The translations under genes and the position numbers were made by a program. A stretch of DNA of 43,980 bases from Candidatus Poribacteria bacterium (GTDB lineage: Bacteria; Poribacteria; WGA-4E; JAJRTO01): assembly GCA_024278235.1 (NCBI GenBank), contig JAJRTO010000216.1, forward strand, positions 1 through 43,980, read 5' to 3'. This document shows, one piece after another, positions 1 through 43,980 of this stretch; positions within the stretch are counted from its first letter, which is position 1, and each line of letters opens with the position of its first letter. Under the pieces are notes generated by a model that saw only the letters and a list, made by a program, of their open reading frames with translations, made no database searches and had not been told where the DNA came from.

Positions 1-1
1 C

Positions 2-2782
2 ACCCTGGCATTCAACAACAACGGAGATCCCTGGTGGCGTCATGGCCCGAATCCCGCGAGTTCGTCGGATATCTGGTTGGTCCGTGCGCAGGTTGGCGCC
101 GATGATTACCGGAAGCTCCCAACGGCACCGGGCCGAAACATGTGGCCGATGTGGGACGTTGACGGACGGAAGCTCTACTTTGTTTCAGATCGGGATGGGC
201 AAGAGAATCTCTGGTGTCAACCGATCGATAGTGATGAAGCAGAAAAGATCACCCGTTTTGAATCGGGTCGAGTGCTGCGTCCCTCCATTGGTGGCCAATG
301 GATCGTTTTTGAGCGGGACTTTGCTCTGTGGCGTCTGGATCTCCAAACCGATGAGGCGAGCCCCATCCCAATCAAGATCGTTGGGGATCTCAAACAAGTG
401 GAACGACAGCATGTCTCTTACAATGGAAACATGAATGAATTTGGGCTCTCCCCTGACGGCAAGAAGATCAGCATCGTTGTTCGGGGCGAATTATTTGCCG
501 TCTCGGCAGAGAAGGGCACTGAAAAAGGCCGCCCTCCCTTCCGCGTGACGGAGACCACCGCGCGCGAGTCACTCGTTTCCTGGAATCCCGAAAGCAAGCA
601 GGTCGTGTATATATCGGATCGGGATGGGAACAATCAGGTCTATCTCTATGATTTCATGGAACATAAGGAAACCCGGGTGACGGATGGTGCCGGTCAGAAG
701 TATCTGCCCAGATTCTCTCCTGACGGGAAGTGGATCGCCTATTTTCTGGGGGATTCAGAGATCCGCCTGATCAATACGGAGACCCATGAGGATCGTCCTT
801 TCATAGAAGGCATGTTCTGGGGCGTATCGCCTCCTTCGGACTATGCCTGGTCGCCGGATAGTAAGTGGATTGCTTTTGCAGCATGCGACGACCGATATTT
901 CATGAATCTCCATGTGCAGCATCTCGACTGGACAGAAGCACGTCCCATCACTTTTTTGAGCCATATTGGTGCCGGAGGCGTCCTCTGGTCTCCCGACGGA
1001 AAATACATCATCTTTGATACGACTCAATATCGTACAGAAACCCAGATCGCTCGCGTCGATCTGACCCCAATCCCACCAGAATTGCGCGAGGATGAATTCG
1101 ACAAGCTGTTTGAAGAAGATGAGGAAAACGAGAAAGAGAAAGAGAAAGAGAAAGAAAAGAAAGACAAAAAGGAGAACGGGGGAAGCGAATCGGCGGAGGT
1201 AGTGACGGAGAAGAAGGATGGCGGGGCAGACGACCAGGGAGAAAAAGAAAACAAACAGAAAAATGAAAAAGGAAAAGAGAAAAAGGAGCCGGAGCCTGTC
1301 GAAATTGAATTTGAAGGGATCCGATATCGGCTTCGTTTCCTCACCCATCATAAGCTCGGCGCCAGTGCACGGTGTATAAGCCCCGACAGCAAGACGCTGA
1401 TTTACTGTGCCCCATCCAATGGTGGACAGCGGAACCTCTGGAGTTTGTCGTTCGATGAAGACAAGAAGGAGGATCCGCCGAAGCAGTTGACGTCATCCAG
1501 TGGAGGCAAAGGAGCCGTCTATTTCGTCCCAGATGGGAAAAAGATCTACTTCACCGATGGTGGGAAGATCCACTCCCGAGAGTTTCCAGACGGGGATGCA
1601 AAAGCACTCGAAACCCAACTGAGCTTTGACGTGGACGTGCAGGCAGAGAAGATGCAGATGTTCCGCGAAGCCTGGACACTCCTGCACGACCATTTCTATG
1701 ATCCGGAACACCATGGAGCCGACTGGAACAGTGTACGAACTCAGATCGAACCTGTGCTGGCAGGCGTGCAAACGCAAAAGGAATTTCATGAACTGCTCAA
1801 CCTGATGCTCGGCGAACTCAATGCATCTCATCTGGGTGCTGGCGGTGGAGGAGCCGGGGTGCATAATGCCTACCTGGGTGTGGATTTTGATCAGGCTGAA
1901 CTTGAGCAATCCGGCCGGTACAGGATCTCTTACGTGTTCCCGGAGAGCCCCGCCACATTTGCGAAAGAACCACTCCAGGCCGGAGATACTATCCTGGAGA
2001 TCGATGGTTCTGCACTGGAACCTTATGCGAATCTGGATCTCCTTCTGTACCGTAAGGCGAACCGCCGGGTCCGCCTGAAAGTGAGGACCTCATCCGGGGG
2101 TGCAGATACGCGTGATGTCATCATCCAACCCACGCATGCAGGCGGTCATTCGGAATTGTGCTATAAGGATTGGGTACGTTGGAACGCACGTTACGTCCAC
2201 GAAAAGAGCGACGGCCGTCTTGGGTACGTCCACATACGTGCCATGTCTTATGAAGCCTATATCAAATTCATGGTCGATCTGGATACCGAAACGCATAGCA
2301 AAGAAGGGGTCATTGTCGATGTCCGTTTCAACGGCGGCGGACACATCGAGCCTTTTATCATCGACGTGATCCGTCGTAAGACGTTCACCTTCTCCACCTA
2401 CCGCAATCATCGGTCCGTGCCTTCTGCGACGATGGCCGGGAATTATGTTTTGGATAAACCCACCATCCTACTGCAGAACGAACACTCCTACAGCAATACC
2501 GAGATGTTCAGTGAAAGCTATCGCAGGCTGGGCCTTGGGAAGATCGTTGGCAAACCAACCGGTGGCGCGGTGATCTGGACATGGGGTTGGACTCTGCTGG
2601 ATGGCACCAGCCTCCGTCTGCCGCGTATGAAGGTGTCCACCATGGATGGAGAAAATCTCGAGGGAAATGCACGGCCTGTTGATTTTGAGAGAGACCGACC
2701 TCTGGGAGAAGCAGCCCAGGGCAAGGACAGTCAATTGGATGTCGCAATTGAAAAACTGCTGGAGCAGATCGATTCGGATTAG
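2..2782 (+). CDS. Tricorn protease homolog (beta-propellers + PDZ + S41 peptidase core); 5' end cut by window edge
   Basis: Frame is open from nt 2 (TLAFNNNGDPWWRHGPNP... precedes the TTG at 77). Repeated SPDGK/WSPD propeller motifs, PDZ-like LQAGDTILEIDG, and S41-type VRFNGGGH ... NEHSYSNTEMF ... GKPTGG near the C-terminus. Confidence 0.85.
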   Translation, partial: TLAFNNNGDPWWRHGPNPASSSDIWLVRAQVGADDYRKLPTAPGRNMWPMWDVDGRKLYFVSDRDGQENLWCQPIDSDEAEKITRFESGRVLRPSIGGQWIVFERDFALWRLDLQTDEASPIPIKIVGDLKQVERQHVSYNGNMNEFGLSPDGKKISIVVRGELFAVSAEKGTEKGRPPFRVTETTARESLVSWNPESKQVVYISDRDGNNQVYLYDFMEHKETRVTDGAGQKYLPRFSPDGKWIAYFLGDSEIRLINTETHEDRPFIEGMFWGVSPPSDYAWSPDSKWIAFAACDDRYFMNLHVQHLDWTEARPITFLSHIGAGGVLWSPDGKYIIFDTTQYRTETQIARVDLTPIPPELREDEFDKLFEEDEENEKEKEKEKEKKDKKENGGSESAEVVTEKKDGGADDQGEKENKQKNEKGKEKKEPEPVEIEFEGIRYRLRFLTHHKLGASARCISPDSKTLIYCAPSNGGQRNLWSLSFDEDKKEDPPKQLTSSSGGKGAVYFVPDGKKIYFTDGGKIHSREFPDGDAKALETQLSFDVDVQAEKMQMFREAWTLLHDHFYDPEHHGADWNSVRTQIEPVLAGVQTQKEFHELLNLMLGELNASHLGAGGGGAGVHNAYLGVDFDQAELEQSGRYRISYVFPESPATFAKEPLQAGDTILEIDGSALEPYANLDLLLYRKANRRVRLKVRTSSGGADTRDVIIQPTHAGGHSELCYKDWVRWNARYVHEKSDGRLGYVHIRAMSYEAYIKFMVDLDTETHSKEGVIVDVRFNGGGHIEPFIIDVIRRKTFTFSTYRNHRSVPSATMAGNYVLDKPTILLQNEHSYSNTEMFSESYRRLGLGKIVGKPTGGAVIWTWGWTLLDGTSLRLPRMKVSTMDGENLEGNARPVDFERDRPLGEAAQGKDSQLDVAIEKLLEQIDSD
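1112..1297 (+). repeat. Lys/Glu-rich low-complexity insert inside the tricorn homolog, including (GAGAAA)x4 at 1130..1153
   Basis: Translation EEDEENEKEKEKEKEKKDKKENGG...KENKQKNEKGKEKKEPEP. The purine-only hexamer repeat is visible in the DNA. Confidence 0.85.
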
Positions 2783-2838
2783 CTTTTAGCGATCCGCAAT
2801 GAGTTCTCAACAGAACATCGAGCTTCCCAACTTCTCAG

Positions 2839-3771
2839 ATGATTCATGTAAACGGACTGTTCAAGAAAATCAAGAAAACAGAGGTGCTACGGGACATCAC
2901 ATTCCAGGTAGGACAGGGTGAGATTCTTGGTATTGGGGGACAAAACGGCTCCGGGAAAAGCACGCTGCTACGTGTGCTGTCGGCATTGAGCAGACCAACG
3001 TCGGGAAGTGCGTCCATTGCAGGCTATGATGTCAGTAAACAGCCCCGTGAAGTCAAACGGTGTGTGGGCTATGTTGGAGCAGAACCCATTGGATACGAAA
3101 ACCTGCTTGTCGAGGAATACCTCGATTTCTGGGCATCTGCTCATGGTCTCCCGAAACAGGTTCGTGCCACCGTGGTTCAAGATGGCATCGCACTGGCGGA
3201 ACTCGAACCGTTTCGCCGTATGCCTCTCGGCGTTCTTTCAAAAGGCATTCGTCAACGGGTTCAACTGGCACGTGCCATACTCCACGACCCCCAGGTGCTC
3301 GTTCTGGATGAGCCGATCCAGTTGCTTGACACGGCTGGCGTCATTGAATGGCGGGGGATCATCCGAGAACTTGCATCACTGGGAAAAACGGTTGTGTTGG
3401 CCTCCGCTCAGCTCTGGCATTGGTTCCCCATCTGTCATCATGTTGCCTGGTTGCATGAAGGCCGGATGGTTGCATGCGACACATTGGACGCACTCTGTGG
3501 CCAGTATGGCATGCCTTACCTCACCCTGGTACAGTTTGACTCCGAGGAGATCGAGGCTCAGATACTTGAGGAGATCCCTGGGGTTTTGCAGATTGAGCCC
3601 CGGCTTTCTGGTTTCCAGTTCAGCCATTCAATAGAGCCGGGAGAACTGCTCGATCTGCTGATGGCACAACCGTGGAAGCTATGCGAATTTCGTCGAGATT
3701 GGGAAGGCATGGAACGCTGGCTGGCTTCTGTATTGAGTAGCCATGTGACAAAGCCTGGAACTGTCTCATGA
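2839..3771 (+). CDS. ABC transporter ATP-binding protein (no permease gene adjacent)
   Basis: Walker A GQNGSGKST, degenerate signature LSKGIRQR, Walker B VLVLDEP, ~90-aa C-terminal extra domain. Confidence 0.85.
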   Translation: MIHVNGLFKKIKKTEVLRDITFQVGQGEILGIGGQNGSGKSTLLRVLSALSRPTSGSASIAGYDVSKQPREVKRCVGYVGAEPIGYENLLVEEYLDFWASAHGLPKQVRATVVQDGIALAELEPFRRMPLGVLSKGIRQRVQLARAILHDPQVLVLDEPIQLLDTAGVIEWRGIIRELASLGKTVVLASAQLWHWFPICHHVAWLHEGRMVACDTLDALCGQYGMPYLTLVQFDSEEIEAQILEEIPGVLQIEPRLSGFQFSHSIEPGELLDLLMAQPWKLCEFRRDWEGMERWLASVLSSHVTKPGTVS

Positions 3772-3852
3772 ATGGACAGCGATGATGACGCCAGCCCGCG
3801 ATTCATTCGCTTACGTCGAACTCACGTTAACTAACAACGAAAGGATTTCATC

Positions 3853-4845
3853 ATGGTTAAAATTGGAATGATCAGTTTTGCTCACGTGCATGCCGAAGGG
3901 TATGCGAGACAAGTCAATGAAAATCCCGATGCAGAACTCGTTGCCATCTGGGATCAAGAGGAGTATGGTGGGAAACAAGCCGCTGAAAGGCATAACGTGC
4001 CCTTCTATGAGGATCTGGGGGCTTTCCTGGCAAGTGGCATCGACGCCGTTGTCGTGAACGCGATAACCGCCGATCATCCTGATGTCATGGTCGCAGCGGC
4101 TCAGGCAGGCAAACATATCTTCACAGAAAAGGCGCTCGCCATCGATGTCACCGGCTGTGATCAGATCATCGAAGCGGTCGAAGTGGCCAATGTCAAGTTC
4201 ATGATCTCGCTGCCATCGCGTGCCAATGGTGATATCCTGTTCGCCAAGAAAGCCGTCGACGATGGAATCCTGGGCGAGATCACTTTCGGACGTGGCCGTA
4301 TTGCTCACTCCGCCGCACTCGACCGTTGGTTTAGTGGCTCAAGTGCCTGGTTTGCCGATGCCGAGCGTGCCGGTGGTGGTGCACTGTTTGACCTGGGCTG
4401 CCATCGCGTCGATGTGATCCGCTGGCTCATGGGGGAACCTAAAAGTGTGATTGCCAAGATCAATAATTTCGCAGATGCCTACCCTATCGACGACAATAGC
4501 GTTGCTGTCGTGGAATTTGCCAACAAGGCATTGGGCATCATCGATTGTACCTGGATACACCGCTCTGGACCCAATATGCTCGAGATCTACGGCACGGAAG
4601 GTTCCATCGCTATCGGTCATGGAGGCATGCATTTCGAGACCCGGAAGCTAGACGAGGAACAGAAGAAAGAGTATCTGGAGAATCGTCCCGAACCACCTGA
4701 ATCACCAATGCGGCAATGGGTGAACGCTATCGAGAAAGACACACCCATGACCATCACGATCCAGGACGGACGCAATCTCACCGAACTTCTCCAGGCGACC
4801 TATCTGTCTGCTGAGCAGGGCCGGTCGATTGAGTTGCCGCTATAG
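3853..4845 (+). CDS. Gfo/Idh/MocA family NAD(P)-dependent oxidoreductase
   Basis: N-terminal Rossmann start MVKIGMISFAHVHAEGYA, EKAL motif (FTEKALA), family-typical C-terminal alpha/beta domain, GAAAGGA RBS upstream. Confidence 0.85.
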   Translation: MVKIGMISFAHVHAEGYARQVNENPDAELVAIWDQEEYGGKQAAERHNVPFYEDLGAFLASGIDAVVVNAITADHPDVMVAAAQAGKHIFTEKALAIDVTGCDQIIEAVEVANVKFMISLPSRANGDILFAKKAVDDGILGEITFGRGRIAHSAALDRWFSGSSAWFADAERAGGGALFDLGCHRVDVIRWLMGEPKSVIAKINNFADAYPIDDNSVAVVEFANKALGIIDCTWIHRSGPNMLEIYGTEGSIAIGHGGMHFETRKLDEEQKKEYLENRPEPPESPMRQWVNAIEKDTPMTITIQDGRNLTELLQATYLSAEQGRSIELPL

Positions 4846-4861
4846 CTTTCGATAGAACTTC

Positions 4862-6076
4862 ATGCAAACCTATGCAGGTAACGAATCCCATCGCAGATTT
4901 CCACTGATCCGTCTGCTTCTGATTTTAGGCGTCATCGCGTTCGCCGTGTGGTTTGCTCCGCGCGTCCTGGACCGCACCCCACCCAGCCTGTCCGTTGAGG
5001 GGCTGGAACCGGGTGGTCGATATCGTGGTGTGGTCAGTATCGCCATCACAGGAGAAGATTCAGGCCAGGGACTCGATATGGTGCGCGTGACCCGGGATGG
5101 TCAGTTTCTGGCCGAGATTCGTCTCCAGGGTAAACAAGCCCGGACCACCTATCCCTGGGACACGACTTCCCTGTCAGATGGCGTTTATCTGATACAGGTG
5201 GAGCTTACGGATGCCTCAATATGGCACAAAAGCTCCCGCGCTCAGTTCGATGTCATCGTCGATAATACGCCTCCGGAGATCGCTTTGCTCTCCGTACCGG
5301 AGAACGCGATACAAGGGCAGACGATCTCCTTTTTTGTAAAAAGTGATGAGACTTTACGAAAAGCGGAGGGGTCATTTCTCGACAGAAAGATCCCCTTCTT
5401 CTCTTCCGGCACTCGAATGCGGACCTTCGTGGGAATCCAACATAATGCCAATGCGGGAACATACAGGATGGAAGTCCGTGCATGGGATCTCGCCGGCAAT
5501 GAGAATGTCACCCAAATGCAGGTTGTGTTGAAGAAGGGGGATTTCAAAACGGGACGGGTGAACCTCTCCCAGAAGAAACGCTCCCTGCTCACAGATCGGG
5601 ACAAGAAGCAGACCAACCGAGAGAGGCGAGCACAGGCACTTGAGACAAGCAGTTCTCGACAGATCTGGAACGGTCTTTTCAAGAAACCCACCCGGGGGGT
5701 GACCACCTCAACGTTCGGAGCACGGCGTGTCTACAACAGTGGCGTGGTGCGTTCTGTCCATCTGGGGTGGGATATCGCGAATCGGAAAGGTACCGATGTG
5801 TTTGCTGCGAATGATGGCATCGTGGTGCTCGCAGAAGAACTCCCCATTCACGGCAACAACATCCTCCTGGATCACGGACAGGGAGTTTTCAGTGGCTACG
5901 CACATCTGAACGAGATTCTTGTCAGCGTCGGTGACGATGTTCAAAAAGGTCAACTCATCGGTCGCATGGGAACCACGGGGCAGTCCACAGGCTCTCATCT
6001 GCACTGGGAGATGTTTGTCCAGGGAGTGCCCGTGGATCCCGCGCAATGGTTGACACAGGATTTCAGAAGTCCTTGA
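4862..6076 (+). CDS. Membrane-anchored M23 (LytM-type) metallopeptidase with Ig-like middle domains
   Basis: N-terminal TM (LIRLLLILGVIAFAVWF). M23 signature HLGWDIA ... GNNILLDHGQGVFSGYAHL ... GTTGQSTGSHLHWEM. Confidence 0.9.
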   Translation: MQTYAGNESHRRFPLIRLLLILGVIAFAVWFAPRVLDRTPPSLSVEGLEPGGRYRGVVSIAITGEDSGQGLDMVRVTRDGQFLAEIRLQGKQARTTYPWDTTSLSDGVYLIQVELTDASIWHKSSRAQFDVIVDNTPPEIALLSVPENAIQGQTISFFVKSDETLRKAEGSFLDRKIPFFSSGTRMRTFVGIQHNANAGTYRMEVRAWDLAGNENVTQMQVVLKKGDFKTGRVNLSQKKRSLLTDRDKKQTNRERRAQALETSSSRQIWNGLFKKPTRGVTTSTFGARRVYNSGVVRSVHLGWDIANRKGTDVFAANDGIVVLAEELPIHGNNILLDHGQGVFSGYAHLNEILVSVGDDVQKGQLIGRMGTTGQSTGSHLHWEMFVQGVPVDPAQWLTQDFRSP

Positions 6077-6089
6077 TCTGTATATCCCG

Positions 6090-6857
6090 TTGTATTTGCA
6101 ATCCTATCGGAGGAATCGGAGTTTGGCAACCTCAATTGAGCAGAGGCAAAAGAAGGGGGATATCGGGGCGTTCGCCTGGAAGCCCCAAAGAGATCTTGCA
6201 GATCGAATGGACCCCGCCTTCTGGGATCCGCACCTGTTGAGCCAGATCGAGAAGCTCCATGCGATCCCTCATCCCATCGTGACGCTTGGTGATCTCGACC
6301 CGTTCATCACCTATGGTCCCATCGTCGTTGGCAGCGGTTTACCTGATGGAGCGGAGGGACCTTATTTCATCAATACATCGCACCTACTTCCTACCGGACT
6401 TGGGCCCCTCACCCAATGCGTTCCCCGGGGATCCGAGTGGGATATTCCCCGCTGTCGAGTCCAACAGGGGGATGTCTTACTGGTGCGCTCCGGAGTGGCA
6501 ACCCTCGGACGAACCATCGTTTACCTGGAGGATGAACCCGCTATTGTCGGCTGCTATGTCGATATTGTCCGTCAAGAAGCCGTGGATCCCTGTTACCTGT
6601 GCGTGTTTCTGAAATCCCGCTATGGACAGTTGCAGATCCAACGCCTCAAGAACGGTGTGGGGACAGTCAACCTCTCCTTTGCACAGATTCGCTCGATTCA
6701 ACTGCCCATTCTGCCGGATTCCACGCAAAACGAGATCGCCGAAGGATACAGGCAAGTGCATGCGCTGCACACATGCGGCAACAGGGAACTGGCAGAGCAA
6801 CATCTGAGGGTTCTGATCCAGCATCTGGAGCGGATGTTCTTAGCTCCTTACCAGTAA
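6090..6857 (+). CDS. HsdS-like DNA specificity protein with a single target-recognition domain plus one C-terminal helical conserved region
   Basis: TRD-type pattern: RMDPAFWDP ... QQGDVLLVRSGVATLGRTIVY ... YLCVFLKSRYGQLQIQRLKNGVGTVNLSFAQIRSIQLPILPDSTQNEIAEGY. TTG start 13 nt after the M23 stop; the exact start is uncertain. Confidence 0.7.
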   Translation: MYLQSYRRNRSLATSIEQRQKKGDIGAFAWKPQRDLADRMDPAFWDPHLLSQIEKLHAIPHPIVTLGDLDPFITYGPIVVGSGLPDGAEGPYFINTSHLLPTGLGPLTQCVPRGSEWDIPRCRVQQGDVLLVRSGVATLGRTIVYLEDEPAIVGCYVDIVRQEAVDPCYLCVFLKSRYGQLQIQRLKNGVGTVNLSFAQIRSIQLPILPDSTQNEIAEGYRQVHALHTCGNRELAEQHLRVLIQHLERMFLAPYQ

Positions 6858-6887
6858 ATTTCTTGCCCGACGGGCAAAAGACTCGGT

Positions 6888-6913
6888 TCATCCGACTTGC
6901 GTGTGGTCATGGG
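6888..6913. repeat. 26-nt exact repeat TCATCCGACTTGCGTGTGGTCATGGG, copy A (copy B at 30272..30297, same orientation)
   Basis: Direct comparison of the two intergenic sequences. 29 nt match with one mismatch if GG[T/C] is included. Copy A ends 1 nt before the AGGAG SD of the methyltransferase. Confidence 0.95.
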
Positions 6914-6924
6914 TAGGAGAACTT

Positions 6925-7632
6925 ATGTCGCCAACTCGTAAAGATCTCGGGCAGTATTTTACCCCGCCGGAAATCATCCGCTTCATCTACGATATGATCG
7001 ACTTTCAGCCCCATTGGCGCGTTATGGATCCTGCCTGTGGAGATGGAGGCTTTCTGCGGGAAGCTATCCAACGCGGTTGTACCAACGTCACGGGGATCGA
7101 TATCGATCCGGGAGTTGTGAGACAAGCCCGGTGTCATTTAGCAGGAGCCCGAATTCACTGTGCGGATGGCCTCCAGTACAAGTACGATACCTTCGATTTG
7201 GTGATCGGCAATCCACCTTTCCGCAATCAACACCGTGCCCTCTATTCGGAGACTGTGAAGCATTCACTCTGCAAAGAAGTGAATTTTCCAGCGGATCGAT
7301 CCATCCCTCTGGAAGTGCTGTTTCTGGCGAAGTTCATCGCTCTGGCACGTCCCAGTGGCAAAGTCGCCATCATCCTTCCTACCGGTGTGTTCGCCAACTC
7401 CCGACTGCGTTTTGTGAGGGAATACCTGATCGAGCAATGCACGTTACATGCGGTTGTTCAATTGCCCCCCGGTGCCTTCCGACATACCCAGGCACACACG
7501 TGCATCCTCCACTTGACTCGCACCCCTTCATCCGTTCACCATCAGGTGTTCCTGGCCGTTGTGGGTCGGGATCTACGGAGGAGTTTGGATCGGGTCTTGA
7601 GTACATGGCGAGCGAAAGAGATAGGGGGATAG
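6925..7632 (+). CDS. Minimal gamma-class N6-adenine DNA methyltransferase (catalytic domain only, 235 aa)
   Basis: GQYFTPP (motif X), MDPACGDGGFL (motif I), GIDID (II), VIGNPPF (IV), GKVAIILP, LPPGAF. AGGAG lies 5 nt upstream of the ATG at 6925; the track ORF begins at GTG 6901. Confidence 0.85.
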   Translation: MSPTRKDLGQYFTPPEIIRFIYDMIDFQPHWRVMDPACGDGGFLREAIQRGCTNVTGIDIDPGVVRQARCHLAGARIHCADGLQYKYDTFDLVIGNPPFRNQHRALYSETVKHSLCKEVNFPADRSIPLEVLFLAKFIALARPSGKVAIILPTGVFANSRLRFVREYLIEQCTLHAVVQLPPGAFRHTQAHTCILHLTRTPSSVHHQVFLAVVGRDLRRSLDRVLSTWRAKEIGG

Positions 7633-7644
7633 GGGGATAGGGAG
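7621..7644. repeat. Three tandem 8-mers ATAGGGGG/ATAGGGGG/ATAGGGAG spanning the methyltransferase stop codon
   Basis: Read directly. Followed by the small hairpin GTTTCT-cctat-AGAAAC (7644..7660) between the convergent genes. Confidence 0.9.
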
Positions 7645-7675
7645 TTTCTCCTATAGAAACAGGATAAAATGCCCG

Positions 7676-9826
7676 CTACAGCGTCCCATCTCCTGTCCCA
7701 TACACTTGCTTATACACTGCGTAGCTATGCATCACGCGCTTGATATGGTTGCGTGTTTCGGTGATGGGAACATCCTCGATGAACTCATCCATATCCTGGA
7801 GGGCAAGCTCCTTCGTCCAGCGTTGCATGCGGCCGGGACCGCCGTTGTACGCTCCGGAGACGAGTTCAGGGCTCTTGAATTGTTTCATCAGCTTGCCCAT
7901 GTACCAGGATCCGAAGCGGATGCTGATGTCCGCCCGGGTGAGCATGGAGGTTCGGAAGTTGCGGATCTTGAGACGTGAGGCGATATCCTTCGCCGTGGCT
8001 GGCATCAACTGCATCAATCCAATCGCGCCCGCATGAGAGACAATATCCGCCTGATAACGGCTTTCCTCGCGGATCATAGCGGCCACGAAGAGCGGATCCA
8101 GTTGAGAATCTGCCGCATGGATGGTGACCAGTTGACGGTAATAGAAGGGATAGATACGCTTGAACAAGGACTCTGGAAGCCGCCCCTGAGTATCACGCCA
8201 ACCTTTCAGCCGTGAGAGACGGTAGGCATAAAGCGATGCCTGACGAAACTTCCGCGCTTTTTCAGAGCACACGATCAAGTAGTAATAGATGGAGGCACGC
8301 TGGGATTCCGCTGTAGAGAGCGCGCTCCGGAGGTCCGCAAGGGCATCATCATAAGCTCGGGCACGGAATAGTAGTGGCAATTGGGGCAGGGGATGGGCCT
8401 GGATCGCATCCAACATTTCGGGAGCGTCATGGGTGAGGGGCGTTCGGGATGGTCTCGAACGCTCTATCTTCCCGTCCCGGACCAATTGCTGGAGTCGTGT
8501 CTCAGCCCGATACATGTAATACCAGTCATTTTCGTCGATGATCTGGGCATAGGTACGGGCTGCGGCTTCCCATTGCTGTAATCGCTCATAGAGCTTACCG
8601 ACCCAATACTGAGCAGCATCGCCCGTACTGGTTTGTGGAAATTTCCTTGCCAGCTTCTGGAAGGTTTGCTTGCTCTGTTGGAAATCTTTCAGCTTGAAAT
8701 AGCACCAGCCAACATTCCAGAGCGCGTCATCCGTGAGCGAACTTCGGGTATATTGGCGTAGCAGTTGCTTATAGGCGTTGATAGCTTCTTTATAGCGTTT
8801 CCGTTTCTGTTCTGTCCGACCAACTTCATAGAGAGCGTTATCCGCCAGGGCACTCCAGGCATAGGTCTTCACAAAGTTCATCAGCAACTGGTTGCTTTTG
8901 GTAACCTGTCCCTTGCGCCGGTAGACCAGCGCGGTCTGGTAGAGAGAGCGTGTCAGATAGCCACTTGCACTGTAGCGATCCCGGATCTTGGCGTACTCGC
9001 GGATCGCATCGTCGTATTTACGTTGCGCCGCATAACTCTGGCCGATCAGATAGACTGCCTGACCGGCCAGTTTATCCCGGTACGTCCCAATAATCTTCTT
9101 CAGTATTTTCCGTGCCTCTGTACGTTGCCGGGAGGCAAGGAGTACTCGAGCATGCTGGAGTCGTTCGGATCGAGTTGGGCGGATAGAAACGGCCTTGCTC
9201 GTGACTATCAAAATGCGTTCGTAAGCCTGCTGAGCCTGATCATCTGTGGCCTTGGCGGTGAGAATCTGCTGATAGGCTCGGTAAGCCTGCTCCCAATCTT
9301 CCAACCCTTCATACGCCTGGGCGCACAGAAACAGTGCGTCCCGGCTTTTCTTGACACCCGATTGCTTATAGACATCCAGGGCCGACGAGTAGTTCTTGAG
9401 TTCGAGTTCCGCCTGAGCAAGACGGTATCGAGCATCCGAAGCTCTGGAGTAGCTCGGGTGGTCCTCTAACAAGCGTCGATACCACACGACAGCATTTGCC
9501 GGATCCTCCAACGCATCGTAGGACTGTGCGATGCGCCATTTCAAATGATCCTGAATCTCAAATCCGTTCTCAAGGGCCACTTTGTAGATAGGAATCGCTT
9601 TTTCCCATTGTTTCTGGATTTGATAGGCGTTCCCCAGCACATAGCGTGTTAGATTCTGATCAGATGGGTTCCGGAGTTTAGGCAGAACTTCCTGTAGAAT
9701 TGGGATCGCTTCCTGATATCGTCCGTCATCTATCAGCGTAAGTGCGTCTTCAAGCGAATCGGTATATCCTGCACGACAGGAGTTCAGCGCAAACAGGATG
9801 CTTAACAATAGGGTTAGCTGACGCAT
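7676..9826 (-). CDS. Soluble lytic murein transglycosylase (TPR/superhelical N-domain + SLT catalytic domain), secreted
   Basis: Signal peptide MRQLTLLLSILFALNSCRA, many TPR-like repeats, SLT motif MIREESRYQADIVSHAGAIGLMQLMPATA ... AYNGGPG. Confidence 0.9.
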   Translation of the reverse strand: MRQLTLLLSILFALNSCRAGYTDSLEDALTLIDDGRYQEAIPILQEVLPKLRNPSDQNLTRYVLGNAYQIQKQWEKAIPIYKVALENGFEIQDHLKWRIAQSYDALEDPANAVVWYRRLLEDHPSYSRASDARYRLAQAELELKNYSSALDVYKQSGVKKSRDALFLCAQAYEGLEDWEQAYRAYQQILTAKATDDQAQQAYERILIVTSKAVSIRPTRSERLQHARVLLASRQRTEARKILKKIIGTYRDKLAGQAVYLIGQSYAAQRKYDDAIREYAKIRDRYSASGYLTRSLYQTALVYRRKGQVTKSNQLLMNFVKTYAWSALADNALYEVGRTEQKRKRYKEAINAYKQLLRQYTRSSLTDDALWNVGWCYFKLKDFQQSKQTFQKLARKFPQTSTGDAAQYWVGKLYERLQQWEAAARTYAQIIDENDWYYMYRAETRLQQLVRDGKIERSRPSRTPLTHDAPEMLDAIQAHPLPQLPLLFRARAYDDALADLRSALSTAESQRASIYYYLIVCSEKARKFRQASLYAYRLSRLKGWRDTQGRLPESLFKRIYPFYYRQLVTIHAADSQLDPLFVAAMIREESRYQADIVSHAGAIGLMQLMPATAKDIASRLKIRNFRTSMLTRADISIRFGSWYMGKLMKQFKSPELVSGAYNGGPGRMQRWTKELALQDMDEFIEDVPITETRNHIKRVMHSYAVYKQVYGTGDGTL

Positions 9827-9885
9827 ATTTGGATACCGTTGTTAGGGATCTCCCCGAGGGTGATAAGGATAGAATCGAATGCTCG

Positions 9886-9915
9886 ATGGTACCATTGTAG
9901 AACGTGCTTTGTCAA
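9886..9915 (-). promoter_or_regulatory. Candidate promoter for the transglycosylase gene: TTGACA-18-TACCAT
   Basis: -35 at 9910..9915 and -10 at 9886..9891 on the minus strand, about 60 nt upstream of the ATG at 9826. Confidence 0.3.
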
Positions 9916-9998
9916 ATCCGGGTTACATGGATGAGAACTTTGCAGAGGCCGTTGGATCCGTGCTCCCTTGATGCCGGGTAAGAGGACGCCTCGGTGTT

Positions 9999-10451
9999 CT
10001 AACACCAGCGTTGCTTATCTACAACATTCTTCAGGGGTTCACCTGCGATGAACCGACGGAGGTTTTCTTTCAGACCCCCGATGTGCCGCTCCCGCGTGTG
10101 GATGTCCACACCCGCTACGTGCGGTGTGATGATAACGTTCTCCATATCCCATAGCGGATGCTCGGATGGCAATGGTTCCGTCTCGAACACATCGAGTCCG
10201 GCGCCTGCGATCTCAGCATTTTGCAGGGCATGGGTCAACGCCTCCAGATCCACGACGCCCCCCCGCGAGATGTTGATCAGATAGGCTGTTTTCTTCATGA
10301 GCCGGAGTTGTGGATCAAAAACTTCATCTGCTGCCTCTCCCTGGTTCATACCATTTTGGGTTTGAAATCCCAGTGTTGGATCTTCCTTGTTGTATGGATT
10401 CGGATGCTTTATAATCGGTCCGTATCCTGAACGTAGAAAGGAATCTCTCAT
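9999..10451 (-). pseudogene. Remnant of a D-isomer-specific 2-hydroxyacid dehydrogenase (C-terminal third only)
   Basis: Family similarity only from about nt 10325 downward: KKTAYLINISRGGVVD ... GAGLDVFETEP ... ITPHVAG. The GxGxxG NAD-binding region and the substrate domain are absent. The first ~42 codons are unrelated sequence, and the ATG shares a TCATGA with the divergent cupin start. Confidence 0.7.
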
Positions 10452-10797
10452 GAAACGTTATACCTTTGCCGATTTGGGGTCTTCCGGTCCTGAACATGTT
10501 GTCAGTCACCTGGTTCCCGGCAAGCGAATTGCGCACGGCGGGTTGAGTTTTCATGCACCGGGTATGCGAACACATTCTGAGGGCAACCATCGTCATGACA
10601 GGGAAGAAGTGTTCTGCATCATGCAGGGCCGGGGACAGCTCGAAATCGACGGCAAGCTAGAACCGATCCACGCAGGAGATGTGCTCGTGATCGAGCCGGG
10701 GGAGGAACATTACATCATCGGCGATCCTGAATACCCAATCGTCAATTGCTGGTTTCACACAACGGATGAGGGGCATCCGAAGCAATACCCGAAATAG
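10450..10797 (+). CDS. Cupin-domain protein
   Basis: HRHDREEVFCIMQGRGQLEIDG ... AGDVLVIEPGEEHYI (cupin motifs 1 and 2). The ATG at 10450 is preferred over the upstream track start at 10387. Confidence 0.8.
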   Translation: MKRYTFADLGSSGPEHVVSHLVPGKRIAHGGLSFHAPGMRTHSEGNHRHDREEVFCIMQGRGQLEIDGKLEPIHAGDVLVIEPGEEHYIIGDPEYPIVNCWFHTTDEGHPKQYPK

Positions 10798-10845
10798 CCG
10801 ACGACGAACACCATCTCCTGAAACCGTTGGTCAATCATCGTCTCA

Positions 10846-12264
10846 CTATTCGCCTGGAATCCATTGGATATAAATGTCACTGTCCTCCCCGTTGCGCTGA
10901 TCCATCCAGGACACGACAAGCCCCGTCGGAATCCATATCCCCTCCGGCTCGCTCTGCTCCGCGTCTGCGGTTGTGACGGGAAGACCGTTGGGTTCCCAGA
11001 GGATATTCCCGTCCTGGTCAACGCGTTGCGCATAGATATGGTCCACGAGCACCATCGCGTAGTCCTCACGATAGTCCTTCCAGAAAATACATGCGCCGTT
11101 CTCTGCAACGATGATCCGGGGTTCTCTCTGCATCCCCTCAGCAAGACAGATCGGGAGTCCGTTCTCCTGCCATAGTGGTGTGCCATCAGCGTTCACGCGT
11201 TGCGCATAGATATCAGAGTAGATATCACGCTCATCCCACCACGTCAGAATGATCCCACCTTGTCCATCGCTGATCGCTGTTGGCTGCTGTTGAGCGTTCT
11301 GAAGAGTGCAGATGGGGACCCCATCTGCATCCCATTGCTGATTCCCATCCGCTCCAAGATGCTGAGCATAGAGATCCCCAATAGGATCCATGCGATAATC
11401 CACCCAGGCGACAATGGCCCCTCCTTGTCCGTCTGATACAGCGAGCGGGCCTCCCTGATTTCCAGCCACAGTGCATACGGGCATACCTGTTTCGTTCCAC
11501 TGCTTTTCGCCGGTAGCACTGATGCGCTGCGCATAGATATCCCAGTCCGGCGTGCTAATATCCCACCATACGACAACAGCGCCGCCTTCACCGTCGTTCA
11601 CGAGTACCGGATCGTATTGGTCACCGGGAATCTGACACACGGCGATGCCGTTCTCACCCCAGAGCATCGTACCATCGGGCGCAATCCGTTGAGCGTAGAT
11701 ATCCTGGTTACCGTTACGCCAATCTTCCCAGGCGGCAATCACTCCTCCTTCGCCGTCCGGGATCAGGACAATATTCTCCTGGAGAGCCGGATCGACACAC
11801 ACGGGGATCCCTTCAGAAGCCCAGAGTTTGTCGCCATTGGCGTCCACGCGCTGCGCATAGATATCCTGACTCCCGTGCCGCGCTTCTCCCCACAGAACGA
11901 TGGCACCTCCACTGTTATCACTGATAGCTTCGGGCCAACCCTGGGCACTGTCTTCGGTGCAGAGTGGGATCCCATTCAGATCCCAGAGAATGTCACCCTC
12001 CGCGTTCAAATGCTGGGCATAAATATCCCGGTTCCCCCTCCGGGCATCCTGCCAGAACACAAAACACCCACCTTCCGCATCCGGTGCCAGCGTCGGAAAG
12101 TGCTGATCGTTTTCGGCGGTGCATACGGGGATGTTCGTGGAAGTATCAAGGGTCCATGCGGCAAGTGCCAGGCCAGTGCTACAGAACCACAGCAGGCAAG
12201 AATAGAACATCTTCCACATCACTGCATTCCATTTCGGGGGTTTCATCCATGCCAGATTTGTCAT
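10846..12264 (-). CDS. Secreted repeat protein: eight ~53-aa repeats (predicted 8-bladed beta-propeller), function unknown
   Basis: Signal-like N-terminus (MFYSCLLWFCSTGLALAAW). Eight units of the form NG(I/L)P(V/I)C-x12-DG(E/Q)GG-x4-W-x7-DIYAQR(V/I)-x2-(D/N)G-x3-W. Confidence 0.8.
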   Translation of the reverse strand: MTNLAWMKPPKWNAVMWKMFYSCLLWFCSTGLALAAWTLDTSTNIPVCTAENDQHFPTLAPDAEGGCFVFWQDARRGNRDIYAQHLNAEGDILWDLNGIPLCTEDSAQGWPEAISDNSGGAIVLWGEARHGSQDIYAQRVDANGDKLWASEGIPVCVDPALQENIVLIPDGEGGVIAAWEDWRNGNQDIYAQRIAPDGTMLWGENGIAVCQIPGDQYDPVLVNDGEGGAVVVWWDISTPDWDIYAQRISATGEKQWNETGMPVCTVAGNQGGPLAVSDGQGGAIVAWVDYRMDPIGDLYAQHLGADGNQQWDADGVPICTLQNAQQQPTAISDGQGGIILTWWDERDIYSDIYAQRVNADGTPLWQENGLPICLAEGMQREPRIIVAENGACIFWKDYREDYAMVLVDHIYAQRVDQDGNILWEPNGLPVTTADAEQSEPEGIWIPTGLVVSWMDQRNGEDSDIYIQWIPGE

Positions 12265-12270
12265 CCCGGA

Positions 12271-13293
12271 TCACGGTCTAATCACCGGGAGCATATTGAC
12301 GTTTACACGTCGCGTGTCACGAAATGAGTTGGTTGAGACCTCCATGACAATGCTGTCACCTTCAGCCGCCGACAGGATCATCGGGTCGCGAACGATCTGA
12401 AGATCGATATTGGGCAGAACCTGTTCCTTTAGAATCCTTCTAAACAGACGCAGTTCAGCAACATCGGATTCTTTTTCTTCTTCCTCCAGGACCATCCCCA
12501 TCTGGCTTTCGACTGTGGGAGCACTTGAGAGTTGATCCATCGGTCCACCAGCCCGTGCTTCGTCGCCAACCTCCACTGTTTCCTCTTTGTGTTCGTCCCC
12601 GGAACGGGTGACCTCCTGGATGTTTTCCTCTGTTGTGGTCAGATCGGCGGTCACCTGAGCATCGCGGAGTTCACGTTCCTGAGCCAGAGGCTGATCGCTT
12701 GCGATGATTTCCCGAACCTCATCGAGCTGTTGGACACGTTCCTCAAGCTGCACCACACGCTCCGCCTCCGCCTCTTCAGCGTTTTCTGCCCGGGCTACCA
12801 CCCGATCTTTTCTTTGGAGCCCATCGGGGTTTAGCTCCGTGGTTTCCGTTGATACCAGCATATCTGTCTGTTGCAGACTATCCACAGCCATCTGTTTTTC
12901 GGCTTCAAGTTCCGCTTTGATGGCACGTGTTTGTTCGATCTGTTGAGTTTGAGCAGATGGTTGCACCGTCTGATATTGTCCTACGGGTCCCACACCTGCA
13001 GCCCCACCTCCATATACAAATTGGGGCATGAAATCGGAAGCGGTTTGCTGGAGTGAAAGAGTGATCACAAACGTTCGGTTTCTTGCGCTGTAATGCGTCT
13101 TTAGGGCTGGGTTGATTTCCACACGTAGGCCAAGTGGGGTCGGATTGATCTCGCGCGCTGCAGCCTTCCACAGCATATCCGCGAATTCATGGACACGTCT
13201 TCTCGGGGCTGCCGGGATGAGCTGGGTCACTTGCTTGAGACACTCTAGCATCTCGTTCATGACAATACCGGATAAAGCAAAAGGCATCGACAT
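12271..13293 (-). CDS. Hypothetical protein with acidic, Gln/Glu-rich coiled-coil centre
   Basis: 340-aa ORF ending 6 nt before the repeat-protein start. No motif I can name. The central ~180 aa are E/Q/A-rich with heptad character. Confidence 0.7.
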   Translation of the reverse strand: MSMPFALSGIVMNEMLECLKQVTQLIPAAPRRRVHEFADMLWKAAAREINPTPLGLRVEINPALKTHYSARNRTFVITLSLQQTASDFMPQFVYGGGAAGVGPVGQYQTVQPSAQTQQIEQTRAIKAELEAEKQMAVDSLQQTDMLVSTETTELNPDGLQRKDRVVARAENAEEAEAERVVQLEERVQQLDEVREIIASDQPLAQERELRDAQVTADLTTTEENIQEVTRSGDEHKEETVEVGDEARAGGPMDQLSSAPTVESQMGMVLEEEEKESDVAELRLFRRILKEQVLPNIDLQIVRDPMILSAAEGDSIVMEVSTNSFRDTRRVNVNMLPVIRP

Positions 13294-13341
13294 TTCGCAT
13301 CACTCCTTAAATATAAGTGGTGAGTAGTGGGTGGTTCGTGA

Positions 13342-14583
13342 CTAGATTCTCTGTTTTGTCTTTTTGCGCTGATAGTTTCGTGCAAGTTCGATAAAGATGC
13401 CAATATCACGGTCGAGATCGGAGGCCGTGCCATCGAAATAGAACGTACGAATCGGCAATCCCTCATGCTCCTCGCTGATACGCGGATAGATCGCCTCACA
13501 GACAATGCCGTTCATGCAGGTAAAGGGACTGATATCGATCACACCATCGGCTCCCTTTTCATAGAGATAGATCGCTTTTCCGACGCTGAGGACCATTTCG
13601 CCGAGCGCACCGATGGCGGGTAAGTAGGGTTCACTGTAAGCAAGGACACGTTCAACATCCGGTTCTTCGTAGCCCTTGAGATCCTCATGCAGGGGTTTGA
13701 GGATCGCATGTTCATCCGCTTGTTGAATCGCTGAACGAATCTTGTTGGCCAGCATCGCCTTCGAGAATCGCCGGCCAGCCAGACGGAGATTCTTGCGTTC
13801 TTCACTCGCTGTGTACCATACCCACTCAGTAATATCAGACAACCATACTTCGCCACCGAATTCTTCTACTTTGCGAATGAGTTCTTCGTTACTGAATCCA
13901 TGATGGCGGCAGAATATCTCCCCGACAACACCGATCAACGGTTTCTGCTCCCCTTTTTTGATCGGGATAGCGCGGAATCGGTCCCTGGCTCGGGTGATCA
14001 CATCAATGAGTTTCTTAAGTCGCGTCTTGTTGTCCGTCTGAAGAGCGACCACATCGCATACTTCCTGGAGGCTCGTTTCATAAACCTCATCGGTATCCCC
14101 TGAGTGGATTTCGTAAGGCCGGGTTTTCAACTGGAGTTTCTGGACAGCGTCAGATGCTATCACAGCACGCCAGCCCGTGCGTACGAAATCACTGTCGCCG
14201 ATACCGGCATAGGCATCCGAGCTTGTTGGCGAAAGAACCAGGATATCTCCATAACCCAGTTCGCGCATTACTTTCTCGATAAAGCCGCCATACTGTCCAA
14301 AACGGCAAGGCCCCCCTGCCGTGGGCATAAAAAACGCCGTCTTCTTGGGATCGAAATCAGGAAGTTGGGCAATCTTGAGGAAGTCACCCAATGTAATACG
14401 CTCTGGCAGACACTCATCCCCCGACGTATAACGTCCTCCGAGTTCCAATGTTTCCTGGTCAGAATCAGGAGCCGTTTCGGCATACAGACCGATCGATTGG
14501 AAAGCGGCTGCCAGGGTTCGGGAGCCACCATAGGACATCTGAGGGATATAGATAGTTCGACCTTCAAGCGATTGCTGACTCAT
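13342..14583 (-). CDS. 2-hydroxyacyl-CoA dehydratase-like subunit (C-terminal half of acyl-CoA dehydratase activase-related / PlsA-PlsR-Ger-type proteins)
   Basis: TIYIPQMSYGGSRTLAAAFQSIGLYAE ... YTSGDECLPERITLGD ... FFMPTAGGPCRFGQY ... ISPFTCMNG. GAAAGG RBS about 10 nt upstream of the ATG. Confidence 0.7.
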   Translation of the reverse strand: MSQQSLEGRTIYIPQMSYGGSRTLAAAFQSIGLYAETAPDSDQETLELGGRYTSGDECLPERITLGDFLKIAQLPDFDPKKTAFFMPTAGGPCRFGQYGGFIEKVMRELGYGDILVLSPTSSDAYAGIGDSDFVRTGWRAVIASDAVQKLQLKTRPYEIHSGDTDEVYETSLQEVCDVVALQTDNKTRLKKLIDVITRARDRFRAIPIKKGEQKPLIGVVGEIFCRHHGFSNEELIRKVEEFGGEVWLSDITEWVWYTASEERKNLRLAGRRFSKAMLANKIRSAIQQADEHAILKPLHEDLKGYEEPDVERVLAYSEPYLPAIGALGEMVLSVGKAIYLYEKGADGVIDISPFTCMNGIVCEAIYPRISEEHEGLPIRTFYFDGTASDLDRDIGIFIELARNYQRKKTKQRI

Positions 14584-14614
14584 TCGTGAAAAGCCTTTCT
14601 AAACTAGTTGCGAG

Positions 14615-14818
14615 TTATGTTCCGGTCAATCCAAGCTCAGCAAGTGAGGAAGCCGTTATAAATCTCTCAGCTATCTTGGTCAACTCATCCTCTGATTCAA
14701 TCTTCTGCACTCTATCAGCAACCTCCTGTGGCAATGGACCAAATTTGACTTGCAGTTGTCGCATCAAAAGCTTTTGCATTCCCTGCCGTTCGAGTTTGTC
14801 AAAGTAGGTTCCTTGCAT
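14615..14818 (-). CDS. Possible nested in-frame small protein (67 aa, DUF4351 tail only) from internal start Met228
   Basis: GGAGGTG (14825..14831, minus strand) lies 6 nt upstream of the in-frame ATG at 14818. Product: MQGTYFDKLERQGMQKLLMRQLQVKFGPLPQEV... Confidence 0.35.
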   Translation of the reverse strand: MQGTYFDKLERQGMQKLLMRQLQVKFGPLPQEVADRVQKIESEDELTKIAERFITASSLAELGLTGT

Positions 14819-15499
14819 TTCTCTCACCTCCTGATATTCTTCCTCTGCGAGTAGACGTTGGAAATCTGTTTCCTCGTCAGGGGTAAGCTGATAACACGTT
14901 GTGATAAAGTTAATCAGCAGTGCTCTTTTGGCTTCGTCCAGAGAACTCTCTCCGACACGACGATAGCACTCTATGAGTAGCAGTGCACGTTCCCGCTCGC
15001 CGCTGTCCATCAATGACGCAAATCCCCATGAAATCGGATTGTCCTCAGCCCAATAATCATCCACCGATATGCCAGGCAAGCCAATGTGAAAATAGTTGAA
15101 GCTGAGGAGTTCGTGACCAAACAGTTCCTCACAGTATGCTTCCTGTTCAAAACCTTTAACCTTACGTTCAGGTAAAATGGCGATAGGAAAGACGGACAAT
15201 CGGTGACGTAACCGCAGCAGCACGTAATACTCGAACATCCGATAGGGAAAGGTACATCGCCACGGATGTTCCACCTCAACGTGGACTAGAATCAACTCAG
15301 GTTCACCCTCGTGCGTTGCAACCTTCGCAACAAGGTCAGCCGTTCGGCGTGAACCCTCCGGTACATTGGTAAACACCTCTTGCTCCAGAAACTCGATCTC
15401 TCGCCAGTTCAGCCGGGATGTAACCTCTGGAAAGAACAGTTCGATGAATTCCTTGAAGAACGTCTTCAGTAGATCTTTGAAAAGTTGATCATACGTCAT
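14615..15499 (-). CDS. Rpn/YhgA-like PD-(D/E)xK nuclease ('putative transposase') with DUF4351-like C-terminal tail
   Basis: N-terminus MTYDQLFKDLLKTFFKEFIELFFPEV, nuclease core RRTADLVAKV ... ELILVHVEVEH, tail LLMRQLQVKFGPLPQEVADRVQKIESEDELTKIAERF. Sampled lines are more AT-rich than the flanks. Confidence 0.75.
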   Translation of the reverse strand: MTYDQLFKDLLKTFFKEFIELFFPEVTSRLNWREIEFLEQEVFTNVPEGSRRTADLVAKVATHEGEPELILVHVEVEHPWRCTFPYRMFEYYVLLRLRHRLSVFPIAILPERKVKGFEQEAYCEELFGHELLSFNYFHIGLPGISVDDYWAEDNPISWGFASLMDSGERERALLLIECYRRVGESSLDEAKRALLINFITTCYQLTPDEETDFQRLLAEEEYQEVREMQGTYFDKLERQGMQKLLMRQLQVKFGPLPQEVADRVQKIESEDELTKIAERFITASSLAELGLTGT

Positions 15500-15514
15500 T
15501 TAGTATCGGTAACG

Positions 15515-18500
15515 CTATCTTTTCCACCATCTCAGGAAGCCTTTACTATCCAGATAGGCTTCACAGCGGGTAATGATCCCAGCATCGTTCGAGTGTCCAT
15601 CGAACTGAAGCGTCAGGAAGGGCTTTCCAGCGGCATCTCTGACGTAATGTTTGATATAGGAATCGGGTCCGCACTTGAAATTGGTGATATAGATGATGTG
15701 GAGGTTGTCATGTTGACCCACAATACGGGCTGCCTGGAGAATCTTGCGCCCGTAATTCCAGTACATATTGGGATTGATATCGCGAATATCAATATCTTCA
15801 AGTGGGAGGAAATCCATCGGTATGACATTGGCGCCGTAGTAGTCACGTAGTTTGCCAGGGATATCCAGATTGATACCGCTGTCATAGATATTGTACGGGC
15901 GACCTACCATGACGATACCAAAGGCCCCACCCTCTTCCAGAGCAGTCAATGCCTGATTGCCCGCCTCCTTGATCTTCCTACTGAATTTCTCCTGTGCTTC
16001 ATACCCGGCCTCCACAGCCTGATTGCAGAGACGCGGACTCAATCGGAACTGACGGGCCAGAGGACGGAGTTCGCGCTTGACATACTCCATGCCCTCGCGG
16101 AAATGGATAGTCGGTTTCAACAATTTGTCCCGGTATTCCTCCACCATGGGTGCGTGATTGATGACAAAAGGCAAGGTCTGCCCCCAGGGGCAGAGATGCG
16201 AATTCACCTCCGGAAACTCCGTTTCAGCGTTGATCACGTTTGGCAGGAAGATGTAATCCACACCTTCATCCAATAGAACGCGGACATGCCCATGAGCCAC
16301 CTGGATGGGGAAACAGGGTTCTGAAACGACAGCATCCACACCGTGGTTTGTGATGACCCGGTTCGTTCTTTGCGATAGTCGGAGTTGGAATCCAAGCTGC
16401 TTAAAGAAAGCATTCCAAAATGGGAAGCGTTCGTAGAAATACATGGCGCGTGGAAAGCCGATCACAGGCCCATCACCCGCCTCCTCATCATAGTCAGCCA
16501 GAAAGAGTTCTTCACGGAGCGCTATCAGATCTTCGATGACCACTTCGCGATCAGATTTTGCACGCTGGCGAAACTGATCCGAACACTTATCTCCCCAATA
16601 GGTACGCTCACCTTCCACATTGAATTCCTGGATATCACAGTAATTCGAGCAGGCCCGGCACACGAAGTCCTTGATCGAGTAGTCGATGTCCTCTAAGCTG
16701 GATCCTCGGAATGTCGTTTCGGCATCCGTCGCTTCCATCTTCTCTCTGGCGAGGAGAGCCATCCCGATGGCACCGATGACACCATTGTGAGGAGGCACGA
16801 TGATCTCTTTATCCAGTACGGTTGCAAAGGCAGCGGCCACTGAATCGTTGTAGGCGGTGCCGCCCTGGAAATAGATCGTGTCACCAATCCTGCGAGCACG
16901 GACGACTCGGTTGAGATAGTTATGAACAATCGAGTAAGCCAGTCCTGCGGTGAGATCTGCTTTCGAAGCTCCCTGTTGGAGGTAAGGGGTCAGATCTCGC
17001 TCCATGAATACAGTGCACCGCTCGCCGAGACGTATGGGACCATCTGAACCCAGGGCGAGTTCTGCAAATTCACCTTTGATCTGGATCCCCATACGTTCTG
17101 CTTGCTCCTCCAGGAAAGAACCGGTCCAGGCAGCACATGCCTCGTTCATCGTAAAGTCAACAACGATGTCATCCTGAATACTGATATATTTGGAGTCTTG
17201 TCCACCGATCTCAAAGATGGTGTCCGGTGTTCGACCGATCAATTTGCCACCGACATAGGTCGCACCCGTTTTGTGGGCAGTGATCTCATCGTTGATGGTA
17301 TCTGCACCAACGAGCTTACCGATCAGTTCCCGGCCAGAACCTGTGGCACCCACCCCACGAATACGGATCTTATCGCCAATATCCTCCTGGATCTCCTGGA
17401 GACCCTCATTCACAACCTCAATCGGTCTGGAACGGGTGGGTTCGTAGATTTCCTTGACCAGTTCTCCCTCGCTATCGAGCACAACGAGATTGGTACTCAC
17501 CGAGCCGACATCGATTCCCAGATAGGCATCGACCGGTAGTTGTTTCCCTTCGAAGGTGTAAGGACGAGTACGATCCCGCAATGTCACGACTTTTTCCATC
17601 GATAGCGGTTGGGTGCGCGGAAAGCTCTCCATCATCGCACTAGTATGTGCAGAAAGCGCGTCGAGTGGTTTGGGTGGATGTTTTTGCGGAGCATGATACT
17701 CCAGTAATGCGGCTCCAATCGCTCCCATCCAGGCATAATGGGCGGGCACAAAAAGCTGTTCATCATTCAGCTTGAACAAGGTGTGCATGGCTTCCACAGC
17801 ACCCTTGTTCGCTGCGACACCACCGATGAAGGCTACCCGGGGAACGATCCTTTTGCCTTTTGTGATCGCGCCTTTGAAATTACGCACAACGGCTTCGCAA
17901 AGCCCCTTGAGGATCTCGGGCGGCTGAGCACCTTTCTGCTGAGCATGGATCATATCTGATTTAGCGAAGACTGAGCAGCGACCGGCAATGGTTGCCGCTT
18001 TTCCCGCCTGCATCACGATATCTCCGACATCCTCAATCGCGTATTGAAGACGTGAAGCCTGTTGATCCATGAACGATCCGGTGCCCGCAGCACAGTCCCC
18101 ATTTGTCTCATAATCTGCGATGCCAACAATCCCGTTTTCTGTGTTCAAGCTGATAAACTTGGAGTTGACTCCCCCCATCTCAAAGATGGTACTTACATCT
18201 GGATGCATGCTTCCCACACCATGAGCAACGGCCCTGAAGTCATTCTCAAGGGCCGCTCCGAGCAATTGGCCTATCAGTTTGCTGCCAATCCCGGTAACTC
18301 GTATGCCCGCAGGGGTTGGAATGAAATTGTAGAGTTCTTCAAGCAGGTCGTAGGTGGTCTGGATCGGTTCGCCTTTGATACGCCGATATTCAGATAACAC
18401 AAGCATCTGCCCCAGTGACGAATCCTCCACCATCTTGAAGTTGTAACTCTTATCACACAACTGCTGTAGAGAAGCCTTGTCGCTCCCCTCACCCAGCACT

Positions 18501-18547
18501 GCCAACTTGATACTGACGGAACCGACATCTATACCAACAATGATCAT
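15515..18547 (-). CDS. Fused double BcrAD/BadFG-type ATPase (activase) + DUF2229-like domain protein (BCR/HAD family; PlsA/PlsR/Ger-like)
   Basis: Two actin-fold ATPase starts: IIVGIDVGSVSIKLAV and YLGIDVGSVSTNLVV. Both domains keep the paired cluster cysteines: NGDCAAGTGSF + GRCSVFA, and NEACAAWTGSF + ERCTVFM. C-terminal part: FPRAMYFYERFPFWNAFFKQLGF ... SEPCFPIQVAHGH. Confidence 0.8.
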   Translation of the reverse strand: MIIVGIDVGSVSIKLAVLGEGSDKASLQQLCDKSYNFKMVEDSSLGQMLVLSEYRRIKGEPIQTTYDLLEELYNFIPTPAGIRVTGIGSKLIGQLLGAALENDFRAVAHGVGSMHPDVSTIFEMGGVNSKFISLNTENGIVGIADYETNGDCAAGTGSFMDQQASRLQYAIEDVGDIVMQAGKAATIAGRCSVFAKSDMIHAQQKGAQPPEILKGLCEAVVRNFKGAITKGKRIVPRVAFIGGVAANKGAVEAMHTLFKLNDEQLFVPAHYAWMGAIGAALLEYHAPQKHPPKPLDALSAHTSAMMESFPRTQPLSMEKVVTLRDRTRPYTFEGKQLPVDAYLGIDVGSVSTNLVVLDSEGELVKEIYEPTRSRPIEVVNEGLQEIQEDIGDKIRIRGVGATGSGRELIGKLVGADTINDEITAHKTGATYVGGKLIGRTPDTIFEIGGQDSKYISIQDDIVVDFTMNEACAAWTGSFLEEQAERMGIQIKGEFAELALGSDGPIRLGERCTVFMERDLTPYLQQGASKADLTAGLAYSIVHNYLNRVVRARRIGDTIYFQGGTAYNDSVAAAFATVLDKEIIVPPHNGVIGAIGMALLAREKMEATDAETTFRGSSLEDIDYSIKDFVCRACSNYCDIQEFNVEGERTYWGDKCSDQFRQRAKSDREVVIEDLIALREELFLADYDEEAGDGPVIGFPRAMYFYERFPFWNAFFKQLGFQLRLSQRTNRVITNHGVDAVVSEPCFPIQVAHGHVRVLLDEGVDYIFLPNVINAETEFPEVNSHLCPWGQTLPFVINHAPMVEEYRDKLLKPTIHFREGMEYVKRELRPLARQFRLSPRLCNQAVEAGYEAQEKFSRKIKEAGNQALTALEEGGAFGIVMVGRPYNIYDSGINLDIPGKLRDYYGANVIPMDFLPLEDIDIRDINPNMYWNYGRKILQAARIVGQHDNLHIIYITNFKCGPDSYIKHYVRDAAGKPFLTLQFDGHSNDAGIITRCEAYLDSKGFLRWWKR

Positions 18548-18647
18548 ATCTTACCCTTTCTTAAAGCCGTAAAGCACCCGACTCGACATCTTCAGCGATG
18601 TGAATATAGCCGACACCACCTTGATTCTCCAATCCCTAATCCTCAAT

Positions 18648-20345
18648 CTATAATATCAGCAGGCGGGTCAAAGAACGCTGACCAAAACGGTACGCGCCCG
18701 CAAGAATACATGTAAGAAAAGCAACAATGAAACCCAACGTCAGAAGTTTGACGGTTGAGACTGACAGAGAATTCAACCACGGAATGGTAGGTTCTTTCTC
18801 CCAAACAACGGCGATAAGAGCGAATGGACCTCCCAGGAGAACAATGTTGAGCAGGAGAGTCGCCAGGATGACTGTCACGCGGGCAACTGGATTTCGCTGC
18901 CTGACGCCCTGAATCTCTGCAAACCAGGGAAGAGTTCCCACCGCCAGGTTCACCGTTACCATTGTTGCTACGACCAAGCTAACGCCAGCCAATACTATCA
19001 ACCAATACAAGATCGGAATCCGAAGCAAAAGCATACCCAGGCTGACACACAGACAAGCGTAAGAACATGTTACCGCTGCAGCGAAGATCAGCTTGGTAAC
19101 AAAGAGTGTCTTTGCATCGATTGGGAGCGACTGCATCAACCACCATGTATCAGCCTCAGTTCGGAAGGCATGAATTGTGAGTGGTACTGCAATGATCAGG
19201 CTATAGATGATCATTTGAAAGAGTAGCGGAGGAAATCGATCTGAGAATATTTCCTTGCCCTGATCCGTCGCTGGTTGAGATGCAACGAGAAATATCGTCA
19301 TGATGGCGATGCCCGTAAGAAGTCCACTCATCAGAATGTACTGTGGATTATACCTCAAAGCGCAGGCATCTTTCAACATGATCGTTGTTCGTTTGCCACG
19401 CCAACGATCGCTCCACTTCATAACAGTCTTTGAACGCCTGGATGGGTTTTCCCGAATGGGATGATTTTTCGATTGGATCGTATGGGATAATTCCCAGCCG
19501 GCATGGTAGATCTTTGATGCCAGAAAAAGGGTCAGGAGAGGGAGTAACGTGCTGGTTGCTATCAGATAACCTGTTGCAGGCCAAAAGTCGGATTGGATCG
19601 CCGGCATAAAGCTGACCAGTATCTTCGCCACCCAGAAATCAGGGCGAGACTGTGGGATGGCATTCGTTGCTTGCATGACGGTCTGAAAAAAGGCTTCTTT
19701 TTGTGCGTTCCGGGCGACAAAAAACAGAGCGACTGCCAAACCAACCAGGAATCCACACGTCATCCCGACGGTTTTGAGGATACGAAGCACGCGGGGAGAT
19801 ATAAAGAAACGCATAATGAGCAGCAAGGTTATTCCAACGGAAGTCACTATGTTGATCAAAAGCAGCAGGAGAACAGGTAGCAAGACAACGTAGAAGCCCC
19901 ATGCTGCGTGCAGAAGATACGCCATCACCAACCACGGAGGAAGCAACCATACGCACAGTCCGGGGATGTTAGAGAGCATCACTTGTGTGAGTTTGTATGC
20001 AAATATGCTGGCTGGGGACAGAGGGGATGTCATCAATAGAGGAATATCGGGATCCTGATAAGCACGCCGCATCATGAGATCCATCGCCTCGCGTATGATC
20101 ATCAGCATCCCAAGGAGTGTGAAAAAAGCCAACGCTTGAAATACGATTCCTTGAAAACTCGCGCCCAATCTCTGGGATGCTACGTCAAAAACAAAACGTG
20201 CTGCGAGACCGATGATGAATACCAGTGTTCCCAATCCAATAAGCTGCCCGATCCAACGTCGACGGGATTGCCGATCATATCGAATCGCATTCAGGAAGGA
20301 ACACCAACCTACCCGCGCCAGTAAGCGTGTCCTATGATAAGACAT
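18648..20345 (-). CDS. Polytopic integral membrane protein (about 10 or more TM helices), function unknown
   Basis: Hydrophobic helices throughout. ATG at 20345 (MSYHRTRLL...) is preferred; the track ORF extends to TTG 20411. Confidence 0.75.
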   Translation of the reverse strand: MSYHRTRLLARVGWCSFLNAIRYDRQSRRRWIGQLIGLGTLVFIIGLAARFVFDVASQRLGASFQGIVFQALAFFTLLGMLMIIREAMDLMMRRAYQDPDIPLLMTSPLSPASIFAYKLTQVMLSNIPGLCVWLLPPWLVMAYLLHAAWGFYVVLLPVLLLLLINIVTSVGITLLLIMRFFISPRVLRILKTVGMTCGFLVGLAVALFFVARNAQKEAFFQTVMQATNAIPQSRPDFWVAKILVSFMPAIQSDFWPATGYLIATSTLLPLLTLFLASKIYHAGWELSHTIQSKNHPIRENPSRRSKTVMKWSDRWRGKRTTIMLKDACALRYNPQYILMSGLLTGIAIMTIFLVASQPATDQGKEIFSDRFPPLLFQMIIYSLIIAVPLTIHAFRTEADTWWLMQSLPIDAKTLFVTKLIFAAAVTCSYACLCVSLGMLLLRIPILYWLIVLAGVSLVVATMVTVNLAVGTLPWFAEIQGVRQRNPVARVTVILATLLLNIVLLGGPFALIAVVWEKEPTIPWLNSLSVSTVKLLTLGFIVAFLTCILAGAYRFGQRSLTRLLIL

Positions 20346-20526
20346 CTTCCCCACCGTTTCCAGATGTTGCCCCGGGAGCAAAGATGTATAGATGTGCTTG
20401 AGGATGAGCAAAGGCTCGTGAAGTCATCAACCGGTCCTATTCGGACGGTAATGAACTCCTAATCTAAAACGAGTAGTACCGAGGTACGATAAAAGGATGG
20501 AGAACTGATGGTGATGATTGGGGATT

Positions 20527-20555
20527 AGTATAGCTGAAAAACCGAGGCTTGTCAA
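20527..20555 (-). promoter_or_regulatory. Consensus sigma70-type promoter TTGACA-17-TATACT facing the membrane-protein/BCR-HAD array
   Basis: Minus-strand reading gggaTTGACAagcctcggtttttcagcTATACTaatc. About 175 nt upstream of the ATG at 20345. Confidence 0.55.
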
Positions 20556-20656
20556 TCCCTCATTCTCGCAACCAGCAGTCTCGTCAACAGGGGCCATCGT
20601 GCCCTCTCTTCCCACGCAGATTCGATGTTTTTTTCACAACGGATTTCATCATCCAC

Positions 20657-20686
20657 TTGACTTCCATCGGCCCATTCTCTTATAAT
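20657..20686 (+). promoter_or_regulatory. Consensus promoter TTGACT-18-TATAAT for the peroxiredoxin gene
   Basis: Read directly. Followed by an AT-rich leader and a GGAGG SD (20732..20736) 6 nt before the ATG at 20743. Confidence 0.55.
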
Positions 20687-20742
20687 TAGACAAATTTTTA
20701 ACAGTAATAAATATCATTGCTGCTTTGACATGGAGGTAAGAG

Positions 20743-21327
20743 ATGTCTCTAGTTACTAAAGAAGCACCTGATTTCACAGCGAACGCTGTCCTACCGGACA
20801 ATAGTATTGCAGAGTTGACACTGTCCTCGTATAAGGGCAAATATGTGGTGTTGTTCTTTTACCCTCTCGACTTCACCTTTGTCTGTCCAACTGAAATCAT
20901 TGCATTTGACAAGAAGCTCGATGAATTCAAGAAAAAGAACTGCGAAGTGATCGGTGTTTCGGTGGATTCCGAGTATAGCCATTGGGCCTGGAAGAACACA
21001 CCGCCTGAGAAAGGCGGGATCGGGAATATCCAGTATCCACTGGTGGCCGATATCAAGAAGAGTATCTCCAGAGATTATGGGGTGTTATTCGACGATGCAA
21101 TCGCGTTACGCGGGCTTTTCCTTATTGACAAGGAAGGGGTCGTCCGTCATGCGGTGATCAACGATCTCCCCCTGGGGCGAAACATCGACGAAGCGCTTCG
21201 TATGGTCGATGCCCTCCAATATGTCGAGGAATATGGGGAAGTTTGCCCTGCAAATTGGCAGGAAGGCGAAGACGCAATGGCTCCTACAGCAGATGGTGTT
21301 GCCGAATACCTCGCGGAGCATGCATAG
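20743..21327 (+). CDS. Typical 2-Cys peroxiredoxin (AhpC/Prx1 type)
   Basis: Peroxidatic motif [14 protein letters not shown] and resolving motif GEVCPANW; 194 aa. Confidence 0.92.
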
Positions 21328-21338
21328 AACGGAAAGAG

Positions 21339-21369
21339 GAAAGCCAGATGGACGGCTCCTCTGGCTTTC
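21339..21369. terminator. Hairpin between convergent genes: GAAAGCCAGA-(11 nt)-TCTGGCTTTC
   Basis: 10-bp perfect stem, read directly. Weak U-tract, present only on the minus-strand side (CUCUUUCCGUUCU). Confidence 0.4.
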
Positions 21370-21378
21370 ACTCGAAAA

Positions 21379-22110
21379 TCACTTACCCTGTATTAGCAAT
21401 AAGACGCCCAGACCGATCAGGATCAGGAAAGCAATCCGACGAATCTGTTCTTTGCTGCATCGATGGGACATACGGATGCCCGCCGTTGCCCCCAACAGTT
21501 GCACAGGCAGAGCTGCAGCCGCCTCAAATAGAATCTGCTGGGTCATCAGGCGAGTCGCAAATAAGAGGAGAACCTTGTAAAGACTCATCACAACGAAGAA
21601 TGTCAGCAAAGAGGCTTTGATGCTGTCTTTGTCCCACGGTTGATAATAACTGTAGATAACGAGCGGCGGTCCTGCTGTATTCAGAGCACCGCCCAGAATG
21701 CCGCTGCTTACACCCATCGGGTAACCCCAGAACGTTGGCCAGGGCTTCCGTGATTTTGGCGGGTTGATCAACGAGTAGGAGCAGAAAAGAACAAGGACGA
21801 TGCCAAGTCCCAGGGCGAGCCAACGTGATTCAAGGGAGGCCAATCCCCACACACCTAAAGGAAGTCCGAAGGCACCTCCTACGAAAAAAGCCCTGATCTT
21901 GCCCAGATCGATGGAACGGCGAACATTCCAGAGCACGATACTCGCATTCATCAATCCGAGCAGAGATCCTACGATGCTGGCATGTGTGGTACTGGTGATC
22001 AGGGATGAGCACCCCATAAACAACAGGCTGAAGCCAAAGCCGGCAAATCCCTGTAATGAGGCAGCGGCAAAAACGATCCCTATGATGGCAATGAGAGGAA
22101 AGAGCATCAA
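21379..22110 (-). CDS. TauE/SafE-family sulfite/anion exporter-like membrane protein
   Basis: About 8 TM helices, N-terminal LQGFAGFGFSLL motif. The start overlaps the upstream stop (ATGA). Confidence 0.75.
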   Translation of the reverse strand: MMLFPLIAIIGIVFAAASLQGFAGFGFSLLFMGCSSLITSTTHASIVGSLLGLMNASIVLWNVRRSIDLGKIRAFFVGGAFGLPLGVWGLASLESRWLALGLGIVLVLFCSYSLINPPKSRKPWPTFWGYPMGVSSGILGGALNTAGPPLVIYSYYQPWDKDSIKASLLTFFVVMSLYKVLLLFATRLMTQQILFEAAAALPVQLLGATAGIRMSHRCSKEQIRRIAFLILIGLGVLLLIQGK

Positions 22111-23138
22111 GACTCTGCGCGTAGGAAGAGGGGATTGGAATAGATCCAGGGCATCTCTTGCAGAAAGGCTTCTATCCGATAGACACCCGGAAGCTGTGCT
22201 TGGTAGTCGAGAAATTTACCTCGGATGGAAGCACACACGGTTCCGTTGTGTCGCAGGTAAATCTCCGCAGATTGAGGTAGGCGTATCTGAAGTTCCACCG
22301 GATGTGAGAGTACCCGCTCATCTCCCATCTGCCATTCGCCATCCTCGGTGTGGAAACGAAAACCGGTGGTGTCCCCAATAGCATCGTATCCAATGAAGCA
22401 GTGCCCCTGTCTAATCGCTGTGTAAATCTGCCATTGGGCCTCCTTGACATCCGATGACAGGGGTTCTGATATCAATATGTGAGTGCGGATCGTGCGGAAG
22501 AGATATTGATAGGGCAAAAACTTGATGAACCGGAAGATGGGCAAACGCTTACCATGAGCATCGATGGAACCGATTCCGATGACACGGCGTCTCTGGGAGA
22601 CTTCGTCCCATTTTTTCAGTGCTTCTGGATGGGGGCCACGGATCGCACGTTCTGGATAAAGATAGTAGTAGAAAAGCGTCCAGGGCGTGACCCTATCGGT
22701 CCAATCGATCATATAGGACCAGATTTCGATGCCATCGTAGCGGTCTATGTCCCACGTATGCCATGAACGCGGCAGTACGCGTAGATACGGCGATTTCCCT
22801 CCGAAAGGATGGGCAATGATACCCAAAGCTTTTCGATCCGCAACGTCATCAACAATATCGTGCGGATCGGCATAGTCATGTCCATCAAGATCCTCATCGA
22901 TTCCGAAGGCCAGATAGTGATGGGTTCTTGGTGAGATTTCATTTCCCACCAGCAACAACATGTTCCCATGCCATCCCTCATAACCGTCACGCTTGGCGGC
23001 AACGGTGTTGTGATCGCTGAGCATCACAAAATCCAGTGCCGCATCCTGTGCCCTGGTGATGATTTCCTTTACAGAAGCGCTCCCATCAGAATAGCGGGAA
23101 TGGAGGTGTATTGCGCCTTTGTATTCGTATCGCATCAT
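22107..23138 (-). CDS. PHP-domain (CehA/McbA-like) metal-dependent phosphoesterase
   Basis: HLHSRYSDGSASVKEIITRAQDAALDFVMLSDHN at the N-terminus. The ATG abuts the upstream TGA. Confidence 0.75.
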   Translation of the reverse strand: MMRYEYKGAIHLHSRYSDGSASVKEIITRAQDAALDFVMLSDHNTVAAKRDGYEGWHGNMLLLVGNEISPRTHHYLAFGIDEDLDGHDYADPHDIVDDVADRKALGIIAHPFGGKSPYLRVLPRSWHTWDIDRYDGIEIWSYMIDWTDRVTPWTLFYYYLYPERAIRGPHPEALKKWDEVSQRRRVIGIGSIDAHGKRLPIFRFIKFLPYQYLFRTIRTHILISEPLSSDVKEAQWQIYTAIRQGHCFIGYDAIGDTTGFRFHTEDGEWQMGDERVLSHPVELQIRLPQSAEIYLRHNGTVCASIRGKFLDYQAQLPGVYRIEAFLQEMPWIYSNPLFLRAES

Positions 23139-24044
23139 TCAGATCCGCATACTCTCCGCAAGTTTCTCGAAACGCTCTTCAATTTCAGGATATGTCAGAT
23201 GACGCTGACGATTCAAACTAAAATCCTGCACGTTGAAAGATGCCAGCACGGTACCATACAGGATCGCTTTGCGGAAACTTTGCTCTGACAGATCCTGAGC
23301 GGATACGATGTATCCCATGAATCCACCGGCGAATGTATCACCCGCCCCGGTCGGATCCACGATCTGTTCCAGAGGATAAGCAGGAGCCGCAAAAAAGCTG
23401 TCTTGAGTCAGCGTAAAGGCTCCATGTTCGCCTTTCTTGACAACGACCCGAGATGGGCCGAGTGCAAGTATAGCATGAGCTGCCCGGATGAGATTAGACT
23501 CCCCGGTAAGTTGACGCGCTTCGCCATCGTTCAGTATCAGAACATCTATCTCCCGAATGGTCTGCAACAACTCCTGACGCGTCGTCTCGATCCATAGATT
23601 CATGGTATCACACACCTTCAGTCGGGGCGCGTGCATCTGTCGGAGCACCTGGAGTTGAAGCGTTGGATGGATATTCGCCAGGAAGAGATAATCACTGTCA
23701 CGGTAGGTTTCGGGAAGTTTGGGCTGGAAATCACCAAATACGTTGAGTTCCGTGGCAAGGGTTTGAGCAACGTTCAAATCCTGTAGATAGTGGCCTTTCC
23801 AATGAAAGGTCTTGCCACCGGCCACCCGTTCCAGACCAGTGAGGTCAACCCCTCGGTCTCGAAGAAAATCCACATGCACCTGATCGAAATCATCGCCAAC
23901 GACCCCTACCAGGCGCACAACCGTTTGAAAGAAGCTCGCCGCAGTGGCAAAATAGACGGCAGAGCCACCGAGTGCCGCTTCAACACTCCCCGCCGGAGTT
24001 TCGACAGAATCGAGTGCAACCGATCCAACAACGACAATACTCAC
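23139..24044 (-). CDS. PfkB-family kinase (adenosine kinase plausible from context only)
   Basis: VVVGSVALD ... GGSAVY N-terminal motif and DPTGAGDTFAGGF C-terminal motif. GTG start at 24044 overlaps the upstream stop (GTGA); the track ORF extends to 24107. Confidence 0.75.
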   Translation of the reverse strand: MSIVVVGSVALDSVETPAGSVEAALGGSAVYFATAASFFQTVVRLVGVVGDDFDQVHVDFLRDRGVDLTGLERVAGGKTFHWKGHYLQDLNVAQTLATELNVFGDFQPKLPETYRDSDYLFLANIHPTLQLQVLRQMHAPRLKVCDTMNLWIETTRQELLQTIREIDVLILNDGEARQLTGESNLIRAAHAILALGPSRVVVKKGEHGAFTLTQDSFFAAPAYPLEQIVDPTGAGDTFAGGFMGYIVSAQDLSEQSFRKAILYGTVLASFNVQDFSLNRQRHLTYPEIEERFEKLAESMRI

Positions 24045-24922
24045 GAGTTGTACCCCTTGACGATTTCTGCAATGAGTCGGATATGCTCTGGCGTCGTCCC
24101 GCAACATCCGCCGATGAAACGGGCTCCGGCTTGAAGAACGGCAAGCACACCCTCTGCCATCTGCTCTGGTGTTTGACTGAATACGGTCTCACCCTCTACG
24201 ATCTGCGGAATGCCGGCGTTCGCTTCCAGCAACACATAGGGTGCTCCAGCATCAGCGAATTGCTCGACTAATGTCACCATCTGTTCCATCAGGATACTAC
24301 CACAGTTGGCCCCGATCACATCGGCACCAGCTTCTAGCAACCCTTCGGTTGCTTCCTTTGGCCCGACCCCCATCATGGTTCGGAATCCTTTGGGATCCGG
24401 GTTGTAAGACATGGAACCGATCACCGGAAGTCCCGTTTCCTTAGCCGCTCTGACAGCAACCATGGCCTCATTGAGGTCCATCATTGTCTCGATGATGATT
24501 CCATCAGCACCCGCTTCCAGGAATCCCTGACATTGGTCAGCAAATGCCTGAAAGAACTCGGCTTCTGACACCAGTCCGAGGGGTTGCATGAATTCGCCGG
24601 TAGGACCGATATCTCCCAACACAAACTGTCCCGATGTCGTTGTATCGAGGGAGATCGTGGCAAGCTGTCGAGCGATCTCTGAAGCGGGAGTATCGACCCC
24701 ATATTTCTTCAGTTTGAAGTAATTTCCACCAAATGTGTTGGTAAGGATCGCATCGGCACCAGCATTCAGGTATTCTCGATGGATCTCACTTATAATCTCC
24801 GGGTGTTCCATGCCCCAGAGTTCCGGGCAGACATCCGAAGGCATCCCTCTCTGTTGGAGCATGGTTCCCATCGCTCCGTCACATACGAGAGGCCCTCGCT
24901 GCAGAGCTTCTAGCAAATTCAT
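24041..24922 (-). CDS. Stand-alone homocysteine S-methyltransferase domain protein
   Basis: LVCDGAMGTMLQQRG, TNTFG, and C-terminal Zn-site GGCCGTTPEHI. No pterin-binding or B12 domains follow. Confidence 0.85.
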   Translation of the reverse strand: MNLLEALQRGPLVCDGAMGTMLQQRGMPSDVCPELWGMEHPEIISEIHREYLNAGADAILTNTFGGNYFKLKKYGVDTPASEIARQLATISLDTTTSGQFVLGDIGPTGEFMQPLGLVSEAEFFQAFADQCQGFLEAGADGIIIETMMDLNEAMVAVRAAKETGLPVIGSMSYNPDPKGFRTMMGVGPKEATEGLLEAGADVIGANCGSILMEQMVTLVEQFADAGAPYVLLEANAGIPQIVEGETVFSQTPEQMAEGVLAVLQAGARFIGGCCGTTPEHIRLIAEIVKGYNS

Positions 24923-25080
24923 CCTTCTATTCCCATTCGCAAATGCTGGTTTTTCGCTGCATGAGTTTCATTGGAGTTAGCCTGTAAGGGCACATCGGGA
25001 GTATCCACCCGTTTGTTCACAACTCAACATCACAGCCAGGAGACTTTGACGACACCCATCGGTTTCAGCTTGGTCGATCA

Positions 25081-25287
25081 CTAGCGTCGTTTGGAAGTTC
25101 GGATCGCTTCACGAAGTCGCTGGATACGGCGCACCATGATGACCACGAGCACCACTGCAACAAGTAGCAGCACAAACCAATACTGGATGGGTACAGGCAG
25201 TCCCCGATTATGCCAGTGCAGGATAGGCCACAAACTGAGGATTCCGAGGAGAACGGCGATGTTCTCCCACCGCTCCTGTTTCTTCAT
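25081..25287 (-). CDS. Small two-TM membrane protein (68 aa), unknown function
   Basis: Two hydrophobic helices and a basic tail. The ATG lies 1 nt after the ahcY stop. Confidence 0.55.
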   Translation of the reverse strand: MKKQERWENIAVLLGILSLWPILHWHNRGLPVPIQYWFVLLLVAVVLVVIMVRRIQRLREAIRTSKRR

Positions 25288-25288
25288 C

Positions 25289-26548
<1,260 letters not shown>

Positions 26549-26570
26549 TTACTCCTGGCAAAGGGAAAGG

Positions 26571-27713
26571 CTATGCATGGGCTTTTAGCAGTTCTACATA
26601 ATCGGTGAGTTCCCAGGGGAAGGTTTCATCCTCGCGCCCGAAATGACCATATGCAGCAGTCTTTGTGTAGATGGGTTTCCGGAGTTCCATACGCTTGATG
26701 ATTCCGCCCGGGGTCAGATCGAAACACTCCAGAACGAGCTGCGTGAGTTGCTCATCGGGCACCACACCCGTACCAAATGTATCGACCATCACAGAAATCG
26801 GTTCGACAATACCGATCGCATAGGATATTTGGAATTCACACCGCTTTGCCAGTCCAGCCGCAACGATGTTCTTGGCCACGTGGCGCGCTGCGTAACTCGC
26901 ACTGCGATCGACTTTCGTGGGATCCTTGCCGGAGAAAGCTCCGCCCCCATGCCTTCCCATACCGCCATAGGTATCCACAATGATCTTGCGTCCGGTGAGG
27001 CCCGCATCGCCATACGGCCCGCCTACGACAAAACGTCCTGTGGGATTGATGTGATATTCGACCGTCTTGGCGATCAGTCGATCTGGAATCACCTGTTTGA
27101 TAACCTCTTCAATGATCGCCTCGCGTAATTCCTCCTGAGTTACTTCGGGATCATGCTGGGTCGAGACCACCACCGTCTGGATCTCCTTGGGCTTTCCATC
27201 CTCATAACGGACCGTAACCTGAGTTTTGCCGTCGGGACGCAGGAACTTGAGGATGTTTTCTTTACGTACAGTCGCCAAACGTTTGGCGAGTTTGTGGGCT
27301 AATCCGATGGGCATGGGCATGAGTTCTTCTGTTTCGAGACATGCATAGCCAAACATCATCCCCTGATCCCCCGCACCGAGACGATCCACGCCCATAGCGA
27401 TATCGGGTGATTGTTTTTCAACAGCGGTCAGAATACCACACGAATGGGCATCAAAGCCATAGGAGGCATCCGTGTAACCAATCTGCTCGATGACAGTTCG
27501 TGCGATGCTTTGAAAATCCAGGGAGGCTGTTGTCGTGATTTCTCCTGCAATGAGCACGAGTCCTGTCTTGACCAGTGTCTCACATGCGACACGTCCCATG
27601 GGATCCTGAACAAATACAGCATCCAAGACAGCGTCTGAGATCTGATCGCAGACTTTGTCGGGATGACCTTCTGTAACGGATTCTGATGTAAACAGAAAAT
27701 TCTGGTGCACCAC
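26571..27713 (-). CDS. metK: S-adenosylmethionine synthetase
   Basis: [50 protein letters not shown]. The GTG at 27713 or 27710 gives a canonical N-terminus. The track ATG at 27806 would add 31 Pro/Ser-rich residues and lies in a hairpin loop. Confidence 0.93.
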
Positions 27714-27783
27714 TTCCTGACTCTCTTTCGTTGGCGTAGGAACACGGATACTAGATGGCGGGGGGGTAGATTCGGAATGAGGA

Positions 27784-27833
27784 ACCTGAAATCCGGGATG
27801 TAGCATGCGATTTCTCCATCCCGGATTTCAGGT
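27784..27833 (-). promoter_or_regulatory. Perfect 17-bp stem / 16-nt loop hairpin between rpsA stop and metK
   Basis: ACCTGAAATCCGGGATG (27784..27800) is the exact reverse complement of 27817..27833. No clear U-tract follows on the transcribed strand. Confidence 0.6.
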
Positions 27834-27836
27834 ACG

Positions 27837-30017
27837 CTATTCTTCCTCTTGTTCTCGTTCTTCTTCTTCTTCTTGTTGTTTCTGCCTTCTGGCTTGCGCT
27901 TGATTGAGTTCCTCTTGGAGAAGCGCTCCGAGAAGACCGGGTCTTTCTTCTTCTTGTTGCTGTTGTTGCTGTTGCTGTGAACGTCGGTTCGTATCCCTGT
28001 ACTGATCGACCTGGGCACGGTTCTGCTCATTGAGGTAAGCTTTCAAGCTGAGACCAATGCGACGTTCAATCGGATCCAGACTGATCACTTTCAGGTCGAG
28101 TATCTGCCCTACAGCAACGACCTCCTCAGGCTTATTCACATGGTGATCGGCAAGTTCGGAAATGTGAATGAGACCCTCAACACCTTCTTCCAGCTTCGCA
28201 AAGGCCCCGAAGTTGGTCAGATTTACAATGGTGCCTTGCACAACAGAGCCAACCTTGTATTGTTCCGGAACCTGGATCCATGGATCCGGCTCTACTTGCT
28301 TCAGGCCCAGGGAGATCCTTTGGTTGTCAGCATCGATGCTAAGGACGACGACTTCTACTTCATCGTTCTCTTTCAGAACCTCTACTGGATTCACCACACG
28401 TTTTGCCCAAGAAAGATCAGAAACATGAATGAGGCCGTCGATACCCTCTTCGACCTCTACGAACGCACCAAAGTCCGTCAGATTTCGTACTTTTCCTCGA
28501 ATCTTTGATCCGACAGGATAACGCTCGTTGATCGTAGCCCAGGGGTTTTCCTGAAGTTGGCGCAATCCCAGGGAAATCCTCTGACTGTTCCGATCAATAT
28601 CGAGAACAATCGCTTCGATCTCATCGCCACGTTTGAACACCCTGTTCGGATGAACGATGCGACGTGTCCAAGACATTTCAGAAACATGTAGGAGACCTTC
28701 AACGCCTTCTTCCAACTCGATGAAAGCGCCGTAGTCCACAATATTGACAACACGGCCTTTAACCCTGGAGCCGATAGGATAACGTTCATCGACCTCCATC
28801 CAGGGATCAGGGTTCTTCTGCTTTAATCCCAGTGAGACTTTCTCCCCTTCTCGATCGACCTGTAAGATCATCACTTCTATCTCCTGGCCAACCTTGACTT
28901 TCTCTGAAGGGTGATTGACTCGTCCCCAGGACATATCGCTCTTGTGGAGCAAGCCATCCACACCACCGAGATCGACAAAAGCCCCAAATTGTGTGATATT
29001 CTTGACTTCTCCAGAAATGACACTCCCTACCTGGAGGGTTGAGAGGAGTTCTGCTTTACGGGCCGCAAGTTCTTCTTCAAGCAGGACACGACGGGATAAA
29101 ACAATGTTGCGACGTCGACGACTGAGCTTGATGACCTTCATTTCAAGCTGCTGCCCGATGAACTGGTCGAGATCCTGAGCAGGTTTAATATCCACCTGGG
29201 ATGCAGGCAGAAAAGCGCGCATCGTACCGATGTCAGCACGTAAGCCGCCCTTGATCCGTTTGATGACTGTCGCCTGTATCGGTCGGCCTTCCTCATAAGC
29301 CTGCGTGATCTCATCCCAGATCAGCTTCTGATCTGCAATTTCTTTCGAGAGAACGATGAGGCCATCTGCATCCTCTCGATGGACTAGATACACATCAATG
29401 GAGTCACCCACTTGAATACTGGGCAACCCATCTTCGCCGACATCGAATTCGGAGATCGGGATATAACCTTCCGATTTGTAGCCAATATCCACCAGGATAT
29501 CATCCTGGTCGACTTTAACCACAGTACCCTTGACAATATGGCCCTCCTGGAAAGATTTGAGGGTTTCATCATACGCTTCCAGAAGTTCTTCCGGTTGGAG
29601 ATCCTCATCATCAGACCAGAAATCGGGTGTCTCGGTTGGACTATCGGGGGGAGGTGTTTCCTCATCATCTGAACCAGGAGCTTCCTCGTCACCCGGGGAA
29701 CTAGCGTGTTCTTCTGAGGTTGATGTCAATTCATCTTCAGCATTTATGACATCTGTTGCTTTTTCAGGAGACTCTTCATCTGCCTCAACGGAGGATTCAT
29801 CCGCTGGTTCAGACTCATCAGGGGCAGATGTGGATTCATCCTCTGCATCCACAACATCCGTTACGTCTTCAGGAGACTCTTCATCTGCCTCAGTAGGGGA
29901 AGGGGGTAGTACTTCTTTATGATCCGTATCTGTTTCTACGAGAGTGACATCTTCTTCGGATTGGACTTCTTGTGTCAACACCTGTTCCTTTTTCGCATCC
30001 TCATTCATCCAATACAT
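27837..30017 (-). CDS. rpsA: 30S ribosomal protein S1 with six S1 domains, ~170-aa acidic N-terminal extension and poly-Q/E C-terminal tail
   Basis: Six repeats of the G-x-V-x-G-x-V-x8-GAFV-x-L-x4-GL(I/L)H-x-S(E/D) type; 726 aa versus the usual ~560. Confidence 0.93.
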   Translation of the reverse strand: MYWMNEDAKKEQVLTQEVQSEEDVTLVETDTDHKEVLPPSPTEADEESPEDVTDVVDAEDESTSAPDESEPADESSVEADEESPEKATDVINAEDELTSTSEEHASSPGDEEAPGSDDEETPPPDSPTETPDFWSDDEDLQPEELLEAYDETLKSFQEGHIVKGTVVKVDQDDILVDIGYKSEGYIPISEFDVGEDGLPSIQVGDSIDVYLVHREDADGLIVLSKEIADQKLIWDEITQAYEEGRPIQATVIKRIKGGLRADIGTMRAFLPASQVDIKPAQDLDQFIGQQLEMKVIKLSRRRRNIVLSRRVLLEEELAARKAELLSTLQVGSVISGEVKNITQFGAFVDLGGVDGLLHKSDMSWGRVNHPSEKVKVGQEIEVMILQVDREGEKVSLGLKQKNPDPWMEVDERYPIGSRVKGRVVNIVDYGAFIELEEGVEGLLHVSEMSWTRRIVHPNRVFKRGDEIEAIVLDIDRNSQRISLGLRQLQENPWATINERYPVGSKIRGKVRNLTDFGAFVEVEEGIDGLIHVSDLSWAKRVVNPVEVLKENDEVEVVVLSIDADNQRISLGLKQVEPDPWIQVPEQYKVGSVVQGTIVNLTNFGAFAKLEEGVEGLIHISELADHHVNKPEEVVAVGQILDLKVISLDPIERRIGLSLKAYLNEQNRAQVDQYRDTNRRSQQQQQQQQEEERPGLLGALLQEELNQAQARRQKQQEEEEEREQEEE
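29763..29892. repeat. 105-bp (35-aa) tandem duplication in the rpsA N-terminal extension
   Basis: The 25-nt exact block TTCAGGAGACTCTTCATCTGCCTCA occurs at 29763..29787 and 29868..29892. Protein units: EADEESPEDVTDVVDAEDESTSAPDES... and EADEESPEKATDVINAEDELTSTSEE... Confidence 0.85.
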
Positions 30018-30043
30018 GCCTGGTTAAACCGAACACTACAACG

Positions 30044-30071
30044 TTAGTTTTGGTTCACCAGATTCCTCCTT
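30044..30071 (-). promoter_or_regulatory. Strong SD (AAGGAGGA) + 4-codon mini-ORF (GTG AAC CAA AAC TAA) in the rpsA leader
   Basis: Minus-strand reading aaaAAGGAGGAatctgGTGAACCAAAACTAAcg. The mini-ORF stops 26 nt before the rpsA ATG, which itself has no SD. Confidence 0.45.
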
Positions 30072-30156
30072 TTTTGGATTCGCTTGCAGCCATTTCCTAC
30101 GAAGCGCATACGCTAACGGTCGGCAGAAACCACATGTTGGCAGAAACTGCTTACTA

Positions 30157-30185
30157 AGTATATCACAAACCTACATTGGACGCAA
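30157..30185 (-). promoter_or_regulatory. Candidate rpsA promoter TTGCGT-17-TATACT with TGn extended -10
   Basis: Minus-strand reading gTTGCGTccaatgtaggtttgtgaTATACTtag. About 140 nt upstream of the rpsA ATG. Confidence 0.45.
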
Positions 30186-30271
30186 CAGGAAATGCCATAT
30201 CAATTCCACAGGTGTGGATTTTAGCTTCTCCACAGCAACCGAATGACGCACCCACTTCTCATTCTGGTGGC

Positions 30272-30297
30272 TCATCCGACTTGCGTGTGGTCATGGG
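30272..30297. repeat. 26-nt exact repeat, copy B (identical to 6888..6913)
   Basis: Lies in the 389-bp iolD-rpsA spacer, upstream of the candidate rpsA promoter. Confidence 0.95.
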
Positions 30298-30406
30298 GTC
30301 TTGGTTTTACGGAAACCTGTGGCCTGACTACTGCCTCCCTCATTTCCACACGGAACCCTGATGAGCCATTCTGATCAAAGACGCCTCTGGAATAGGACCG
30401 TCTGTG

Positions 30407-32293
30407 TCATAGGAAGTATCGCTCCTTCGCTCGCATTTCCTCCCATTCTTCACGGGCCTTCTGAACATTTTCCATCTCACTCACCTCAGCGACCGGTACA
30501 TCCCACCAACTCTCATAGTTGGGCACACTGACATAGCGGTCATCTTCAATGACAATGACTGTGGTATGGTCGGCCTGTTTTGCTTTCTCAAGCGCGGCTG
30601 TGAAATCATCGTATGTGGTGCATTCGATCACTTTGGCCCCCATGCTGCGAGCGTTCATCGCCAGATCCACGGGCAACGTCTCAACGTCCTCGCCGACTTC
30701 GTCCCCGGGAAGTATGCCATCTTTTGGATAGACAAACCGTGTCCCGAATCCGGTCTGGCCCGATGAACGGCTGAGAGAACCAATGCTCTTGTGGCCATGA
30801 TTGTCGAGCAGCACGACGATCAACTTGTAGTTCTCCTGGATCGACGTGATGATCTCATTCGAGAGCATCAGATAGCTGCCATCGCCCACCATCACATAGA
30901 CCTCCCGTTCGGGGGCAGCCATTTTGATCCCCAGGCCACCGGCGACCTCATATCCCATGCAACTGTAGCCGTACTCCAGATGGTAATTCTTCGGATGCCG
31001 TGTTCGCCATAACTTGTGCAGATCTCCCGGCAGGCTTCCCGCTGCACAGACCATGATGCCTTCAGGATCTCCCAGCTCATTGACAGCACCGATCAACTCG
31101 CTCTGACTCGGTAGCGGTTGATTGCGAAGATCGTAGAGCCGCTGGACCTCTTCTTCCCACTGATCGTGGAGTTGATTTGCAGCGACCCGGTAGGAATCTT
31201 CCACCCGGTATTCCTCCAGCATCGGGAGAAGTTCTTCCAGAGTCACCCTGGCATCTCCCACGAGTGGTAGCGCATTGTGCTTGTAGGCATCGAACTCGGC
31301 GACGTTGATGTTGACAAAGCGGACGTTGGGATGCTGGAATGCGGTCTTGCTCGACGTTGTGAAATCGCTGTAGCGCGTACCAATGCCGATCACGAGATCG
31401 GCATCATGGGCGATCCGATTGGCTGCAAAGGTTCCCGTGGCACCAATCGCCCCCAGGTTGAGTGGATGATCGTAACGCAGACTTCCCTTGCCGGCCATCG
31501 TCTCACCCACCGGGATGCCTGTCTGATCTATCAGGTTGCAGAGTATCGCAGTTGCTTCGCTGTAGATAACACCACCGCCCGCTATGATCAATGGTTTCTG
31601 ACTGCCGCGAATCCATTCAGCAGCCTGGTCGAGAGCTTCCTGATCGGGTCGGTTGCGCGGAACATGCCATACCCATTTGCGGAAGAACGCCTCGGGGTAA
31701 TCGTACGCTTCTGCCTGAACATCCTGTGGCAAAGCAATTGTCACGGCTCCTGTATCGGCAGGGCTTGTCAACACGCGCATCGCTTCGGGCAGGGAAGTCA
31801 GGATCTGTTCGGGACGATAGATACGATCCCAATAGCGGCTAACCGGCCTGAAGCAGTCATTGACCGCAATATCCTGGGTGTGCTCTGATTCGAGCTGCTG
31901 TAACACCGGAGCCACGTTGCGCCGAGCGAAGATGTCGCCTGGCAGGAGCAAGACAGGAAGGCGATTGACCGTCGCTGTTGCTGCGCCCGTCACCATGTTT
32001 GTCGCCCCCGGTCCGATGGAAGTACTGCACACAAGCGTTTGCAGTCGGTTTTTCACCTTCGCATAAGCGGCCGCGGTATGCACCATTGACTGCTCATTGC
32101 GAGTCTGGTAGAACCGAAAATCGGGATACTGTTCGAGTGCCTGGCCGATGCCAGCGACACTGCCATGTCCAAAGATCCCGAAGCAACCAGCAAAGAAAGG
32201 CTGCTCCAACCCATCTCGTTCCACATACTGGTTTTTCAGGAACGTGATCACCGCTTGAGCCATTGTAAGACGTCTGATCGTGTTATTGCCCAT
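30407..32293 (-). CDS. iolD: 3D-(3,5/4)-trihydroxycyclohexane-1,2-dione acylhydrolase (ThDP enzyme)
   Basis: MGNNTIRRLTMAQAVITFLKNQYVERDG ... FGIFGHGSVAGIGQALEQ ... VSRYWDRIYRPEQ closely follows the IolD pattern as I recall it from Bacillus subtilis IolD. The ATG at 32293 has an AAGGA RBS; the track start is 32311. Confidence 0.85.
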   Translation of the reverse strand: MGNNTIRRLTMAQAVITFLKNQYVERDGLEQPFFAGCFGIFGHGSVAGIGQALEQYPDFRFYQTRNEQSMVHTAAAYAKVKNRLQTLVCSTSIGPGATNMVTGAATATVNRLPVLLLPGDIFARRNVAPVLQQLESEHTQDIAVNDCFRPVSRYWDRIYRPEQILTSLPEAMRVLTSPADTGAVTIALPQDVQAEAYDYPEAFFRKWVWHVPRNRPDQEALDQAAEWIRGSQKPLIIAGGGVIYSEATAILCNLIDQTGIPVGETMAGKGSLRYDHPLNLGAIGATGTFAANRIAHDADLVIGIGTRYSDFTTSSKTAFQHPNVRFVNINVAEFDAYKHNALPLVGDARVTLEELLPMLEEYRVEDSYRVAANQLHDQWEEEVQRLYDLRNQPLPSQSELIGAVNELGDPEGIMVCAAGSLPGDLHKLWRTRHPKNYHLEYGYSCMGYEVAGGLGIKMAAPEREVYVMVGDGSYLMLSNEIITSIQENYKLIVVLLDNHGHKSIGSLSRSSGQTGFGTRFVYPKDGILPGDEVGEDVETLPVDLAMNARSMGAKVIECTTYDDFTAALEKAKQADHTTVIVIEDDRYVSVPNYESWWDVPVAEVSEMENVQKAREEWEEMRAKERYFL

Positions 32294-32446
32294 GAAAATC
32301 CATCCTTTCATATCTCATGTCTTGGGTCTTGAACCCTTTTGTGATAGAATACCATCAGGGGCGCGGTAGTCGACAGTGGGCAACCTCGCAAGATCCAGAT
32401 CGTGAACAAGCTCCGGCAGGATCATTTGCGATGTACTGAAACGGAA

Positions 32447-32623
32447 TCAGTATGCATTGAAGAACTTTTTCTTACTGCCCACTGGAGAAACCTTCGCCTC
32501 CACTTTTCGACAGCAGCGAGGACACCAACCGACATAGGCCGTTCCGGCTTTGTTGAGATAGATACGGCTATAGACGCTGCAACACTTGAAAAGAATTCCT
32601 ATGAAAGGGCGTTGTTTCTTCAT
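32447..32623 (-). CDS. 58-aa basic Cys-rich small protein (below the 60-aa cut-off of the ORF track)
   Basis: Manual translation: MKKQRPFIGILFKCCSVYSRIYLNKAGTAYVGWCPRCCRKVEAKVSPVGSKKKFFNAY. Five Cys in a CC-x18-C-x2-CC arrangement. GGAAAG lies 11 nt upstream. Same strand as iolD, 153 nt upstream of it. Confidence 0.5.
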   Translation of the reverse strand: MKKQRPFIGILFKCCSVYSRIYLNKAGTAYVGWCPRCCRKVEAKVSPVGSKKKFFNAY

Positions 32624-32640
32624 TGATTACTCGACTTTCC

Positions 32641-34191
32641 ATGCGACTATCCAAACGACACAGGCAAGTAATCGTGTTCCTATTCGCCGCCATTTTTCTA
32701 CTATCAGCATGGCTTTCCTGGCGGATCTTACGTATACCCGATGTCTCCATGACGCAGTTATTTCCCGAACGACCCATTGCTTCGATCCACGTAGCCCGGC
32801 TTGACACGATGATAAAGGAAGCAAAGGCCGATGACTTCCTGAAAGCAGCGGTAGAGACACCGCTTATTCAAGAGTTTACACGAAGTTGGACATGGCGTCA
32901 ATGGGTTCGTCAGAAACAGAACCTGGAATTTCAACTACAAACACAGATCGACGAACGGTACATCAAAGAAGTCTTTGGGGAACGGGCCACGATGGCCCTT
33001 TACCCGGGTTCTTCGTTCCTGATAGGGAGTGTCGTCAGCGTCATCGCCCGATACCAGATCCTGTGGAATGAGTGGACCGATGTTTTTCACGCTCACTACC
33101 GTATCGAGACAAGCAAGTACCGAGGTATTCGACTGGCGACCCTCACAACACAGGGCGGTACGTTCTATTACGCTCTGATCGGACGGCTTGGATTTCTGAG
33201 TTCCGATGTCCAGTTACTCCGGCAGGCGATGGACCGCTACCGGGATTCCCCGCAGAAGATGCGTGTTCATGGTATCACAACTTACATCGATTTTACAAGG
33301 GGGCAGGCGGGTACGCGGGCCAGCAGGCGATACCGCGGTGGTATGCTCGATTCGCTGCTTTTCCGGAACACATGGGCGCCCCTTCTGCGTGAGTGGCGAT
33401 CCCATACACGCTTTGAGAAAGATCGCTGGATCTCAGAACATCGCCTGACCTTTCATCAACCTCTGGAGATGCTCCCAAATACCACTTCTGTGATGCCAGG
33501 ACAAACGATACCGGACGATGCTGCCCTCGCTGGTTTCCTCCGCATCCCCCCTCGATGGCTGTGGGATGCGGTACGCCCTTACGTTCATATCCGGGGGCAG
33601 CGACCGGATCTCGGACCATACCTGCTTTCGGAGCTTGGATTCGTGGCACGCGCCACCGACCAGATGCTCCCGGCGACAGCTCTGTCATTCCCACTGAACG
33701 GAAGCGTTGGTATCTCCGACACGTTGCAGAAACTGCACGGCAACGTTTCGCTGATGAACAAGCCTATCAAAGTGTCATCCTCTTTGATTTATAGCGATAC
33801 GCCCATCTTTCGGTTAAGCTGGTCTCCGGCCCTCCTGTTACGATTTCGAGGTGGCTATGCAGTCACGGATGATTACGCCATCCTTAGCAATGACATGGGA
33901 TTGATGAAACGCACCATTGACACGATACATGGCACTTCGCAACCACTGAACAGACTCACGGATCTTCGTGCCGAGGATGGGGCATTGTGGATCGATCCGG
34001 GACGTTTCATCCCCCTGCTCAAGCAACTCATCCGGCTGACGTCCCTCACGGCGACGCTCACGGGAAAGCCGCTTCCCTGGCTGACGCAACTCACAGGGAG
34101 CACCGATCCGCTCGAACTCCTGCATGAAATCCGTGCCTCGATGAAACTTGAGCGGGAGACATTGACGATCCGAATCGAGGTTGCACCCTAG
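32641..34191 (+). CDS. Membrane-anchored hypothetical protein (single N-terminal TM, large extracytoplasmic domain)
   Basis: MRLSKRHRQVIVFLFAAIFLLSAWLSWRIL anchor. No catalytic motif recognised. Confidence 0.75.
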   Translation: MRLSKRHRQVIVFLFAAIFLLSAWLSWRILRIPDVSMTQLFPERPIASIHVARLDTMIKEAKADDFLKAAVETPLIQEFTRSWTWRQWVRQKQNLEFQLQTQIDERYIKEVFGERATMALYPGSSFLIGSVVSVIARYQILWNEWTDVFHAHYRIETSKYRGIRLATLTTQGGTFYYALIGRLGFLSSDVQLLRQAMDRYRDSPQKMRVHGITTYIDFTRGQAGTRASRRYRGGMLDSLLFRNTWAPLLREWRSHTRFEKDRWISEHRLTFHQPLEMLPNTTSVMPGQTIPDDAALAGFLRIPPRWLWDAVRPYVHIRGQRPDLGPYLLSELGFVARATDQMLPATALSFPLNGSVGISDTLQKLHGNVSLMNKPIKVSSSLIYSDTPIFRLSWSPALLLRFRGGYAVTDDYAILSNDMGLMKRTIDTIHGTSQPLNRLTDLRAEDGALWIDPGRFIPLLKQLIRLTSLTATLTGKPLPWLTQLTGSTDPLELLHEIRASMKLERETLTIRIEVAP

Positions 34192-34225
34192 CAGAGGCAT
34201 CAATCCCAGGAGCGCATCCATGCCG

Positions 34226-34239
34226 GAAAGCCGGCTTTC
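34226..34239 (+). terminator. Palindrome GAAAGCCGGCTTTC followed by a U-rich tract; weak intrinsic terminator candidate
   Basis: 35 nt after the stop at 34191. Downstream sequence: TCGCCTTCTGGTTTTCCTTG. Confidence 0.35.
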
Positions 34240-34319
34240 TCGCCTTCTGGTTTTCCTTGTCCGGGATGGACATCCGATGTATCATGTAGGGCAATATCAC
34301 TGAGGTTCATCCGGAAAAT

Positions 34320-35267
34320 ATGGAGGATACACATGCGATGGATATGATTGAGACTCTCATCAAACAGGTGGATCCGGATCGGTTATCGCGCCATCTGTTC
34401 CATCTGGCAAAAGATCCGTTGCCCTATCGGAAATTGAACGACACGCTCCCGGGTCACTCCAGGAACACGCTCTATGAAGCGGACGATTTCATCCGGGCGA
34501 GGCTCGAATCGTGGGGATACGCGGTTGAAAAAGAAGGTGTTTCCGTTCAAGCATTCCGATGCGATGAGGCCAAACCAAAGGCGCATCAATACTCCCCGCC
34601 ACTCGAAGAGGATCCCTGGTACACGGCATATAATCTGTATGCAAAGAAGCGGGGAACAACCTCTCCTGAAGAGATCATCCTCTTTCTGGCGCACAAGGAC
34701 TCACAGAGTTGGGTCGATTCACCGGGCGCCTATGATAACACGGTGGGCACTGTCGCTGTACTTGAGATAGCGCGTGTGTTGAGCGACTATCCATCCCGGC
34801 GTTCGATCTGGTTTCTGTTCTGCAATGAAGAACATCGGCCCTGGACCAGTGTTACTGCCGCTGAGAACGCGAGAGAGCGAGGGGATAACCTGGTGGCGAT
34901 CTTCAACATCGATTCTCTCGGGGGCAAATCACAAGAGGACATGGATGCGGGTAGAAAGACCAACGTCACTCTCTACACGGAGCCAGAGGGGGAACGTTTT
35001 GCCGACTTGATGGCAGATGTAAACCAGGTCTATGATATTGGGCTGGTTCAGCAAAAGATCCGGCGGAAGTCCCCCGGGGATGACGATGGATCTTTTGTCA
35101 AGGCGGGCTATTCGATGGCAGTAGCCAATCTAGGATCATATCCCTATGTGGATCCAAACTACCATACGGAACAGGACATCCCGGAGTTTGTGGATATCCC
35201 GAATGTGTGGATGGCAACACGGGCAAGCCTGGCAGCAGGTTTGCGAGTCGATCGAGGAGAATTCTAA
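34320..35267 (+). CDS. M28-family aminopeptidase-like metallopeptidase
   Basis: LAHKDS, GAYDNTVGTVAVLEIARVL, FLFCNEEH, NIDSLG, YHTEQD: the order of M28 metal ligands. Confidence 0.8.
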   Translation: MEDTHAMDMIETLIKQVDPDRLSRHLFHLAKDPLPYRKLNDTLPGHSRNTLYEADDFIRARLESWGYAVEKEGVSVQAFRCDEAKPKAHQYSPPLEEDPWYTAYNLYAKKRGTTSPEEIILFLAHKDSQSWVDSPGAYDNTVGTVAVLEIARVLSDYPSRRSIWFLFCNEEHRPWTSVTAAENARERGDNLVAIFNIDSLGGKSQEDMDAGRKTNVTLYTEPEGERFADLMADVNQVYDIGLVQQKIRRKSPGDDDGSFVKAGYSMAVANLGSYPYVDPNYHTEQDIPEFVDIPNVWMATRASLAAGLRVDRGEF

Positions 35268-36230
35268 ATGATACGCATTTCGGTTTGGGGGCGCGCGCTC
35301 TCAGATAGCTATCTAAAGCAGATGACTCAACTGGGCGCGGATTGTCTCGATTTCAACAGCGGAACAGCTTTTCCCGGCATGAAAGAGCAGGGGTATCCGG
35401 ATCTGGATGAGCTGCTCAGAATCAAGAAGCGCGTTCGATCCTGGGGCCTTGACATGAATCGAGTAACTCTTCCTGACATCACTGAGAAGTTCATGAAAGA
35501 TCAACCGGGGGGCGAACAGGAATTAGAGAACACATGTCATGCCTTGAGAGTCTTTGGCGAGGCGGGCATCCCGATCGCCCGGCAGCGATTCGCGGGGGAT
35601 GTGTTCCCAGATCTCATGACCAGATACCGTGCGGTGCATCGAGGAGGTTATCTCTCACGTGGAGAAAGCCTCGCACTGACAGAGAAGAGATCGGAGACGC
35701 CCACACTGGAAGAACTGGAAACCTGGTGGAGCCGTTTCTGCGACGTGTATCGACAACTGGTTCCCATTGCGGAAGAATACGACGTGAAGCTGGCGATCCA
35801 TCCATCCGACACGCCGAATGCCGATACGCCGCTCGGATGCCTGGGATTCCATCGGGTTATCGATGCGTTCCCCAGCAAGAACGTGGGATACCTTTATTGC
35901 ATCGGGACACGAGCTGAGGTCGGAGGAAGCGCGCTTGTACTTGATGAAATCAACAACTATGGGCGCAAAGGTCGGATCTTCATGTGCCACTTCCGGAACG
36001 TGCGGGGGAGTCTCGCCACTGCACAGGCTTTCGAAGAAACCCTCCTAGACGATGGGGATATGAATATGTTCAAGATCCTTCTGGAACTCAGGAGAATAGG
36101 GTTCGACGGTTGCCTGAACCCAGACCATATTCAACCCATCGAAGGCGACAGCCCCGGTGTCAGTCTCGGACTCGCCTACTCGATTGGATACATCAAGGCG
36201 TTACTGGCAGCATTGGCAGCCCTGCCATAA
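35268..36230 (+). CDS. Mannonate dehydratase (UxuA)-like / xylose-isomerase-fold TIM-barrel protein
   Basis: LAIHPSD, MCHFRNVRG ... FEETLLDDGDMNMFKILLEL ... NPDHIQP resembles the UxuA C-terminal signature. The ATG directly follows the upstream TAA. Confidence 0.55.
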   Translation: MIRISVWGRALSDSYLKQMTQLGADCLDFNSGTAFPGMKEQGYPDLDELLRIKKRVRSWGLDMNRVTLPDITEKFMKDQPGGEQELENTCHALRVFGEAGIPIARQRFAGDVFPDLMTRYRAVHRGGYLSRGESLALTEKRSETPTLEELETWWSRFCDVYRQLVPIAEEYDVKLAIHPSDTPNADTPLGCLGFHRVIDAFPSKNVGYLYCIGTRAEVGGSALVLDEINNYGRKGRIFMCHFRNVRGSLATAQAFEETLLDDGDMNMFKILLELRRIGFDGCLNPDHIQPIEGDSPGVSLGLAYSIGYIKALLAALAALP

Positions 36231-36252
36231 TCAAGGATTGGATTCATTCGAT

Positions 36253-39200
36253 ATGATCGTATCTTCTACAGTCTTTACATTTATCTCTGTCGGACTTGTC
36301 GCCGCTTTGGGATCGGCCATCCCGGATTGGACAAGCGAGATCACTGCTATTGACGCCCAATCCCGCTCCCAGGGGATGGAGGTTACCTGGGGACTTGATC
36401 TCATCCGCAGCATCGTTCACGATGGGCGAAATAGAGTTGTACCGGCCAGCGAGTGTGAACTACACGGCTTCCGCGATGACACCCGTAGCGAATACAAAGA
36501 GCGTTCTGCCGTGCGCACAGAACCCGGCGGCCGCATTACCTTGACGGCTCCCAGTGCGGGCAACGCCTACCTCGCTTTTGTGCTCTATGATACCAGCGGC
36601 GCAGAAAAAGTGGGTGTGTACATCGACGGTGTGCGTCAAGGGATTGCGGTGGCGAATGTAGATAACAATCGTGATCACGTGTTCACCCTTACTGATGCTC
36701 ATCTGTTTCAAGGGGGAGAAACGATCACCTTACAGACGGGCACAGGTAGAGGAGCATATCGCATTGAGAAAATCCTGTTCTTGCACGAAAAACCGTTGGT
36801 GAGAGAACGCTCCTATGCGATCACGGAAACGCATGCAGAGCCGCTGTTCACCGCTGATGGAAGTGTCCGAGCACGCATTACCTGGATCAGTTCCTGGCCC
36901 ATATGGACGCGGGTGGAATATGGTGAGAGCAAGGAATACGGTCAGATCGCCGAAAACCGTGTCGCTGCTCCTCAGAACAATCATCGGGTCATCCTGGATG
37001 ATCTGGATCGAGACAAAGCCTATCACTACCGCATCACAGCAGAAGCTCCTGATGGCACACTCATCCAGACACCCGATCTGACCTTCCATACCACACCGCG
37101 CTCCCTCTCCGGAGGAAAGGCAGCCCACGAAACGGTGCCATTGACGCTCGACAATCCGATTCCCTATCCGCGTCAAGCATGGCCCGTTACCTCTGGTATC
37201 CCATTCCCACAGGGTGATGTCACCTCAATCGAACACATCCGCATTCTGAGCCCTGCTGGTGAGGAGGTGTCGAGCCAGATCACCACACTCACCGAATGGC
37301 CGGACGGTAGCATCAAATGGGCACTACTCGATTTTCAGGCGGACGTGCCAGCTCAGAGCAAAGCAGTCTACATGCTGGAATATGGCATCAAGGTTCGACG
37401 TACGACCTCTGCTTCGTCGCTGCACGTCGTGGATATGGGAGATTCCGTAAAGGTGGATACGGGGGCTTTGCGGCTCAGCATCCATCGTGATCGACCGTTC
37501 AGTCCCCTGCAAATCGAACTCACCTCGACGGATGGTACCGTCTATACGAGTCTGAGTCCACCGGATCAGGTTGAAATTGAAGAACTGGGCTCAATGCGTG
37601 CGGTCATCCGTGTGGACGGAACCCATAGAAGCGAGACAGGGGACAACCTGTTCACCTATACGGTGCGCATCCACGCCTACGCGGGCAAACCTTACGTGCG
37701 GGTGTTTTACACCTTCGGCAACGACCACTTTGCGGCTGAATTCACATCCATCAAGTCACTCCGCCTGAGGTTCCCGGTGGAAGGGCTTCTGAGCCCAACC
37801 ACAGGTAGCCCCCTCACATATGCTTTTGGTGGCGAAGAGGGAGCGGATGAAACGTTGACGGGGACTCTTCCCCCGGGAGAAAGGATCGAACTATCTCAAC
37901 CCTTCGATGATAGCTACACGCTGGGCGAGATCAGCGGCAAACGCGCTGCGGGATGGCTCGATGTGAGCGATAGAACGCGAGGGATCACTGCGGCCGTACG
38001 CCACTTTTGGCAGCAGTATCCGAAAAGTCTGGCTGTGGATGCCAACGCGCTGGAAATCGGTATCTGCCCACCTTTCACAGAGGATCTGTACGCGGGATTT
38101 GAGCCGCAAACACAGGACAAACTCTACTATTATCTACAAAATGGAAAGTACAAATTCAAGCTGGGTGTGACCAAACGCCACGAACTGTTCTTCTATATCC
38201 ACGAGGGAGATGCAAAGATCGCCCAAGTTGCAGCACATGTTACTGCGTTCCAGGAACCATTGCTGGCGATTGCGCCACCCGCATGGTACTGCGATAGCGA
38301 AGCATTTGGTGATTTGAAACCGAGGGAAACTTCAGCGTTCCCCGAATACGATACGATGATGGAGCGGAGCCTGGAAAGCTACCTGGCTGACAGAGAACGT
38401 GGCAGAGAATACGGCATGCTCAACTTTGGCGACTGGTATGGCGAGCGACGGTACAACTGGGGGAACATCGAGTATGACACCCAACACGCGCTCTTCCTGC
38501 AATACATCCGCACAGGAGATCGGCGATTCTTCATCCCTGGCGAATGGGCGGCCCGACATAATATGGACGTGGATACGGTACACTTCCATGATAAACCGTT
38601 CCGTGTGGGAGGACAGTACACCCATTGTATGGGACACGTCGGTGGTTATGATTGGGTAGGGCCGACGGCGATCCCACGGGGCGGTTTCAGCGTGAGTCAC
38701 TCATGGGTGGAGGGGCTCCTCGACTATTACTGCCTGACGGGGGACCGTCGTGCCGTGGAGACCGCACAGCTCATTGCAGATCTGTACAACACGCGCGATC
38801 TGCGCAACTACGATTTCACCAACTGCCGCATCCCCGGCTGGCATCTCATCATGACGATGGCGATGTTCAACGCTACGAACGACCGGTACTATCTGAACGC
38901 CGCGAAAATCATCGTCGAGCGCGTACTGGAGCGACAGACACCCGTTGAACCTCCCATAGAAGGCGGGAGGCTCAACGGTGGCTGGACACGTATGCTCGTA
39001 CCCGGGCACTGTTACTGTGATCCACCACGCCATATTGGCAATGCGGGCTTCATGGTGGGTATTCTGCTTGCGGGGCTGAAAGCGTTCCATCAGGTGACGG
39101 GGGATAAAGCGGTAGAGCAAACCATCATCCGGGGTGCTGATTATCTCATCCGCGATGTGTGGGAGCCGGACATCAACGGCTTCCGCTACACCTCCTGCCC

Positions 39201-39408
39201 TCATTCGAGCAAAGGCACAGGAAACATCCGCAAGCTGCTGGGAATCGCATACGCGTATCGACTCACAGGAGACGAATACTTTGGCGAGATCGCCCGGCGT
39301 GGCACAGAGACAGGCATCCGAAGTCTCAGCGGTTCCGGCAAAGGTCTCTCTGCCCATGCTCGTTTCGCACCCTTTGTACTGCATGACGTGCAGGCCGGCA
39401 ATAGATAA
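36253..39408 (+). CDS. Large secreted protein: Fn3-like domain + PL26/exo-rhamnogalacturonan-lyase-like beta domain + (alpha/alpha)-toroid-like C-terminus (function tentative)
   Basis: Signal/anchor MIVSSTVFTFISVGLVAALG. Fn3-like WTRVEYGESKEYG ... HRVILDDLDRDKAYHYRI. WPVTSGIPFPQGDV ... LTEWPDGSIKWALLDFQ resembles the RIFT-barrel lyase family. The CDS is very likely real (~0.85), but the function call (~0.35) rests on recollection of motifs. Confidence 0.6.
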   Translation: MIVSSTVFTFISVGLVAALGSAIPDWTSEITAIDAQSRSQGMEVTWGLDLIRSIVHDGRNRVVPASECELHGFRDDTRSEYKERSAVRTEPGGRITLTAPSAGNAYLAFVLYDTSGAEKVGVYIDGVRQGIAVANVDNNRDHVFTLTDAHLFQGGETITLQTGTGRGAYRIEKILFLHEKPLVRERSYAITETHAEPLFTADGSVRARITWISSWPIWTRVEYGESKEYGQIAENRVAAPQNNHRVILDDLDRDKAYHYRITAEAPDGTLIQTPDLTFHTTPRSLSGGKAAHETVPLTLDNPIPYPRQAWPVTSGIPFPQGDVTSIEHIRILSPAGEEVSSQITTLTEWPDGSIKWALLDFQADVPAQSKAVYMLEYGIKVRRTTSASSLHVVDMGDSVKVDTGALRLSIHRDRPFSPLQIELTSTDGTVYTSLSPPDQVEIEELGSMRAVIRVDGTHRSETGDNLFTYTVRIHAYAGKPYVRVFYTFGNDHFAAEFTSIKSLRLRFPVEGLLSPTTGSPLTYAFGGEEGADETLTGTLPPGERIELSQPFDDSYTLGEISGKRAAGWLDVSDRTRGITAAVRHFWQQYPKSLAVDANALEIGICPPFTEDLYAGFEPQTQDKLYYYLQNGKYKFKLGVTKRHELFFYIHEGDAKIAQVAAHVTAFQEPLLAIAPPAWYCDSEAFGDLKPRETSAFPEYDTMMERSLESYLADRERGREYGMLNFGDWYGERRYNWGNIEYDTQHALFLQYIRTGDRRFFIPGEWAARHNMDVDTVHFHDKPFRVGGQYTHCMGHVGGYDWVGPTAIPRGGFSVSHSWVEGLLDYYCLTGDRRAVETAQLIADLYNTRDLRNYDFTNCRIPGWHLIMTMAMFNATNDRYYLNAAKIIVERVLERQTPVEPPIEGGRLNGGWTRMLVPGHCYCDPPRHIGNAGFMVGILLAGLKAFHQVTGDKAVEQTIIRGADYLIRDVWEPDINGFRYTSCPHSSKGTGNIRKLLGIAYAYRLTGDEYFGEIARRGTETGIRSLSGSGKGLSAHARFAPFVLHDVQAGNR

Positions 39409-39412
39409 GCAA

Positions 39413-39544
39413 GTTTCACGTGAAAACGTTCCTGGTTCTAACGGACTTTGTGGTGGGGCGTAAACCCGCACCAACAGTGGGGTTATGGGAACACGGATCT
39501 TCGCCTAAGCCCTCCGAAATCAGGCGCGTTTCAACTTGAAAACG
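39413..39544. promoter_or_regulatory. Two copies of an inverted-repeat motif GTTTCA-N2/3-TGAAAACG (39413..39428 and 39528..39544)
   Basis: GTTTCAcgTGAAAACG and GTTTCAactTGAAAACG, read directly in the non-coding gap. Confidence 0.4.
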
Positions 39545-39826
39545 GATGTTGCATGCTGAAACAACTCCAGGTTAGCCCTGATTCCATGCGGGCCCCCCAG
39601 CGTTCAGGATGAACCACGGCAACGCTAACGTGATTCTCTAAACATGATGAACGCATTTTCTATCCGTAGGGGCAATGGGCTTGGTTCCTTGTCCCCTAAA
39701 CCACAAAAAACCGTTAGAAGCAGCAACATCGCTGCCGCATACAGAAGGTTCGCAGCAAACCCATACAACGCCATTCAACTCATCCTCCACGAGAACTAAA
39801 TGGCCCTGTTATGGATTAGGAAACGA

Positions 39827-39855
39827 TTGACATCTGTGATTCTACATGCTATATT
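39827..39855 (+). promoter_or_regulatory. Near-perfect promoter TTGACA-17-TATATT with TGn extended -10
   Basis: gaTTGACAtctgtgattctacatgcTATATTcat. About 80 nt upstream of the ATG at 39936, which has the SD GGGAGGA. Confidence 0.6.
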
Positions 39856-39935
39856 CATCAGGTGATATCACTGAAAGGAGAGTGCGTCAATATACCTCCC
39901 CTGCTCCACAACCGGCTGGGAGGAACCTTGACGAT

Positions 39936-40340
39936 ATGGCCATGGATGAGAAAGCTACTTATGCTGCACAGAGCGGCGGGTACATTGTAAACGCCTCAGA
40001 AATCCAGTCTTGTGAAATCGATGGCCCTTTTGCCTGCCAAGAGGATGAAAGTGGCTGGCAGATCACCATGCAGGCATCGGGCCGCATTTCTCTCAATTTT
40101 CGTGCTAATATGCGGAAACTCGATTTTCCACTTCTCGAAGGAGATCGCATTATCCGGGGATCAACAGATATTCTGGTTATACGTACTCACCCTATTGAAA
40201 GCTATCGTTCAGTTCGTTCAAGTGCCTCCCACAGCCAGAGTACGGGTTCTCCACTTGCACGCAGAAGTACGACTCAGATGGGTTCTCCCCTTGCCTCAGA
40301 CGTTGAGCAAATTGTAGAAAATGCGGAGAGAAAGAACTAG
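39936..40340 (+). CDS. Hypothetical protein (134 aa) with Ser-rich tail
   Basis: The ATG at 39936 lies downstream of the predicted promoter. The track start at 39846 would lie between the -35 and -10 elements. No recognisable motif. Confidence 0.55.
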   Translation: MAMDEKATYAAQSGGYIVNASEIQSCEIDGPFACQEDESGWQITMQASGRISLNFRANMRKLDFPLLEGDRIIRGSTDILVIRTHPIESYRSVRSSASHSQSTGSPLARRSTTQMGSPLASDVEQIVENAERKN

Positions 40341-40349
40341 AGCTGTTCA

Positions 40350-40874
40350 GTGCAGAGAGGATTAGGAACCGTGTCCATTCTGGAACGGATTTACAGCGTT
40401 ATATTGAGTTTACGTGGAGGTGGCATTGTTCCCATATCCCTGCGGCTGAGCCAGGACACTTGCTACCAACTGCTGGAGGAGGAAACCTTGATTCCAGACT
40501 CACCGGAGGGCTTTGCACGAGTATTAGAGGAAATGATCGGCCTGGACATTGAGATCGTTGAAGAGCACACAGATGTGATCGTGGCCAAGGAGATTTTCCC
40601 AGATCGATGCCCAACCTGCGGCGAAAACGTGGCTGCAGCATCTGTGCTCCTCCGGAGAACTCAACAGCAAGGATATATCCGCTGCTCAAATGGGCACACT
40701 TATAAGCCTGAGGTGCGAATCCTTTATCTGAATATCTTCCAGAAACCTTCTGACGATATGCGGAACAGCCATCTGGAAGTATGTCCTCAATGCAACAGTA
40801 AGAATCTCCAGTATCTCCGTGATACGGATGCATTCTGCCTGGATTGTGAGTGGTACAACATGAAACGCATGTGA
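40350..40874 (+). CDS. Hypothetical double zinc-ribbon protein
   Basis: CPTCGENV ... CSNGH and CPQCNSKN ... CLDCEW pairs. GTG start at 40350 or 40371. Ends 14 nt before aroA. Confidence 0.6.
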   Translation: MQRGLGTVSILERIYSVILSLRGGGIVPISLRLSQDTCYQLLEEETLIPDSPEGFARVLEEMIGLDIEIVEEHTDVIVAKEIFPDRCPTCGENVAAASVLLRRTQQQGYIRCSNGHTYKPEVRILYLNIFQKPSDDMRNSHLEVCPQCNSKNLQYLRDTDAFCLDCEWYNMKRM

Positions 40875-40888
40875 GGAAGGCCGTTCAT

Positions 40889-42148
40889 ATGCTCGAAATC
40901 CAACCGGTTGATCATCTGCAAGCGGTCGTAGAAATCCCTGGCTCCAAGAGCTATACGAACCGTGCTCTGTTGGTTGCGGCACTTGCAGATGGGATCAGCC
41001 CGTTGAAGCGTGTATTACACAGTGATGATACTCGGTATATGGCGGAGGGCCTGAAAGCTTATGGGGTACATTTAGAGTTTGAGGGCAATCGTGTCATCGT
41101 TCACGGAACAGGGGGACATCTCCGGGCCCCCAAAGAACCCATTTTCTTGGGGAACGCCGGTACAGCCATGCGTTTCCTTACCAGTTTCGCAGGGCTTGCC
41201 TCCGGTGAGACAGAACTCACCGGGGTTGAGCGGATGTATCAACGTCCCATCCAGGATTTGCTGGATGCACTTCAAGGGATTGGCGTGGCTGCACGTGCAA
41301 AGCACGACAACGGTTGTCCGCCGGTGCTCATCCCGGGCGGCGGAATTCGGGGAGGAACAACAAGATTACTTGGTTCGAATAGTAGCCAGTATTTGAGTTC
41401 GATCCTACTTTCAGCCCCCTATGCGGAACATGATGTTGCCATCCAGATCGAGGGTAAACTGACCTCCAAACCTTTCATTGATATCACACTGGACATCATG
41501 TCAGCCTTCGGTGTCCATGTGGGAAATGACGAATATCAGCGATTCACTGTGCCTGCCGGTCAGCGTTATCAACCTAGAGAATATACGATTGAAGCGGATG
41601 CATCCAATGCGAGTTATTTTTTTGCCGCAGCAGCCGTTACCGGCGGCAGTGTGGTCGTGCGCCCTATTTCTCCACATTCTGTGCAAGGGGATCTCTACCT
41701 GGTGGATCTGCTTGCACAGATGGGAGCTGTGGTGACTCGGGGCGATGATTGGATCCGGGTAGAAGGACGGACGCTCCGTGGAATTCAGGTCGACATGAAC
41801 GCCTTTCCTGATATGGTGCAGACGCTTGCCGTCGTCGCTGCATTCGCTGAGACGCCGACACATATCAATAATGTCGCCAATCTGCGGATCAAGGAAACAG
41901 ACCGACTGATGGCTACTGCCAGGGAACTGCGGAAGTTGGGCGCAAAGGTAGAAGAACGAGAAGATGGGCTGACGGTTCATCCTCGGCCATTGCATGGAGC
42001 CGAAATCGAAACGTATGATGACCACCGAATGGCAATGAGTTTTGCTGTTGCTGGATTAGTTGTCCCAGGAGTACAGATTTTGAATCCGGAATGCGTCTCC
42101 AAAACCTTTCCTGATTTCTTCGAACGCTTTACCTCCATGCAAAAGTGA
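40889..42148 (+). CDS. aroA: 3-phosphoshikimate 1-carboxyvinyltransferase (EPSP synthase)
   Basis: PGSKSYTNRALLVAALADG, LGNAGTAMRFL, KETDRL, DHRMAMSFAV. GAGGAAGG RBS 8 nt before the ATG at 40889. Confidence 0.95.
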   Translation: MLEIQPVDHLQAVVEIPGSKSYTNRALLVAALADGISPLKRVLHSDDTRYMAEGLKAYGVHLEFEGNRVIVHGTGGHLRAPKEPIFLGNAGTAMRFLTSFAGLASGETELTGVERMYQRPIQDLLDALQGIGVAARAKHDNGCPPVLIPGGGIRGGTTRLLGSNSSQYLSSILLSAPYAEHDVAIQIEGKLTSKPFIDITLDIMSAFGVHVGNDEYQRFTVPAGQRYQPREYTIEADASNASYFFAAAAVTGGSVVVRPISPHSVQGDLYLVDLLAQMGAVVTRGDDWIRVEGRTLRGIQVDMNAFPDMVQTLAVVAAFAETPTHINNVANLRIKETDRLMATARELRKLGAKVEEREDGLTVHPRPLHGAEIETYDDHRMAMSFAVAGLVVPGVQILNPECVSKTFPDFFERFTSMQK

Positions 42149-42265
42149 TTACTGACGGAGGTTGCACTCCTGTATACCAGTTGCGATTTGAAATGCCCAG
42201 GGCAGACACAGAGGTCTGCTCCTACTCGCGTATCACACTTCGTTTCCTGAGAGGGGGTAGGTTGC

Positions 42266-43305
42266 ATGAAACAAGAGCGGCTTGAGGTGCTCCTTGCACG
42301 CTTTCGTCAAGTGCGCATTGCTATCATTGGCGATTTCTTTCTTGATCTCTACCAATATATAGATCGCTCGTTGGATGAAGTCTCGATTGAGACGGGGAAA
42401 ACAGCTTATCAAATCACCCGGAAAACGGCTACCCCCGGAGCAGCGGGCACCATCGCTTCAAATCTATGGCGATTGGAGGCAGGAGAACTCTATGCAATCG
42501 GGGTCATTGGAGACGATGGGAATGGGTACGAGTTGCGAAAGGGTTTGAGAGAGCGTAACGTGAACCTGGATTATCTTGTTGTGACAGAGTCGAAGATGAC
42601 CCCAACCTATACGAAGCCGATGGGGTTTCAACCCAATCAACAGCCGGTTGAGATGAATCGGTTTGACATCAAGAATCGTGAACCGATGGGAGAGGCACTG
42701 GAATCGCAGATCATCGCTCATCTGAATCGATGTGCGAGCCATGTAGATGGCATCATTGTGGCGGATCAGGTGCAGGAGCGAAACGTCGGAGTGATCACAG
42801 ATCGGGTCCGCGAGGCCCTCGTACAGCTTGCTCAGCAACAACCCGACAAGTTGATCTGGGTGGATTCGCGAGAGCGCATCGGTGAATTCCGCTATATGAC
42901 CATCAAGCCAAATCGAGCAGAAGCATATCTGGCACTCCATCCTGATGAACAGCGTCCCCAGGAAGAGACGATCTCGATGGAACGAGCGATCAAATATGGT
43001 ACGCAGCTCTGTCGGCGAAACGAGGGTCCTGTCATGCTGACGGTCGGAGAAGACGGGGCTTTGGTGTTTGATCCGGCTGGCTATCAACACGTTCCTGGGT
43101 TCCCGGTGACGGGTCCAATAGACGTGGTGGGAGCCGGTGATAGCTTTCGGCTGGATGTGTGCTGGCACTTTGTGCTGGTGCCAACCTACAGGAAGCGGCA
43201 ACGTGTGGTGTCCTGGTGTCTTCCATCACGGTTCAGAAGATTGGCGAAACAGGTACGGCCTCCCATGAGGAAGTACTCAAACGAAATATTGAGTATGACG
43301 CGTAA
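42266..43305 (+). pseudogene. RfaE-domain-I/PfkB-like sugar kinase with a -1 frameshift just after the GAGDSF motif
   Basis: Frame 1 gives ...VVGAGDSF, then nonsense (RLDVCWHFVLVPTYRKRQ...). From 43150 another frame reads AGCVLALCAGANLQEAATCGVLVSSITVQKIGETGTASHEEVLKRNIEYDA*, stop at 43303..43305, which is the canonical PfkB C-terminus. One T appears to be missing from the TTT run at 43145..43147. Confidence 0.75.
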
Positions 43306-43503
43306 ACTTGGAGAACATCTTTGCACTTGCACCCCCATAACAGTTGTGATAAAATAGGATATATTTCAAGGGTCATGGTGCTTGAGCATTTCAGAGTTCA
43401 TCACGTTTTATCGTCAATGATCGACTCTTCATGAATATGATTTACCGTTCTGTGGGAGGGCACCGCAAACGGCTGAAAGCTATCAACAACCAGGGAGGTA
43501 CAC

Positions 43504-43980
43504 ATGGCCAAGAAAATCAATATTGGCATGATAGGCTATTCCTTTATGGGAAAAGCCCACAGTTTCGGTTATAGAAATGTGGGCATGTTCTACGACTTAG
43601 AAGCACTTCCTGTTATGAAGGCGATATGTGGACGTAAGGAGGATCAGGTCAAAGCGGCTGCTGAACGCTATGGCTGGGAGGGTTATGAAACCGACTGGCA
43701 GAAACTCGTTCAGCGTGATGACATTGATCTCGTAGATATCAATGCTCCCGGGAACTGGCATACAGAGATGGCGATTGGAGCCGCGGAAGCAGGCAAGGAT
43801 ATCTTCTGCGAAAAGCCTCTTGCAAACACCTTGGCGGACGCCAAGAAGATGCTCAAGGCGGTTCAGGAGGCCGGCGTCAAACATATGGTTGGCTTCAACT
43901 ACCGTACGGTTCCGGCGATTTGCCTTGCAAAGCGCCTTATCGATGAGGGCAAACTAGGAGAGATCTACCATTTCCGAGGG
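43504..43980 (+). CDS. Gfo/Idh/MocA family oxidoreductase, 3' end cut by window edge
   Basis: GGGAGG RBS. MAKKINIGMIGYSFMGKAHS ... DLVDINAPGNWH ... CEKPLA. Open to the last base, so it is absent from the ORF track. Confidence 0.85.
   Translation, partial: MAKKINIGMIGYSFMGKAHSFGYRNVGMFYDLEALPVMKAICGRKEDQVKAAAERYGWEGYETDWQKLVQRDDIDLVDINAPGNWHTEMAIGAAEAGKDIFCEKPLANTLADAKKMLKAVQEAGVKHMVGFNYRTVPAICLAKRLIDEGKLGEIYHFRG

Follow-up and report, generated by a model that had tools for sequence, protein, structure and literature searches.

What is a gene for a putative Rpn/YhgA-like nuclease doing between the two halves of a conserved enzyme, and does it carry a second, shorter protein in its own reading frame? 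These questions are raised by a contig of Candidatus Poribacteria (JAJRTO010000216.1), of which we analysed the whole stretch from position 1 to 43,980 (hereafter the window). An earlier sequence-only reading of the locus had described an open reading frame (ORF) of 294 aa, separated by 15 nt from a 1010-aa ATPase gene and by 31 nt from a 413-aa gene, all in the same direction. We found both the size and the spacing as described: the three genes lie on the minus strand, the 1010-aa gene ending at 15515 and the 413-aa gene starting at 14583 (Table 1). No second Rpn copy and no Rfam matches were found within the 44-kb window. We put the probability at about 75% that this ORF is a horizontally acquired gene-within-gene module of the RpnL/RpnS type, a system described in 2023 (Zhong et al., PMC10400941), and that it is expressed and acts as proposed below.

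Table 1. Features of the 294-aa ORF and its immediate neighbours, in the order in which they are read on the minus strand.
Feature	Position	Strand	Description
Upstream host gene, PlsA/Ger-type BCR/HAD, 1010 aa	15515..18547	(-)	two BcrAD_BadFG ATPase domains and one DUF2229 reductase-like domain
Spacer, stop codon of the 1010-aa gene to RpnL ATG	15500..15514	(-)	15 nt; without Shine-Dalgarno; contains the upstream insertion junction
RpnL-like full-length ORF	14615..15499	(-)	294 aa; N-terminal YhgA-like PD-(D/E)xK domain and C-terminal DUF4351 three-helix domain
Catalytic core codons	15269..15337	(-)	D55 15335-15337, E75 15275-15277, E77 15269-15271; from hhalign alignments
Internal Shine-Dalgarno GGAGGTG	14825..14831	(-)	encoded by Q-E-V codons; from the sequence
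Internal start ATG (Met228), predicted iTIS	14816..14818	(-)	codon 228, in frame
Nested RpnS-like frame	14615..14818	(-)	67 aa and stop; predicted three-helix antitoxin/dimerisation domain (DUF4351)
Spacer, Rpn stop codon to the 413-aa gene	14584..14614	(-)	31 nt; downstream insertion junction within ~12 nt of the stop
Downstream host gene, PlsR-like second reductase-type subunit, 413 aa	13342..14583	(-)	weak PF09989, E 0.032

The flanking genes were characterised by their domains. In the 1010-aa protein, Pfam detected PF01869 twice (1.7e-68) and PF09989 once (1e-58), and TIGR00241 was also matched. PlsA/Ger proteins have the same domain architecture, two ATPase domains plus DUF2229 (preprint 10.64898/2026.06.23.733905). 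PF09989 was found in many homologues of the 413-aa protein, which itself gave only a weak match. The pair may have an ether-lipid function, judging from this likeness. The wider neighbours (metK, ahcY, a peroxiredoxin, SLT and an ABC-type membrane protein) are housekeeping genes that form no defence island, and PADLOC returned no matches in the 1010-aa, 294-aa and 413-aa genes.

The tight same-strand packing, with two short spacers and no terminator, is what one would see if the 294-aa protein belonged to the BCR/HAD (PlsA/PlsR-like) enzyme as an integral or accessory subunit, held in position by need. Synteny refuted this reading, to which we give next to no credence. The two enzyme genes were directly adjacent in about 66 other genomes from many phyla, with gaps of about -10 to 181 nt, and an Rpn-like gene was present within 6 kb in 0 of 80 enzyme loci. 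In the closest relative (L172, 79% amino-acid identity) the same three-gene synteny was found with an empty site, a spacer of 56 nt (L172 2061-2123). The five nearest homologues of the Rpn protein were all located in other, unrelated contexts. These comparisons support the view, already raised in the sequence-only reading, that the 294-aa gene is an insertion between the enzyme halves and not a subunit.

The inserted DNA (~900 bp) is essentially the ORF alone, in the same orientation as the host pair. On either side the sequence is collinear with L172, and the two junctions lie within a single intergenic spacer. In the part of the spacer next to the 413-aa gene we found TAGAAAGG (14594-14601), a host-derived RBS common to the empty site of L172. 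The source is a metagenome-assembled genome, the GC content of the ORF is ~4-5 points below that of its flanks and the family is often annotated 'putative transposase', all of which could point to a chimeric assembly join or to an autonomous IS-type transposase. We consider both very improbable. Clean junctions in a single spacer, with collinear flanks, make a double chimera unlikely. Neither TIR nor TSD was found at the junctions and the sole flanking direct repeat (21 nt, 76%) was at chance level, and on the former ground an IS element was rejected. The ends of rpn genes are not defined, and no autonomous transposase of the PD-(D/E)xK type is known (PMC10400941).

The difference in base composition is small, and the contrast claimed earlier (42-48% GC against up to 60%) was overstated: the ORF has 47.3% GC (GC3 49%), the flanking genes 51.7% and 51.3% (GC3 57% and 54%) and the window 52.3%. 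The ORF is under purifying selection, with dN/dS values of 0.11-0.14 in comparisons with four relatives (about 0.12), and is therefore taken to be a functional gene. A pseudogene reading was rejected or down-weighted.

Other members of the family have been found in comparable places. Zhong et al. (2023) described rpn genes as single-gene insertions acquired by horizontal transfer, with variable ends (PMC10400941). E. coli rpnC (yadD) is located between panD and panCB, and a homologue from the subfamily of the window protein (L133) lies between DUF444 and SpoVR, inside a prkA-DUF444-spoVR operon, with spacers of 71 nt and 39 nt. In view of these cases, the earlier remark that such a context had not been described for the family carries little weight. 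One homologue was found in a phage-like context, and two species share an orthologous site behind URO-D. Of 30 upstream neighbours of family members, 23 had the same orientation, a share that does not stand out clearly from the background in bacteria generally.

Assignment of the protein to the Rpn family was based on a family profile (A1) built from 62 homologues. With hhalign this profile matched E. coli RpnC over residues 1-112 (97%, E 8e-11) and, less strongly, RpnA (70%, E 4e-5). In these alignments D4, D55, E75 and R87 of the 294-aa protein correspond to RpnA D11, D63, E82 and R94. Within the subfamily, D55 was conserved in 62 and E75 in 59 of the 62 sequences, and D4 and R87 in at least 90%. 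The motifs pointed out earlier, RRTADLV (with D55) and LVHVEVEH (with H73, E75 and E77), are both present. In RpnA, mutation of D11, D63 or E82 abolishes all phenotypes, and R94A abolishes recombination with toxicity retained (PMC5350276). Position 77, which is aligned with RpnA Q84, is Glu in the window protein; the subfamily is divided between Q (31 sequences), E (29) and D (2). RpnA Q84A is still toxic and Q84K is dead (PMC5350276), and this position tolerates change.

Among subfamily members, Pfam models PF04754, PF14261 and PF12784 were matched by 17, 43 and 3 of 62 sequences, respectively. For the window protein, DUF4351 (PF14261) scored 26 bits with the full protein and 29.2 bits with the 67-aa part, above the cut-off of 25, which confirms the DUF4351-like tail claimed previously. 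In single-sequence searches of Pfam, NCBIfam, PADLOC and PHROGs, with either the N-terminal domain or the entire protein as query, DUF4351 was the only match. Because the N-terminal domain alone reaches no Pfam, NCBIfam or PADLOC model, the link to YhgA/Rpn required the family profile; through the RpnC match and the aligned catalytic residues, the proposed Rpn/YhgA-like membership was supported. Homologues at 27-82% identity are annotated 'Rpn family recombination-promoting nuclease/putative transposase'. The family profile matched ~31,000 cluster representatives; the metagenome scan used an alignment of 24 closer sequences.

We also used AF2 models to look at the fold. The full-length model (pLDDT 90.2) has an alpha/beta core followed by one long helix and two short helices, and the model of the 67-aa form (pLDDT 80) has helices at residues 5-26, 31-39 and 43-55. 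Foldseek with the full-length model gave no match in the PDB at E <= 1e-3. Weak partial matches to PD-(D/E)xK nucleases (E >= 2e-3, low TM-score) were scattered over NucS/EndoMS, Hjc, MspJI, Cap4, Card1, SduA and McrC. With the 67-aa model Foldseek retrieved nothing, and the crystal structure of RpnA-S was not matched directly. Sequence-profile searches of the PDB with the full-length and C-terminal alignments gave spurious coiled-coil matches and no relative, and hhalign of the C-terminal profile with RpnA and RpnC was insignificant, except for the FEEKGIEKGIQQG repeat segment of RpnC. Taken with the nested start described below, the sequence comparisons largely support the interpretation of the 294-aa ORF as a likely member of the RpnL/RpnS gene-within-gene toxin-antitoxin/defence family.

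The sequence-only reading had also predicted a start codon within the ORF, and the arrangement is present in the DNA as claimed: GGAGGTG (14831..14825) is followed after 6 nt by an in-frame ATG (14818..14816, Met228), which would give a 67-aa product. The composite GGAGGTG-N6-ATG was found once in the window, against 0.12 expected. ATG or GTG was present at positions 224-229 in 46 of 47 unique family genes. Strong combinations of Shine-Dalgarno (SD) and start were found at position 228 in 15 genes and at position 225 in 5, with at most 3 at any other position, and the strong internal SD was kept in 15 of the 22 family genes having ATG at the Met228 column. In the alignments, the internal-Met column of the family that contains Met228 also holds RpnC MMTL and RpnA Met244, the latter an experimentally proven internal start (PMC10400941).

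Such a pattern could in principle arise with a single product only, Met228 being structural and GGAGGTG a by-product of the Gln-Glu-Val codons. Q/E-E-V is indeed conserved at the protein level and can itself encode GGAGGT, and other conserved Met columns exist (M88 and M164). However, resampling of codons that preserved the amino acids gave much weaker SDs: the observed mean energy was -10.5 kcal/mol, whereas synonymous resampling gave -7.05 ± 0.71 and did not attain the observed value in any of 1000 rounds. The mean for 274 other internal ATGs was -3.65. Only 2 and 0 strong SD sites were found at M88 and M164, respectively, compared to 15 at position 228. Moreover, subclades without Met228 use a GTG three codons upstream: Val225 was encoded by GTG in 15 of 17 such genes, against a family usage of 40%, and was preceded by AAGGAG encoded by different residues. 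The p-values for conservation are optimistic because the sequences tested are phylogenetically related. A single product is further at odds with the experimentally established iTIS of E. coli RpnA, which occupies the corresponding position (PMC10400941), and we judge it improbable. These comparisons show that the predicted internal start is conserved across the family beyond chance and synonymous expectation, its SD being kept beyond what the protein sequence demands, which supports Met228 as the predicted start.

A further property of the family lies just downstream of this start. Four-residue repeats (GIEQ, GREE, GLER, GRQE and others) are present in 0 to ~8 copies, starting ~12 residues past the internal Met. 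Even between close relatives (66-82% identity) the number varies by 0-2 units. Zhong et al. (2023) reported repeats that begin 8-20 residues after the internal Met as a hallmark of RpnS (PMC10400941). The window copy has the basal repeat unit only (ERQGMQK), with no extra 4-aa repeat.

We then compared the signals available to the two starts. The SD duplex energy of the RpnL start was +0.2 kcal/mol, against -6.8 to -10.4 kcal/mol at the RpnL start in four close relatives. At the nested start it was -14.3 kcal/mol, and no SD of the operon is stronger. The 15-nt spacer showed no homology to the aGGTGAAAA-ATG leader of the relatives, and the 31-nt spacer, unlike theirs, contained no terminator-like hairpin. 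A scan for sigma-70 consensus promoters and for terminators found no internal promoter, neither promoter-like nor terminator-like sites on the minus strand between the genes, and nothing above shuffle expectation. With no recognisable promoter, terminator or long-form SD, the gene is presumably transcribed with the host operon.

We propose the following model. An essentially bare ORF landed in the intergenic spacer of a PlsA/PlsR-like gene pair, with which it is presumed to be co-transcribed. The 294-aa protein (RpnL) would be a YhgA-like PD-(D/E)xK DNA endonuclease, toxic by analogy with E. coli Rpn proteins. Ribosomes starting at the strong internal SD and Met228 would make a 67-aa three-helix RpnS, which would bind RpnL and keep the nuclease inactive until a trigger, probably phage infection. 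The long form would be sparse, perhaps made by re-initiation 15 nt past the upstream stop codon, and the short form abundant, which is the ratio needed by a toxin-antitoxin pair. Family membership, conservation of the catalytic residues and of the internal start, the insertion and purifying selection are shown by the comparisons above; that the nuclease is toxic, that the short form neutralises it, that the module defends against phages, that it is co-transcribed with the host genes and that the two forms are made in this ratio is what we infer.

Instead, the Rpn-like nuclease and its nested partner might be functional but act as a purely selfish addiction module, or in recombination or housekeeping. 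The lack of nearby defence genes and PADLOC matches agrees with this, as does the URO-D site shared by two species, which suggests stable vertical inheritance, and Zhong et al. (2023) allow for housekeeping functions (PMC10400941). Yet 4-aa repeats whose number varies across the family, and a distribution that is patchy and independent of context, agree with the diversifying selection known from defence systems (PMC10400941), and one homologue is in a phage-like context; we consider a role other than phage defence unlikely.

On the reading of the ORF as an RpnL/RpnS-type module, a more specific idea is a long shot: RpnL synthesis may depend on termination-reinitiation after the PlsA-like gene, with RpnS made independently from its own strong SD, so that the ratio of the two forms would track expression of an anaerobic ether-lipid operon, and the insertion may have been targeted to spacers. 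If so, an Rpn module embedded in an operon could stabilise that operon, or couple abortive infection to remodelling of membrane lipids. Repeated lodging in conserved operons (prkA-DUF444-spoVR is another) could then reflect a specific mechanism of insertion into intergenic spacers.

Finally, we compared the locus with known systems. With E. coli RpnA-E and RpnP2 (PMC10400941; PMC5350276) the window protein shares the YhgA-like core D...ExQ/E and the N-terminal HD/YD..FK motif. Also shared are an internal SD and start that open a small three-helix C-terminal domain, in the column of RpnA Met244, the site of variable 4-aa repeats ~12 residues past the internal Met, insertion of one gene that lacks TIR and TSD, and a size of ~290-300 aa. 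Identity is nevertheless low, ~20% and over the first ~110 residues only. The C-terminal domain of the window protein is of the DUF4351 type, whereas E. coli Rpn proteins do not match DUF4351 in Pfam; Glu77 stands in place of RpnA Gln84, and the predicted short form has 67 aa against 49 aa for RpnA-S. The window copy also differs from E. coli Rpn in having no extra repeat, no detected internal promoter and no long-form SD and in being co-directional within a host operon. Its own subfamily is that of the TIGR01784/COG5464 DUF4351 proteins of environmental bacteria, from which it differs in position and in the absence of the leader and downstream hairpin.

As to context, E. coli rpnC runs against the direction of the pan genes beside it and brings expression signals of its own, whereas the window copy is co-oriented with its neighbours behind and ahead of spacers of 15 nt and 31 nt. 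Like the window copy, rpnC and L133 are Rpn-type genes between functionally linked metabolic or stress genes. Rpn genes tend statistically, though not as a defining feature, to lie in defence islands; here the neighbours are housekeeping genes instead. The pair of a filled and an empty site shows that a bare rpn ORF can become inserted between the genes of a two-subunit enzyme operon, where it may then rely on host signals. For annotation, '294-aa hypothetical proteins' of this kind would be better described as members of the Rpn family that contain a nested small ORF. The locus would extend the antitoxin-within-toxin principle of 2023 to a very divergent DUF4351-type Rpn subfamily of uncultured bacteria, in which the internal start is conserved but shifts between subclades (ATG at 228, GTG at 225) and the repeat hallmark is kept. 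The working principle of the family is unchanged by this finding, and the window copy would be an ordinary example of a known system.

The 294-aa Rpn-like ORF, its short spacers and the SD-preceded ATG nested within it were found where the sequence-only reading had placed them (table). On the coding strand the context of the internal start is ...CAG GAG GTG AGA GAA ATG..., and the 44-kb window contains a single GGAGGTG-N6-ATG, where 0.12 would be expected. No second copy of the ORF was found in the window. Its GC content is indeed lower (47.3%, compared with 51.7% and 51.3% for the flanking genes and 52.3% for the window), but the strong contrast originally suggested did not hold up: the dip is real, yet small.

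Features of the Rpn-like ORF and its host operon, with Shine-Dalgarno (SD) duplex energies of the starts
Feature	Position	Strand	SD energy (kcal/mol)	Remarks
1010-aa gene	end at 15515	-	-4.0	15-nt spacer to Rpn ORF
Rpn-like ORF (RpnL start)	14615..15499	-	+0.2	294 aa; from sequence
Internal SD GGAGGTG	14831..14825	-		from sequence
Internal ATG, codon 228 (predicted RpnS start)	14818..14816	-	-14.3	6 nt after GGAGGTG, in frame, 67-aa product
413-aa gene	start at 14583	-	-2.6	31-nt spacer from Rpn ORF
340-aa gene	12271-13293	-	-7.2	directly downstream of 413-aa gene

With the 413-aa protein as query, a scan of 185,579 species-representative genomes yielded 80 loci (Acidobacteriota, Latescibacterota, KSB1, Planctomycetota, Bacteroidota, Eisenbacteria and other groups), none of which carried an Rpn-like gene. 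In the ~66 loci with readable upstream sequence, the end of the 1010-aa homologue lay about -10 to 181 nt upstream of the 413-aa homologue. The pair is not obligatorily linked, since in 7 of the 80 loci (L012-L014, L036, L054, L057 and L070, from Latescibacterota, KSB1 and others) no PlsA-like gene precedes the PlsR-like gene. The closest relative, L172 (79% amino acid identity for the 413-aa protein, 71-74% nucleotide identity), has an empty site: the 1010-aa gene, a 56-nt spacer, the 413-aa gene and the 340-aa gene follow each other in the order of the window, and the last spacer bases (TAGAAAGG...ATG) are common to both. Judged from these shared bases, the insert comprises the ORF with at most ~15 nt upstream and ~12 nt downstream, an estimated 900 bp or so in all. 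The five nearest Rpn homologues (74-82% identity) all lie elsewhere, behind URO-D, between GFO_IDH_MocA genes or beside 3keto-disac_hyd genes. This synteny comparison bears out the earlier suggestion: the Rpn-like gene is an insertion. No TIR or TSD was found at the insert. A 21-nt direct repeat (76% identity; 14638-14658 and 15525-15545) has one copy towards the 3' end of the Rpn ORF and the other, 887 nt away, towards that of the 1010-aa gene; it was not taken as a target duplication because a rough estimate puts it at chance level. Compared with four relatives, dN/dS was 0.11-0.14 overall, 0.08-0.11 in the N-terminal and 0.21-0.27 in the C-terminal part; the gene is under purifying selection.

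The flanking pair consists of two PF01869 and one PF09989 followed by a PlsR-like protein, which is the PlsA/Ger architecture of anaerobic plasmalogen and alkyl-ether lipid synthesis (PMC12838417; preprint 10.64898/2026.06.23.733905); it is putatively assigned as PlsA/Ger-like from architecture alone. The wider neighbourhood contains housekeeping genes. The 340-aa protein has no Pfam match and a Gln/Glu-rich middle, and its gene, which is syntenic in L172 (3389-3799), may therefore belong to the operon as a lineage-specific third member. A 472-aa protein (10846-12264, minus strand) contains many repeats ending in DIYAQR/H, with a weak Lipoprotein_15 match, and looks like a secreted beta-propeller-like repeat protein. 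A 150-aa ORF (9999-10451, minus strand) reads as the C-terminal part only of a D-2-hydroxyacid dehydrogenase (...NISRGGVVD...ITPHVAG...), which may mean that the gene is truncated or its start mis-placed.

HMM searches with the window protein gave a divided answer. DUF4351 was recognised (26 bits for the whole protein and 29.2 bits for the 67-aa part; Pfam cut-off 25 bits), while no nuclease model matched the protein itself, its N-terminal 227 residues having no match in Pfam, NCBIfam, PADLOC or PHROGs. A database search returned 89 homologues (25-82% identity), a few of them named 'Rpn family recombination-promoting nuclease/putative transposase', TIGR01784 or YdaD. When 62 full-length members were aligned and scanned singly, DUF4351 was matched by 43, Transposase_31 (YhgA-like) by 17 and PDDEXK_2 by 3. 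E. coli RpnC matched the family profile with 97% probability (E 8e-11, residues 1-112) and RpnA with 70% (E 4e-5), so that membership of the Rpn/YhgA family was upheld. D55, H73 and Y91 are invariant in the alignment and D4, E75 and R87 nearly so. In the profile alignments, D4, D55, E75, E77 and R87 of the window protein correspond to D11, D63, E82, Q84 and R94 of RpnA. The RpnA substitutions D11A, D63A, E82A and Q84K lose all phenotypes, and Q84A and R94A retain toxicity (Kingston et al., PMC5350276). Glu77 of the window copy is a normal subfamily variant: at this position 31 members have Q, 29 have E and 2 have D. The full-length AlphaFold2 model was confident (pLDDT 90.2), with an alpha/beta core followed by helices 220-253, 258-266 and 270-280. 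Foldseek against the PDB gave weak partial matches at best, many to PD-(D/E)xK nucleases, and sequence-profile searches of the PDB found nothing; apparently no full-length Rpn structure is available. The family is large and common, with 31,457 cluster representatives matching the profile at E <= 1e-3, 9,014 at E <= 1e-10 and 1,875 at E <= 1e-30.

RpnS, a dimerizing three-helix bundle, is made from an internal ribosome-binding site and start codon in the rpn genes of E. coli and C. difficile. It binds to RpnL and inhibits both the nuclease activity and the toxicity of the long form; some RpnS proteins are annotated as DUF4351 (Zhong et al., PMC10400941). Nested starts were examined in the DNA of 47 unique full-length family genes, 46 of which have ATG or GTG at window-equivalent positions 224-229. 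Strong sites (a start codon whose SD duplex energy is -8 kcal/mol or lower) pile up at position 228 (15 genes) and 225 (5 genes), with no more than 3 at any other. Where position 228 is ATG (22 genes), the mean SD energy was -10.5 kcal/mol, which none of 1000 synonymous resamplings attained (-7.05 +/- 0.71 kcal/mol, amino acids kept). The 274 other internal ATGs averaged -3.65 kcal/mol, with only 4% at -8 or below, and an SD hardly ever precedes the conserved Met88 or Met164. In genes lacking Met228, the Val225 codon is GTG in 15 of 17, against a family-wide GTG usage of 40%, and ATG occurs there in 2 more; in this subclade AAGGAG lies upstream, derived from Lys-Glu-Tyr codons. The sequences in all these tests are related, which makes the statistics optimistic; even so, that one feature is encoded in two distinct ways points to selection on initiation. 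The nested start postulated from sequence appears to be a conserved one. In one subclade (L094-L118, window-equivalent codons 221-228) Val, Ala or Glu takes the place of Met228, and GTG (once ATG) is retained three codons upstream with AAGGAG before it; here the internal start seems to have shifted its position, not disappeared. A second SD-like GGAGGT (14708-14733, minus strand; -11.2 kcal/mol), from Pro-Gln-Glu-Val codons, lies 9 nt before an in-frame GTG (Val264) and is probably incidental, being present in only 2 of the 47 genes.

A variable-copy 4-aa repeat beginning 8-20 residues after the internal Met sets partner specificity in known rpn genes (PMC10400941). The relatives carry GIEQ, GREE, GLER and GRQE units ~12 residues past the Met in 0 to about 8 copies, differing by 0-2 units even within the closest clade; the window copy has the basal unit only. 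RpnA SLMTIAERLRQEGEQ (iMet244) and RpnC MMTLAQWFEEKGIEKGIQQG occupy the same alignment columns as the family motif M-x-T-[IV]-Y-E-x-R-G-I-E-x-G. In the 67-aa model (pLDDT 80), helices span residues 5-26, 31-39 and 43-55; Foldseek did not retrieve RpnA-S with it.

Close relatives have their own leader (aGGTGAAAA-ATG, SD energies -6.8 to -10.4), and three of them (L088, L001, L005) a downstream hairpin; the window copy lacks both. The stem-loop, ggagtgcaatgactt...aagtcattgcactcc, is conserved just 3' of the Rpn stop (L088:1731-1790, L001:6897-6960, L005:5204-5260) and could be a terminator or a REP-like element. On the minus strand, the stretches between the genes contain neither a sigma-70-like promoter nor a terminator. 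Probably the module is transcribed together with the host operon; the long form would be made at a low level, possibly via re-initiation, and the short form in excess.

Taken as a whole, the sequence-only finding is real and its interpretation supported: the ORF is a member of the known RpnL/RpnS gene-within-gene family, inserted as a bare ORF in an enzyme operon. Its value lies in the comparative evidence for an internal start in a divergent subfamily, in a clean empty site and in the contrast between the SD-less start of the putative toxin and the strong SD of the putative antitoxin. Nothing indicates a new mechanism.

Rpn-like genes of other genomes were also seen among linked genes. L133:711-7726 (Ga0216301_1000283) carries one at 3986-5020, behind PrkA (711-2669) and between DUF444 (2673-3914) and SpoVR (5060-7726), with spacers of 71 and 39 nt; it is a second insertion of the subfamily inside a conserved operon. 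The SpoVR gene there contains an intein with a LAGLIDADG domain. In L146:2560-5790 (Ga0163147_10005779), the Rpn-like gene (3992-4879) starts 4 nt past the gene of a Terminase_6C-domain protein and overlaps the next gene, for an ABC/AAA-type ATPase, by 4 nt, a context that looks phage-like or prophage-like. A location among functionally linked genes is not new with the window copy: it has a textbook precedent in E. coli rpnC, found on the opposite strand between panD and panC-panB (L171:2315-5602; K-12 NC_000913 146314-149601).
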